Source: Eledone cirrhosa (Eukaryota). From it: DNA of 64,000 nt. Numbering within the stretch: position 1 is the first letter of the stretch; each line of letters opens with the position of its first letter. The notes beneath the pieces were generated by a model that saw only the letters and a program-made list of their open reading frames with translations, was not told where the DNA came from and did not search any database. The translations under genes were made by a program, and so were the position numbers. The stretch covers positions 138,260,001-138,324,000 of the forward strand of contig OZ024741.1 of assembly GCA_964016885.1 (NCBI GenBank), written 5' to 3'. Below, in pieces: positions 1 to 64,000 of the stretch.

Positions 1-2226
1 AGAGAAAAAATTTAAAAATAACCAGATATATGCGAGGCGTTAAAACCCTATGTTTTAACGTAGAGGTATTAGTATTTATAAAACATCCACTATATTGTAA
101 ATATCAGTATTCCTGAATGAGACAAGTATCCATAGTGTGTGAAAATTAATGATCTTAAGTTTAGTTTTTAAAAAAAAATTCATATGTTTATGTGATAGCT
201 ACAAACATCCATGTGAATCTACATGATCAACTCTGCAAACCCTAAGTTCACGGAAAACATTCTCAATGTGGTATAAAAATTTGAGTATACATATATGTGT
301 ATTATTATTCCTGTCTTTACTCTACAAGATTATCTATCAAGCAGAAATAGAGAGCAGATTTCAATATACTAATAAAAATATATATCAGAAACAAAACTAA
401 ACAATAACAATAATAATAATAAGTAATAATAAAATAGAAAACTAAAAAAATAAAAAAATATTACGAAAGAATATTACATATTAAAAATATCACATATTAA
501 AAAATTTACATATTAAAAATATTAAAAATAAAAATATTAGAGAATACTACAATAATAAAAAATAAAAATAAACCACAAAGATCAACCCTTCAAAATTAAT
601 TGACAATATATTGCCAAGTTCATTATAAGCATCAGAGTCGAAAAACAGATAAAGCCAAAAATTATCTATCAAATCACATCTAGCAAAGATCATTTCAAAA
701 AGTTTAGGATGCCCAATTTGGTCTACATGTGTTCTTATATTTAATATAGAAGTTTATCTAGTGTAACGTTTATTCGAAATATTTGGAGCATCAGCTTTTA
801 GGGTAGCTTAATTTTTCATGAGGAATGTTTAAATAAAAATAAAATAAAAATAAAAAATAAAAAAAGAATAAAAAGAAGGAATCAAAGATTTATCGGCTAG
901 TTTCCCATATAAATATAAATCAAACTAAATATACTACATTTTAAATTTAAATTTATATTTAAACGTTGAGTTTAATCTATGTTTGCAACAACTGAATAAA
1001 TTTGTCCGTAGATTAAGGGAATTTTTAGATTTTAGTATAAAGAATATCTCCTCTGCGCAGAGGTCACATGTCTCAGAGGATGAATTAAAAGGAATCCCCA
1101 TTGAGACTATATTCCAAGCCGTCGAATATCTAACGTTATCTAGCTTAAGTTGCCAGAGTACGCCTGATAGCGCCGTTGAAGATTTTTTGCTTGGATCTGT
1201 GAAAGAATTCTTGTGGTTTTCTAATATTTTTATTTTTAATATTTTTAATATGTAATATTTTTAATATGTAATATTCTTTCGTAATATTTTTTTAGTTTTC
1301 TATTTTATTATTACTTATTATTATTATTGTTATTGTTTAGTTTTGTTTCTGATATATATTTTTATTAGTATATTGAAATCTGCTCTCTATTTCTGCTTGA
1401 TAGATAATCTTGTAGAGTAAAGACAGGAATAATAATACACATATATGTATACTCAAATTTTTATACCACATTGAGAATGTTTTCCGTGAACTTAGGGTTT
1501 GCAGAGTTGATCATGTAGATTCACATGGATGTTTGTAGTTATCACATAAACATATGAATTTTTTTTTAAAAACTAAACATAAGATCATTAATTTTCACAC
1601 ACTATGGATACTTGTCTCATTCAGGAATACTGATATTTACAATATAGTGGATGTTTTATAAATACTAATACCTCTACGTTAAAACATAGGGTTTTTACGC
1701 CTCGCATATATCTGGTTATTTTTAAATTTTTTCTCTCGCTATATTTTTTCTCTCTCTATATTTTTTTCTCTATATATATATCTCCCTTACATTAATACTA
1801 GAGCTAAATAAATAAATAAATAAATAAATGTATCATTGATACATTTACTCAACAGACCTCCCACTACCTAATTTTCTATATATATATGTATCTATCTCTA
1901 TTTCCTCTCTCTCTATATATATATATCTCTTTCTGTTTCTTTACATGAAGTTCTTCTCTTTATCTATCTTTCCATCTCTCTATTTTGTTCAATGCATTTC
2001 TTCTTTTTCTTCCTTTTCTTCGTTTTCTGTCTTTCTTTCTTTTTTCTCTCTTTCTTTCTCTCTGTGTACAATTTTTTCACTGCCAAATCAACCTCTTCAA
2101 ATGCAAGTTGATGTTGTTACGGTATGTCGAATCTATTTATCTATAAAACTGTTTATATTGTATTTTGTCTGAGGAAGGCATAGCATATTGTTAATATGAT
2201 ATCCCTGAAATATATATAATGAAATA
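1..2226 (+). mobile_element. Penelope-like element remnant forming a long inverted repeat (arms about 1-540 and 1215-1737); the right arm continues to a hammerhead at 2161-2226
   Basis: 1681-1737 is the reverse complement of 1-57, and the match continues nearly perfectly to about 540/1215. The left arm is cut by the window edge. The element ends in a hammerhead followed by (TA)n. Confidence 0.7.
2161..2226 (+). ncRNA. Minimal type I hammerhead ribozyme
   Basis: Helix I UAUUUUGU/AUGAAAUA (2 GU pairs); core CUGAGGA 2169-2175; helix II aggcauagcauauu/aauaugauaucccu (12/14 paired); GAAA 2207-2210; palindromic UAUAUA helix III; AUA triplet. Confidence 0.8.
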
Positions 2227-2263
2227 AATATGGTTTTATAAATATAGTTTCCATTTATTTAAT

Positions 2264-2477
<214 letters not shown>

Positions 2478-2596
2478 AGCATTAAAATCCGGACCATCAG
2501 GTATTAGAAAATAAAATATTTCTATTTTTCCGCCTTTATTTTGTTACACATATGTTTAACGTTCTCCTTTGCGCTCTCTCTCCATACATATACAGA

Positions 2597-2793
2597 ATAA
2601 TTGTTTCTACTTCAGCCACAAGGCCAGCAATCTTTGGGGAGAGGAAAGTCAATTAAATCGCCTCTAGTACACTACTGGTGCTTTATTTTATCGAGCTCTT
2701 AAGGACGAAAGGCAGAGCTAACCTCGGCGGAATTTGAACTGAGATTATAAAAGGCCGTAACACTATGCCGTGAAGCATGGTTTGTGATGCTCT
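2597..2793 (-). mobile_element. tRNA-derived SINE (octopus-type, Meta-domain-like core)
   Basis: On the minus strand: B-box-like GTTCAAATTCC, core gcctttcgtccttaagagctcgataaaataaagcaccag, and 3' gctggccttgtggc..gtagaaacaatta. The same family recurs many times in the window. Confidence 0.8.
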
Positions 2794-4607
2794 ATGGATA
2801 TTGACAATCCATCAATAATAAAACGCTGTTAATTACATAAACAAAACACCATAATATATTAAACACACAAGATTTAACACTGTTAGGAAAACATATAAAG
2901 CTGCGCTCGGAAATGCAAAAGGAGATGGCCTCGCATATACAATACAATAAACACACTGAAACAGGAGATCTTAATGGATGGTATGCCTGGTCATAACAAA
3001 GGTTCATATAAAACAACTCTCAGATATGCTGTATAGGAACTGAAATTCTATAAAACATGCATAAATATAAACAGATAAAAGACAATAATCACATTATCCA
3101 CTATCATAAAACATGGAAAACATCGTTACCCATCCACAAATAGTTGACATCCAATTAGTTAGACTGTCTCAGACCATTCCACATTTCTTTTCACTCGTTA
3201 TGTATACACATTAGTTTTTTGCAGTTACTAGAAACCACTCTTAAATAGTTTTGGGTGGGTTTACACCTCACAGCTAATTTATAGTGAAAAGTACTTTATC
3301 CTGTCGTATATTTTATTTATTGTTAGTTCTAAAATCCTACCTTTCTGGGGTACCACACACCCCGCCATCGTCATACGCATGGGAGGGTTTTCTCTCATTC
3401 AATTTGTGTGGTTGAATTAGAAAAGATAACATTTTCTGGTTCTGACAACCAAGCGTTTGAACACTTCTCCGTGTTCCAGTTCTTTTTTGAATATTTTTTG
3501 TCATGGTAGGTTTTCTGATTTTTCTCTCATTTGTTTTTACTATTGCAGCAATGTAACCATTCACTTTGCATTTCCTTTCATCCTCATGAGGCCGTAGTTG
3601 TATTGTTATTTTCATTAACCTTTGTGCTGCGCTGTTACCACTATTGCGTGACTAACATACGGAGACATGTATAATTCATCAGCATGGCCCCTATTATCTT
3701 CCACTCTTCTGGTTGGAAAATTATGTAAATATTGCATTGTCTAGAGAACAACTTCACTTTTTAGAATTGAGAATAACTACTGCATATTTAGTAATGTGGC
3801 ATTCATATCTTTCCTACATTCGTCAACATGGGATCAAATATGAAAGAAAGTTTCATTGCCATGCCTCTCATCCAGATATATACTCTTTAGCTGATCATTC
3901 ATATGTAGGTCTCATCTGTTAAAAAGAGTTTAAATGAAAGAAGCATAACCGAAAACACAGTCCCTCTGAGAATTTGACTTCCCAAATTCATCTCTACTAT
4001 CAGCAAAATACATGTGCATGTGTATTATTATAGATGTGTTTGCTCTTTCTAATAGTTTGTAGTACAGGCGTTTCATAATGTTTTAGTTTCTATCATAAAT
4101 GCATTTATATTTCCTTGAATGAATGTATTTGTTATACTAAGGTTTCGAATTTTATATTTTCTGTTTACATTCATTTAACAGTCAGTTCTGTGTTATCGGT
4201 CTTTTTATACACGTTTGTCATATTGTTTACTTAGTGGAAGGAACAAAAATGTTATTTCTTCGTAATTTAAAAGCGAAAATATGAATGAAAAATTTTACCC
4301 CCTTTCAGTTCAACATGAACACATATATTTCTCATAGATTCATTTGTTAAAAACATAAAAAAGTAAGATATTGGAAAGATGAATGAAAGGTGTCTGACAA
4401 CTTGAAGACGAAACAAAAGAAACAGCAAAAAAACAATAACTATGACAATTATGCTGATGATGACGATGGTCATGATGATATATAGCACAACGTCAATGAA
4501 TATGTCACAGTAACTAAAACATCGGTTAATATTTAATATATTTCTGTCATTTGAAAATTATGCAGTAGGACGCAGAGATACAAATACATACATACCGACA
4601 CACAGAC

Positions 4608-4695
<88 letters not shown>

Positions 4696-4698
4696 GTA

Positions 4699-4788
<90 letters not shown>

Positions 4789-4837
4789 CATATACATATA
4801 TATACATATATATATATATATACATATATATACATAT

Positions 4838-4967
<130 letters not shown>

Positions 4968-6850
4968 TATTAGGGTAGATATTGATGCAATTCAATCAAG
5001 CACTCCACGTACTTTTTCCACATAGGAGTGACGGAGTAAATAACAAATAAGGAAAAGCGAAGTAGTTTCAGATGTTCAAGTCCTTTAATAATAATGCTGT
5101 GATATATATTTCAGTGACGACACTGGCCACACTGTTCTGTGTGCGAGTGTCAGACAGCTTGTTACATAATAAGGTTATGTTTCCGAGGCAATCCAAATTG
5201 GATCGACATGGGAACGGATGAATTGCGTGTTTTGGGGTTTTTCATCCTCTCCCTTGTGAGTACCAATTCACCCCCACCGGCCTGCGCAAGCGCATGTCCG
5301 AAGGAAGTTGACCATTAGCCACCGCAGATTTCAACGAAATTCGCTTAGTCAGTTCACCCTCTCAGTCAAAACAATGGCTCACCAATGCCTGTACCATATT
5401 TTACTGCTACCCATCACAGCTGTGGCAGTCAGCCGAGAGCCAGAGGGGATGTGGGAGAGTGTTAGTTTTTACAGGCCATAATACTACCCCTCTCTAAGCG
5501 TTGACGGTACGACTGACCATCACCTTATAAGGGAAAATAAACTTAATTCTAGGTATCATGGTTTTACGTTGGAAGTTAAGAGTGAGCGTTGGAAATAAAA
5601 ATTACAATCCTAAATCAAATATCAGAAATTGTAAATTAAACAATTAAGAAATTAACAATTAGAAATTAAAGAATTTAAAAAAAAAAAAAAATTCTTTTCA
5701 GGTGATAATTCGAATTGAGGTGAGTAAAAATATAGACTGTAGTGAGTAAATAATATGGAGAGAGATGTTTAAGTAATATGTTCTGATAGGCCGTACATTA
5801 TAACTGAGGGCAAACTACAGGGCTCTAGGCATTAGTCAATCTGGTACACAGTTATAATTTCCATCCCATGGCACAAAATCAAAGAAAAACAGACATAAAG
5901 TACACAAAAGAAAAGAACAGAACCAATAGTGAATAAATGCAAAAACACAGAGTACATATATGCAAAATGATCCATATGATTGTCCATCTGTCCATGTATA
6001 GATTGAATTGAGGGGGCTTCTGTTCAAATGCGATTTGGTGCAGGAAAATAGGGGTTTATCCTATTATTTGTTTCCGCGTATTCATCCTGCCGAAAGTTAC
6101 TATTATGTCCGTCCAGTGTAAGGGGTTTCCATCCTCATGGTAGAGGGAATTTCCGGGGTAGCTTATGGTTGGTTCCTGTCTTCTCCACCATATCGGTTAC
6201 ATCGTAAAGCGCTCAACTAATTGGAGCTAAATTATTAGGGTAAACATTGATGCAATTCAATTCAGGCACTCAACGTACTTTTTCCACATAGGAGTGACGG
6301 AGTAAATAACGAATAAGGAAAATCGAAGTAGTTTCAGATGTTCAAGTCCTTTAATAATAATGCTGTGATATATAATTTATAATTTCTGATATTTGATTTA
6401 GGATTTTAATTTTTATTTCCAACTCTCACTCTTAACTTCCAACGTAAAACCATGATACCTAGAATAAAGTTTATTTTCCCTTATAAGGTGATGGTCAGTC
6501 GTACCGTCAACGCTTAGTGAGGGGTAGTATTATGACCTGTAAAAACTAACACTCTCCCATCCCCTCTGGCTCTCGGCTGACTGCCACAGCTGTGATGGGT
6601 AGCAGTAAAATATGGTACAGGCATTGGTGAGCCATTGTTTTGGCTGAGAGGGTGAACTGACTAAGCAAATTTCGTTGAAATCTGCGGTGGCTAAAGGTCA
6701 ACTTCCTTCGGACATGCGCTTGCGCAGGCCGGTGGGGGTGAATTGGTACTCACAAGGGAGCGGATGAAAACCCCCAAAACCTGCAATTTATCCGTTCCCA
6801 TCTCGATCCAATTTGGATTACCTCGGAAACATAACCTTATTATGTAACAA

Positions 6851-6924
6851 GCTGTCTGATGATGTCACGACACTCGCACACAGAACAGTGTGGCCAGTGT
6901 CGTCACTGAAATATATATCACAGC
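6851..6924 (+). ncRNA. Type I hammerhead ribozyme, intact core
   Basis: Helix I GCUGU/ACAGC; CUGAUGA 6856-6862; long helix II (acgacacu/agugucgu, cacac/gugug); GAAA 6908-6911; palindromic UAUAUA; AUC triplet. Confidence 0.88.
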
Positions 6925-6936
6925 ATTATTATTAAA

Positions 6937-7125
6937 GGGCGGTGAATTGGCAGTATCGGTAGAGGGTTGGACGCCATGCTTTCTAGCATAGTTACGTCCC
7001 TTTACTGTCTGAGTTCAAATCCCGCCGAGGTTAACTTTGCCTTTCATCCTTACGAGGTCGATAAAATAAAGTACCAGTAATGTACTGGGTATTTGCTGGC
7101 CTTGTGCCTAAAGTAGAAACAATTA
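6937..7125 (+). mobile_element. tRNA-derived SINE with 14-bp target-site duplication
   Basis: A-box-like TGGCAGTATCGG, B-box GTTCAAATCC, core gcctttcatccttacgaggtcgataaaataaagtaccag. TSD ATTATTATTAAAGG at 6925-6938 and 7122-7135 interrupts the inverted arm. Confidence 0.9.
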
Positions 7126-7190
7126 TTATTAAAGGACTTGAACATCTGAAACTACTTCGCTTTTCCTTATTGTATATATATATATATGTA

Positions 7191-7228
<38 letters not shown>

Positions 7229-7242
7229 TACATATGTATATA

Positions 7243-7274
<32 letters not shown>

Positions 7275-7318
7275 CATATATATACATATATATACATATA
7301 TATATATATGTATATACG

Positions 7319-7398
<80 letters not shown>

Positions 7399-7404
7399 CA
7401 CGTA

Positions 7405-7545
7405 AAGTGGCGCATTGGTAGAGTCGTTACAAAATCAGATAGAATGCGGAAACGTTTCGGCTCTCTGCTTTTTGTGTTCAAATGCCGCCGAAGTTAACTT
7501 TTTCTTTGATCCATTTGTGGTTGATGAAAAATTACCAGTCTTTGT
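7405..7545 (+). mobile_element. Degenerate SINE copy
   Basis: gttcaaatgccgccgaagttaactt...gatgaaaaattaccag resembles the 6937 copy. Confidence 0.6.
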
Positions 7546-8112
7546 GCTTAGGTCAATTCTTTCTCTATGTCTCTTTTTCACTTCCATACGCCGATTTACT
7601 ATTCTTCTCGTGAAGAATTCTGCTGAAATCAGACTTGGAGTGGAGATGGGCTCGGCCTTGTTTAAACATCCCCTATTAACGCCATATATCAATACAATGC
7701 CCCTACCACTTTGTCGGGAAGTACGGGACCATGCATGCATTCATCCACATTCATTCACACGCACGCACACAAACACACACACACACACATACACACATAC
7801 ACATACGCACGCACATAAATATAGAAATAAATGTATGTTTGTGTATGATTACGGTAAGGTATATATTACCCATTTCAATTTCAGAATTATATAGGATATA
7901 CATTGTATTTTGTTAATATATTTGTTTCTTGTGCTTTGTATAAATGTGGCCACTAATATGTTGAAAATCGAGGGTTTAATTTCACTTTGAAATTATGTCT
8001 GGAAAGATAACGGCATCTAAAGAAACTCGAAACTATATTTCTATCACATCTGATAATTCAGATAATATGACAATCTACTTCACATATCCATGAAGGAATG
8101 GGGATGTTGTAC

Positions 8113-8287
8113 CTTCCACTGTTCCGACGATGTCTGTGCCATTTGTGTCATTAACGGAAGGACTTGCTCCAGAAATTAAGGGGCAATTGTCTGAGCATTC
8201 GATATACGAAATTGTTAACGAAATTATGAAATTCAGCATGAGAAAAGCCTTGGCAGAGAAGGTCTTTTGAATTAGAGGATGAACTTC
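8113..8287 (-). CDS. Possible isolated exon of a secreted/membrane protein (weak)
   Basis: Polypyrimidine+CAG acceptor-like site at 8288-8290; ATG at 8239 gives MLNFIISLTISYIECS (signal-peptide-like), then NDT/NGT sequons; weak donor AG|GTACAA at 8112. No homology recognised. Confidence 0.25.
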
Positions 8288-10779
8288 CTGGTACACGGTA
8301 AAGAAATCCTCCTGCTCAATGACTCACATTTCGACTGCAATCTATCTCTCGACCTTACGACTGTGATTTGAACATTTTAACAATTATCTCACGGACTTTC
8401 ACCTCATAACGTAGAAGAGCAGCGCAAAAAGGAAGTATAAATACGACCTGGTCCATATTTTAACTCAGAGTATAAACAAAAACTCACAAAAAATTGTAAC
8501 TGATTTGAGGAGAACGTTTAATTATTCTGTCAAATTCCAGTTGTACCTAACTTTAAGCAATTGTATTCATTTCTTGAAAGTGCCACACCATCGAAATCTT
8601 CAAAATTGAAATAAATATGTGGTAAAGAATATAAATGACCCTAAATTATTAATATTGCTTTTAATTATTTCAACAAGGTCGAGTGACAACTCCAGATATG
8701 TGGCTGTATAGATACTCGCTCATTAGCGAAGCTCAGATTTTCCTCATATTTGGCAAAATAATAATGTAAAAATAGTTGGAGTGTTGGAGGAGATGATAAT
8801 TTAGAGCAATTGTTCTTAAACACTTAAGGAGATTAACATAATTGATTTACATTTATTAAACGATTCTATCCGAGTATAAAAATACATTTACATTTACAAG
8901 TCATAATATTTGTTTAGAAAATATGGAATGCAACCGTAACCTGATCTGTTAGACTGATTACATAGACTCTTTAGCTTCCCTGTCACACTCGTATTTTACA
9001 CGGCGACATCTAATGGATGGGATATACTGTAAAATAATTTGACATGCTGCAACGAAGCATTTATAACAAGATGTTTTATTTTCTTAGCAATACCCAGTTT
9101 GTATATTTAGTATAATGTACTTTCGATTATATATTAAATTGTAGCGTATTCAGTTTCGCGACAGGCAACACTTAGCATTGTGTTTTATGAGTAGTCGTAA
9201 AACGATAGTCAAAGAGGTGGAAGTGTTTTTCTGAATGGTGTTGATATGTTGGATGTTTCAAGCCATGATTTTGAAATCTCGATCTAGAAATAAATGATAC
9301 ATAGAGAGTGAACAGAGTCGAAATGTTAGATGTTTATTACGATTTTATTTATTTTCCAGAGTAACTTTATATCACATGAAATTTATTCAATATATGTAAA
9401 AATGAGGTTTTACATACTAAATGTCTATTAAAATTTAAAAATATAAATTCTTGTGAATACTACATATCAGGAAATATTTTATTTTTATGTTTCTTTTCAA
9501 ATTGTTATATATATTTTTATAACATAGTATTAAAATTAGCTTCCTGAAGGTTAAAATGTATCAAATGAAACGCACAATAGAAAGCAATGCGTAAGAAATA
9601 GTAACCGCAAAACTTTGAGGTCTTAATTTGTATAGAAAAGTATATGAAAATAGAGAAGCTATACCATCTATATAGGAATACAGAAACTCGCCTTTGTGAC
9701 ATCAATTTTCTTAGTTATATATAATATCAATTTTTTGCTGAATAAAAGTAGGAAACCCGATAACAGAAAGAGATATTCTTCTACCCGATATACTTCCTAT
9801 AAAATTAAAACTTTACCGTTTTTAGAAACTTTAGTGAAACCTTCGAAAATTAAAAAATATATTTGAGTCACATTGATTGGTTCAGGAAGAACATCATACG
9901 AAGTCTCACAACTTAATTACGAGAGATAAGAAACCAAAAAAGATTTACAAAGGATTATATGGATACCAGTAGACAACCACAGAAAATATTCACGTGAATG
10001 CAGAATTATTGCACTGTCAAATGATTTGTTATCAATGAGATTTAAAGTTATTTACAACAATCTCTCTGAAGATAAAAGGTAGTAGTAAATTTGAGATTCA
10101 TCTGAATGAATCGGCTGATGTTACAGAAGCCGCTACGTTCATGCTATTCGCTAGATATTCTTAGAAAATCTGAGTACAAGAGGGCTTAATGGTTTGTGTA
10201 AATGAAGGTTTACTGTCTTCACGAATCTCGTTCACAAAGTGAAGATTTATTCCGTAAAGAGAGCTATTTTCAAAGAAATGTTGACTTGAAAGGGATAAAT
10301 GTATTCGTGTTTAAAAACGATGCAATAATGGGAGTAACAGTTAAGGTTAAACCTGCAAATATTGCACCTACTATATTCGATTATGCATGACTTCACGAGA
10401 TAACAAGAGTGTGTATATGTGTGCCTACTGGGTATTGAGATTTTTTTCGCTAACGATTACCTATGCTGTGTGAAAATTTAGTTTTCAGTGTACATGACAT
10501 CTGCCTCATATATACTTTCTTCAAGATTGGATGATTACCGATGAATGCAATTATGTATTTGAATGCCTAATTAGTCTCAGTTACGTTCCATGGTTGATCT
10601 TTTATAAGGATTATCATGTTGGAAATACATCTGTAACTTTGATTGATACTGATTCTGTTTATGTGCTTTTGTAGCCGTAGCTAGTTTAGAAATGCTTTTG
10701 ATTTGACATTTAAAAGGGAGAACGAATTGCAGGGATTGATTAAGAATTTAATACTTAATATTGGATAGGTGGGCATATG

Positions 10780-10975
10780 ACATTATTTCTAATTTAAGCA
10801 CATAATCAGCAATCCTTTATATAATCCCTATTACTTGGCTGACACTTCAGCTTATCGATCTAAGAAAAATGAAATGCAAAATAGACCTCGGCAGGATTTT
10901 AACTCGCAACATAAAGAGTCGTAAATAAATGCCACAAAACATTTTGTCCCAAACTCACGATTTCGCCAATGAACT
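10780..10975 (-). mobile_element. Degenerate SINE copy
   Basis: tatcgat..atgaaatgcaaaatagacctcggcaggattttaactc matches the reverse complement of the SINE head and core. Confidence 0.55.
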
Positions 10976-11591
10976 TATAATATTATGTTCGAATCTACTA
11001 GCTCCTGATACACATCACCTCCTCTATGAAAAATATCCTGGTCAGTCTTTCATCCTTACCCAATCTTTACGTCCTATCACCTAAGCGCCCCCCTATGAAA
11101 TTCAGTTCAGAACTTTAGAGCGTAAATTATGTGGTTTGTATGCATGCAGCCACCGACTTGAAAGTTACTCTGTTTGATATGAGAGTGGAAGTTTAATTTC
11201 TACTCTAACACTAAATAACGAAATATTCAGACCTGTTAACTCTCCCCGTCCACTTTGACGTGGGTAACAGATGTCTTCTCTTGTGAAAATAGGTATAGCT
11301 TTCATTATGTAAAATCTCAACATTTGGCCTTACTTCTCTCAATTGTTTTAGGTTACACCCCGTTTGGGCTTTTGGAGGTTGGCAAGTCTGAAGTTTTGCT
11401 ACTTTAATCACATTTCTACACCAGGCATATAACCCCAAGAAGTGAGAAAAAATATTCAAATAAATCTAGAATTTAATGAATAATGATACTCATTTTGATA
11501 TCAAATCTGCGATTATTGAGTGATCTAAACAATGTGGAAGTGGAACAGAGAGAATATGAATAGATAAATAGATCGAAATTCAGAAAAACGT

Positions 11592-11686
11592 TAATAATAA
11601 TTGTTTCTACTTTTTGACACAAGGCCAGCAATTAACCACTTTATTTTATCGACCCCTAAGGATGAAAGGCAAAGTTAACCTCGACC
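11592..11686 (-). mobile_element. 5'-truncated SINE with (ATT)n tail
   Basis: ctttattttatcgacccctaaggatgaaaggcaaagttaacctcg is the reverse complement of the SINE core. Confidence 0.8.
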
Positions 11687-13357
11687 AATGAAAGTGATGT
11701 ACATATGATATCAGAGGGCTTTACGAAATGCCGAGAGGTAAAGTGTTATTCAAACTGCAACCCCAACCAATTCCTTTTATATAATCGATCCATAACAATT
11801 ACACACGTTTATCAATAAAATACTACCATATATAAATAAAGGTTTAATCAAATAGAGCAATATCATAGCATGGATCGGGATAAGAACATATACGAAGTCA
11901 TAAAAGCGTTTTGCTTATTCTTATTTGAGGACTAAGTAAGTAAACATACCTCGTAACATATAAAATCTAGAGACACGTACCTAGTGTTCTGACCAGCTAC
12001 TGAAATAGCTGTGATATGATCACAGATTAAAACATTTATAGTAATATTCTTCTTATTGTAAATAAATATATCGTACATGTCTTAAAAAGTATCCATAAGG
12101 AACCTTTGGAAAGTGTGTCTTCTAGAGCGTGTGTGTTTCTAGCCGGGTAGTGTTGTGAGCATATATTTCTGTGGATGGAGAATAAGCGAATGGTTGGGAA
12201 GCTCGTCTCACAATTATTAGGTCTCAAGTTTAATTCCATTGCCTTTGCTTTTGCGCAATTGTCATTTACTATAATCTTCGGTTGCGCTGTCATTTCTCGT
12301 GAATGAAATGTAGTCAACTGAAGCTGTTTAAAATCCCATCAAAGGGACTGCTAGCCTTCTTACACAATGTCACGCTGAATGACCATGATAATTATGTTTA
12401 TGGTACGCGATTCTTGTGTATTGTCAGCAACGTTAATTTTATAATATTAGGTCTTTTCATTTGATCAGAAAATTGACGGAGGTGTATCTCTTTGCGCATA
12501 TGTGTATGTATGCTGACGTGCATTACTCTCAATTGCTGCTACATTTGGAAATTGTTTATCTTGAAAACAATGATATTCAACTAGAGACAATTAAACTGTT
12601 CCTCTAAAATATTTACCATTCTCTTTACTATAGCAGCTTGGATCAATCAAGTTCAATCGGAAATTAGTTGATACCAAACATGCCAAGAATGAATGGATGT
12701 CCAAGTAGCAGTTTCGTTTCATATAATACTTCATAGTTGCGGGTTTCACACTAAAATAATATCAAATATAATTAAATATTGTTTTAATGTTTCTTGTTTG
12801 ATTCAAACAGTAAAAACATTGTTTGATTGGAAATTCTTGTCATGTAAACATCTCATCAAAATTTGACTAAAAAAAAAATTTTATTTCAAGGAAACCTAAA
12901 GTAACTTTCCACCTTTTGCATCTGTTGTATGTGTGTGTGTGTGTGTTTAGATAACAATACTTCATATATCATATAAGACAAGGTATTAGAAATATAGGTG
13001 TATGTAGGAAAATCCGTGTAATCATTGTATTATCCGTTGTCCCAATGTTTATTAAATCCACACCTATGCCTTCTGCCTTAATTTGAGCGTGTAAGGGGAG
13101 ATACTCGAGAGGAGAAGCCTTATGAATTAGATGCATTTGAAAAAATATGTTGCCAACAAGGACAATACTATTTTATGAAACACCTACCAAATCTAGAGTA
13201 AATGTTATGGACTTCTGTCGGTTTGTAAGATGAGTGTTCCATTATATTTATTTATTAATTTAACGTCCCACTTAAGTGACTTAACATCATAGTGGCTGAG
13301 AATTCTATAAACATATGTCACTGTAATGTTTTGCGAAACAGTGCATGGCATGGCTAT

Positions 13358-13550
13358 CTATCTATATACTACTAAAACTCTGTGATTGCTTACTTGCTTG
13401 TTTGTGATGTAGTACAGCCAAAAGGACGCATGATGGGAAAATACTCTGAATGGAAGTTGACCCTGAAATGGGAATACAAATGGAATAAAACAAGTTTCGC
13501 GTAAATCGGTAGACGGATCCTCGAGATATGGGGTTTTTCCGGGTACCTTC

Positions 13551-13629
<79 letters not shown>

Positions 13630-13683
13630 GAGAGAGAGGAGACGAGAAGAAGGAGAATGGAGAGAGAGAGCTGATGGTGTTGT

Positions 13684-13727
<44 letters not shown>

Positions 13728-13823
13728 AGTGTATGTGTACATATATATGTGTGTATATGTGGGTGTGTGTGTCTATGACCATGTATATAGATCAAAGACA
13801 CCCACATATATATATTCACACAC

Positions 13824-13906
<83 letters not shown>

Positions 13907-14090
13907 TGTACACACACACATTTATATACATACACACCCGTATATATATGGGCCTTCCATTTTCATTTCACAGTATATACATGTCTGTGTATATTTTAAT
14001 TATTTAAAAATTAATTTTAAACGAATATGATTTAAAAAATATTTTGAAGTAAACGTGACCCAACGTGTCACGGGTGGATTATTTTGTATT
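13358..14090 (+). mobile_element. Putative non-autonomous Helitron-like element with internal microsatellites
   Basis: 5' TCTATATACTACTAAAA start, internal aagtttcgcgtaaatcggt..ctcgagatat motif, 3' subterminal hairpin GTGAC-ccaacgt-GTCAC before a degenerate end. No coding sequence. Confidence 0.45.
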
Positions 14091-14785
14091 ATATATACAG
14101 TCCATTTAACGGAGTTCCAAACAGTTTCCCTCTACTAAATATCCCTCAGAAAGCTTGCACTGACTCGAAGATTTAGTAAATAATTGAGAATGGAACTCTG
14201 CAATGCTTCCTCTAGGCTGCATTCATCTGTCTGTGTGACATCATTTCTAGCTCTTTTTTTACTTGAAATGTTTGAATGTTTTGTTTTATATTCTCATCAG
14301 TTCATCTCACTGATATTCGTTAGTTTTAAAACATCGCATCGGTAGGTGAAAAGACATAAAAACCAGCGACTTTCACAACGTTTTATTACAGCTATTTCAA
14401 TGTATTTAAAATGTTTTAGCTAGATGTCAGATACATATATCAGTTTCCATATATGACGTTGCTTAACTGCCATTGAACAGGAATTCATTTTGTAATAGTA
14501 TTTCGAAATAATTCCCGTGTTGTGTTTTCCTATATGGGGATGATTTCACATGGAAAGATAGCTATTTAAAAAAATTAAATCAGTCAAGTACATGTCCTAC
14601 CTTCTATCAATCAATAAGTTGCCAAGGTTGGCTGTTATTAGATTTTGCAAATCCTTTACGTATCATATTTGAAGGTTCTTGCAAAAGGCCTATCCCTGAT
14701 AATGTTGTATGATTATAACTGTTACAAACAAGACAAGTTCGTTGCAATTCACGTAGAGTTTTTTCGGATTTGTGGTTGAGAGGCA

Positions 14786-15087
<302 letters not shown>

Positions 15088-16097
15088 ATAAATATGTTGA
15101 TATTCTGCGGTATGAGGACCGAGATCACAAATCAGAGAACTGCTCGATACATTTATTCATTTAATGGTTAAATGGCGAGCCTTGGCACTCTGGAGTTTCA
15201 CAACTTAGCCATTAAAGAAACACTATTTCCCTTAACCATGTGCTGTTATAAACACAACTACATTCAAATTTTATCTTTTTGTTTTTCATTCCCATCCTTA
15301 TATGTGCTTATAAGTTCTCTGTAGCGCCAGGAAGTAGGGAAAAAAACCTGTTACGCGTATCCTATTCATAAGTATTTATCAAACTCTGAAGAGACCCGCT
15401 TCGGGATTAGTTTAGACGCGAGCTTTTTATTTGTAGGAAAAGTACCGTCAAAGATGTGAAGTTAATCAGACCATAATACATGTCTAAATTAGGTAATTTT
15501 TTTTTTATTTAGTCTTAGTGTTTTTTTCCAGCAATAAGAGTACGCTTTGTATAATTTTATTCAGTAACAAAATCCACTTCACATATTCTCCAGCAAGTAC
15601 ATTGATAACACTTCAAATTTCCGAAGGATGGTAATATAGGCAGCAAGCTTGATAAGTGCTAATGTAGTATTGAAACGTTACAGAAACACAGTTGCATATC
15701 TGGTTTGCTCGTGTATATTTTAAGTACAACCCATTCTATTATATTAACTTTTTTGTCTGCCGCACGCTTTTATGATCATCCGACCGGAATTTCCATTAAA
15801 GACTATCTGGACGAAATGGTAATTAAAAAAATATATACAGAGATACGAGAAAGACTTTCTAAGTGTAATGCTTCAATCGTTCACATATTATCTTCCTTCA
15901 TCCTGTCATATTGCTCATTATCGTTTTCTCTTCCCCCTCTCTTCCCCCCTCCCCCCTCTCTCTCTCTATATATATATATGTGTGTGTGTGTGTGTATTTA
16001 TGTGTGTGTGTTGTGTTTTGTGTGTGTGTGTAGTAGTAGTAGTCATTTTAGAAACACATTAGTAAAGACACGATTATACTTTAGTTCTAACACAGAA

Positions 16098-16129
<32 letters not shown>

Positions 16130-17429
16130 ACACACTCACACACACACTCACGCACATATATATATATATATATAATTATATAATGGGGGTGGGTATATAC
16201 GTCTGTGCCTTTATGTATACATAGGAAAGACGTACATTTCAGTAATCACTCTAGAAACATTTAATTTAATATCGAACGATATAATCTTATACCCGGTGCG
16301 AAAGACATTACCTTTCCGAAGCTGAACTTCGATGTGATATTTCTATTGTTGTGTCATTGTAATAATGGAATGAAATGGACCTCAAACGATTTTGACGATG
16401 ATAGTTTCAGTTTTCCTATCAACGATACATCCTGGGCGTGAACATAACATGCATGACTGTGTTAATTTTACATACCCATGTATCCTTACTTTTCTTGGGA
16501 TTCAACAATATATAGTTTGGGGCAAATCGATCGCTTGAACTTTAAGTACATCCCAGATGTTATCGTAGTGTAAGTGACTGAATATCCCTTCAGTTGGAGA
16601 TAGATTAAAAGTGACATATTGTGTGAAAAGATGAGTCATTTGCCCAATAGGTACGCTCGATCCGACGAAGCTTCCTATATATAATTTTACTTAACGGTGT
16701 AATTCTACTCAAATGAATCCTATCTGATGCCATGCAATGATGTTAAACCCTAGATGTATGGCTGAAAAACGAGTGTGTTAACAATTCAGCATTGATCGTA
16801 CATACCAAGAAACGATGTTTAGCAGAACTTAACTTTCCAAAGTTGTAATTATATCATCAATTTTAGGATACCCACACAAGCAGCATCCAGATTTTAAGTT
16901 AACGTCATTCTAGAAACGTCATTCATTTATACAAATTATATTAGAAATCTGACAATATCATTTGCCAAGAATCAACGTGATTCGATCGAAACCGGCATTT
17001 AAAGATTTAAAAAAAAACATTTCGGAACCCTTCATCCATGCTGAACATAATGGTGTTAATAGAATCATATAAACATAAAGTGAATACGAACGTTTTGCAA
17101 ATGGAATTCCTACGGTGTATACTGAATCTGCAGTAGCCATATATCAATTAAGTAGACACAGGACATAAAGACATGTGCTATTTTATTATTTACACATTTC
17201 TTGTCATTAAATACAATAGATGAACAGGAATGTTAACAATATCTGATAGTTTCTGATCTCCATTGGAGTCCGCCATTTGATGATGCTATCACATTTTACA
17301 TCATGCATATCAAACTGTAGCGACTAACGGACTGTGATTAAAATGAAGTAGCAGAAGAGCTAGAAAAAAGATGAAGGAAAACAATAACAATAAGGATGAT
17401 GAGGATAATAATGATTGTGGACAATGAAA

Positions 17430-17665
17430 ACAGAAAACCTATAATAATAGGTGCTCTAGGAATGATAAAAAACACAGAGACCGATACATAGCCAAAACTC
17501 CAGGACTTACAAATAGATATATAGCACTACTCGACACTGCACACATATTACGAAAAGTACAATCAATACAATAGAAACAACACCTGAAAAAACTACACTG
17601 CTCATACACAAGGCGCACAGAGCTGTGCTCGGTAAATCAATAATGATGCGCAATAAAAATAATAA
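17430..17665 (+). mobile_element. 3' fragment of an R4/Dong-like RLE retrotransposon
   Basis: Decayed translation PIIIGALGMIK...IALLDTAHILRKVQ parallels the C-terminus PIVIGALG...LLGTARTLRYVL of the 21567 ORF; ends in (AAT)n. Confidence 0.7.
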
Positions 17666-17671
17666 TGGAAA

Positions 17672-20600
17672 TAATAATAATGATTTCTTTATTAGTCACA
17701 CATGGCTCAAATTAAGGAAACATTAAAGATGATACAGTACGAGACAGTTTGGGTTTTCCTTTGTGTAAAATGCAATTTATAAATGAGACTAAGAAAATAA
17801 TCATTTAAAACAAAGATAATTTCTTCCGCAAAGTTGAGGGGACTCTAAGGGTCACTCGTGTAGAAATCCCACAAATGCTACGCTCACCTTGTCCGCCAAG
17901 GCAAAGTACCTCTCCTAGTCTTTCTACTCCAATCTAATGGCGTATGCTCAAGGCAGGCCTATTCACACGGACCATGCTCGCTAAACTCACCCATTCACCG
18001 GCCTTTCAACAAACTGGTTGGAATGCAGCATTTCTTTCTCCACCCTGATTTTCCTCTTTAAGTGAAATCTGAAAAAAGTTAATCAAGGCTTCGCCAAAGA
18101 GGAAGGTGGCTTTCTTCAGCCATTTGAAAAGCGTCCACCATACGACCTATTTCACCATGCTCACCAGGCATATACAAACTGCCTGTCCTTCCCCTCAAAA
18201 GGAGGAAGGTGGGGTGATCTTTACAATGGACTCAGTTGATCTGTCGGATCTGTCCTACACGTGACAGCAGGTTCTCCACATAAACACACAGGTCAGTAAT
18301 ACTCTGCAACTTGACGAGTGCGTGCAAAACGGTTTCCTTTCCCTACTCGCACCTAGGACAGGCCAGATTGACGGCTCTTCGATGCATCTAGAGTTTATTT
18401 CGAACTGGCAAAGCTCCTGAGTAGAACTGCCAGGCCAGGGATTTCGGAAAGCTGTCCATGGGCTCTGGCCCGAAAGTTCTCCCAAAGAGATTGGCGAGTT
18501 AATTTTCATCGACGCCCAGATTCTCCCCAAGGATGTCGTCACTCTTTCCCTCCACTAACCCTCTATAGAACGCCAAGGTGGAGTTTCCACGGATCGCAGC
18601 GCGACTGGTCGAGGGCTGTGAGCTCCTGAAGCCATTCCAGTCTCCAAACACTTCCTCTTGGTCTTCGCTTCACCCAGGTCTGTACCTCTTTCAAGGAGAC
18701 GAGCCGGGGAAAACGTGTCTAGCAAATACGGACCACATCTGTTAATTGTCAAGGAAGAGATGGAGATGCCGCAGCCTCTGTGCATGTCTGGGCATCATCA
18801 GCCATGGCATGCTCAGCCCTCCACGTGGCGGGTGTTGACAGAAGATGGACCTTCTGACCATTGGAGCACGTTCGTTCCACAAAAAGCGAAAGGGCAGACG
18901 CACCAGTGCAGTCAGGCGAGACTTAGGACAAGGCATGACTGTCAGAGGGTCGTATATGATGGACACGATCTACGTGTTTGCCACCTCTGTCAGGCCTTTC
19001 AAGTATATTTTCCTCTCGGCCCATTTCGGGATGAGAGAAGCCACCTTGAACATTACCTGGTCCCAGGTTTTGTCCATCTGGAGGTACCGTCAAAATCAGA
19101 CTCCGAGTAATTTAACCGGTCCGTCCGTCCAGCACCCGACGATACTGTTGGACGGCATGGATCTGCCTCTCCAAGTGCTGAGCTGCAAATCCACTGACTT
19201 TTCCTTGTTGGTGTTTGCTTCTGTTACCGAGTAGACTCCTTGAGAGTGGTACCGATCATCTCAATGCGTTTGGTGCTCGACACCACTAAGGTGACGTCGT
19301 CGGCATATGCCAACACGGATCTACTGCATCCTAGTTCGTACGCGATGCCCCTCAAAGTCTCCAATTTTTGTAGTAATGGCTCAAGGATCAATACATACAG
19401 AAAGGATAAAAGGGGACATCACTGGCGAACAGAGGGCATGCTGTTGAATGGTTCCGCAAGGTGACCATTCATTCTAACCACGTGTATTTACACTGCCTAT
19501 CTTGAAAGAAGCCATGTTGTATGAAGGAAAAGTGGGAAGTCCACATACCTTAGTCTTTTAGGGGAAAGATGGTTGTTCCGTACCGGTGGTCAGATGTGCG
19601 TTCATTTGCAAGTATGTCTCCATATGTCCTTCTGGAGGGTGTCCTTCGGTATTCACCAATTGTTTTCCAATTTGTGTAATTTTTAAAAAATCTATGTTTA
19701 TAATTTGTATGTGTGTGGGTGGCGTGAATTTTGGAGGTGTCATTTCATGTGTTCCTGAAATACTTGAGTTATATGTAGTCGATTAAATGTTGGTTGTTCA
19801 AGTTTATTGCTGTATAGTGTGTGCAGGAAGTATATTTCTGTTGGATTTACTTTTGTTGTTGTGGATGTGGAATTGGTTCTGTTTGGGATTGTTCTGGTGT
19901 CTGCAGAGTCTGTTCTGGTGTTAATGGTGGTGGTTGTGTGGTTGCTGATGGTGGTAGTGGTGGTGGTGGATAAGGTGGTTCTGGTTTCGCTGGTGTAGAT
20001 GTTGGTAATAGTTGTCAAGGTTTCCTTCTTTTTTTAGGGGGTGACATCAGAGAGTTGGTGGCTGTGCCGCCGCTTCAGTCTCTGTCGTGTTTGTTGCTGT
20101 TGGTGTTGTTCCTCCCTCTTTTTCTTACTGTCGTTGTAGATGCTTTTGCTGTTGTTGGTGTTGTTTCTGCAAGTTGGGTGTTGGTATTGTATTCCTTGCT
20201 CGGGGCAGAAAGCCCTTATATGAGTGTTTGAACCGTAGATATAACACGAATCCGCTGCCTCTCTCCCACAATTATGAACAGTTGTGTGCCATTTGGCAGC
20301 TCGATGATATCAGGAATCTTTCTTAGCTTTTTCTGATACATTTGAAGAAGCTCCATCCCCAAATCGTTCCAGCTCTCCTGCGGACGTTTTCAATATCCTC
20401 TTCGTCTTTCAAGATGGCTGGTTGCTGGCCGGAGTATTTTTATCTCGGGCGTAACATTTTTTATTGTAATATTTGTTACATATTTGCCCATGTGTGTCGG
20501 GATCAGCAGGAACTTCTCACTCTTTAAGGGGTTGATAGAGTGAGACTTCGCTTCGATTTCCGAAGCCAATCTCACTTTTGTCGTCCAGCACTATATTCCT

Positions 20601-21230
20601 CTAAAGACAAAGGTTTTCTTTTCGCAATATTTCACTTAATATATGTTGCGCTTCCTCCATAGAGGGTCGTTACCGGCGTTTGCTGCGGAGATCTACGCAT
20701 TTATAAATAATTGTACATTTCTGTACATTGGCAATTATCTCGTCCGGCACTGCTAGATGCACTTTGCTGCCCTTTCTTTGAATAAGGTTCTTCTCCTCTC
20801 TAAAGGTAGCTAAGACTAACTTGTTGCTTGCGGCTGTCTTTGATGCCACACTATATTGACTTTTTTTCTTTGGTAGCAATGTTGTTGTTATAGTTGTTTT
20901 ATCGCGATCGTATTCGTTGGCGGCAGTGGTGGTGGTGGACAGAATAGTAAAACCTTCAACGTCTGTAGCTGTGATTTGCCAGTTGTTGTTCTTGTTGTTG
21001 TTGCTTTTATCGTCGTTGGGAGTATAGTTGACAACAGCTTTTAAAACTGGACAATTTTGAATTTTTTTTCAGAAAATGGTAAGAAAATTCCACATTGGAT
21101 AGGACTAAAATTATCGTTCCGCGAGGGTTACTAAATATATATTGTTTCAGTAATTGGTTATGTCGAAATTTTGTTACGATTGTTGCTAAATTAGCAAGAA
21201 AATTTAAAAGACTTATCAGCGGCAAATATA
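17672..21230 (-). mobile_element. Old, internally deleted Tx1/L1-clade LINE (pseudo ORF1 and ORF2) related to the 45708-51443 element
   Basis: Minus-strand fragments FLWNERAPMVRRSIFCQHP..GGLSMPWLMM and AYADDVT; ORF2 start MASFKIGSVN at 19515; ORF1 zinc-knuckle remnant SCYIYGSNTHIRAFCP near 20240-20200; 3' end AATAAAGAAAT+(ATT)n near 17680. Confidence 0.9.
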
Positions 21231-21277
21231 GCGTAGCCTTATCACCCGTGTGAATGAAAATAATAAAAATAATATAA

Positions 21278-21487
21278 ATAATGGTTTCTTATATAAGTAC
21301 AAGGCCAGGAATTTGAAGGGGAGGGGAAAGTTAATTAAACCTACTCCAGTGGGTGACTGGTACTTTATTTTATCGACCCCGTAAGGATGAAAAGGAAAGC
21401 TAACCTCAGTGGGATTTGAACTCAGACAATAATGGGCCGTAACTCTATGCTGCAAAGCATGGCGTCCGACCCTCTAATGATTTCTGT
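21278..21487 (-). mobile_element. tRNA-derived SINE
   Basis: ctggtactttattttatcgaccccgtaaggatgaaa...gggatttgaactcag is the reverse complement of the SINE consensus seen at 6937. Confidence 0.85.
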
Positions 21488-21605
21488 ATACTGTTTTTTT
21501 TTTATTATAATCAATTTGATGTATTAACTGGCTTACCAATGCACACTGTGAATTTATTTGCCCTAGGTGCCAGGAACACACTCGGCATATATCTCAGAAA
21601 CAATA

Positions 21606-21627
21606 ATGAGAGAAAATAAAAATGATG

Positions 21628-21694
<67 letters not shown>

Positions 21695-24524
21695 TAGTGG
21701 GAGACCTATGAACCTAAGATTTGTAGACAGGAAAAAGTTAAAAGAAACAACAGCTAAGGTAAACAAAGTCATCCCATACCTTGAGGCGAGGAGCCTTCAC
21801 CAGTGCAACAATATCCTCAGAGCAACAGCAAATACGGTGAGGAAACTACTTGGTATAAAAGCGAGAGGAAACAACAGACAAGAAAGAGCAGAGCCGTGGT
21901 GGAAGAAGCGACTGAGTGGGCAAATCGGGGAAATGAGAAATGACATAGGAAAGCTTGAGTCACTACTGAATGGGACACTAAAAAACATAGGCACTAAAAA
22001 TAGACTGGAAATAAAATACAAAACTAGGAGTAAAAAGCTAAATATTATCATAGAGGAATTGAAGCAACGCATTGTAGCAAAGAGTGCAAAAATCAGGCGA
22101 TACGAGAACAGAGTCAGTCAGTATAAACAGAACCGCATGTTCGACAACAACCAGAAGATGCTGTTTGGACAGCTTGAGGGCAAAGAAAGAGGCAACGACT
22201 TGATCCCTGGGGCGGAACAAACTAAAACATTCTGGAGAGGAATATGGGAGCAGGATGTTAGACACAATGCCCAGGCAGGGTGGATTGAGACAGTACAGAG
22301 GGAGATCGGTGAGCAGGCACAGCAACAGACTGATTTGAGTATCACAGTTGAAACTCTTAAGGGGCAAGCCAAAAAACTAACCAACTGGAAATCACCAGGC
22401 CCAGATGGTGTGCAGGGGTATTGGATTAAACATTTAACATCCCTCCACCCGAAGCTGACGGCCATGTTCAATGACTGCTTGGTGTCGGGTGAGGTGCCAG
22501 AGTGGTTGACAAAAGGTACCACAGTTCTGATAATGAAAGACCGAATCAAGGGTAATGATGCTACCAACTATAGACCTATCACATGTCTGCCCGTAATGTG
22601 GAAACTGTTGACGAGCATTGTGTCTGAGGAAATCTACCATCACCTCCACACAAACAACTTGTTACCGGACGAACAGAAAGGATGCCGAAAGAAGTCACGT
22701 GGTACAAAGGACCAGTTGCTTATTGATAAGATGGTAATGGGGAATTGCAGGAGGAGACACACTGATCTTGCCATGGGATGGATAGACTACAGAAAGGCAT
22801 TTGACATGGTGCCTCATTCCTGGATCACCAAAAGCCTGGAGATCTTCAGGGTGGCAGATAACATCAGACAGTTGCTAGGCAGGAGTATGGGGTCCTGGGA
22901 GACAGAGTTGACATCAACTGGAGTATCCTTGGGAAGCGTGAAGATCAAGAGAGGTATCTTCCAGGGAGATAGCCTGTCCCCTCTGTTGTTTGTCCTTGCC
23001 CTGATGCCCTTGACCATTATGCTGCGAAAAGTGAGAGCAGGATACAAGTTGGGAAGGGGAGAGCTTACCATCAATCACCTCCTCTTCATGGACGATCTTA
23101 AGCTCTTCGGGAAAAGTGAGAAGGAGTTGGATGTGCTTGTTGACACTGTCCGTATTTTCAGCAGTGATATATGTATGCAGTTTGGTATTGGTAAATGTGG
23201 AGTCATTGTGATGAAGAGGAGTAGGTTGAGCAGAAGTAACGGGATCCAGATACCAACAGGTGAGATGATAAAGGAAATTGACTCTGAGGAAGGATACAAG
23301 TATTTGGGCGTTCTGGAGGCTGATGGCATAAAGAACAAAAAAATAAAGGAATTGTTAAGAACTGAATACATTCGGAGAGTAAGGAGCGTATTGAAGTCAC
23401 ATCTGAACAGCAGAAATGCCATAAGCGCAGTAAATTCCCGAGCTGTGTCTATTATTAGGTACAGTGCGGGAATTCTGAGATGGAATGTTGCTGAACAAAA
23501 AGAAATGGATAGGAAGACTAGGAAGCTATTGACTATCTACAACATGTTCCACAAGAGGAGTGATGTCGATAGACTCTACCTAAGGAGATCTGAGGGTGGA
23601 AGAGGTCTTATCAGCATAGAGGACTGTGTTCAGATGGAGAAAAACAACCTATACAAATACGTGACCTATAGTAAGGAGCCAATGCTCAGAACTGTACTGA
23701 AGGAGGGGACAGTAGGCCAGGGGATGTCCAGGGAGGAAATAACATCAAGGAGGAAGAGCAGCCTTAAGGGAAAATCCCTTCATAGTACCTTCTTTGAGAA
23801 AACTGAATTTAGAGAACCACAGACATGGAACTGGTTGAGAAGAGGAGACCTCAAAAAGGCTACAGAAGGAATGCTAATGGCTGCGCAGGAGCAGGCCCTC
23901 AAAACGAAGTGGTTGAAGCACCATATCTACAAGGAGGAGGCTAGCCCACTGTGCAGGATCTGTGGAGAGAGAGAGGAGACTGTGGCTCACATTGTGTCCG
24001 AGTGTAAACACCTAGCCCAGACCCACTATAAGGGCTGGAGACACGATGTGATGGGCAGGGTGATCCACTGGCACCTGTGCAAAGTAAACAATCTACCACA
24101 TTCTGAGAAATGGTATGAGCATAGGCCAGAGGCGGTGATGGAGAACAATCAGGTGAAGGTGCTGTGGGATTTTAGGATACAGACGGACAAAAAACTGGAA
24201 CACAATAGACCTGACCTGGTGGTTGTGGACAAAGAAAAAAGATCGTGCCTGATTGTGGATGTGGCCTGCCCGTTCGACACGAGAGTGCAAGAGAAGGAGA
24301 GGGAGAAAATTAACCGATACCAGGACCTAAAGTGGGAGGTGAAAAGGATTTGGAACTGCCATGAAGTCAAAGTGATCCCGATTGTCATAGGCGCACTGGG
24401 GACTATCTCCAAAAGTTTCCAGGGATGGTTAAAGAAAATCGGCCCCTTCACGCTTTTTGGAACGCTTCAAAAGGCATGCTTGCTTGGAACAGCAAGAACC
24501 CTCCGATACGTCCTGAATATCTGA
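21606..24524 (+). CDS. Uninterrupted reverse transcriptase + CCHC knuckle + restriction-like endonuclease ORF
   Basis: KSPGPDG, NYRPITCL, DYRKAFD, GIFQGDSLSP, LFMDD, YKYLG, CRICGEREETVAHIVSEC, RHD, RPD..IVDVACP..EK motifs. First ATG at 21606 lies in flanking DNA. Confidence 0.93.
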
Positions 24525-24600
24525 GGCTGCAGGTAGTGGCTTGATATTCAATCCAACGGACTTTCCAATTAACCAACATCAATGACTGAGATTCAAGGAA
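21693..24600 (+). mobile_element. R4/Dong-clade non-LTR retrotransposon, 5'-truncated, inserted in (AAT)n
   Basis: Flanked by (AAT)21 at 21630-21692 and (AAT)n at 24600-24633; homologous to 25354-28250. TAA-repeat targeting is established for Dong (R4 clade). Confidence 0.9.
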
Positions 24601-24633
24601 TAACAATAACAATAATAATAATAATAATAATAA

Positions 24634-27600
24634 TGATAGTGCCACGCTAAATAATAATAATAGTGATAGTGCCACGCTAAAATCACCGGGGATGATCAAA
24701 TCACTGGGGGTGATGAAATCACCGGTGGTTACGTAACCATACATTCACAAATCCTCGATATGAGTGCTTAAATGTCGAACCTAAACAGTTCGAATAACGG
24801 TGAAGTGGAGACTGGAATGTCATGTGACAGACTCTCACCCAGCAGGTGCTCCCTGGCTCAGCAGCAGGTACCTGGCTGTCAACCAAATACTGCTGGTGTC
24901 GGAAGAAGAAGGAAAGGGACCAGAACCAACTGGACGAAAGAATTTAATATAACTGTTATGCAATGTTACCTGAAGAGTAACCCCAAGGAAAAAGGCTATA
25001 GGAAACGGATGCATCTGGAACAAGATTGGTCTATTTAAATTAGATGAACAAAAATTGGCCGGGCAGGCTCGGGTAATAAGAACTAATGGGTGGATAAGTG
25101 AGCTTGAACTGGAGAAACTCAGCAAAGAGATTAGATTGGAAATGGAGAGTGGAGTATGCCAGGCAAACGAGCCAGTGAGAAATGAAGGTGAAGAGGTTGA
25201 GAGAACGGAGGAAGCATCCGAAGCAGACAATAATCTGAATGCTGAAATGAATAATACCTGGAAGAAAGATACGGCGATTGAGGAAATGAATGCTGACGGG
25301 CTAGGAAAATATTTGGTTGATATCCGAAACTTAGTGGTAGATGAAATGAACAATGGTAGTGAGAAACTTATGAACCTAAGATTTTTAGACAAGAAAAAGT
25401 TAAAAGAAACAACAGCTAAAGTAAACAAAGTCATGCCATAACTTGAGGCGAGGAGCCTTCACCAGTGCAACAATATCCTGAAAGCAACAGCAAATGCGGT
25501 CAGGAAATTACTTGGCATAAAAGCGAGAGGAAACAACAAACAGGAAAGATCAGAACCTTGGTGGAAGAAACGACTGAATGGTCAAATCAGGGAAATGAGA
25601 TACGACATTGGAAAACTTGAGTCCCTACTGAATGGGACACTACAAAACATAGACACTAAAAATAGACTGGAAATAAAGTACAAAACTAGGAGGAAAAAGC
25701 TAAATATTATCATAGAGGAACTGAAGCAACGCATTGTAGCAAAGAGCGCAAAGATTAGGCGATACGAGAGCAGAGTCAGTCAGTATAGACAGAACCGCAT
25801 GTTTGACAACAACCAGAAGATGTTGTTTGGACGGCTTGAAGGGAAAGAAAGAGGCAACGACTTGATCCCTGAGGCAGAACAAACTAAGACATTCTGGAGA
25901 GGAATATGGGAGCATAATGTTGAACATAATGACCAGGCAGTGTGGATTGAGACAGTACAAAAGGAGATTAGTGAACAGGCACACCAACAAACTGATTTGA
26001 GTATCACAGTTGAAACTCTTAAGGGGCAGACCAGAAAACTAACCAACTGGAAATAACCAGGCCCAGATGGTGTGCAGGGGTATTGGATTAAAAATATAAC
26101 ATCCCTCCACCCGAAACTGACAACCATGTTCAATGACTGCTTGGTGTCAGGTGAGGTATCAGAGTGGTTGACAAAAGGTACCACAGTTCTGGTAATGAAA
26201 GACCGAACCAAGGGTAATAATGTTACCAACTATAGATCTATCACATGTTTGTCCGTAATGTGGAAACTGTTAACAAGCATTGTGTCTGAGGAAATCAACC
26301 ATCACCTCCACATAAACAACTTGTTACCGGACGAACAGAAAAGATGCCGAAAGAAGTCCCGTGGTACAAAGGACCAGTTACTTATTGATAAGATGGTAAT
26401 GAGGAATTGCAGGAGACACACTGGTCTTGCCATGGGATGGATAGACTACAAAAAGGCATTCGACATGGTACCTCATTCTTGGATAACCAAAAGCATAGAT
26501 ATCTTCAGGGTGGCAGATACCATCAGACAGTTGTTGAGCAAAGGTATGAAGTCCTGGAAAACAGAGTTAACATCAACTGGAGAATCCTTGGGAAGCGTGA
26601 AGATCAAGAGAGGTATCTTCCAGGGAGATAGTCTGTCCCCTCTGTTGTTTGTCCTTGCCCTGATCCTTCTGACCATTATACTGCGAAAAGTGAGAGCAGG
26701 ATACAAATTGGGAAAGGGAGAGCTTACCATCAATCACCTCCTCTTCCTGGACGATCTTAAACTCTTCGAGAAGAGCGAGAAGGAGTTGGATGTGCTTGTT
26801 GACACTCCGTATTTTCATCAATCATATATGTATGCAATTTGGTATTAGTAAGTTTGGAATACTTGTGATGAAGAGGGGTACATTGAGCAGAAGCAACGGA
26901 ATCCAGGTTCCAACAGGTGAGATGATAAAGGAAATTGATACTGAAGAAGGATACAAGTATTTTGGGTGTTCTGGAGGCTGATGACATCAAGAACAAAAAA
27001 TGAAGGAATTGATAAGATCTGAATACATTCGGAGAGTAAGGAGCGTGTGGAAGTCACATCTGACAGTAGGAATGCCATAAGTGCAGTAAATTCCCGAGCT
27101 GTGTCTATTATTAGGTACAGTGCGGGAATTCTGAGATGGAATGTTGCCGACCAAAAATAAAGGATAGGAAGACTAGGAAGCTATTGGCTATCTACAACAT
27201 GTTCCACAAAAGGAGTGATGTCGATAGACTCTACTTAAGGAAATCTGAAGGTGGAAGAGGTCTTATCAGCATAGAGGACTGTGTTCAGATGGAGAAAAAC
27301 AACCTACACAAATACGTGACTGATAGTAGGGAGCCAATGTTCAGAATTGTACTGAAGGAGAGGACAATTGACCAGGGGATGTCCAAGGAGGAAATAACAA
27401 GGAGAAAGAGCAACCTTCATGAAAAATCCCTTCATGGTGCCTTCTTTGAGAAAACTAAATTTAGAGATCCACAGACATGGAACTGGTTAAAAAGAGGAGA
27501 CCTTAAAAATGCTACAGAAGGTATGCTAATGACTGCGCAAGAACAGGCCCTCAAAACGAAGTGGTTGAAACACCATATTTACAAAGAGGAGGCTAGCCCA

Positions 27601-28252
27601 CTGTGCAGGATCTGTGGAGAGAGAGAGAGGAGACTGTGGCTCACATTGTATCCGAGTGTAAACACCTAGCCCAGACTGACTATAAAGGCTGGAGACATGA
27701 TGTGATGGGCAGAGTGAACCTCTGGCACCTATGCAAAGTAAACAATTTACTACATTCTGAGAAGTGGTATGAGCATTAGCCAGAGTCGTTGATGGAAAAC
27801 GATCAGGTGAAGGTGCTGTGGGATTTTAGGATACAGAAGGACAAGCAATTAGAATACAATAAGCCTCACCTCGGGGTTTTGGGCAAGGAAAAAATATCAT
27901 GCCTGATTGTAGATTTAGCCTGCCCATTTGACACGAGAGTGCAAGAAAAGGAGAGGGAGAAAATTAACCGATACCAGGACTTAAATGAGGAGTTAAAAAG
28001 CATTTGTAACTGCCATGAATACAAGATCGTCCCGATTGTCATAGGCCCACAGGGTACTCAAAGAGTTTCCAAGGATGGTTAAAGAATATTAGTCCAGCCC
28101 CGGATTTTGGATCACTTCAAAAGGCATGCATGCTGTGAACAGCAAGAAGCCTCCGATACGTCCTGAATATCTGAGGTTGCAGGTTGCGGCTTGATAGTCA
28201 TTTCAACAAACTTTCCAGTTAAATAACATCAATCGCTGAGGCTCAAAGAACA
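24634..28252 (+). mobile_element. Full-length but pseudogenised R4/Dong element in tandem with the previous copy
   Basis: ORF broken into pieces (24772, 25055, 25595, 26072, 27136, 27789). Retains the 5' UTR and the N-terminal WTKEFNITVMQCY..GYRKRM..EQKLAGQARVIRTNGW (Myb-like) region; ends in (AAT)n. Confidence 0.92.
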
Positions 28253-28254
28253 AT

Positions 28255-28350
28255 AATAATAATAATGGTTTATTTATTAGCCACACAGGGCTAACATTTA
28301 CACCACAATAACGATGCAGTGTGGGTTTTTGTGTGTAAAGAAGGTTATAT
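28255..28350 (-). mobile_element. Short 3' end of a Tx1-like LINE, tail-to-tail with Dong in the same AAT tract
   Basis: Minus strand GCCCTGTGTGGCTAATAAATAAACC(ATT)n matches the 3' termini near 17690, 59165 and 51415. Confidence 0.65.
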
Positions 28351-28976
28351 GAAAAAAGTAAATAATACACACCTTTCAACAAACATTTTGGAAGTCAGCA
28401 CTTTTCTCTCCAACTTGAAGAGGAAACTACGTATTGCCAAACCTTTCAAATGTTATAGACACCAAGCAGATAAAAACTGTCTGTCTTTCCCGTTCAAAGG
28501 AAGGCAGCGCATATATGATAATGATAATATCAATAATACAACTGGTAGGAGTTTGACCAGACAACGTAGGGGAATATTTAGGTGATGAGACAAACACGGA
28601 CAAAACGAACATGAAGAAGATTAAGAGGGAGAAATGTAAAAAAGAAAAACAATAATGCCAATAAGTATTAGAACATTAAGCAAAAGAAGTGGGCCGAAAA
28701 ACAGGCAAAGGGGAGCAGGAGTGAAAAACGAAGAAAATCCGTTAAGGGAATATATTATTCAACGTTAGCAGCAAGGAAATTATATAAAATGGGACGATAT
28801 TCTTAGAGATGTAAGAATGTAGTGAAGACTAATAAATTGTTAAGAGTATGGTATTTCTCTCTACTATTTTCCATTATCTGATATATTCCTCTCCAGCAGC
28901 TTTGAAGCATTAATAGGGTAAATGTGCCCCTGAAACACAGTGTTGTTTACATATACATACATATTTGCTTACATGC

Positions 28977-29061
<85 letters not shown>

Positions 29062-29065
29062 TAAG

Positions 29066-29115
<50 letters not shown>

Positions 29116-30125
29116 TATATATATGTATACATAAGTATATATATATATGTATAATATATATATATGCTTTTGTTCATTCGTCCCACGTATTCCGTTTTCA
29201 TTTTCGTGTAAATATATATATATATTTATATATATATATATATATAGTGTGTGTGTGTGTGTGTGTATGTGTGTGTATGTGTGTGTGTGCAAGCAAAGAA
29301 ATCTGCTGAAATTAGAAAGCGTTATTAATATAGAGTGTTTCTGCTATTTCATGCTAAGATGCCAAGTCGAATATTATGATTCAGAAATCTATCACAGGAA
29401 TGAAATGGAAAGTTAAATTCTCTGAGAAATATAATAGAGTTGACCTTTTACATACCGCATTTTTTCTCTAGTATCTCTCTACGTTTTACAGTCTCTTAAC
29501 TCTAAAAGAATACAGAACAAGTGATAGGAAAATAACATTATTTATAGAAAATAAATCTGGATGTGGTATTGCCATTTCATATACAACTCTATTATCAATC
29601 ACCCAGTGATAGCGTTACTACTAATTGTTACCAATCGTATTGTATTGTGGAATAATATATGTTTCATTGTTTTACTATGTTCATTATGTGTAGATGCGTA
29701 GCTTGATAGTTAACGTGTTTCTTTTTCCCAAGGGTGCTGTGGTGGATCACCGTAATTTTGTTGTGTCTTTGGGTAAGGCAGAAGCGTATCAAATTATACT
29801 GCAACAATCTCAGAGAACCAATACACTCCCGATTTTTGGCGCGAAATTACCAAAATAGTTGATACCTAATCTTCAAACATAGAGCAATCTGAGCCACATC
29901 TTTCGTATGAAACTGAAAGACATTCGCAACATCTATTAGAGGCGAGTTACAAGTCACCATAGCAACACGTTTCTCCATCTCTCTTGATTTGAAAATGATG
30001 AAACTTGTGAAATAGATGATGACATAACTCATTGTAAATAAACCTTCTTAAAGAATCCAATTGCATTTTCAACTTCTTTTTCCTATATTTTTACCATTGT
30101 GGGACATATTAAAATACCTTACTTT

Positions 30126-30260
<135 letters not shown>

Positions 30261-31572
30261 CATATATATATATATATATAATTACTGATACGACAGGAGT
30301 AAGAATTTAAAAGAAAAGATGTTTGGGAATAGTGTAATTTTCTTTTGATTCATACATATAGCACCGCAGGGGTTGTATACCAGGAATGAATATATTTCCT
30401 ATACTTATATCTTTCAGATTGTGATTTACTGAAGTTCCTTGTAACCTAAAAATACAAAACCAAATATTCCATTCTTTTGCCCATATTTTATTCCCTGTAA
30501 TGTCTTTACAAGTCAGCACGTTGTCTATGTAATCTGGAACGTATTCTATATATCATCATTACGAGGTGATGTGAAAACTTGAAGTAGAAGAAAAAAAACT
30601 ACAAAGATAGGAAATATTGTGTCTATTATATATCTTGTGAACTTTGCAAATACTCAGATTTTCCACAAGAAAATCCCATCACTATACTGGTGATAAGACA
30701 TATGACAGACAGTTTGCTAAATGATTAAGAACCGCACTGTAATATTAATCTGCTAAAATAAAAATAAAAATTTAAATGATATAATGTTTTATCTTCAAAT
30801 CTATGTAAATTAGTAAGTGGTTATATTTTGAACATATATCGCAATAATGTGAAAAGAAATGCAATGATATAGTTTTTATTTAATTTTGTTCATCCAGATT
30901 CCTATATTATTTTCCCAAGTGGTTTTAAGAAGTGACATTTCGCCAATAATACAATGTCGAGGACGGTATATATTTTCAATGATAGGGGAAAATATATTTA
31001 TTCAACACGTTGCTTTATTCTGAAAATAATTCAGTCAATTTTTCATGTCATTTGAAACAAAATCTATATTGTAACTACACCAGATTTTCAAAAGTAACTG
31101 ACTTAATAGAATCAATACAATCTTAACGTTCGTGATTAAAACAGTTTACTGGGACCACCCTTATAAACTCACATACCTGAATAAGTGTCGATTAAGAGTC
31201 GGGATACGATCACATGATCAAACCAGAGCTGATCGATTTGGAAACAAATTGTAATATGTAATCAAGTTTGCGAAAAAGCTGCAATTCTTGTTGTCATTTA
31301 TATACATTCTGCAAACTACAGCCGCCTTAAACCTGTAGCAGAACCTAACGAGAGACGGACAAAGTAACAGCATCGGGTGCTCCGACCAGCGTCGCCGCTA
31401 GTAACTACAAGTACCCACCTAAGTACACATACACAGACACACAGACACAGACACACACACACATACTCAGACATACACACATACGCATCTCTCTCACTTT
31501 TCTCTCTCTCCCTCTCACTCCCCCCTTTCTCTCTCTCTCTCTCGCTCTCGCTCTCTCGCTCTCTCTCTCCCG

Positions 31573-31619
<47 letters not shown>

Positions 31620-31621
31620 CT

Positions 31622-31797
31622 TATAGTCTACTTGGACAGTCGGCCTCGTGATGATCTTTCTGGAATGAGACAGTTCTAGTCCTGTAGAAGCCATTTCTAT
31701 ATTAGATATTAATAAATATTAAATATTAAATATGTATACTCTGCTATATATTGAGTACCTTACTTACTGTGGTTTCCCCCAAGTGAACCCGGGATAA
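31622..31797 (+). mobile_element. PLE terminal fragment with a decayed hammerhead (31642-31692)
   Basis: Homologous to the reverse complement of 63620-63757; core mutated to GUGAUGA/GAGAC. Confidence 0.75.
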
Positions 31798-31800
31798 ACT

Positions 31801-31832
<32 letters not shown>

Positions 31833-31839
31833 ATATAAC

Positions 31840-34466
31840 ATAGATCGAAACGACCCCAAACAAAACTGGTCGATCTGATCTGGGACCTCAAGAACAGGAA
31901 TATTGAACCCCAGATCTCGTGGTCAGTAAAAAGACGTGTGGCATACATCCCCAGTGACAGAAACCACTGCAGATTGTACCTAGCTGAGGCGGCGGAAATA
32001 ATTAAACTTGATTCCGCCATAAACTATAGGTCGGACTTAATTGTCAATTGCAGACACACTAGGATGCACACCTTTTCTGCACAAACTTTCGCGGGAAGAC
32101 CACGCACTAACCATGACCCACCATAATAATAACCACAGCTGCCCCGTATCACCATCGCCCATCTCAACGAACTTTAATTCTAATCTAACTTCACTTTATC
32201 TTATTTCATTGCAATGAATTTAACCATATGTAAGCCCGTATTTTGTATATCATGCCGCATACATAACCCACACCAAAAATCAAACTAACCATGACACACC
32301 ATATTAATAACCACCTATACCCGTCTCAACATCGCCCACCTCCATGAACTTATCATATTGTACTCCATGTTACCATTTCTAAGCCCGCATTTGTATATCA
32401 TGCCGCACACATCACCATCACCACCACCAAAATTCACATCAACATACACACCTCATAGTTGCAACATCGTATTAAATCGGTATCCACAATGACAAGGGAC
32501 CTTGTAAATACAATGTCGATCATATCACACCATCGCCACCACCACCACACCATACATCGTCATATGCCTACCATACACGCCTACAACCTCATACCCCCAT
32601 GTTACCTCTATCTACCCTAACCTACAACCCCACGCTAAATTCGACCCTCTAACTGTACTGTCGCACGCACACACAACCACCGCCACCACTAAATACATCC
32701 ACATACTTCAACAATCATTATCATTAACATCAACACATATCATCCCTCGCTCCCAGATCGACTGTATTATATATCCCCCACCCCACGTCTGCCTACCCTA
32801 TAACACACCGTAACCTCTGATAATGTAATCATCTTGTCGAACATATCACCCCAGCACCACCACCAACACCATATCCACAACACACATCGCCGTACGTCCA
32901 TAAGCGCTTTTCCCCCGCGTTCCCTATGTCACCTTTTAACCGGTATTCGATCCGGTATATATATTTTTCTCCCTCACAACTCCACCACTACCACCACAAA
33001 GCACAACTCCATACTTCATCAACACCGACAACACATACCTCCACTCCCCAACCAACAATAGTGTGTGTGTCTGTGTGTAAGTATTTTTACTCATACGGGC
33101 GTTTAAGTGTGCGTGCGTGTACGCATGTTCATATGTATGTGTGTGTGTGTATGTGAACACATGTGTATGCATATGTCTATGTGTGTATATATATATATAT
33201 GTATATATATGTGTATGTGTATGCGTATGTGTATGTGTGTGTATATATGTATGTGTATGTATGTGTGTGTATGTGTACGTCTGCATATATGTATATGGGT
33301 AAATCTGACTGTATGTGTAGGTGAGCTCATATATGTGCATGTATGTGTATATGTGCGTGTATATATGTGTGTTGCCGGTAAATGTGTGTGTATATATATA
33401 TGTATATATATATATGTGTGAGTATACGTGTGTGCGAGTGTGTATGTGTATATCTTGCATACATGAGTGTGAGTCCATGTGCCCATAACCATGTGTATGT
33501 ATGTGTATGTATATATGTAAAACACCTTCTACATTGCCTCTCACCTTCCCCCCATATCTGTCGTTTGCCCCCCCCCTACTGATACTCGCCCACTCTCCAT
33601 ATTCGTGTCCGCATGCGCGCATACACATACATGTGTGTACATATACATATGGCTGTGTGTGAGCGTATGTCGATATGTGTGGGCAAGGATGTGCGTATGT
33701 GTTTTATGTTGTGTGTGTTTATACAACAATATATGTGCACATATATACATATATATATGTGTGTGCGCATACATATATACAAGGTATCAGTCAGACGAAG
33801 AGCGTCTAACTATGTATCTATGTAAGGACCTGACGCCACCAATACATCCTCCACACCACCACAAACGCCGCTACCATAGACAACGGCACCACTACCACGC
33901 CCCCACTACACGCCAACCCGTCTACTGACAATCCACTAACCTCATACCACAGCCCATCCCACTAAATAACCTTAACCACCACCATATCATCACATCCACC
34001 CCCACATAATCTACACGCCAAGGCCAACCCACCCCCACCACACCTCAGCCCACCTCATCCACAGACCGTCACCAACATCTCACCATCACACCCGCCCCCA
34101 TATACACTACATGCCAGTACATCGCCTTGATCCTTCCCACCAATCAAAACAACTCATTTTGTCAAACTCTTGAAACTCTGACTTTACCACATAGCATGTA
34201 TTTCATTTTCTTATAGCATTTTAAGAGGGTCCGTCGAGCTGCTGATTATTGAGTCGGGTAGGATCGATATAGATCGAACCTTGAGCTGATCAGTGGTGAA
34301 ACGCTCGTCACCTATCAATAAATGCAATGAAGGAATAATCAATCATCCTTTTTATCCTTTCTATATTTTACACTCTGTATAGCTCTACACATCATCACAG
34401 AAGTGAACCTAAACATCGAGTGCTCACGCGGGTGAACCTGCAGTAACTCCTAGTTACACCCACTGG
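31840..34466 (+). mobile_element. PLE 3' portion: C-terminal half of GIY-YIG (31840-32126), long CA-rich 3' region, and terminal hammerhead-like motif (34226-34313)
   Basis: TKLVDLIWDLKNRNIEPQISWSV...HCRLYLAE...NYRSDLIVNCRH aligns with TALSGNIWDLQDNNITYNLTWSL...CNLCSDE...NKKDELVTACKH at 61.5-61.8 kb; flanked by (TA)n. Confidence 0.75.
32105..32412 (+). repeat. Diverged tandem duplication (32105-32263 / 32283-32412)
   Basis: Shared blocks ctaaccatgac.cacc..at.ataaccac, catcgccca, taagcccg..tttgtatatcatgccgca. Confidence 0.8.
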
Positions 34467-34588
34467 ATATATACATATATATATATATATATATACAAAT
34501 ATATATATATATATAAATGTATATGTATAGACTTCATATATATATAGAGAGAGATTACAGTAATCAAAGTTCAGTTTAAGTCATTTAT

Positions 34589-34637
34589 TTGCTTACAATT
34601 GTTTCCTCCAAACCGAGGTTTGGATTCTTCGGAGCAA
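34589..34637 (-). ncRNA. Hammerhead ribozyme, CCGAAGA core variant (antisense arm copy)
   Basis: Exact reverse complement of 35528-35576. Confidence 0.7.
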
Positions 34638-35527
34638 CTATTTATAACATACTTGACCTCCTTTTCAACCCAAGAGACATAAAATATATACACCCTTGTA
34701 CTTCTCAATGGACAACTCTCTAACCTATAAATGGGTAACATACTCTAGATATTAGTTATAACTTCACATGATAGGCACCTATTTGAATCACCATTAATGT
34801 AGTTTAGCATAGTAATGTAACTAAGATAACTAGCTAGTTACCTCCCTTTACGCATTAATTCCCCTTAGTCATTCAGGCACTTCCGGAATCTGGACAGTAT
34901 GATATATTAATTAAGAACCGACTGGATACGGTTTATAGCTTGACTATATGCTGAACCACCGTGAATTATACAATAGACGCGTGTTCTCTATATATATATT
35001 GCGTCTCATGGATTATGTGAGTGGTGGTGTGAGCAAGGACAGTGGTACGGCCTTGCCTACGATACAATAAGGTTTATAGTATGTTGAAGGTTTTTGATAT
35101 TTTGGTGTTTCCCCGCATCCGAGACTGTATATCATACAGATGTATGAGTATAAATGACTTAATAATTCAGCCTACATAATAAGATTGATTGCCAGCTTCA
35201 ACTGCCTGACCCTGCAAATATCATTCTGACGCACTCTAATCATGTATAGATAAGACACGCGTGCATGCTACACGGGAGATTGTTTCATACACTGACTACT
35301 CTAAGCTTTCCTCTTGCTTTATCTTCATAGACTGCCAACGCTTCATGTTTATCTTTATTTTCACTCTTATTTTCACTCTTGTTTTTATTTTATTTTTATC
35401 CTGTAACCTTTATATGTAAATTGCCATGCTATATCATTTGATGAATGTCACCCCACTGTTGATCAATATGCGCATATGTTTTATGTGTCTCTTGGGTTGA
35501 AGAGGAGGTCAAGTATGTTATAAATAG

Positions 35528-35576
35528 TTGCTCCGAAGAATCCAAACCTCGGTTTGGAGGAAACAATTGTAAGCAA
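35528..35576 (+). ncRNA. Minimal type I hammerhead, CCGAAGA core variant
   Basis: Helix I UUGCU/AGCAA; CCGAAGA; helix II uccaaacc/gguuugga; GAAAC-AAUU-GUA with palindromic ACAAUUGU. Confidence 0.75.
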
Positions 35577-35809
35577 ATAAATTACTTAAACTGAACTTTG
35601 ATTATTGTAATCTCTATATAACTGCTCTGTAAAACAACTGATGTTATTACATTGAGCTATTTATCTTACTGGTAATAGGATAGTAATTAATGACTATCTC
35701 TAACTATTTAGTGTTTGTGTATATATAATATATTACCATTAAAGGTTTTATTGCATACATAACCATAAATAGTACCCTTAATACTATATATATATATATA
35801 TATATACAA

Positions 35810-36300
<491 letters not shown>

Positions 36301-37899
36301 TATATATATATTTAATTCCTTATATATTTGCTTCATCTAACATCCTAATTTCGTACTTTTCGTCACCTCACGTAGTTGTCCTGCTCTCCCTCTATGACTT
36401 TAGGATAATTGCTATCTTGCTAATCCACTAATGGAATACAAATTCGATGAGGAACTTCAAATATATGCATGTATGTATCTATGTATTCATGCATAATTCT
36501 GTGTATGTATGTGTGTATGCGTACCTGTGCGTGTGTGCGATTATGTAAGCAAGTATAAGTTAATTCAGAAATATATAGGGAATTAAATACATATGTATAC
36601 ACATTATACATAAGGGCCTATGCAAATATATATGATAGACAACTACTCATTAACTGTGAGTTTATAAAATATAATCTTTTAGATCACAGCATATCATTGA
36701 ACAGCAGCAAATTAAATTAGGCATTTCCAATATCTTCAGTCTTGCTATAATTCTTAGAAGATAGATAGAAGGAGGATAGAATTCCGTAATGAATGATGTA
36801 GTTATCTGATCTCTCCTTCACACGGTGAGATAACTTTATTGCTGACCTGGCAGCCATTATCACATTGTTTCAATTTCATCCCTATTTTCATTTAGTTTAG
36901 ATAATCTTCTTTGATGTGCCACTGCAGAAAACTTAGTTTCCAATAAAGTTAAGATACTTTGCACAACCTGAATCCATGCGTCAATGTACCTTATTTTAAT
37001 CGAAATATTTGCACGGAGCTTAAATTGGATTCGGTGATAGTGTCATTTACTATAGATTATTTTGCTTCTTCGTGGATTTCTTTTAATTAATTTAAATATT
37101 TTAGTTATTTATCTGTGGCCTTTATCTTTAGTTGGTGTGTTGTGTCCATTTTGACGCTTCATTAGATGAGACTGTCCTTTCATCGTTCATGTGAGACTAA
37201 TTACTCAATTCATTCTCTACCATTCTATGAGTGAGTAGGGAGAACATTAAGAAGGTTTTCAGATATTCAGCATGCCACAAAAGCTGTGTAACAGAAATGT
37301 TCGATAACACCACGATCACCTCCAGTAACTAAGCACACTATAATTTATAACACTGAATACAACGTTAGCATTTTAATACAAAGCAATAGTTTAAATATTC
37401 AAAAGGATACTTTTTTGCTGAGCCTGATCCAATTAATTCACAAATAAATCTAGTAATGCCCATAGGAATAACATCTTCCCTACATACATTTTGAACCTTA
37501 CATTTCTTGAGTGTTCCTCCTCAATGGAATAGTTGAAATCAAGAATATAATATTCCTTATTCATCTAGAATCAACCGAATGTAAAACCGTTGTGAGTACA
37601 GTGTAATTGCAAGGGAATTATTTATTCTGCTGGCTTCACATCCTTCATATGCTATGGTAGTTTAATGGAAACGTGAATGAAAAAAGTGGCATTCAAATAT
37701 ACTCCAACTACAACAAACACTAATGTAAAATATTTGTAAAAGAAGATAAAAAAATAACAACAATGCGTTCAGATTTTAACGTGATGTTATGTCTATCTAT
37801 ATTTAAAGGTGATATATATATGTATATAAAGTCTCCCAGACTACAGAACATAAAACAGGATAGGCAATGATTCACTTCAGCGTAGAAATACTTGTGCTA

Positions 37900-38780
37900 G
37901 CCTTGGCTGTCATACCTTCGGGGACAGGATTATGCAAAGCAATACTCCCACACGGTGTGATGACGGCAACCTCGAGACAGGGCAGCCTCCGCGAATCCCC
38001 ACCGACCAGAAAGGACCCAAACCCAACCGTTTAGTAGCATAACTAGACATTGACGGATAATCTGTTATAATACGCCACATTCCGTAGGACTGTAGACGAG
38101 CCTGGCAGGTTTACTTTATAGGGCGTTAGATAGATGCTTTCCAAGGACTCATAGATACCACAGAATAGGCACACTGTGAAGCTCTCGTATTCAACCACAC
38201 TCAAATTATGCTGGCACATAGCTAGAACCTACTAATACTAAGGAGTTTTGGGTGTGTGATTACTAGTACTACAATGAATCAATCTATTTTTGTAGGGTGA
38301 GCGCTGACCCCGGCACCGCTCCGGCGAACACTGATAGCCTTTGGGGACCCTCTGAGAATTTCTTTGACCGACGGCTCCGGCCTATCCGTTGGCCATCGTA
38401 CAGCCGATGCACTGGTGCAGACAAGATTATGCAACTGCAGGAAACTTGATTGATGTCTGCTTGGTAATAAATGCCTGGTAAAAAATATAGTTTACCAGTG
38501 CAAGGTAACTCGCTGTATAGGAGCGGCGTCAAATAATGTGAGAACAGGTAGTACAATCACACCACTCCTTAAAGAGGATACATAAACGAAAGAGCTGATA
38601 TGGAAGCCTAAGTTAGATAAGATACTGTACTCTTTGGATTGGTCCAAGATTCGCGAGGAACCCCCAGATGGAGGTGACACCTGCATTTCCAGTCTCTGCC
38701 TGAATGAGACCCTCGAGATACTCAGGGGGAAATAATTAACGGAAGAGCTGACATCTTTGGTGCTTGTCTGCACCTCGGAT
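37900..38780 (+). pseudogene. Decayed PLE linker + GIY-YIG endonuclease
   Basis: Manual translation IICYNTPHS...CFPRTHRYH..TVKLSYSTT, CNCRKLD*CLLGNKCLVKNIVYQCKV, LIWK..LDW, SLCLNETLEIL..GACLH; colinear with 60982-61780. Confidence 0.8.
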
Positions 38781-40247
38781 GGAAACGTTTCTCAAGCTAT
38801 ATGGGAGGCAACTCTATATCTTTGCATTCTAGGTGGACTCATCCTCCTGTTTCCATCCATATTCATCTCTAAGTACTTTCTGGTGCCGCTCTAGGCTTTT
38901 AGTAGGCCTAAGACCTTGTCACTCTACATTAGTTATATGAATTTACCAGTAGACGCAGCTTAAGGCTAAATTAGGCACACTAGAACCACTGCTGGTTTCC
39001 CATACGTACATTTATTCAACCTCCTCTCCTGGATAGTTAACGTAGAATTCTTCAATGTAGTACTATTTTACCTACTATAAAGGCTAGTTAGCTATACCTT
39101 TTTTAATCCCCACGTCCTTAGTAAAAAAAAGCCCATACTTCAGGATCGGTTTGGAGATCTTTGGCTTTCAACTTTTTTCGCGCGCATTACTTAAGAGCAC
39201 TGAATGTAGTTCTTACTAACGACTTTTCATTAACTATATTAATACTAGGAAACCCATTTATATCCCCACCGCTACAATTTTAAAGGTGCTACGTTTTTAG
39301 TACCAGTCCACTATTGGGGTCGATTCTTTCTCTAATGAAAAAGTCAGTTGTGGAGAGGGTTGGGTTCCGTTAGGTTGAAAGGTGCAGTAGACACCCCCGT
39401 TTGGCAGTGCCTCTACGACTCCACAATAAGTCGTGGGATCTTTATCGTTTATCCATACGCTTTTAATATATTTAATATCTGTACGACTATCAATTTTGTG
39501 ATATATACTATATTAGGTGTTGGCATATTCTGAGATTGGTATATTTAACATATCTCACCTTTTGTCTTTTTAGTCTGTTTTACTTTGCATCTATTCCTAT
39601 ACCTGTTATGTATTACTTCTTTTATGTATTTCTTTGAATGTATTCCTTATGTCTTGTTACTAGTATCCATTCGATCGTCAACGTTAATTGTATTTTATTT
39701 CATTTCTATTTGTCAATCTTGATTCTCACTTTTGCACCCCGCCTCACTAATATGTATCATATAGTAGCTAAACTGGGTTTATTATCACTACTGCTGCTGC
39801 TGTTACAAGCAGTGATATCGATTCCTACTGCCTTATCCTATTTAATACATAAGCTTATTGTACGGCCTTGACTGTTATTGTTGTTGCAGTAGTTAAATCT
39901 ATCTCCCAAATCTATCGCATTTTAAAGTTGATCATTATGTAACTCTCTATCGTAAAGCTATTTACAGATAAGCTGAATTTTGTGTGGGTGGACGATCTCA
40001 GACATTGATTCACAATGGAATTGAGAAAGGCTAGTGGGATATAGGGTTGGAACTATCTCTGAACAATGGCTAGATGTCTTGTATACGCCTTGAGCTGATG
40101 ATCTGAAGCTGGTTATACTAACTCATATGTCAGGTGGGCTTTCAGAGGGCAACATCAATAACACTAAAAAGCCGACGGCGTATCAATGAAAGGAAACAAC
40201 ATGAATCATTTTTATTTTTATTCATATAACCTTTTGTTCACTTACTA

Positions 40248-40306
40248 GCTGTCTGACGAGGCCATAAATGTTACATAACAGTTCTCATCGAAATATGTGT
40301 AACTGT
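40248..40306 (+). ncRNA. Partly decayed hammerhead (similar to 53345)
   Basis: CUGACGA 40253-40259 ... GAAA 40290-40293, UAUGUGUA; imperfect helices I and II. Confidence 0.55.
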
Positions 40307-40480
40307 AAAGAATACATGCGTTAAATTTTAACCTGTTAACTTCTGCACCATTATTATATATGTACTCCAGAATATGCAGGCCTGCATGTATACATCGTCG
40401 AGTTCTCTGTGTAGCGAACACTACTGTTAGTTGTTTAACTAACACATATTATTCCAAATATACATATATGTATGTAGTAT

Positions 40481-41665
<1,185 letters not shown>

Positions 41666-41667
41666 TC

Positions 41668-41708
<41 letters not shown>

Positions 41709-41819
41709 GGTGTGTGTGTGTGTGTGCGCGTGTAAGTCTGATAACAGAAATAACAAAACAAACGGCACATTACATGGAAGAAATATATTAGTTTAAAGAT
41801 TGAAATAGCAGGAAGCGAG

Positions 41820-41855
41820 TCTTAACGTTTCGGACACTAGTCCTTCATTAGAAGA
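41820..41855 (-). ncRNA. Ultra-minimal hammerhead with G5A mutation (probably inactive)
   Basis: UCUU-CUAAUGA-A-GGAC-uagu-GUCC-GAAAC-GUU-AAGA; helix III reduced to the palindrome AACGUU. Confidence 0.65.
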
Positions 41856-42217
41856 TAGAGTTAGAAATAGAAGATAAATAGTAAACCGTGATGAGAGGAA
41901 GGAAAGGTGAAAATGGACCACCTGGTGTTTTGCACTTCCATGGCATTGTAACGCCGGGTGGCGCACTATCTTACCCAATGGTAACTCAAACGAATTCAGG
42001 AACAGAATACTCATTACAGAATCAATGGTGTAGTGACAATATTGAACAAATTAATTAGCGTTATCTAAAAAGTAATCGATCATCGAATCAATTATTAAAA
42101 AATATAAAAATAGTGATATATCCCACAAATGACGAGAATTAATCTAATACGAGATCACAGGTAATGTTTTATTAAATAAATTTTAAAGGAAGTACAATAA
42201 AAATTGAAAAACTGTAT

Positions 42218-42295
<78 letters not shown>

Positions 42296-42433
42296 GGTGC
42301 GTGTGTTTCTTATTGGCAACATGACCCTCCCAAAGTATAACAATATCGGTTTCAACACACGATTTCAGATAAAGAATCTTGCTAAACAAATTCAGAAACG
42401 AAATATATATATATATATATATATATAAATATG

Positions 42434-42467
<34 letters not shown>

Positions 42468-42470
42468 TAC

Positions 42471-42524
<54 letters not shown>

Positions 42525-42545
42525 TTTTTCAATATACATATATTA

Positions 42546-42592
<47 letters not shown>

Positions 42593-42593
42593 T

Positions 42594-42680
<87 letters not shown>

Positions 42681-43106
42681 TACGATAATTTTTTCAGATA
42701 TGTTTATTCAAATTTACAATATCCTCATTAAAACAGTTTTGTAAAAAAAAAAAATGTTTATACGAGGCGTTTCTGATTTTTATGGTTTAGAACCTATTGG
42801 AAAATTGAAATTTCGATATTAACTAAAAAGTGTGTGTACTTGTAACGCATATTGCGTTGTATTATTGCACTTGATAATGTATTATATAAATGATGAGATA
42901 TATACTAATATAAGATTATACGTAATGTTGTATGAAATAAATGTTAACGAAGTATAATAAAAAGTGAAAACTAATAAAATATTTTTAATTTGAATATTAG
43001 ACATATTATTAGAATAGATTGTTATTTCTAAAACATTATTTAGCAAACCAACTCGTGGTATGTCGTCTTAAAATTTCACTATATATCATGTATATAATAT
43101 ATATAT

Positions 43107-43227
<121 letters not shown>

Positions 43228-44437
43228 TAGCAGAATGAATCAACGATTGAAGTAGGTCACTTCCTTCCATTTGCTCAGTCAAGAGAAAAACTTTCGATTG
43301 AAGTTGCTTCATAGTATTAGCAGACAGAATATTTAAATCGTTGAGGGTTGAAAGATCCAGTCCAAATTTTAGGGTTCATAGTTGCCTATGGCCATATTTG
43401 TCCAGCCCATTCGCAATAATATGCTACATGGTTAGTGTACCCAACAAATTAGGAAATCTCTATCACTAAAGATGCAATGATGAACCTATCAGAAATTGGT
43501 AATTTCTTTAACAGTTCGAGATTACTCTTCTCAAACAATACAAATGCTTTACACTAAGAATTTAGCTAATAGTATTTAGCAATGTATCATATCACGTTTA
43601 CCTCATATAACTCATAAACTCTGCTCATGGTTTTTGTTTCGAATATCCATAAAATAAGTGAAGGTAGGTGGCATATCCATTAGAGTGAAATCCATATTCT
43701 AAATCATTATCATGTGTTGATTTCTTTCAGAAATACGTGAACACTTGTGGAGCAATTCTAAGGCTCATAAAAAAGAATCGTTACGTAATTTTATTTATAT
43801 ACCTCAATTATTTGAGAAGTTTAAGCTTTCTTGATACGGATGCAAATGTATAAACGTAACATCTTTCTCTAATTTCTCTAAATTTCTTTCCAAATAATTT
43901 TGAAGCAATCGATATTTGTGAAGCACTCATACATATTTGTAATTACCATTATAATTACCATTCTCATTGATTTCGTTTACGAAGAAGAACTATGTATCAG
44001 GTGTAACTCACGAGAATTTCTCTTGGCATAAACGAAACATATCTTTCAAGCAAGAATGTTTCCGTTAAATTTATAGATTAATGAATTATTACTTTTGCTG
44101 TTAAAAGTAATAATTAACACTGCAGAAGAAAAAATAAATTTTGTTAAATAATTTATGCTGAAAATTTGATTAATGGGTGTTTCATTCTACTGAACAGTAA
44201 TGTAAATAAACAAGCACATGAATGTTACAGTTATGACGCTATTATCATGTGAAATAGTCATTGTTGATAACGGATATTAAATAGCCGTGTGGCATGCCAA
44301 TAATTGAGTGCCTTCAGTTTTCAAACCTTTAAAAGCTCGCTAGTGTAAAAGTGAAAAGTAGTAATTATTTAGCAACAGTAATTATTACATCCAATCGATC
44401 CAATGCTTCTGGGTATCACAACGACACCGTCATTGCT

Positions 44438-44438
44438 A

Positions 44439-44498
<60 letters not shown>

Positions 44499-44527
44499 AA
44501 TCTATCTATCTATCTATCTATCTATCA

Positions 44528-44567
<40 letters not shown>

Positions 44568-44571
44568 CTGG

Positions 44572-44606
<35 letters not shown>

Positions 44607-44653
44607 TGATAGATAGATAGATAGATAGATAGATTGATAGATAGATAGATAGA
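44438..44653. repeat. (TATC)n/(GATA)n palindrome centred at 44567
   Basis: Variant units CAA at 44498 and 44526 are mirrored by TTG at 44634 and 44606. Confidence 0.92.
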
Positions 44654-45700
44654 CTCGTCTCACTCACCGAGCTGCAATCCTGGGTCAAGCAAAGACCGAG
44701 AAAACTGGGCGCCTGGCACACTGAGTGTGCCCAGGCGCTCACCGCCCTCTGGCAGGCGGATCCGGTTATCAGTGGAGACTCCACCGCAACATTCTATAGA
44801 GGGCTGGTACGCAGCAGGTGCGACGACGCCCTCGGAGAAGCCCTAGACATGGAGGAGGACGAACTGGCCAGCCTTTTCGGTAGGACATTCAGCCCGGGAC
44901 CTATGGACAACTTCCAGAAGTCCCTGGCCTGGCAGTGCTACCGAGGGGCTTTACCCGTTCGAGAAAGGCTCTACAGACACGGGCGCCCGGGTAGGGACCC
45001 CGCCAAAAAGATCTGTCCCAGATGCGTGTGCGACGAGGAAACCGTTGCACACGCATTAGTACACTGCTCGGGCGTAGCCGATCTGTGGGGCTATGTCGAA
45101 CAACTGCTGTCAAGGGTGGGACCGATCCGGTTGACCACCGAGTCTATTGTAATGATCAAGCCGCCTCCCCCCTTCAAAGATGAAGCAGAGGCGGTGTTTC
45201 TGTGCGTAATAGCCATGGCGAAAGAGGTTGTATGGTGGACGCGTCTGAAAGGACTGAGGTCGGGCACCTTTCTCTCTGGCCAACAACTGGTCCGTTTCTT
45301 CCGATATCATTTCGGAAGAAGGATCAGGATGGAGAGAGAGGTGCTGCACCCCAGCCGTTTCTATGAAAGATGGGTGAAAGTGGCGAGAATGGCCCGTGTG
45401 AATGGGCCTTCACTCTACATCAGACTATAGGTGAGGAAGATGAAAGACCAAGGGAGCACCCCTTCTCTGTGCTCCTGAGGAGAAGGGTTGCACACTTTTT
45501 TCGGGGGTGTGTGCGACCCCCCCAAGGCGCCTCCTCTCTATTGAGGATTTTGTTAAAAATTTTATTTTTTGTTATATCTTATTTTATTTTTATATTTTGT
45601 TATTGCCTCCTCCTTATTGAGGACGCCTTTTTGTGTAAACTCCCCCCTTTGTACTTGTCCCACTTTTGATGCCCTAGTGGCAAATAAAAGAAATATATCT
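44651..45700 (+). mobile_element. 5'-truncated copy of the young Tx1/L1-clade LINE
   Basis: Corresponds to 50393-51443; I see only about 3 substitutions plus homopolymer-length differences. Confidence 0.95.
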
Positions 45701-45923
45701 ATCTATCTCTGGGATGGACACACGCGTATAACTTGCTGAGTAAGTTCTGTTTAAATTTCTATAGAAATTCTTGTCTGATAACTTTAATTTTTGTACCATT
45801 TTGTAGAGGGACTGCCAGGTCAAACTTTGATCTGGTCAGTCTCTCAAAATATTCTACGCCTTTAGGCGAAATAGTTAAAAAAAAAAAAAGTTTTTTCTTG
45901 TTGAAAAGTCAATATTTTTTTAA

Positions 45924-47711
45924 ATGGCCGAAGCTTCTTCACCAAAATTCGAAGGAGGAAAGGGGAAGATGAACTTACAGCTTCCCCCTGCCACTGTCAC
46001 AGTAGCAGAGGTCAAGAAGATAGGTCAGCCAGAGGAAGAATTCTCTCCACCTGTTAACCGACAACTTGACGTTGCCATGGAAACAACCCAAAGAACCAGC
46101 AGCAACAGCAACAACAACAACAATGCGACGGACGAAAACAACACCAATAACAATAACAATAACAACAACAAGACCAATAACGGTGACAACAACAACAATG
46201 ATAACAACAACACCACCAACGACAACAACAACACAAACAAACAAAATTTCTCCTTCGCCGAGACGACAAGGAAAACCCTCGACTATCTGCCAGTAGATAT
46301 AACAAAAGCGAAGGAGCTACTGGCGGATGCGAAAAAATATATAGTGTACGGGGAAAATGGTTCATTCACAATCCATTCCCCCCCGGAACTAAAAAGCCAG
46401 AGACTCCTAAACACGGTCATGTTTAGGACAATCTCGAACAAAAGTAAAAAACCAGCTCAACCATCACAGAGCGAGATAGAGCTGGTTTTAAAAGACGTCA
46501 TGAAGGACATCACCTTCATTCAGAAGGATAGACTCTACGGGAGTCTATCCATTCTCATGAAGGACAGGGACACAGCAGTGAAACTGTCCATCAAACCAAT
46601 CACATCCACCGCATACACCTTCTACCCTACGTACATGGGTAGAAGAACACAAAAAATAAAAATCCACACCATCCTGCCGATTATGGACATATGGTGGGTT
46701 TTGACAGGTTTTCTGGACCTGGAGGATGACATGCTGGTGTCCATGGGAAAGGCATCGGGTGACGCGTTCAGTGGAACGAGCCTCGAACTTGTAGTTCAAA
46801 TGAGGCCCGAAAGGATCGCCCAGATCCCTGAACGCGTCATACTGGATGATCTAACCTTCATCAACATTACCGTTGAGGGTAGACGGCCCTCGTGTTACCT
46901 CTGCGGAACCAGAGGTCACCTGAGGGCTGTCTGTCCCCAACTTAATAAGAAAACCCCAATCCTGCCTACACCACCAACAACTGCACAACCAACACAATCA
47001 CCACAACTACCACTACAAAAACAACCACCACAGCTCAAACCAAAACAAAACAATGTCCAACCCATCCCCTCCACTCAAAAAACAAAAACAATTTCCAAAA
47101 CACCCGTACCGCAAACACAACCCGAAAATATACCCCTCCCCTCCAACGCGGAAGATGACCCTAGTTCGTCGTCAGACGAGGAGGAGCACTTCCACACAAT
47201 CAAAAGAAAAAAAAGAAAACACACCTCAGACACACAAATGAAAAAAAACCCTCCCCAAAACATAACACTGACACCAACACAAAAGAGCTCACAACAGCAA
47301 ACAAAAAACACCACACAAAAACAAAAACATGCATACACATACATAAATACAAGAAACAAAAAACTGTTAAACATTGTGTACAACAACAATCTAATAAAAA
47401 CACAAGGGCCTAACTTCACCCAGGCAGGGGATTTCCCCCACCTCAAAATGATTAAGGCCCCACAGGACACCTATAAAACTTTAAAAAACAATTTTAAAGA
47501 GGACGTGGGTCCCCCCTGCGTCGGGCCCATTAACCGCGTCCTCCTAAAAAACTATCCCACCCCCTCCCCAAACACCCTCACAACTCCAAGCTCCCCAACC
47601 ACACAACACACTGATGCCCCCACACTCCCACAAACCACCACCCCACCCAACAACCCATCCCCCACCCTAATGGAAATTGTGCAGCCCGATACCCGGGACG
47701 CAGAGAGGTAA
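45924..47711 (+). CDS. LINE ORF1 (gag-like nucleic-acid-binding protein)
   Basis: 595 aa, CCHC knuckle CYLCGTRGHLRAVC, Asn-rich N-terminus, basic KRKKRK, Pro/Thr/Gln-rich tail. Confidence 0.9.
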   Translation: MAEASSPKFEGGKGKMNLQLPPATVTVAEVKKIGQPEEEFSPPVNRQLDVAMETTQRTSSNSNNNNNATDENNTNNNNNNNNKTNNGDNNNNDNNNTTNDNNNTNKQNFSFAETTRKTLDYLPVDITKAKELLADAKKYIVYGENGSFTIHSPPELKSQRLLNTVMFRTISNKSKKPAQPSQSEIELVLKDVMKDITFIQKDRLYGSLSILMKDRDTAVKLSIKPITSTAYTFYPTYMGRRTQKIKIHTILPIMDIWWVLTGFLDLEDDMLVSMGKASGDAFSGTSLELVVQMRPERIAQIPERVILDDLTFINITVEGRRPSCYLCGTRGHLRAVCPQLNKKTPILPTPPTTAQPTQSPQLPLQKQPPQLKPKQNNVQPIPSTQKTKTISKTPVPQTQPENIPLPSNAEDDPSSSSDEEEHFHTIKRKKRKHTSDTQMKKNPPQNITLTPTQKSSQQQTKNTTQKQKHAYTYINTRNKKLLNIVYNNNLIKTQGPNFTQAGDFPHLKMIKAPQDTYKTLKNNFKEDVGPPCVGPINRVLLKNYPTPSPNTLTTPSSPTTQHTDAPTLPQTTTPPNNPSPTLMEIVQPDTRDAER

Positions 47712-47735
47712 GTGCCTTTTCTCTTCACCACCAAC

Positions 47736-50700
47736 ATGGCTATGCTAAGAGTAGGCTGTTTAAATGCGCGTGGCCTGGGCTCAACTTGGAAGCAAGCAAT
47801 GCTTCTAAATGACCTCAGGTCACAACGTATAGATGTGATGGTTATTTGCGAGGCCCGGATCAGCAACGTGCGACAGCTGTCCCCCACCTTTGATGACTTT
47901 GAGATGCACGCATCTCTCTGTCAGCCCGGAGGTGGGGGTGGAGTTGTCGTTCTGCTGCAAAAACATCTGGGTCTCGCAACACAGATGGTACATTTGGACC
48001 CGGAGGGTCGACTAGTGGTTCTGGACGTTGGCAGTGGTAAAGGCGGAGCGTTTAGGTTGGTAGCCGCCTACGGCCCTTTCGGGTCAATGCGGCCGGACTT
48101 CTTCCATCGTCTGGAGACTTTTCTAGGGACGTCCCGCTCCTTGCTATTAGTGGGGGACTGGAATGGTATCCTAGATGCACGCTGGGACTACGTAGGGGCC
48201 TGCCCCGATAGAGAGGGGTGTAATAGCCTCAAAGGGTTAATCGGTCGATTTGACCTGGCCGATAGATATCGACTAGATTTTCCGACTGCGCCAACCTGGA
48301 CTTGGGCAAATCGTAGCGGATCATCTAGGTCGTACCTAGATAGGTTCTTAGTTAGAATTAAGGATAAGGACTTTTAAGTTGTCCAAAAATGCGCATGGTT
48401 GGCTATTCAGACCACAAATTAGTGACCTGCATGGTCAACCTTGACAGAACTCATAGACAGGGCCCCGGTTACTGGAAGCTCAACTTGTCCTTGCCGGCAA
48501 GTAGAGCCTACAGGAATCGGATTAGTACGTTAGTTAAGGAACGGTTGACTGGAGCGATCGTCAACAGCAGGTGGTGGGTATCTCTAAAGAGAGAGATTAG
48601 AGTAGTCTCGATAGAATTTAGTAAGGTTCTAGCTGCGGATAGGAATATGAAGGAAAGGGAGCTAATAGATAGAGTAGAAGAGGCAATTAGAAGCGGCGAC
48701 GTGGCCAGAGTGCTAGCGTCGAGAACGGCTTTGAGCCAGTTTTTCGACGCGAAGCACGAAGGCTGCGTTGTCCGAAGTAAAATACGTGCTCTAGGGAACG
48801 AGGGGACCAAAGCTGTTAGCTGGGCCCGCGTGACAGAGGCCAACAGTGGAACTAAATCCACCATCCGGTCTTTGCGAGACCTGGATGGACGGGCGATTCT
48901 TGAGCCTAAGCAGATGTGTGAGGCCTTTCAAAGGCACTTTGCCCGACTGTTCGAGAGGGGCGGGGAGCCGGTTGGGAACGTGGACTTCGGTCCATACCTC
49001 GACGGCCTGCCGCGCCTCTCGGACAGGGAGGCGAAGTCCTGCGAGGAGCCGATTTCGGCCGCTGAGATAGAGGGCGTGCTGAGCCAATGCGGCAAACGCA
49101 AATCCCCGGGTCTCGATGGTCTTCCTTACGAATTATATCTAGCTATGCCGGACTTGTTCCCCGATCTCCTCGAGGCGGTCTACTGCAACTGGCAACAGAA
49201 CGGGAGAATTCCCTGTACTGTGACCAAGGGCGTAGTCACGCTAGTGAGGAAGGACGAGAACAAGGGGGACGAAATAAGTAACTTCAGGCCCATAACACTG
49301 CTAAATACAGAGTTACAGATTTTGGCCAAGGTGCTAGCAAAGAGGTTGGCGCTTGTCGTGGGCAACCTGGTGGGAGATGCGCAGACATGCGCTATCCCGT
49401 CCAGGTCCATCCATGACAACCTCCACCTCATGCGATACATCATAGAGAGGGTTGGGAACGAACCCGGCTTTGGTGGGGCTCTGATCAACTTGGATCAATC
49501 TAAGGCGTTCGATAGGGTCGACCATGGTTACCTGGATGCGGTGCTAGCGGCGGCAGGCTTCGGACCCGTTTTCAGGGGCTGGATCACTGCTATGCACAGC
49601 AGCCGCATCTGCTCTAGGGTCAAGGTGAACGGCTACCTCTCGGAGCCGTTCAAAATCGCGCGGTCCATCCGACAAGGGTGCCCTCTCTCCTCCCTTCTGT
49701 ATGTGTTGACTCTCGAGCCACTACTGCGGAAGTTGGAGTTGTTGCAGGGCATCCCTTTGGAACCGGGATTGCGGAAAGCGGTGTCGGCCTACGCCGATGA
49801 CGTGACAGTAATGGTGTCGACGGCCTCCGAAATCGAGGCGGTCGGCACCTTACTGGAGGAGTACGAAAAGTTCACAGGGGCTAAGCTGAACCGGGACAAG
49901 TCGATCGGTTTGCAACTCGGCACGTGGAGGGGCAGACCGATGCCCTCCGATAGCGTCGTCGGACGCTGGACGGAGGGCCCTCTGAAGTTGCTCGGGGTCT
50001 GGTTCGGACCGGACCTCCAGGTGGAGAAAAACTGGGCGGAGGTTACGAACAGGGTGTTTGCACTGACCCAGAAGTGGGCCAGTTGCAAACTATCCCTGAA
50101 AGGTCGGGCGGAGGTGGCGAACACCTACATAGCGTCCGTCATCTACTACCGCCTGACCGTAGTGCCCTGCCCAAGGGAAACCCTCACCAAGATGGAGCGC
50201 GCGCTCTTCCAATTCCTTTGGAAGAGGCGGGCTCCTATGGTGAGGAGATCCATCTGCTGTCAACACCCTTCGAAAGGAGGGCTGGGGATGCCGTGGCTAA
50301 TGATGCGTAAACACGCATTAAGGCTACGGCACCTCTACGTATTCCTCACCGGACAACCGGTGTGGGCCTCGTTTGTGAGACGAACCTTTCCCAGACTCGT
50401 CTCACTCACCGAGCTGCAATCCTGGGTCAAGCAAAGACCGAGAAAACTGGGCGCCTGGCACACTGAGTGTGCCCAGGCGCTCACCGCCCTCTGGCAGGCG
50501 GATCCGGTTGTCAGTGGAGACTCCACCGCAACATTCTATAGAGGGCTGGTACGCAGCAGGTGCGACGACGCCCTCGGAGAAGCCCTAGACATGGAGGAGG
50601 GCGAACTGGCCAGCCTGTTCGGTAGGACATTCAGCCCGGGACCTATGGACAACTTCCAGAAGTCCCTGGCCTGGCAGTGCTACCGAGGGGCTTTACCCGT

Positions 50701-51172
50701 TCGAGAAAGGCTCTACAGACACGGGCGCCCGGGTAGGGACCCCGCCAAAAAGATCTGTCCCAGATGCGTGTGCGACGAGGAAACCGTTGCACACGCATTA
50801 GTACACTGCTCGGGCGTAGCCGATCTGTGGGGCTATGTCGAACAACTGCTGTCAAGGGTGGGACCGATCCGGTTGACCACCGAGTCTATTGTAATGATCA
50901 AGCCGCCTCCCCCCTTCAAAGATGAAGCAGAGGCGGTGTTTCTGTGCGTAATAGCCATGGCGAAAGAGGTTGTATGGTGGACGCGTCTGAAAGGACTGAG
51001 GTCGGGCACCTTTCTCTCTGGCCAACAACTGGTCCGTTTCTTCCGATATCATTTCGGAAGAAGGATCAGGATGGAGAGAGAGGTGCTGCACCCCAGCCGT
51101 TTCTATGAAAGATGGGTGAAAGTGGCGAGAATGGCCCGTGTGAATGGGCCTTCACTCTACATCAGACTATAG
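47736..51172 (+). CDS. LINE ORF2: APE endonuclease + reverse transcriptase + C-terminal Cys motif; one -1 frameshift near 48372-48375
   Basis: LNARG, E, GDWN, SYLDRF, SDH (APE); KSPGLDG, NFRPITLL, DQSKAFD, RQGCPLS, YADD (RT); CPRC..ETVAHALVHC. Confidence 0.93.
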
Positions 51173-51452
51173 GTGAGGAAGATGAAAGACCAAGGGAGCA
51201 CCCCTTCTCTGTGCTCCTGAGGAGAAGGGTTGCACACTTTTTTCGGGGGTGTGTGCGACCCCCCAAGGCGCCTCCTCTCTATTGAGGATTTTGTTAAAAA
51301 AAATTTTATTTTTTGTTATATCTTATTTTATTTTTATATTTTGTTATTGCCTCCTCCTTATTGAGGACGCCTTTTTGTGTAAACTCCCCCCTTTGTACTT
51401 GTCCCACTTTTGATGCCCTAGTGGCAAATAAAAGAAATATATCTTATCTATC

Positions 51453-51513
<61 letters not shown>

Positions 51514-51514
51514 A

Positions 51515-51560
<46 letters not shown>

Positions 51561-52199
51561 ACATGTGTGTGTGTGCGCGCGCGTGTGTGTGTAGCATAAT
51601 TTATGAATAAGCAGTGAACTCGACTACCAGCAATTTCAGCGCCTTCTATAACACATTACAATTTTCTCATATATATATATATATATATTTAGATATATAT
51701 ATATTTATATATATATATATATTTATATATACATATATTTATATATATATATATATATACGAGTAAAAAGGCATAGTTCCTAAGCTGAAGAGACTTCTTT
51801 CGATATGAGAAAATTGTAATGTGTTATATATATATATATATATATACATTTTGTATATCAGGGACTCAACTATCCATTGAGTGAAAAAAAAAAGACTTAA
51901 ATACTTAACATAGAGTTTTATTGTATCACATGTTATGGGCAGTGAATTTGTAGAATTGTTCAAGCCCGTACAAAATGCTTCGTAGTATTTGCTTGTAGTT
52001 CTGTATATTCTGTGTTTAAATGCCTTTCATAATTTCCAGGTTAATAAAACAAAGTAGCGTTCAAGTAATACAGCCAATAATTCAACTTTCTCCTTCCCAT
52101 ATAGCAGGTCATGTGCTTATGTAAGCAACAATAATTATGTTGCTCGTTAGGTTTGTAGATTATGAAACTACTTACAGTATTAGTTACAGCTCTTTCAAT

Positions 52200-52330
52200 T
52201 TCATCCGGGTAAATTTGCTTTTCATCATTCGGAGTCAATAAAATAAATTAGCATTCAAGAACTGGAGTCGATTTAATCAACTTTTCCGTCCCTCCAGATT
52301 TACTGACCATATACCTAAATTAGGAATCAT
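52200..52330 (+). mobile_element. Degenerate SINE 3' half
   Basis: tttgcttttcatcattcggagtcaataaaataa...ctggagtcgatttaatcaactt. Confidence 0.55.
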
Positions 52331-52707
52331 GACAATCATACTCTTCATTAATATTTCTGAATATTTGAACTTAATTCCCCATCATCAAGGCTTTTGAAAC
52401 TCTGATAACCGTTCCATTTGCAGGAACAAAGGAACAACATTCTTGTAAAATTTACGTGCGAATATATTTTAGAAATAAATAGCATATGCAAGTATGAGCC
52501 TTCTTTTATATACTTCACTAACAGACGAGATATCCTTTAAATTTAAGTTAATAATTATTAGTGTTAAATGCACATTCCGGCCGGTAATCCACTGGTCAAA
52601 ATATAACATATATATAAACACGTATTGGAAATATATCTCATTGGTATAGATTAATAGTATAGAGTGAATGTAAAAACGTCTAGTTTATATATATATATAT
52701 ATATAGA

Positions 52708-52879
52708 AGTGGTTACACAACAGTTAGTTCACCATCAACACCGAGAACAATTGTTTCACTTTAGCGGATCCTCAGCTAGTTATCTTTACGAGCTGAGGAT
52801 CGTAATCTTTATGAGCTGATGATCCGCTAAGGTGAAACAATTGTTCTCGATATGGTGAACTATCTGTTGTGTAACCACT
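52708..52879. repeat. Miniature fold-back with hammerheads in both arms (52742-52777 minus; 52811-52849 plus)
   Basis: Plus copy: UGAG-CUGAUGA-uccgcuaaggu-GAAAC-AAUU-GUU-CUCG. Arms 52708-52777 / 52814-52879; (TA)n flanks. Confidence 0.8.
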
Positions 52880-53131
52880 CCTACCTAACTCGTCGCATGG
52901 ACTGAGTGCTCTACCACTACGGATATTACCTTTCAGTGTTCTACCACTATATATATATATATATATATTTGAAAAAAGGAAAGGAACGACTTCACTTGTA
53001 GTTCTAAATAATTTTATTTAATTCTATAATAACATACTAATAAATTAAATCAAATTATTTAGAAATTCAAGTGAAGTCATTATTTTCCTTTTTTCAAATA
53101 TACCTAACTGTAGCAAGGATCTCACAAATTT

Positions 53132-53186
<55 letters not shown>

Positions 53187-53214
53187 GCGTGTGTGTATAT
53201 ATATATACATACAT

Positions 53215-53276
<62 letters not shown>

Positions 53277-53344
53277 GATATGTCCCAAGGCTCTGATACC
53301 ATCAACACCATAAACACAGAGCTGGCATATCTAAAAACTGACTA

Positions 53345-53400
53345 ACTGCCTGATGAGGTCATAGCCATTCAATGGCTATCATCGAAATATATATAGCAGT
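53345..53400 (+). ncRNA. Minimal type I hammerhead ribozyme, intact
   Basis: ACUGC/GCAGU helix I; CUGAUGA 53350-53356; helix II ggucauagccau/auggcuaucauc; GAAA 53384-53387; UAUAUA; AUA triplet. Confidence 0.88.
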
Positions 53401-53445
53401 AAATAAAGGATTATGAGTTCATGGAATTGACTTATGTTTCGTCAC

Positions 53446-53545
<100 letters not shown>

Positions 53546-53557
53546 TATTTATTCTAA

Positions 53558-53662
53558 AGAAACAGGACCCCGACAGCTGAGCTCTCGGTTGCAACAGCCA
53601 GTTCCAGAGTCTAGAACTGGCTGTTGAAACGGCAAGAGCTCAGCCATCGTGGTCCTGTTTCT
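53558..53662. repeat. 105-bp fold-back hairpin built from the 3' half of a hammerhead (related to the 60382 family)
   Basis: agaaacaggacc...gctgagctct...caacagccagttc / gaactggctgttg...agagctcagc...ggtcctgtttct; contains GAAACGGC-aagagctca-GCC. Confidence 0.8.
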
Positions 53663-53678
53663 ATATATATATTTATAT

Positions 53679-53753
<75 letters not shown>

Positions 53754-55040
53754 GAGAGAGAGAGAGAATTAGCAATTTAGACTAGTAACATCGTGTTCAG
53801 CTAAGTACTGGTTACCTGGTAAAGAATAATGTATGTATGGTAAATAGTTAGTGCCCAACAACCCCATTTGTTTAAGAAGGGGATGTATTGATTTTGAAAA
53901 ATTGAGCAGCTGGTCTCAGCATGTCGTCTCCGGTGTAACATTTTGTCCGCCGATAAATATTTCATCCCTCATCCACTAGCCCCCGTTCGTCTCACACGTT
54001 TTCCTTTATGGAACATTCATCTAACAGATGGTAAAGGAATCATCTCGTAATATATTTTAGATGTGAGCGTGCTGGACTGGCAGAATAGTACGTACATTTC
54101 ATAAAATGGTAAGCAACATTAATTTCAGGTTTCAAATTCGGCCAGGTTGATCTTTGTTTTGCATCCTAGAAAGCTACATAAATCAATTTAACAATCCAAT
54201 CCTGCTGTCGATTTAATCAGCCCCTTACTAACCCCTCACCTCTATCACAACCTTCATCACTACCTACAATATTATGCTTGAGCCTAAATTAGAAACAACA
54301 TTTATTCTGTAGTTTCAGGTAGTGGGGTTTTTAGTTATTGTTTATGTTAAATGGGGATGTGCTAGCACACATATTCCACATGAAGAATGTAATGGTTGCA
54401 ATCATATGAATATTTAATTTGGCATAGTATCTAGTAGAACGAAAAAATACATTTAAAATACCGTAGTGCAATTCTTATCTCTTTATAATGCTCCTATGTA
54501 TTACCAATTTTCTCAAAAATACTCTATTTTAAAGGACATGTTGGGCATAGTGTATATTTGTTACCAGTGTGTGTTATGCATACATTAAAGTTTGAAGCTA
54601 GCTCTAAATCCATATTAATATTTTTTCCAATTATATTCTGCCTCTCCTATTCTCCATGCAATCGTGTTTTTTCACCACTGAAAATTATTTCACACGTCAA
54701 ATAAAATCTTTAAATCTGGAATTGTATTATCATCTAATTGCTATTTGATTGAAAACTATATTTTTTCAATAATTATATTTCTGCAATAATTATAACTGGT
54801 TATTTGCGTACTAACATTTACGGTTATTCTGGACTGTTTACTGTTAAGAGAGTTTTTTTTATCATGGCTATATATTATTTAATGAAACAGCAATGTGTGA
54901 TGTTTTTCTCTCAGTTCATACATTAATATATTTGTCCAAACAAATGAACAACCCGCTCGTGATGTTTATGTGCTTGTTGCTGACCAATCATTAGAGGCGT
55001 GCAACATTTTAAAGTAGATCTCAGGCAGATACTGCGTGGC

Positions 55041-55100
55041 TGTGAAAACGCATTCTGTGAAAATACATTCTGCGAAAACGCAATCTGTGAAAATGCATTC
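55041..55100 (+). repeat. 15-bp minisatellite x4 (TGTGAAAAYGCATTC)
   Basis: tgtgaaaacgcattc tgtgaaaatacattc tgcgaaaacgcaatc tgtgaaaatgcattc. Confidence 0.9.
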
Positions 55101-55556
55101 TTAAAATCCCAGCGTAGTGGATTTAATGTATGTTTTCGACTCTTTACATTTGAGTGTCACCAGATAAACTTACCATTCACCCTTTAGAGTTTGATAAAAG
55201 AAAGAAACAATGACGTTCAATGGTCAATATAGTTGACTCCCCACTTCACGATTTAAATTAGAAATACTTATATAGTGAACCATGTTAAAAGTCAACATAC
55301 CACGCAGCGGAAAATGGTGAGGGCATTGTTGATTGTTTATTTTTTTGTTTAACAAAACGGCGGGTCTCCTGAAAGTAATATATTTCATTCAGCTTAACAA
55401 AAATTGTCTTCGATAAGTTTAGAAAGTTTGTTATTTGGGGACGAAAGCGCATAACATAGTCGTGAGGGCATTGAGATCACACTCACAAAGTTATAATGCT
55501 TTCGATGACGACATATCTTCTTTTTCTTGTCGTATGGCAGATGTACTGTAGCTAGA

Positions 55557-56305
55557 GAGGTGTGTCTGATGCACACACACACCAAACAGCGTAGCTTAGG
55601 ATTTACATACTCAGTTGCAGTGAGCTGCCATTGGTCTGGACAGTGAGCTGCCATACCAAACAAGTTGACACCATCCTCAACCCAGATACTATTCTCAATG
55701 AGAATAGTATCTGGCACACTGAAATCTACCCTACTCAGTGGCTGCCTCTCTATCAATGCAATGGCTGTTCCGCAATCGGATTTGAACAACACATCATCTC
55801 CATCGATGGAAAATGAAAGACATCCCAGCATGTGAATGTAGGGACGCTGACTTCCAGCTGTTTCCAGTAAATTTGTGGATGTTATTAATCCTGTGCTCGA
55901 GCTTTCCGGCAACCCTCTTTAGATGCCTCCGGTAAGTCAGGCTGCGATACAATGTTATACCATTCGGAGTGTTGTTTATTCCTGGCAGGTCTACTACAAA
56001 ATGAGATTTTGAGATCTCGTCTAGATTGCCTAGTGCTCAAATGGAAGGCTGACACAGTGGTATTACCTGGGTTGGGACGAAGGCGCCACTAGGAGTACTT
56101 GTCCTCCATCTTCTTCATGTATTCTGAGTATAATGTTGAGTTTGTCAAAGTCGGTAGATTGCATAGCCAAGGCAAGGCCATCTGCATATGCAAATTTCAT
56201 CAAATTGTTCTGGGAATATCACTCAAGTAGATGCTGAAGAGCATTGGTGCGAGGGTGGAACATTAATGCAAGCCATGATTCAATGGTTCTTATATATACT
56301 ATATG

Positions 56306-56394
<89 letters not shown>

Positions 56395-56530
56395 TATGTG
56401 AGTGTGTGTGTCTGATCACCTAGTGACACTCTGAACCTTATGTTACAGAGTATGGAGGCAAGGATGTTCACAGTTGCCTGGCACTGAAACAATGAATGAG
56501 TTGCGACCACACTGGGGACATTATTTCTGG
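55557..56530 (-). mobile_element. Decayed Ingi/Vingi-like LINE RT fragment with an internal inversion and a (TA)n interruption
   Basis: Minus 56530-55851: ..STLAPMLFSIYLSD..KFAYADGLALA..LTYRRHL..SW. Plus 55557-55850: YSVA..HTKQVDTILN..MRIVSGTLKSTPTQWLP. Confidence 0.7.
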
Positions 56531-56559
56531 GTATTTACCCTTTCCTTAATCAATATCGT

Positions 56560-56722
56560 TTTCCGCATTTCTTTTCAGATTTCCACGAGGTTAGCATAGC
56601 TTTTTATCCCTAGGGCACATATGAAATAAAGTACCAGTAACGCATTGAGGTCGATTCAATCGATTTTCCCCCTTCCCACAAATTGCTGTCCTTTTGCCTA
56701 ATGTAGAATACAATTATTATAA
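56560..56722 (+). mobile_element. SINE copy with ATT tail
   Basis: aaataaagtaccagtaacgcattgaggtcgattcaatcga..ttgctgtccttttgcctaatgtagaatacaattattat. Confidence 0.7.
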
Positions 56723-57679
56723 TTAGTAGTAGTACTTATATTAGTTGTAGTAGCAGAAGAAGCAGTAACAGTAATAGTAGTGATGGCAGTGGTAGTTATG
56801 ATACATGTCCATTAATGGCTTAGAACACATATCTGTCTGAATATATCAACTGTAATTTATAAACAATGAGTATTGCAACACCAATATTGGAATCTACAGC
56901 CACATACGACTTCATTTACTCTCTGTTAACATACGCCAATTGTATTAAACCCTCAGCTGAACGATATACCTGCACAATATATTTCAAGGCTAAAAAATAT
57001 CAATTGTCTCCACAAGGATAACATTAGTAAATAATAGAATGCGTTCATTTCTTGTAGGATGCATTGCACATCATGACAAAATCAGATTGATGGCTTATCA
57101 CAAACCTGTCTGAAGAAATGTCGTTGGTTAATGCATACGCATTGTTCCGTCAAACGTGTCAGAATTAGTGCAAATGTATAGTTATCTTAACAGAACTCAT
57201 ATACAGAGGGAATTAAAGCATTTGAGATAACTTCATTGTAAAGAAGTATAATTTGCTAATACTAAGTAACCAATATTAACTCTAGATTCTGTGAACGAAA
57301 AGTTCTAGTGATCATTCTTCCGAAATAGTAATGGAAGTAGCGATGTAATTGAAAAAAAAATCCCATCATCATCATTACCACCATTATTATTATTAGTAGT
57401 AGTTGTACTGGTTGTTGAAGTAAGAAGGCATGATTTGTGAGCTCGTGTGTTTTCTCATTATTTCTATTATTAAATAAGGTTTTATATCTGAAATGTTATT
57501 ATTGTTTTGGAGATAAAGGACTCAGCTTCCATGTGAGGTGGTACGTTTTTCTATATTTGCAGCCCTTCATGAGTAAATTGGTGACTTTTTTTCAAATACG
57601 TTATCAAAATTTTGAAAAATAACAAAATCAAACAACGCTAACGTCAAAATTCATCCGCGAAACAGAACAGTGGTTTGTT

Positions 57680-59200
57680 TAATCGAGGCATTAGCGAAGA
57701 ATTTCGCGATTGCACCATTCCAAACACAGCCATCAATGACAACCTCCATCACATGCAATACGCCATGAAGAGGTTAGCTAAGGAAATTGCATGGGTGGGG
57801 ATCTAATAAATTTAGATCAATTAAAAGCATTCTATAGGGTCGAACATTGGTATCTGGTGGCGGTCTTCAAAGCAGCCCGCTTTGGTCCTGTCTACAGGGG
57901 TAGATCTCTGCAATATACAACGATATTTGCTATGTCGTTAAAGTGAACGATCAGCTCAACGAAGCGTTTAATATCATGCTCTTAAACCACCAATGATGTC
58001 CTCCCTCGTCACTGTTATAAGTATTGACTCTAGAGCAAATACACCAATACTATACAAATCGGAGACGTTGATGGGCATCCATTTGAACTAGGATGCCGGA
58101 GAAACGTGTCAACTTATGCGTACGTTGTCACCGTAGTGTTGTTGAGCGCCAAATATATCGAGGTGATCGACACGACACTCAGCAAATTGGAGCATCCATT
58201 CTTCAACTTCGTGTGAACGAGACAGGTTCCACTGATGAGGTGCTCCATCTGCTGTCAACACCCGCAGCGTGGAGGACTAGGCATGCCATGGCTGGCATTC
58301 TAGGCAAGTTTATCTCCATCTTGTTTCTCTGACGGAGACGCAACCCTGGGTCAAGCAGAAATCGAGGGCGACCATTTATAGGCTAGTATGTTTTCTACGC
58401 TCACAGCACACAGCCAAACGGGCATAGCTAACGGTGGAAACTCCACCTTGGTCTTCTACAGAGGGTTAATGATGGGTAAAAGCGACCACATTCTAGGAGA
58501 AAATCCGGGCGTTGAGGAAAATCAACCAGTCAATCTCTTCCGCAGCACTTTCAGTCCAGTGCCCATGGACAACTTACTGAAATATCTCGCATGATAGTGC
58601 TAATGGGACTTCTGCCGATTCGAGATAAACTCTACATCCACGGAAGTTCGGTTAGACGGACCTGCCCCAGTTGCGCGCAGTAAGTCGAGAACATTCGGCA
58701 CGCACTCTCCCAGTGTCCATGCATTACTGACTTGTGGGATTAAGTCCAAAAGCCCGTTTTCGCGTGTAGGATGTATCCGGCTATGAACCGAGACCATAGT
58801 GAAGATGCTCCCACCGTCAACATTTTCAAGTTTCACTTTGATAGGAAGGTTGTGGTATAGAGTGAAGTGCTGCACCGCCAGTACATTTGCTAAAAGCTGG
58901 TTGAATGCTGCGAGAATGGCTCATGTGAATTGACGTACACTTGAGCATGCACCTGTAGGCTGGTTGTTTTGAAAAAGAGAGGAGTGCACTCGTAGCGTCG
59001 GGTGGTTCAGGATTGGGTGGGTTCCCGAGTCACTGTCGGGTCGTTCTCCCCCCTATTGGAGAAGTCTGTCGTTTACATTATTTTGTTAATTCCTTTTGTC
59101 ATTTTTTCACACTATTTTATCTAAACCCTCATTGTCCCAGTCTTTGTATTTTCCTCTATGTTCAGCCCTTGTGGCCAATATAAGAAATCATTATAATCAT
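57680..59200 (+). mobile_element. Old decayed Tx1/L1-clade LINE, 3' part, with (ATT)n tail
   Basis: NLHHMQY, LINLDQLKAF, ICCQHP..GGLGMPWL, FRSTFSPVPMDN remnants; 3' GCCCTTGTGGCCAATATAAGAAAT+ATT repeats. Confidence 0.85.
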
Positions 59201-60381
59201 CATTATTATTATTGTCATTATTATTATTAGTGTTCTGGTGTTGGTATTATTAGTAGTCAAGATGAAGCGGGCCTTATAATATAATTTATTTTTAGTTTTA
59301 GATTTGGATTTTTATAATCAATAGGATAATCATTAGGTTCGATAATGTAATTTATTAAATTCAATACAGCACATTCCCTATTGGAATAGGACATTTAAAA
59401 GACAGATAAAAACTAGGGCAACTAAATTGTATTCCTTGCTGAAATTAATAAATGGAATATACTCACGATTAGTATTTCACGGTTAATCGTTTCATATACA
59501 ACGGAATCCACATATTATAGTTGAATATGGAATAGAAATAATGTGTGGCTGTTGTCCTGACCCTGGAATTTCTAACACATGCATAAATATACTGTAGAAT
59601 CAAAACGACAGCTTTATTCTTTCTCGGATGGCAGGATTTCGTCAGTTTTGATGATGAATGCTAGTTCTTGATCAAGTTTACAGAAATAAACATTCATGTA
59701 GCTGACACGTGTATTATTAACGTAATTCTCATGGCGGTTCAGGGAGACTGGGTATAGGTAAGGATAGCCCATTATGTTATACGTACAGTCCATCGGATAG
59801 TCTATCAACCAGTGTTTACTGTTAAGTCAGTCATGGGTCTACCAGAAGCTATGTTAGATTATATTCGCGCAAGTTAGCCCGCAGTGGGACTACGTTCAGA
59901 AGCTTCTGATTGTAACAGTAACTGCTTAACCATTAGGAAATGATACGTCATCAATCTTTTTAATCGGTTGTTTGATTCTTAAAAAGAGAAGCTTCAGTTA
60001 AACGTTTGTATATCATGCAGGGTGTTATGATATATCGAAATTTAATTCCATGATAGATTGAAAGGAGAAAATGAAGAGAAAATAAACCATGAATATAAAT
60101 TACCGAACAAACACCAGTGAGACTTGCAAATTTTACTGCAGCGTATATGTCAATATTATATTGCATATTTATTTCCATAGGGTTGTTAAATCTCTAATTA
60201 GATATGAATAACATTGTGTCTCATCACTTTCAAATTATATGACAAAAATTGCAACCAGCTTTGTAATACTTAGGGGTGAAATTAGAACTCGGATAAAGCT
60301 GATAAGATTCTAGATAAGAAAATTAACATTACAATAAGTGTTAAAATATATATACATATATATATATAGAAAAAAGTATGA

Positions 60382-60475
60382 CCCCGACGGCAGAGCTCAA
60401 GCCGTTTCCACGGCTATTTCTGGACTAAATTAGAATTTTTAGCCTGGTGAATAAATGACCGAACTTGTCAAGGGT
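60382..60475 (-). ncRNA. Type I hammerhead with U3:A8 core (UUGACAA)
   Basis: Minus strand: CCC-UUGACAA-[long helix II cggucauuu/aaauagccg]-GAAACGGC-uugagcucu-GCCGUC-GGG. Confidence 0.7.
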
Positions 60476-60949
60476 ACCTCTTTATATGGGAAGATTATAG
60501 TTGTCAAGTGGATTGGTTAAAATTTGTTGTAGACACAACTAAGTCTATCATGGCATTTGGTGGGAGGTAGGGGTGGCTGAACCTGCCTGTAGAACAATAG
60601 GGGAGTGAGTGGAGCCGGTCAAGCGTTGAAATTGATAGGTATACAGCAGATTCTAAGGATAGTGTATGAAATGGAGGAGGGAGGTTATAGAATAGGTAAT
60701 TAGAATGAGAGTAGGAGACAGTAAAAGATAATAGAAATAAATAAAAAATATATGAAATTAGATAGTGAGAAATGAATTAAAAAAACCACAATGCTATCTT
60801 ACAATTACAGATTAATAAGTTGAGAATAGAAAAATATTGTAGAAATTGTAACAAAAGTGATACAAAATTGAAGGGGTCGAACACATCTGCTATAAGTAGT
60901 TAGTAAAACATATTCAGCCAATTCTATCCTAGAAAGATCACCAATAACC

Positions 60950-61790
60950 TGGCTAAAAACATCTCCCTCCACATATCTCGTTTGTCCGCTAATGAGCAGA
61001 TATTCGACGAACATGCGCCTCATTACAAGCAGGCCCTCAAGCGGAGTGACTTCCGGGAGGAAATATCCTTTTATCCAGCTTCCCTTAGCGGAACCAGCAG
61101 GCGACACCACCGCTCACGCAACGTAACGTGGTTCAATCCTCCCCATATTTCCGAAGTGGCAACACCTATCGGGAAAATCTTCTTTAGGCTCCTCGAAGAA
61201 CACTTCCCACTACAACACCGCTACCACAACATAATCAACAAAAACACGATCAAACTCTCCTACAGCACCACACCTAACTTTGCACAAAACATCGTCTCCT
61301 CAAACAACAAAAAACTCAACCCCTATGGAAGAAACAACCTAGACATCAGTGGAGAGCCGACCAGGAGGTGTAAATGCCCTGATAGATCTACGTGCCCCCT
61401 CAAAAACAAATGCCGAGAACGTAACGTGGTCTACCAGTGCAACGTGAGAACGGACACCTCCAACAAAGCTTATATAGGATTAACCGCTTGTAACTTCAAG
61501 ACACGGCTCTACCAACACTGACATACTTTCCGAAACCCGGTGCGGCGGTATGCCACTGCACTTTCGGGCAACATCTGGGACCTCCAAGATAATAATATAA
61601 CCTACAATCTCACTTGGAGCTTACTGCCCAGAGCTAACTCTTACACGGGAGGATGCCGTCCGTGTAACTTATGCTCGGATGAAAACATTACAAATGCTGT
61701 TTTCGAAGGACCAACTCCTAAACAAGAAAGACGAACTGGTAACCGCATGCAAACACAGATTGCGTAGGACTTACCTCGCCCTCAAACCCC
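60950..61790 (+). pseudogene. PLE C-terminal linker + GIY-YIG endonuclease (one TGA, one frameshift); resembles Hydra-clade PLEs
   Basis: WFNPP, KLSYS, CKCPDRSTCPLKNKC (CxCx5C), NVVY..YIG..FKTRLYQH, IWDL, CNLC..E, LLNKKDE..CKH. The clade assignment is from memory. Confidence 0.88.
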
Positions 61791-62042
61791 ATAACGACCC
61801 AGGTGGGAGGACAAGGGCTGATCCCCCCCCCCCACACCACTTACCGAATAAGTTAGGGGAAACCCCAGCTTACATAGGTAGATGATTCTCTTTTCTTTTC
61901 CTCTATGTCTTCTTCCCCTGTCTCATCCTATCACTTCCTTCCACCCCCTATTTTCTTCCACGCCTACCCTGATGCAGCCCATCGGGCCTCTGTAGCATTT
62001 AAAAATACAGATATAAATATATATATATATATATCCATATAT

Positions 62043-62096
62043 ATAGTCTATCAAAGTTCTTTCGTTGCACATCTGCAACATCATCAGTGGTACTAT
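62043..62096 (-). ncRNA. Minimal hammerhead
   Basis: Minus strand: CUGAUGA-u-GUUGCA-gaug-UGCAAC-GAAA-GAAC-UU; imperfect helix I auagu-acca/ugau-ag-acuau. Confidence 0.65.
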
Positions 62097-62263
62097 TATT
62101 ATGTTCCCTCCTATTGTATTGTAATGTCTACGCCATTTTAATTTAATTTAATTTATTTATTCTTGACTGGCAATATTATTACAATATGACACTCCCCAAG
62201 TATAACAATATTTGTTTCGACACACGATTTCATATCAAAGACCTTGCAAAACAAATATATATA

Positions 62264-62333
<70 letters not shown>

Positions 62334-62339
62334 AAAATG

Positions 62340-63005
62340 TTCAACCTAGTCGCAGAGCTCAAGCCGTCTCGACTGCTATTTCTGGACTAAATTAGAATTT
62401 TTAGCGTGGTAATAAATAGCGGAGCTTTTCAAGGCGTAATTCCTTATATGGGAAGATTGTAGTTGTCAAAAGGATTGGTCAACATTTCTAGTATACAATT
62501 AAATCTTTCATGGCAGTGGGTGGAAGGTGGTGGTGGCTGAACTTGCCTGTAGAACAATGAGCGAGTCGGTGGAGCCGGTCAAGCGTCGAAAGTGAATTTA
62601 ATGCAGCAAATTCTGAGGAATGTGTATGAGATTAAGCTACTTAGAAAGCAGGGGAAAGAGAATTCTAGAGGAATATGAGAGTGGGAAGTTATAAAATTAA
62701 AGGGTTAATAAATTGAGATAAAAAAAAAAAAAAAAAATTAAATAGTAAAAAATAATTAAAACATTCTAGAGTCTAAAGCAGCTGTTATATTTTTAGTTAG
62801 TATTGAGTTTTCGGCCAATGCTATATATAATTTACAAGGGTGGGTGGTACTGAGGCTGCAAAAGCCCGATGGGCTGCCTCAGGGTAGGCGAAAGAGGAAA
62901 AAGGAAAAGGAAGAGGTGAGTGAGTGCAAGGAAGTGAGAGGAAGAGATAAGGGGAAAAAGAAAAGAAGTACATCTACCAATGTATGGTGGGATAAACTCC
63001 TACCT
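62340..63005 (-). mobile_element. Diverged second copy of the 60.4-62.0 kb PLE 3' end with a decayed U3:A8 hammerhead (UUGAAAA at 62426-62432)
   Basis: Colinear with 60380-60790, then antiparallel to 61855-61990. Confidence 0.8.
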
Positions 63006-63429
63006 GGACTTTGAATTCCTGAAAAATCTGACATCCTACTCTTACATTACTGACAGCTCTTCTGTACATGGCTTAGACTGCTTTTACAAGCCATTTTTCT
63101 ACACCTAAAAACAAAACCTGTCAAAGGGCAAAGAAGCTCTTAAGAGTCAATGGCCATCCAAAATCACCGGGAGAGATGACCCCTTAGCCTTTGTCAAGGC
63201 AGAATTCTAGGAGAAGGAAAACTCTGATATAACACCTGCAACCCTGATGGTATCCAATGATGTTGACTTGTTCTTCTTTTTGGTAAATATCATCTTGGTT
63301 AAGAGAGTGGGACTGGCTTTGTGCAGTGCCTTTGCTCACTATAAAAGCTTCACGGCACAGGCATTGCTTTATATCTGGAGATCTCTCTGCACTTGCCGTC
63401 ACATGGTACCATGGGCCCAGCACTATGTG

Positions 63430-63580
63430 TCAATAATTGTCACAAGTGTAGTGTTTGTACCAGAGTTTTCAAGTCGCTGGCTGAACTAAAAAGTCACACT
63501 CGTTCAGCGCTTCGGTAGGGGTTCTCCTACATGGATATAAAGTAGTGGCCGTACTCGAAAACGAGTTGGCAGCCACCATA
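63430..63580 (+). mobile_element. Probable 3' end of an RTE-like LINE
   Basis: C2H2-like CSVCTRVFKSLAELKSHTR, then terminal hairpin ACTCG-aaaa-CGAGT before (TA)n. Confidence 0.5.
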
Positions 63581-63701
63581 TACATATATATATATATTCC
63601 TATATATATATATACGTAGGTCCCGGGTTGAGTCAGGGATAACCACAGTAAGTAAGGTACTCAATACATGGCAGAGTAAAATCTTTTTATTTTATAGACG
63701 G

Positions 63702-63752
63702 AGCTTCTACAGGACTAGTACTGTTTCATTCAGATGAAATCTTCAGGAAGCT
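63702..63752 (-). ncRNA. Type I hammerhead ribozyme, intact core
   Basis: AGCUUC/GAAGCU helix I; CUGAAGA; uuc-aucu-gaa helix II; GAAACAG-uacuaguc-CUGUA; lies in a PLE terminus at 63620-63760. Confidence 0.85.
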
Positions 63753-64000
63753 GGGTGTCATATTAAGTTCTGGTATTTTTACATTTAGGTAGTAAATAAC
63801 CTAGTAAGTAATAAATAATAAATAGTAATTAATTACTTGATGATAATATTAATAACTTAATAGTGACATTAATTATTTTATCCTCTATCAGGCCCAGTTT
63901 AAAATTTAAAATTTAAAATTAAAATTTGTCCCACTAACTTTACACTATAGACACATCTATGAGTGCGAACGAGTGCGTGTTTGTGCATACGCGTTTATGT

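What the first reader, a model, noticed from the sequence alone, without database searches (positions are those of the whole stretch)
44651..51560. Very young Tx1-clade LINE apparently specific for (TATC)n/(GATA)n, with older relatives on (ATT)n: a target switch
Seen: both copies begin and end in TATC repeats. Three older relatives (3' ends near 17690, 28270 and 59170) share the terminal motif GCCCT.(.)GTGGC.AATAAA.GAAAT but end in ATT repeats. Established: Tx1-clade families such as Kibi and Koshi target TC and TTC repeats. I do not recall a described GATA-repeat specialist, but cannot exclude one. Inference: the APE domain's specificity changed within this lineage, making it a candidate microsatellite-targeting integration system.
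Basis: partly seen in the sequence, partly recalled or inferred. Interest (0 to 1): 0.75.

Follow-up and report, generated by a model that had tools for sequence, protein, structure and literature searches.

The report
GATA-repeat-targeting LINE, ATT-targeting sister
This is a young, high-copy jumping gene of the L1/Tx1 type whose copies sit almost only in GATA short repeats, while a sister lineage that also has young, intact copies sits in ATT repeats, so the pair would let one test what likely sets the target.

Summary
The targeting is real; the story of a recent switch is not. The stretch holds a 5.7-kb L1/Tx1-type LINE (ORF2 frameshifted once) and a 1,045-nt truncated copy inserted just in front of it, with a 20-nt target duplication and an 82-nt foldback of the upstream flank. 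Genome-wide, 747 of 850 exact 3' ends run into TATCT and none into ATT. In 53 consecutive copies, 43 also have (TATC)n at the 5' junction wherever truncation fell, none of the 53 3' flanks is in GATA orientation, and many ORF2s are intact. The ATT relatives are not simply older: they form a sister lineage of about 10,000 ends, with 99%-identical copies and intact ORF2s. TATC targeting spans at least five subfamilies. So the split is old and its direction unresolved; descent of this family from the young ATT families is rejected. An endonuclease cause is likely but untested (13 fixed differences, one at the DNA-probing hairpin tip); pairing of read-through RNA with the target is the rival. Microsatellite-targeting Tx1 elements are known on other repeats; I found no paper on these targets. 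The scan noted this family before on other DNA.

The parts
44439..44567 (+). (TATC)n target array upstream of both copies, with two variant units
44555..44574 (+). 5' copy of the 20-nt target-site duplication of copy 1 (three TATC units plus the first bases of the full-length copy's 5' end)
   Evidence: analogous 21-nt duplication that includes a neighbour's 5' end in L111
44572..44653 (-). 82-nt foldback (inverted duplication) of the upstream array, read as (GATA)n; joins copy 1 through a 3-nt microhomology
   Evidence: junction found once in the genome
44651..45695 (+). 5'-truncated copy 1 (end of ORF2, 3' UTR, AATAAA, no poly(A))
45696..45715 (+). 3' copy of the target-site duplication, overlapping the start of the full-length copy
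45710..51439 (+). full-length LINE, 5,730 nt (the two bases before 45710 are shared by most full-length copies and may belong to it)
45924..47711 (+). ORF1, 595 aa, Asn-rich start and a CCHC zinc knuckle (motif read from the sequence; no Pfam hit)
47736..51172 (+). ORF2: APE endonuclease, reverse transcriptase (49268-49912), C-terminal zinc motif (50660-50830); one frameshift near 48371 in this copy, 1,145 aa and open in other copies
51427..51432 (+). AATAAA signal, 7 nt before the junction with the target; no poly(A) tail follows
51440..51560 (+). (TATC)n target array downstream of the full-length copy
17683..21250 (-). decayed, internally deleted copy of the ATT lineage; ATT-rich at both ends
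28268..28504 (-). short 3' remnant of the ATT lineage, followed by (ATT)n and the antisense tail of an R4/Dong-like element
57710..59188 (+). decayed truncated copy of the ATT lineage, ending in ATT repeats

Best explanation
This is a recently amplified L1/Tx1-type LINE that sits in (TATC)n microsatellites in one orientation, likely because its APE endonuclease nicks the GATA strand and the nick primes reverse transcription, and it is the youngest branch of an old TATC lineage whose sister lineage sits in (ATT)n. Shown: junction register (element end, then TATC), target duplications mostly 10-23 nt, no poly(A), fixed orientation, head-to-tail stacking, intact ORFs, two separate lineages each with young copies. 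Inferred: the nick is at or near 5'-GATA|G-3' on the bottom strand; a second nick 10-23 nt away makes the duplication; the target survives on both sides, so later copies stack there. Inferred for this locus: the full-length copy came first; copy 1 then inserted about 14 nt in front of it; the free top-strand end folded back on the TATC array, copied 82 nt, and joined the truncated cDNA by a 3-nt microhomology. Inferred and untested: the TATC/ATT difference is encoded mainly in the endonuclease and arose once, early, in unknown direction.
For: 850 exact 27-nt 3' ends (control 0). 747 of 850 are followed by N-TATCT; a 22-nt form of the end followed by TTATTATT has 0 matches. First 53 hits on contig C1: two or more TATC units at the 5' junction in 43, at the 3' junction in 41, at either in 45; first four target bases TATC 48, TATA 3, TATT 1, TACC 1; 3' flanks TATCTATC 41, GATAGATA 0. 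Background outside the locus: TATATATA 1,920 against TATCTATC 7, so the far commoner TA repeat is avoided. Truncated copies with breakpoints all along the element have TATC at the 5' junction, and copies in other satellites (L099, L107, L130, L133) carry no added TATC tail: a target, not a tail. 22 of 53 have a non-periodic duplication, 6-23 nt, 21 of them 10-23 nt. 14 of 53 have a relative's 3' end just upstream. ATT lineage: 10 of 10 full-length family-1 copies begin right after (ATT)n; 19 of 20 family-2 ends are ATT-type; intact 1,139-aa ORF2 in L149, L206, L214. Tree: TATC clade SH-aLRT 97.5, ATT clade 95. APE catalytic residues invariant or nearly so; model pLDDT 93.8, best fold match human L1-EN, TM 0.82-0.85. 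13 of 240 EN positions are fixed differences between the lineages, against 25 of 905 elsewhere, including S194I at the tip of the hairpin that aligns with the Tx1L loop, the loop implicated in target choice in PMC1950540. EN swaps change SART1/TRAS1 specificity (PMC7265360, introduction). Foldbacks of the 5' flank occur in 0.3% of human L1 insertions, 52-220 bp (PMC10191854, passage).
Against: No biochemistry. The endonuclease and a read-through RNA would both read the primer side of the nick, so genomic junctions cannot separate them. EN domains usually drift faster than RT (recalled), so the excess of fixed EN differences is weak. In PMC1950540 a loop graft did not transfer specificity cleanly, and an H198A tip mutation did not change it. 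8 of 53 copies lack two TATC units on either side, so specificity is strong but not absolute. By eye only about 8 of 24 non-full-length ATT-set copies show ATT right at the 5' junction (older, partly rearranged copies). The 53 are not all independent: three form one tandem array and 14 are stacked. No empty allele was seen; contigs from the same sample break at both arrays. The root rests on outgroups only 40% identical.
Confidence: 0.75

Rival explanations
1. The RNA sets the target. The AATAAA lies only 7 nt before the junction, so transcripts would be cut inside the flanking repeat and carry a few UAUC (or AUU) units. These would pair with the nicked strand and select matching sites, while both endonucleases cut a shared purine-ATA-purine-like site.
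For: AATAAA position and lack of poly(A). Off-target sites still match 5-6 of the first 8 bases of (TATC)2 on the primer side. Some insertions fall at the first unit of an array with no repeat upstream (L120, L124, L126). Both targets contain a TAT core. The distance from AATAAA to cleavage (10-30 nt) is recalled.
Against: The target has stayed tied to the protein lineage across at least five TATC and three ATT subfamilies. Copies with intact ORF2 in other satellites exist (L107, L130), yet no offspring cluster on such targets appears among the 53. No cross-insertion was found: 0 matches; of 47 ATT-like ends on TATC, 8 were checked, 7 are TATC-lineage bodies and 1 is too short to tell.
Confidence: 0.15
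2. One reading: a recent ATT-to-TATC switch created this young family.
For: The three relatives in the window are old and ATT-ended. The deepest sampled branches (L201, L144a) are ATT-ended, and a tree with the whole TATC clade joined to L201 is not rejected (AU p = 0.13), so ATT may have been ancestral long ago.
Against: Nesting of this family among the young ATT families is rejected (deltaL 794, AU p = 4e-38). Older TATC subfamilies are many: 17 of the first 30 loci with the generic 3' motif are TATC-type and 6 ATT-type. The ATT lineage has 99%-identical copies and intact ORF2s. One ATT-inside-TATC tree is also not rejected (p = 0.07).
Confidence: 0.04
3. No targeting: the element makes its own TATC tail, or inserts at random and survives only in repeats.
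For: LINE tails do seed microsatellites (PMC3812793, abstract start). No empty allele was seen.
Against: TATC lies at the 5' junction of truncated copies (43 of 53). Copies are about 99.3% identical, too young for such filtering. Orientation and register are fixed (41 against 0). The far commoner TA repeats are avoided. Off-target copies have no added tail.
Confidence: 0.03
4. For the foldback only: the inverted (GATA)n is a sequencing or assembly artefact, or a later repair event.
For: The junction is found once in the genome, and no contig spans it.
Against: It starts exactly at the end of a 20-nt duplication of normal length, ends in a microhomology with the element, and matches a described L1 by-product in size (PMC10191854, passage).
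Confidence: 0.15

Closest known systems
Kibi (TC)n and Koshi (TTC)n, Tx1-clade elements of teleosts; crocodilian Tx1 families on (TTCC)n/(TTTC)n (PMC4494074: passages and section 15; PMC3812793: passages)
   Same: APE-type non-LTR elements inserted specifically into a pyrimidine-rich microsatellite strand; related families with different repeat units.
   Different: Targets here are (TATC)n and (ATT)n; the host is probably an octopod (closest named hit Argonauta hians, 67% in RT). Relationship to Kibi/Koshi could not be tested: no named sequences were returned.
Xenopus Tx1L (YTX2_XENLA, P0309)
   Same: APE + RT + C-terminal zinc motif; 30% identity over 833 aa, 302 bits; sequence-specific insertion.
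   Different: Tx1L targets a DNA transposon (PMC4494074, passage). In the RT tree this family lies outside the Tx1L/turtle/fish clade, and its hairpin loop is two residues shorter.
Human L1 ORF2p and L1-EN
   Same: Best solved-structure match by sequence (E 5e-48) and by fold (TM 0.82-0.85); target duplications of similar size (recalled); rare 5' foldback inversions.
   Different: L1 has a weak preference for a T-tract/A junction (PMC1950540, passages) and a poly(A) tail; this family has a strict repeat target and no poly(A).
Dong (R4 clade) on (TAA)n (PMC3812793, passage)
   Same: Same trinucleotide repeat as the ATT sister lineage; an R4/Dong-like element lies in (AAT)n in this window.
   Different: The window's R4/Dong-like element carries a C-terminal restriction-like nuclease motif (motif assignment recalled). 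The ATT lineage has an N-terminal APE domain and lies in the opposite orientation.
SART1/TRAS1 (R1 clade) on telomeric repeats (PMC7265360: abstract and introduction)
   Same: A pair of APE elements with different repeat specificities; there an EN swap moves the target.
   Different: Different clade; telomeric target; poly(A)-tailed.

Membership tests
L1-group non-LTR retrotransposon | ORF2 with N-terminal APE endonuclease and intact catalytic residues | tested here: met
   Pfam Exo_endo_phos; E39, D141, N143, D202, H227 invariant and N10, Y112 nearly so in 35 sequences; fold match to L1-EN
L1-group non-LTR retrotransposon | RT domain of L1/Tx1 type followed by a C-terminal zinc motif; separate ORF1 | tested here: met
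   RVT_1 and zf-RVT, the latter below its curated cut-off; L1 ORF2p E 5e-48 against R2 3e-19; ORF1 595 aa
L1-group non-LTR retrotransposon | Signs of target-primed insertion: 5' truncation and target-site duplication | tested here: met
   11 of 53 full length, the rest truncated; 22 of 53 with non-periodic duplications
Tx1 clade (strict) | RT groups with Xenopus Tx1L to the exclusion of L1 | tested here: inconclusive
   RT region 35.7% / 201 bits to Tx1L against 24-29% / 77-121 bits to five plant L1-like proteins. Unrooted, it is on the Tx1L side of a 99.6 split from plant L1, but outside the Tx1L clade (99.4), and the distant R4 root does not unite them. No vertebrate L1 was available as a tree row.
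Tx1 clade (strict) | Target-sequence preference; Kojima's criterion is more than 20% of flanks | tested here: met
   747 of 850; criterion from PMC4494074, methods passage
Kibi/Koshi group | Phylogenetic placement with Kibi and Koshi | not testable with these tools
   No protein named Kibi or Koshi was returned
Kibi/Koshi group | Target (TC)n or (TTC)n | tested here: not met
   Target is (TATC)n; works like them, not filed as a member
Dong/R4 (for the ATT lineage) | C-terminal restriction-like endonuclease instead of APE | tested here: not met
   ATT-lineage ORF2 begins with an APE domain 61-62% identical to the TATC one
Currently active element | Transcription and new insertions | not tested
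   Both ORFs open in L096, L112, L123; expression and polymorphism not shown

The most novel reading that the evidence does not exclude
Two sister LINE lineages that are active side by side keep mutually exclusive microsatellite targets mainly through their RNA: each transcript reads into the repeat it sits in and uses those bases to pick the next site, so the target is inherited from the flank and could be reprogrammed by changing a few 3' bases.
Probability: 0.15. Interest if true: 0.75.

Novelty: new variant of a known kind. Interest (0 to 1): 0.45.

Why it matters
How site-specific LINEs change target is a standing question, and most comparisons involve very distant endonucleases. Here two lineages with 61-62% identical endonucleases, each with intact young copies in one genome, use non-overlapping repeats and differ at about 13 fixed positions. 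That makes EN-swap, point-mutant and RNA-tail tests direct. (GATA)n and (ATT)n would be new targets for this group as far as my searches reach. With more than 20,000 exact 3'-end motif matches over the two patterns, these elements also shape this genome's microsatellites and could confound markers built on such repeats. As an integration tool the value is limited: the targets are dispersed and about one insertion in eight is off-target.

Tried and rejected
DNA search with the 3' 241 nt returned only 5 candidates; exact patterns were used instead. A scan of metagenome contigs for the 40% outgroup P0003, meant to read its flanks and polarise the switch, found no confirmed locus. Cluster look-ups gave no names for 10 relatives. 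The ESM Atlas gave no result. The look-up of sequencing runs: no RNA holder listed. Read laying: contigs break at both arrays, so neither an empty allele nor the foldback could be checked. A full IQ-TREE run timed out; FastTree on 56 RT rows and 41 EN rows and a fast IQ-TREE on 25 chosen rows replaced it. The AU test used 17 rows and 5,000 resamplings, which the program flags as too few. L144a, an old ATT-ended fragment, joined the TATC side weakly (0.73) and the ATT side; it was left out of the AU test. L169 was dropped (motif not found at the expected place). The nick register of the ATT lineage could not be fixed. A splice-donor-like motif at the ORF1 stop is not general (17 of 52 ORF2 starts, all this family). 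I first took the 985-aa ORF at 21567 for RTE; its C-terminal motif points to R4/Dong instead. A sequence look-up in earlier findings gave nothing.
Full report
ANATOMY. The stretch reads: (TATC)n 44439-44567; an inverted (GATA)n 44572-44653; a 1,045-nt 3' fragment 44651-45695; three TATC units; a full-length element 45710-51439; (TATC)n 51440-51560. The fragment is 99.2% identical to the full copy. The full copy has ORF1 (595 aa, with a CCHC knuckle read from the sequence) and ORF2 with APE endonuclease, RT and a zinc motif, broken once near 48371. An AATAAA lies 7 nt before the junction and no poly(A) follows. The window lies in G000, a 3.0-Gb genome. The closest named protein is from Argonauta hians (67% in RT), so the host is probably an octopod. 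My first octopus paper search was made on a recalled impression, before that hit.

TARGET, NOT TAIL. The last 27 nt occur exactly 850 times (control 0). Of these, 747 continue with N-TATCT; a 22-nt form of the end followed by TTATTATT has no match. I took the first 53 hits on contig C1 without regard to flank. Two or more TATC units lie at the 5' junction in 43, at the 3' junction in 41, at either in 45; the first four target bases are TATC 48, TATA 3, TATT 1, TACC 1; the background is 4 of 2,838 windows. 3' flanks read TATCTATC in 41 and GATAGATA in 0. TA repeats are far commoner in the rest of the window (1,920 against 7 eight-mers) yet rarely used. Only 11 of 53 copies are full length, so 5' TATC at scattered breakpoints shows a pre-existing target. 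Copies in other satellites carry no added TATC (L099, L107, L130, L133). Non-periodic duplications were found in 22 of 53 (6-23 nt), and 14 of 53 sit right behind a relative's 3' end. Limits: three of the 53 form one array, stacked copies are not independent, and 8 lack two TATC units on either side. Intact 1,145-aa ORF2s occur in 12 fetched copies, 99.33-99.97% identical; both ORFs are open in three.

THE TRUNCATED COPY. A 20-nt string made of three TATC units and the first bases of the full-length element occurs at 44555-44574 and 45696-45715. I read this as copy 1's target duplication: it inserted just in front of the existing full-length copy, as L111 did in front of its neighbour (21 nt). 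The next 82 nt mirror the upstream array, including its two variant units at the same spacing, and join the element through a 3-nt microhomology. This junction occurs once in the genome. Foldback inversions of the 5' flank are described for 0.3% of human somatic L1 insertions (PMC10191854, passage). Contigs of the same sample do not span it, so an artefact is not excluded.

THE ATT RELATIVES. The three window relatives end in ATT and are decayed; they are 74-79% like ATT family 2 and about 66% like this family. A generic 3' motif has 11,722 hits; of its first 30 loci 17 are TATC-type, 6 ATT-type, 7 other. ATT family 1 has 1,683 ends, most copies 90-98% alike, and 10 of 10 full-length copies begin right after (ATT)n; among 24 shorter copies only about 8 show ATT at the 5' junction by eye. 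A second motif has 9,928 hits, 19 of 20 loci ATT-type, with copies 99% identical and intact 1,139-aa ORF2s. Of 47 such ends on TATC, 8 were checked: 7 are TATC-lineage bodies, 1 is too short to tell. So the ATT lineage is target-specific and includes young families.

PHYLOGENY. TATC and ATT copies form two clades in RT and EN trees (one old ATT fragment, L144a, was unstable) and in a full-ORF2 tree (97.5 and 95). The TATC clade holds at least five subfamilies. In the AU test (17 rows, 5,000 resamplings, flagged as few) the sister tree is best (p = 0.94). One TATC-in-ATT tree (0.13) and one ATT-in-TATC tree (0.07) are not rejected; two others are; nesting this family in the young ATT families is rejected (4e-38). 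The switch is therefore old and unpolarised. The outgroup's targets could not be read.

MECHANISM. Shown: register, orientation, duplications, truncation, intact APE site, L1-EN fold (pLDDT 93.8; TM 0.82-0.85). Inferred: target-primed reverse transcription from a nick at or near GATA|G, with the target left on both sides so that copies stack. The two endonucleases are 61-62% identical. Between 12 TATC and 27 ATT copies, 13 of 240 EN positions are fixed differences, against 25 of 905 elsewhere. They include S194I at the tip of the hairpin that aligns with the Tx1L loop and P157D near the stretch that aligns with the L1 R155 region. PMC1950540 (passages) ties that hairpin to target choice but also found that grafts and a tip mutation do not transfer specificity simply. 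PMC7265360 (abstract, introduction) reports that an EN swap moves SART1 to the TRAS1 site. The rival is pairing of read-through RNA, favoured by the AATAAA position; the long fidelity of target to protein lineage and the lack of cross-insertions argue against it. I put EN-led targeting with an old split at 0.75.

COMPARISON AND NOVELTY. It works like Kibi, Koshi and the crocodilian Tx1 families (PMC4494074: passages and section 15; PMC3812793: passages). It is an L1-group element and closer to Xenopus Tx1L (302 bits, 30%) than to plant L1, but the RT tree of 46 rows does not place it inside the Tx1L clade, so strict membership is inconclusive, and placement with Kibi/Koshi could not be tested. 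Six searches aimed at this question listed no paper describing a (TATC)n/(GATA)n- or (ATT)n-specific Tx1. PMC13282606 (passages) lists 13 recently active L1-Tx1 families in Octopus vulgaris, and the word 'target' does not occur in its main text. PMC8967140, PMC4758252 and PMC4640811 (passages) add no such target. Not seen: Kojima and Fujiwara 2004, Repbase and Dfam entries, the target labels in Fig. 3 and the supplement of PMC4494074, and a 2025 survey of site-specific retrotransposons (recalled; not held). A catalogue entry may therefore exist. Four earlier notes of this scan describe the same family on other DNA; they are not independent support.

VERDICT. A real microsatellite-specific LINE; a new variant of a known kind. 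The recent-switch reading is replaced by an old split between two lineages that both have young copies. Interest 0.45.

Noticed in passing
window 21567-24600 (+), second decayed copy about 24970-27700: 985-aa open frame with RT, zinc motif and a C-terminal restriction-like nuclease motif (R4/Dong-like; motif recalled), with (AAT)n at both ends. 14 of 50 ATT-lineage 3' ends run antisense into this family's 3' tail, so two unrelated LINEs share and nest in one microsatellite.
   Followed up: partly
window 21260-21470 (-); also next to many ATT arrays, e.g. L070, L080, L137, L153: A common short SINE-like repeat whose 3' end resembles the LINE's terminal motif and ends in ATT; it may be mobilised by the ATT lineage. 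In the window it lies just before the 5' end of the old ATT copy.
   Followed up: no
window 45740-45745; 5' ends in L165, L197, L144 and others: A GTAAG splice-donor-like motif about 30 nt from the 5' end recurs in several otherwise unrelated 5' ends of both lineages, but not in all.
   Followed up: partly
window 47712-47735 and ORF2 starts in L096-L215: ORF2 is preceded by a pyrimidine-rich spacer ending in a conserved CAAC/AAAC before the ATG in both lineages; possibly a reinitiation signal.
   Followed up: no
L101, L014, L015 (G000 C1 near 42.27 Mb): Three copies of this family inserted one behind the other at the same site, each duplicating the same short target, directly after the previous copy's 3' end.
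   Followed up: partly
L196-L215: ATT family 2 has several unrelated 5' ends and ORF1 types on near-identical ORF2s, which suggests repeated 5' replacement.
   Followed up: no
window 1-528 and 1218-1736: Inverted duplication of about 520 nt, 96.6% identical.
   Followed up: no
window 52704-53665: Several nested palindromic stretches (52704-52883, 52964-53102, 53435-53564, 53555-53665) around TA repeats.
   Followed up: no
window 60907-61521 (+): 204-aa open frame that looks like the C-terminal GIY-YIG part of a Penelope-like element (motif recalled).
   Followed up: no
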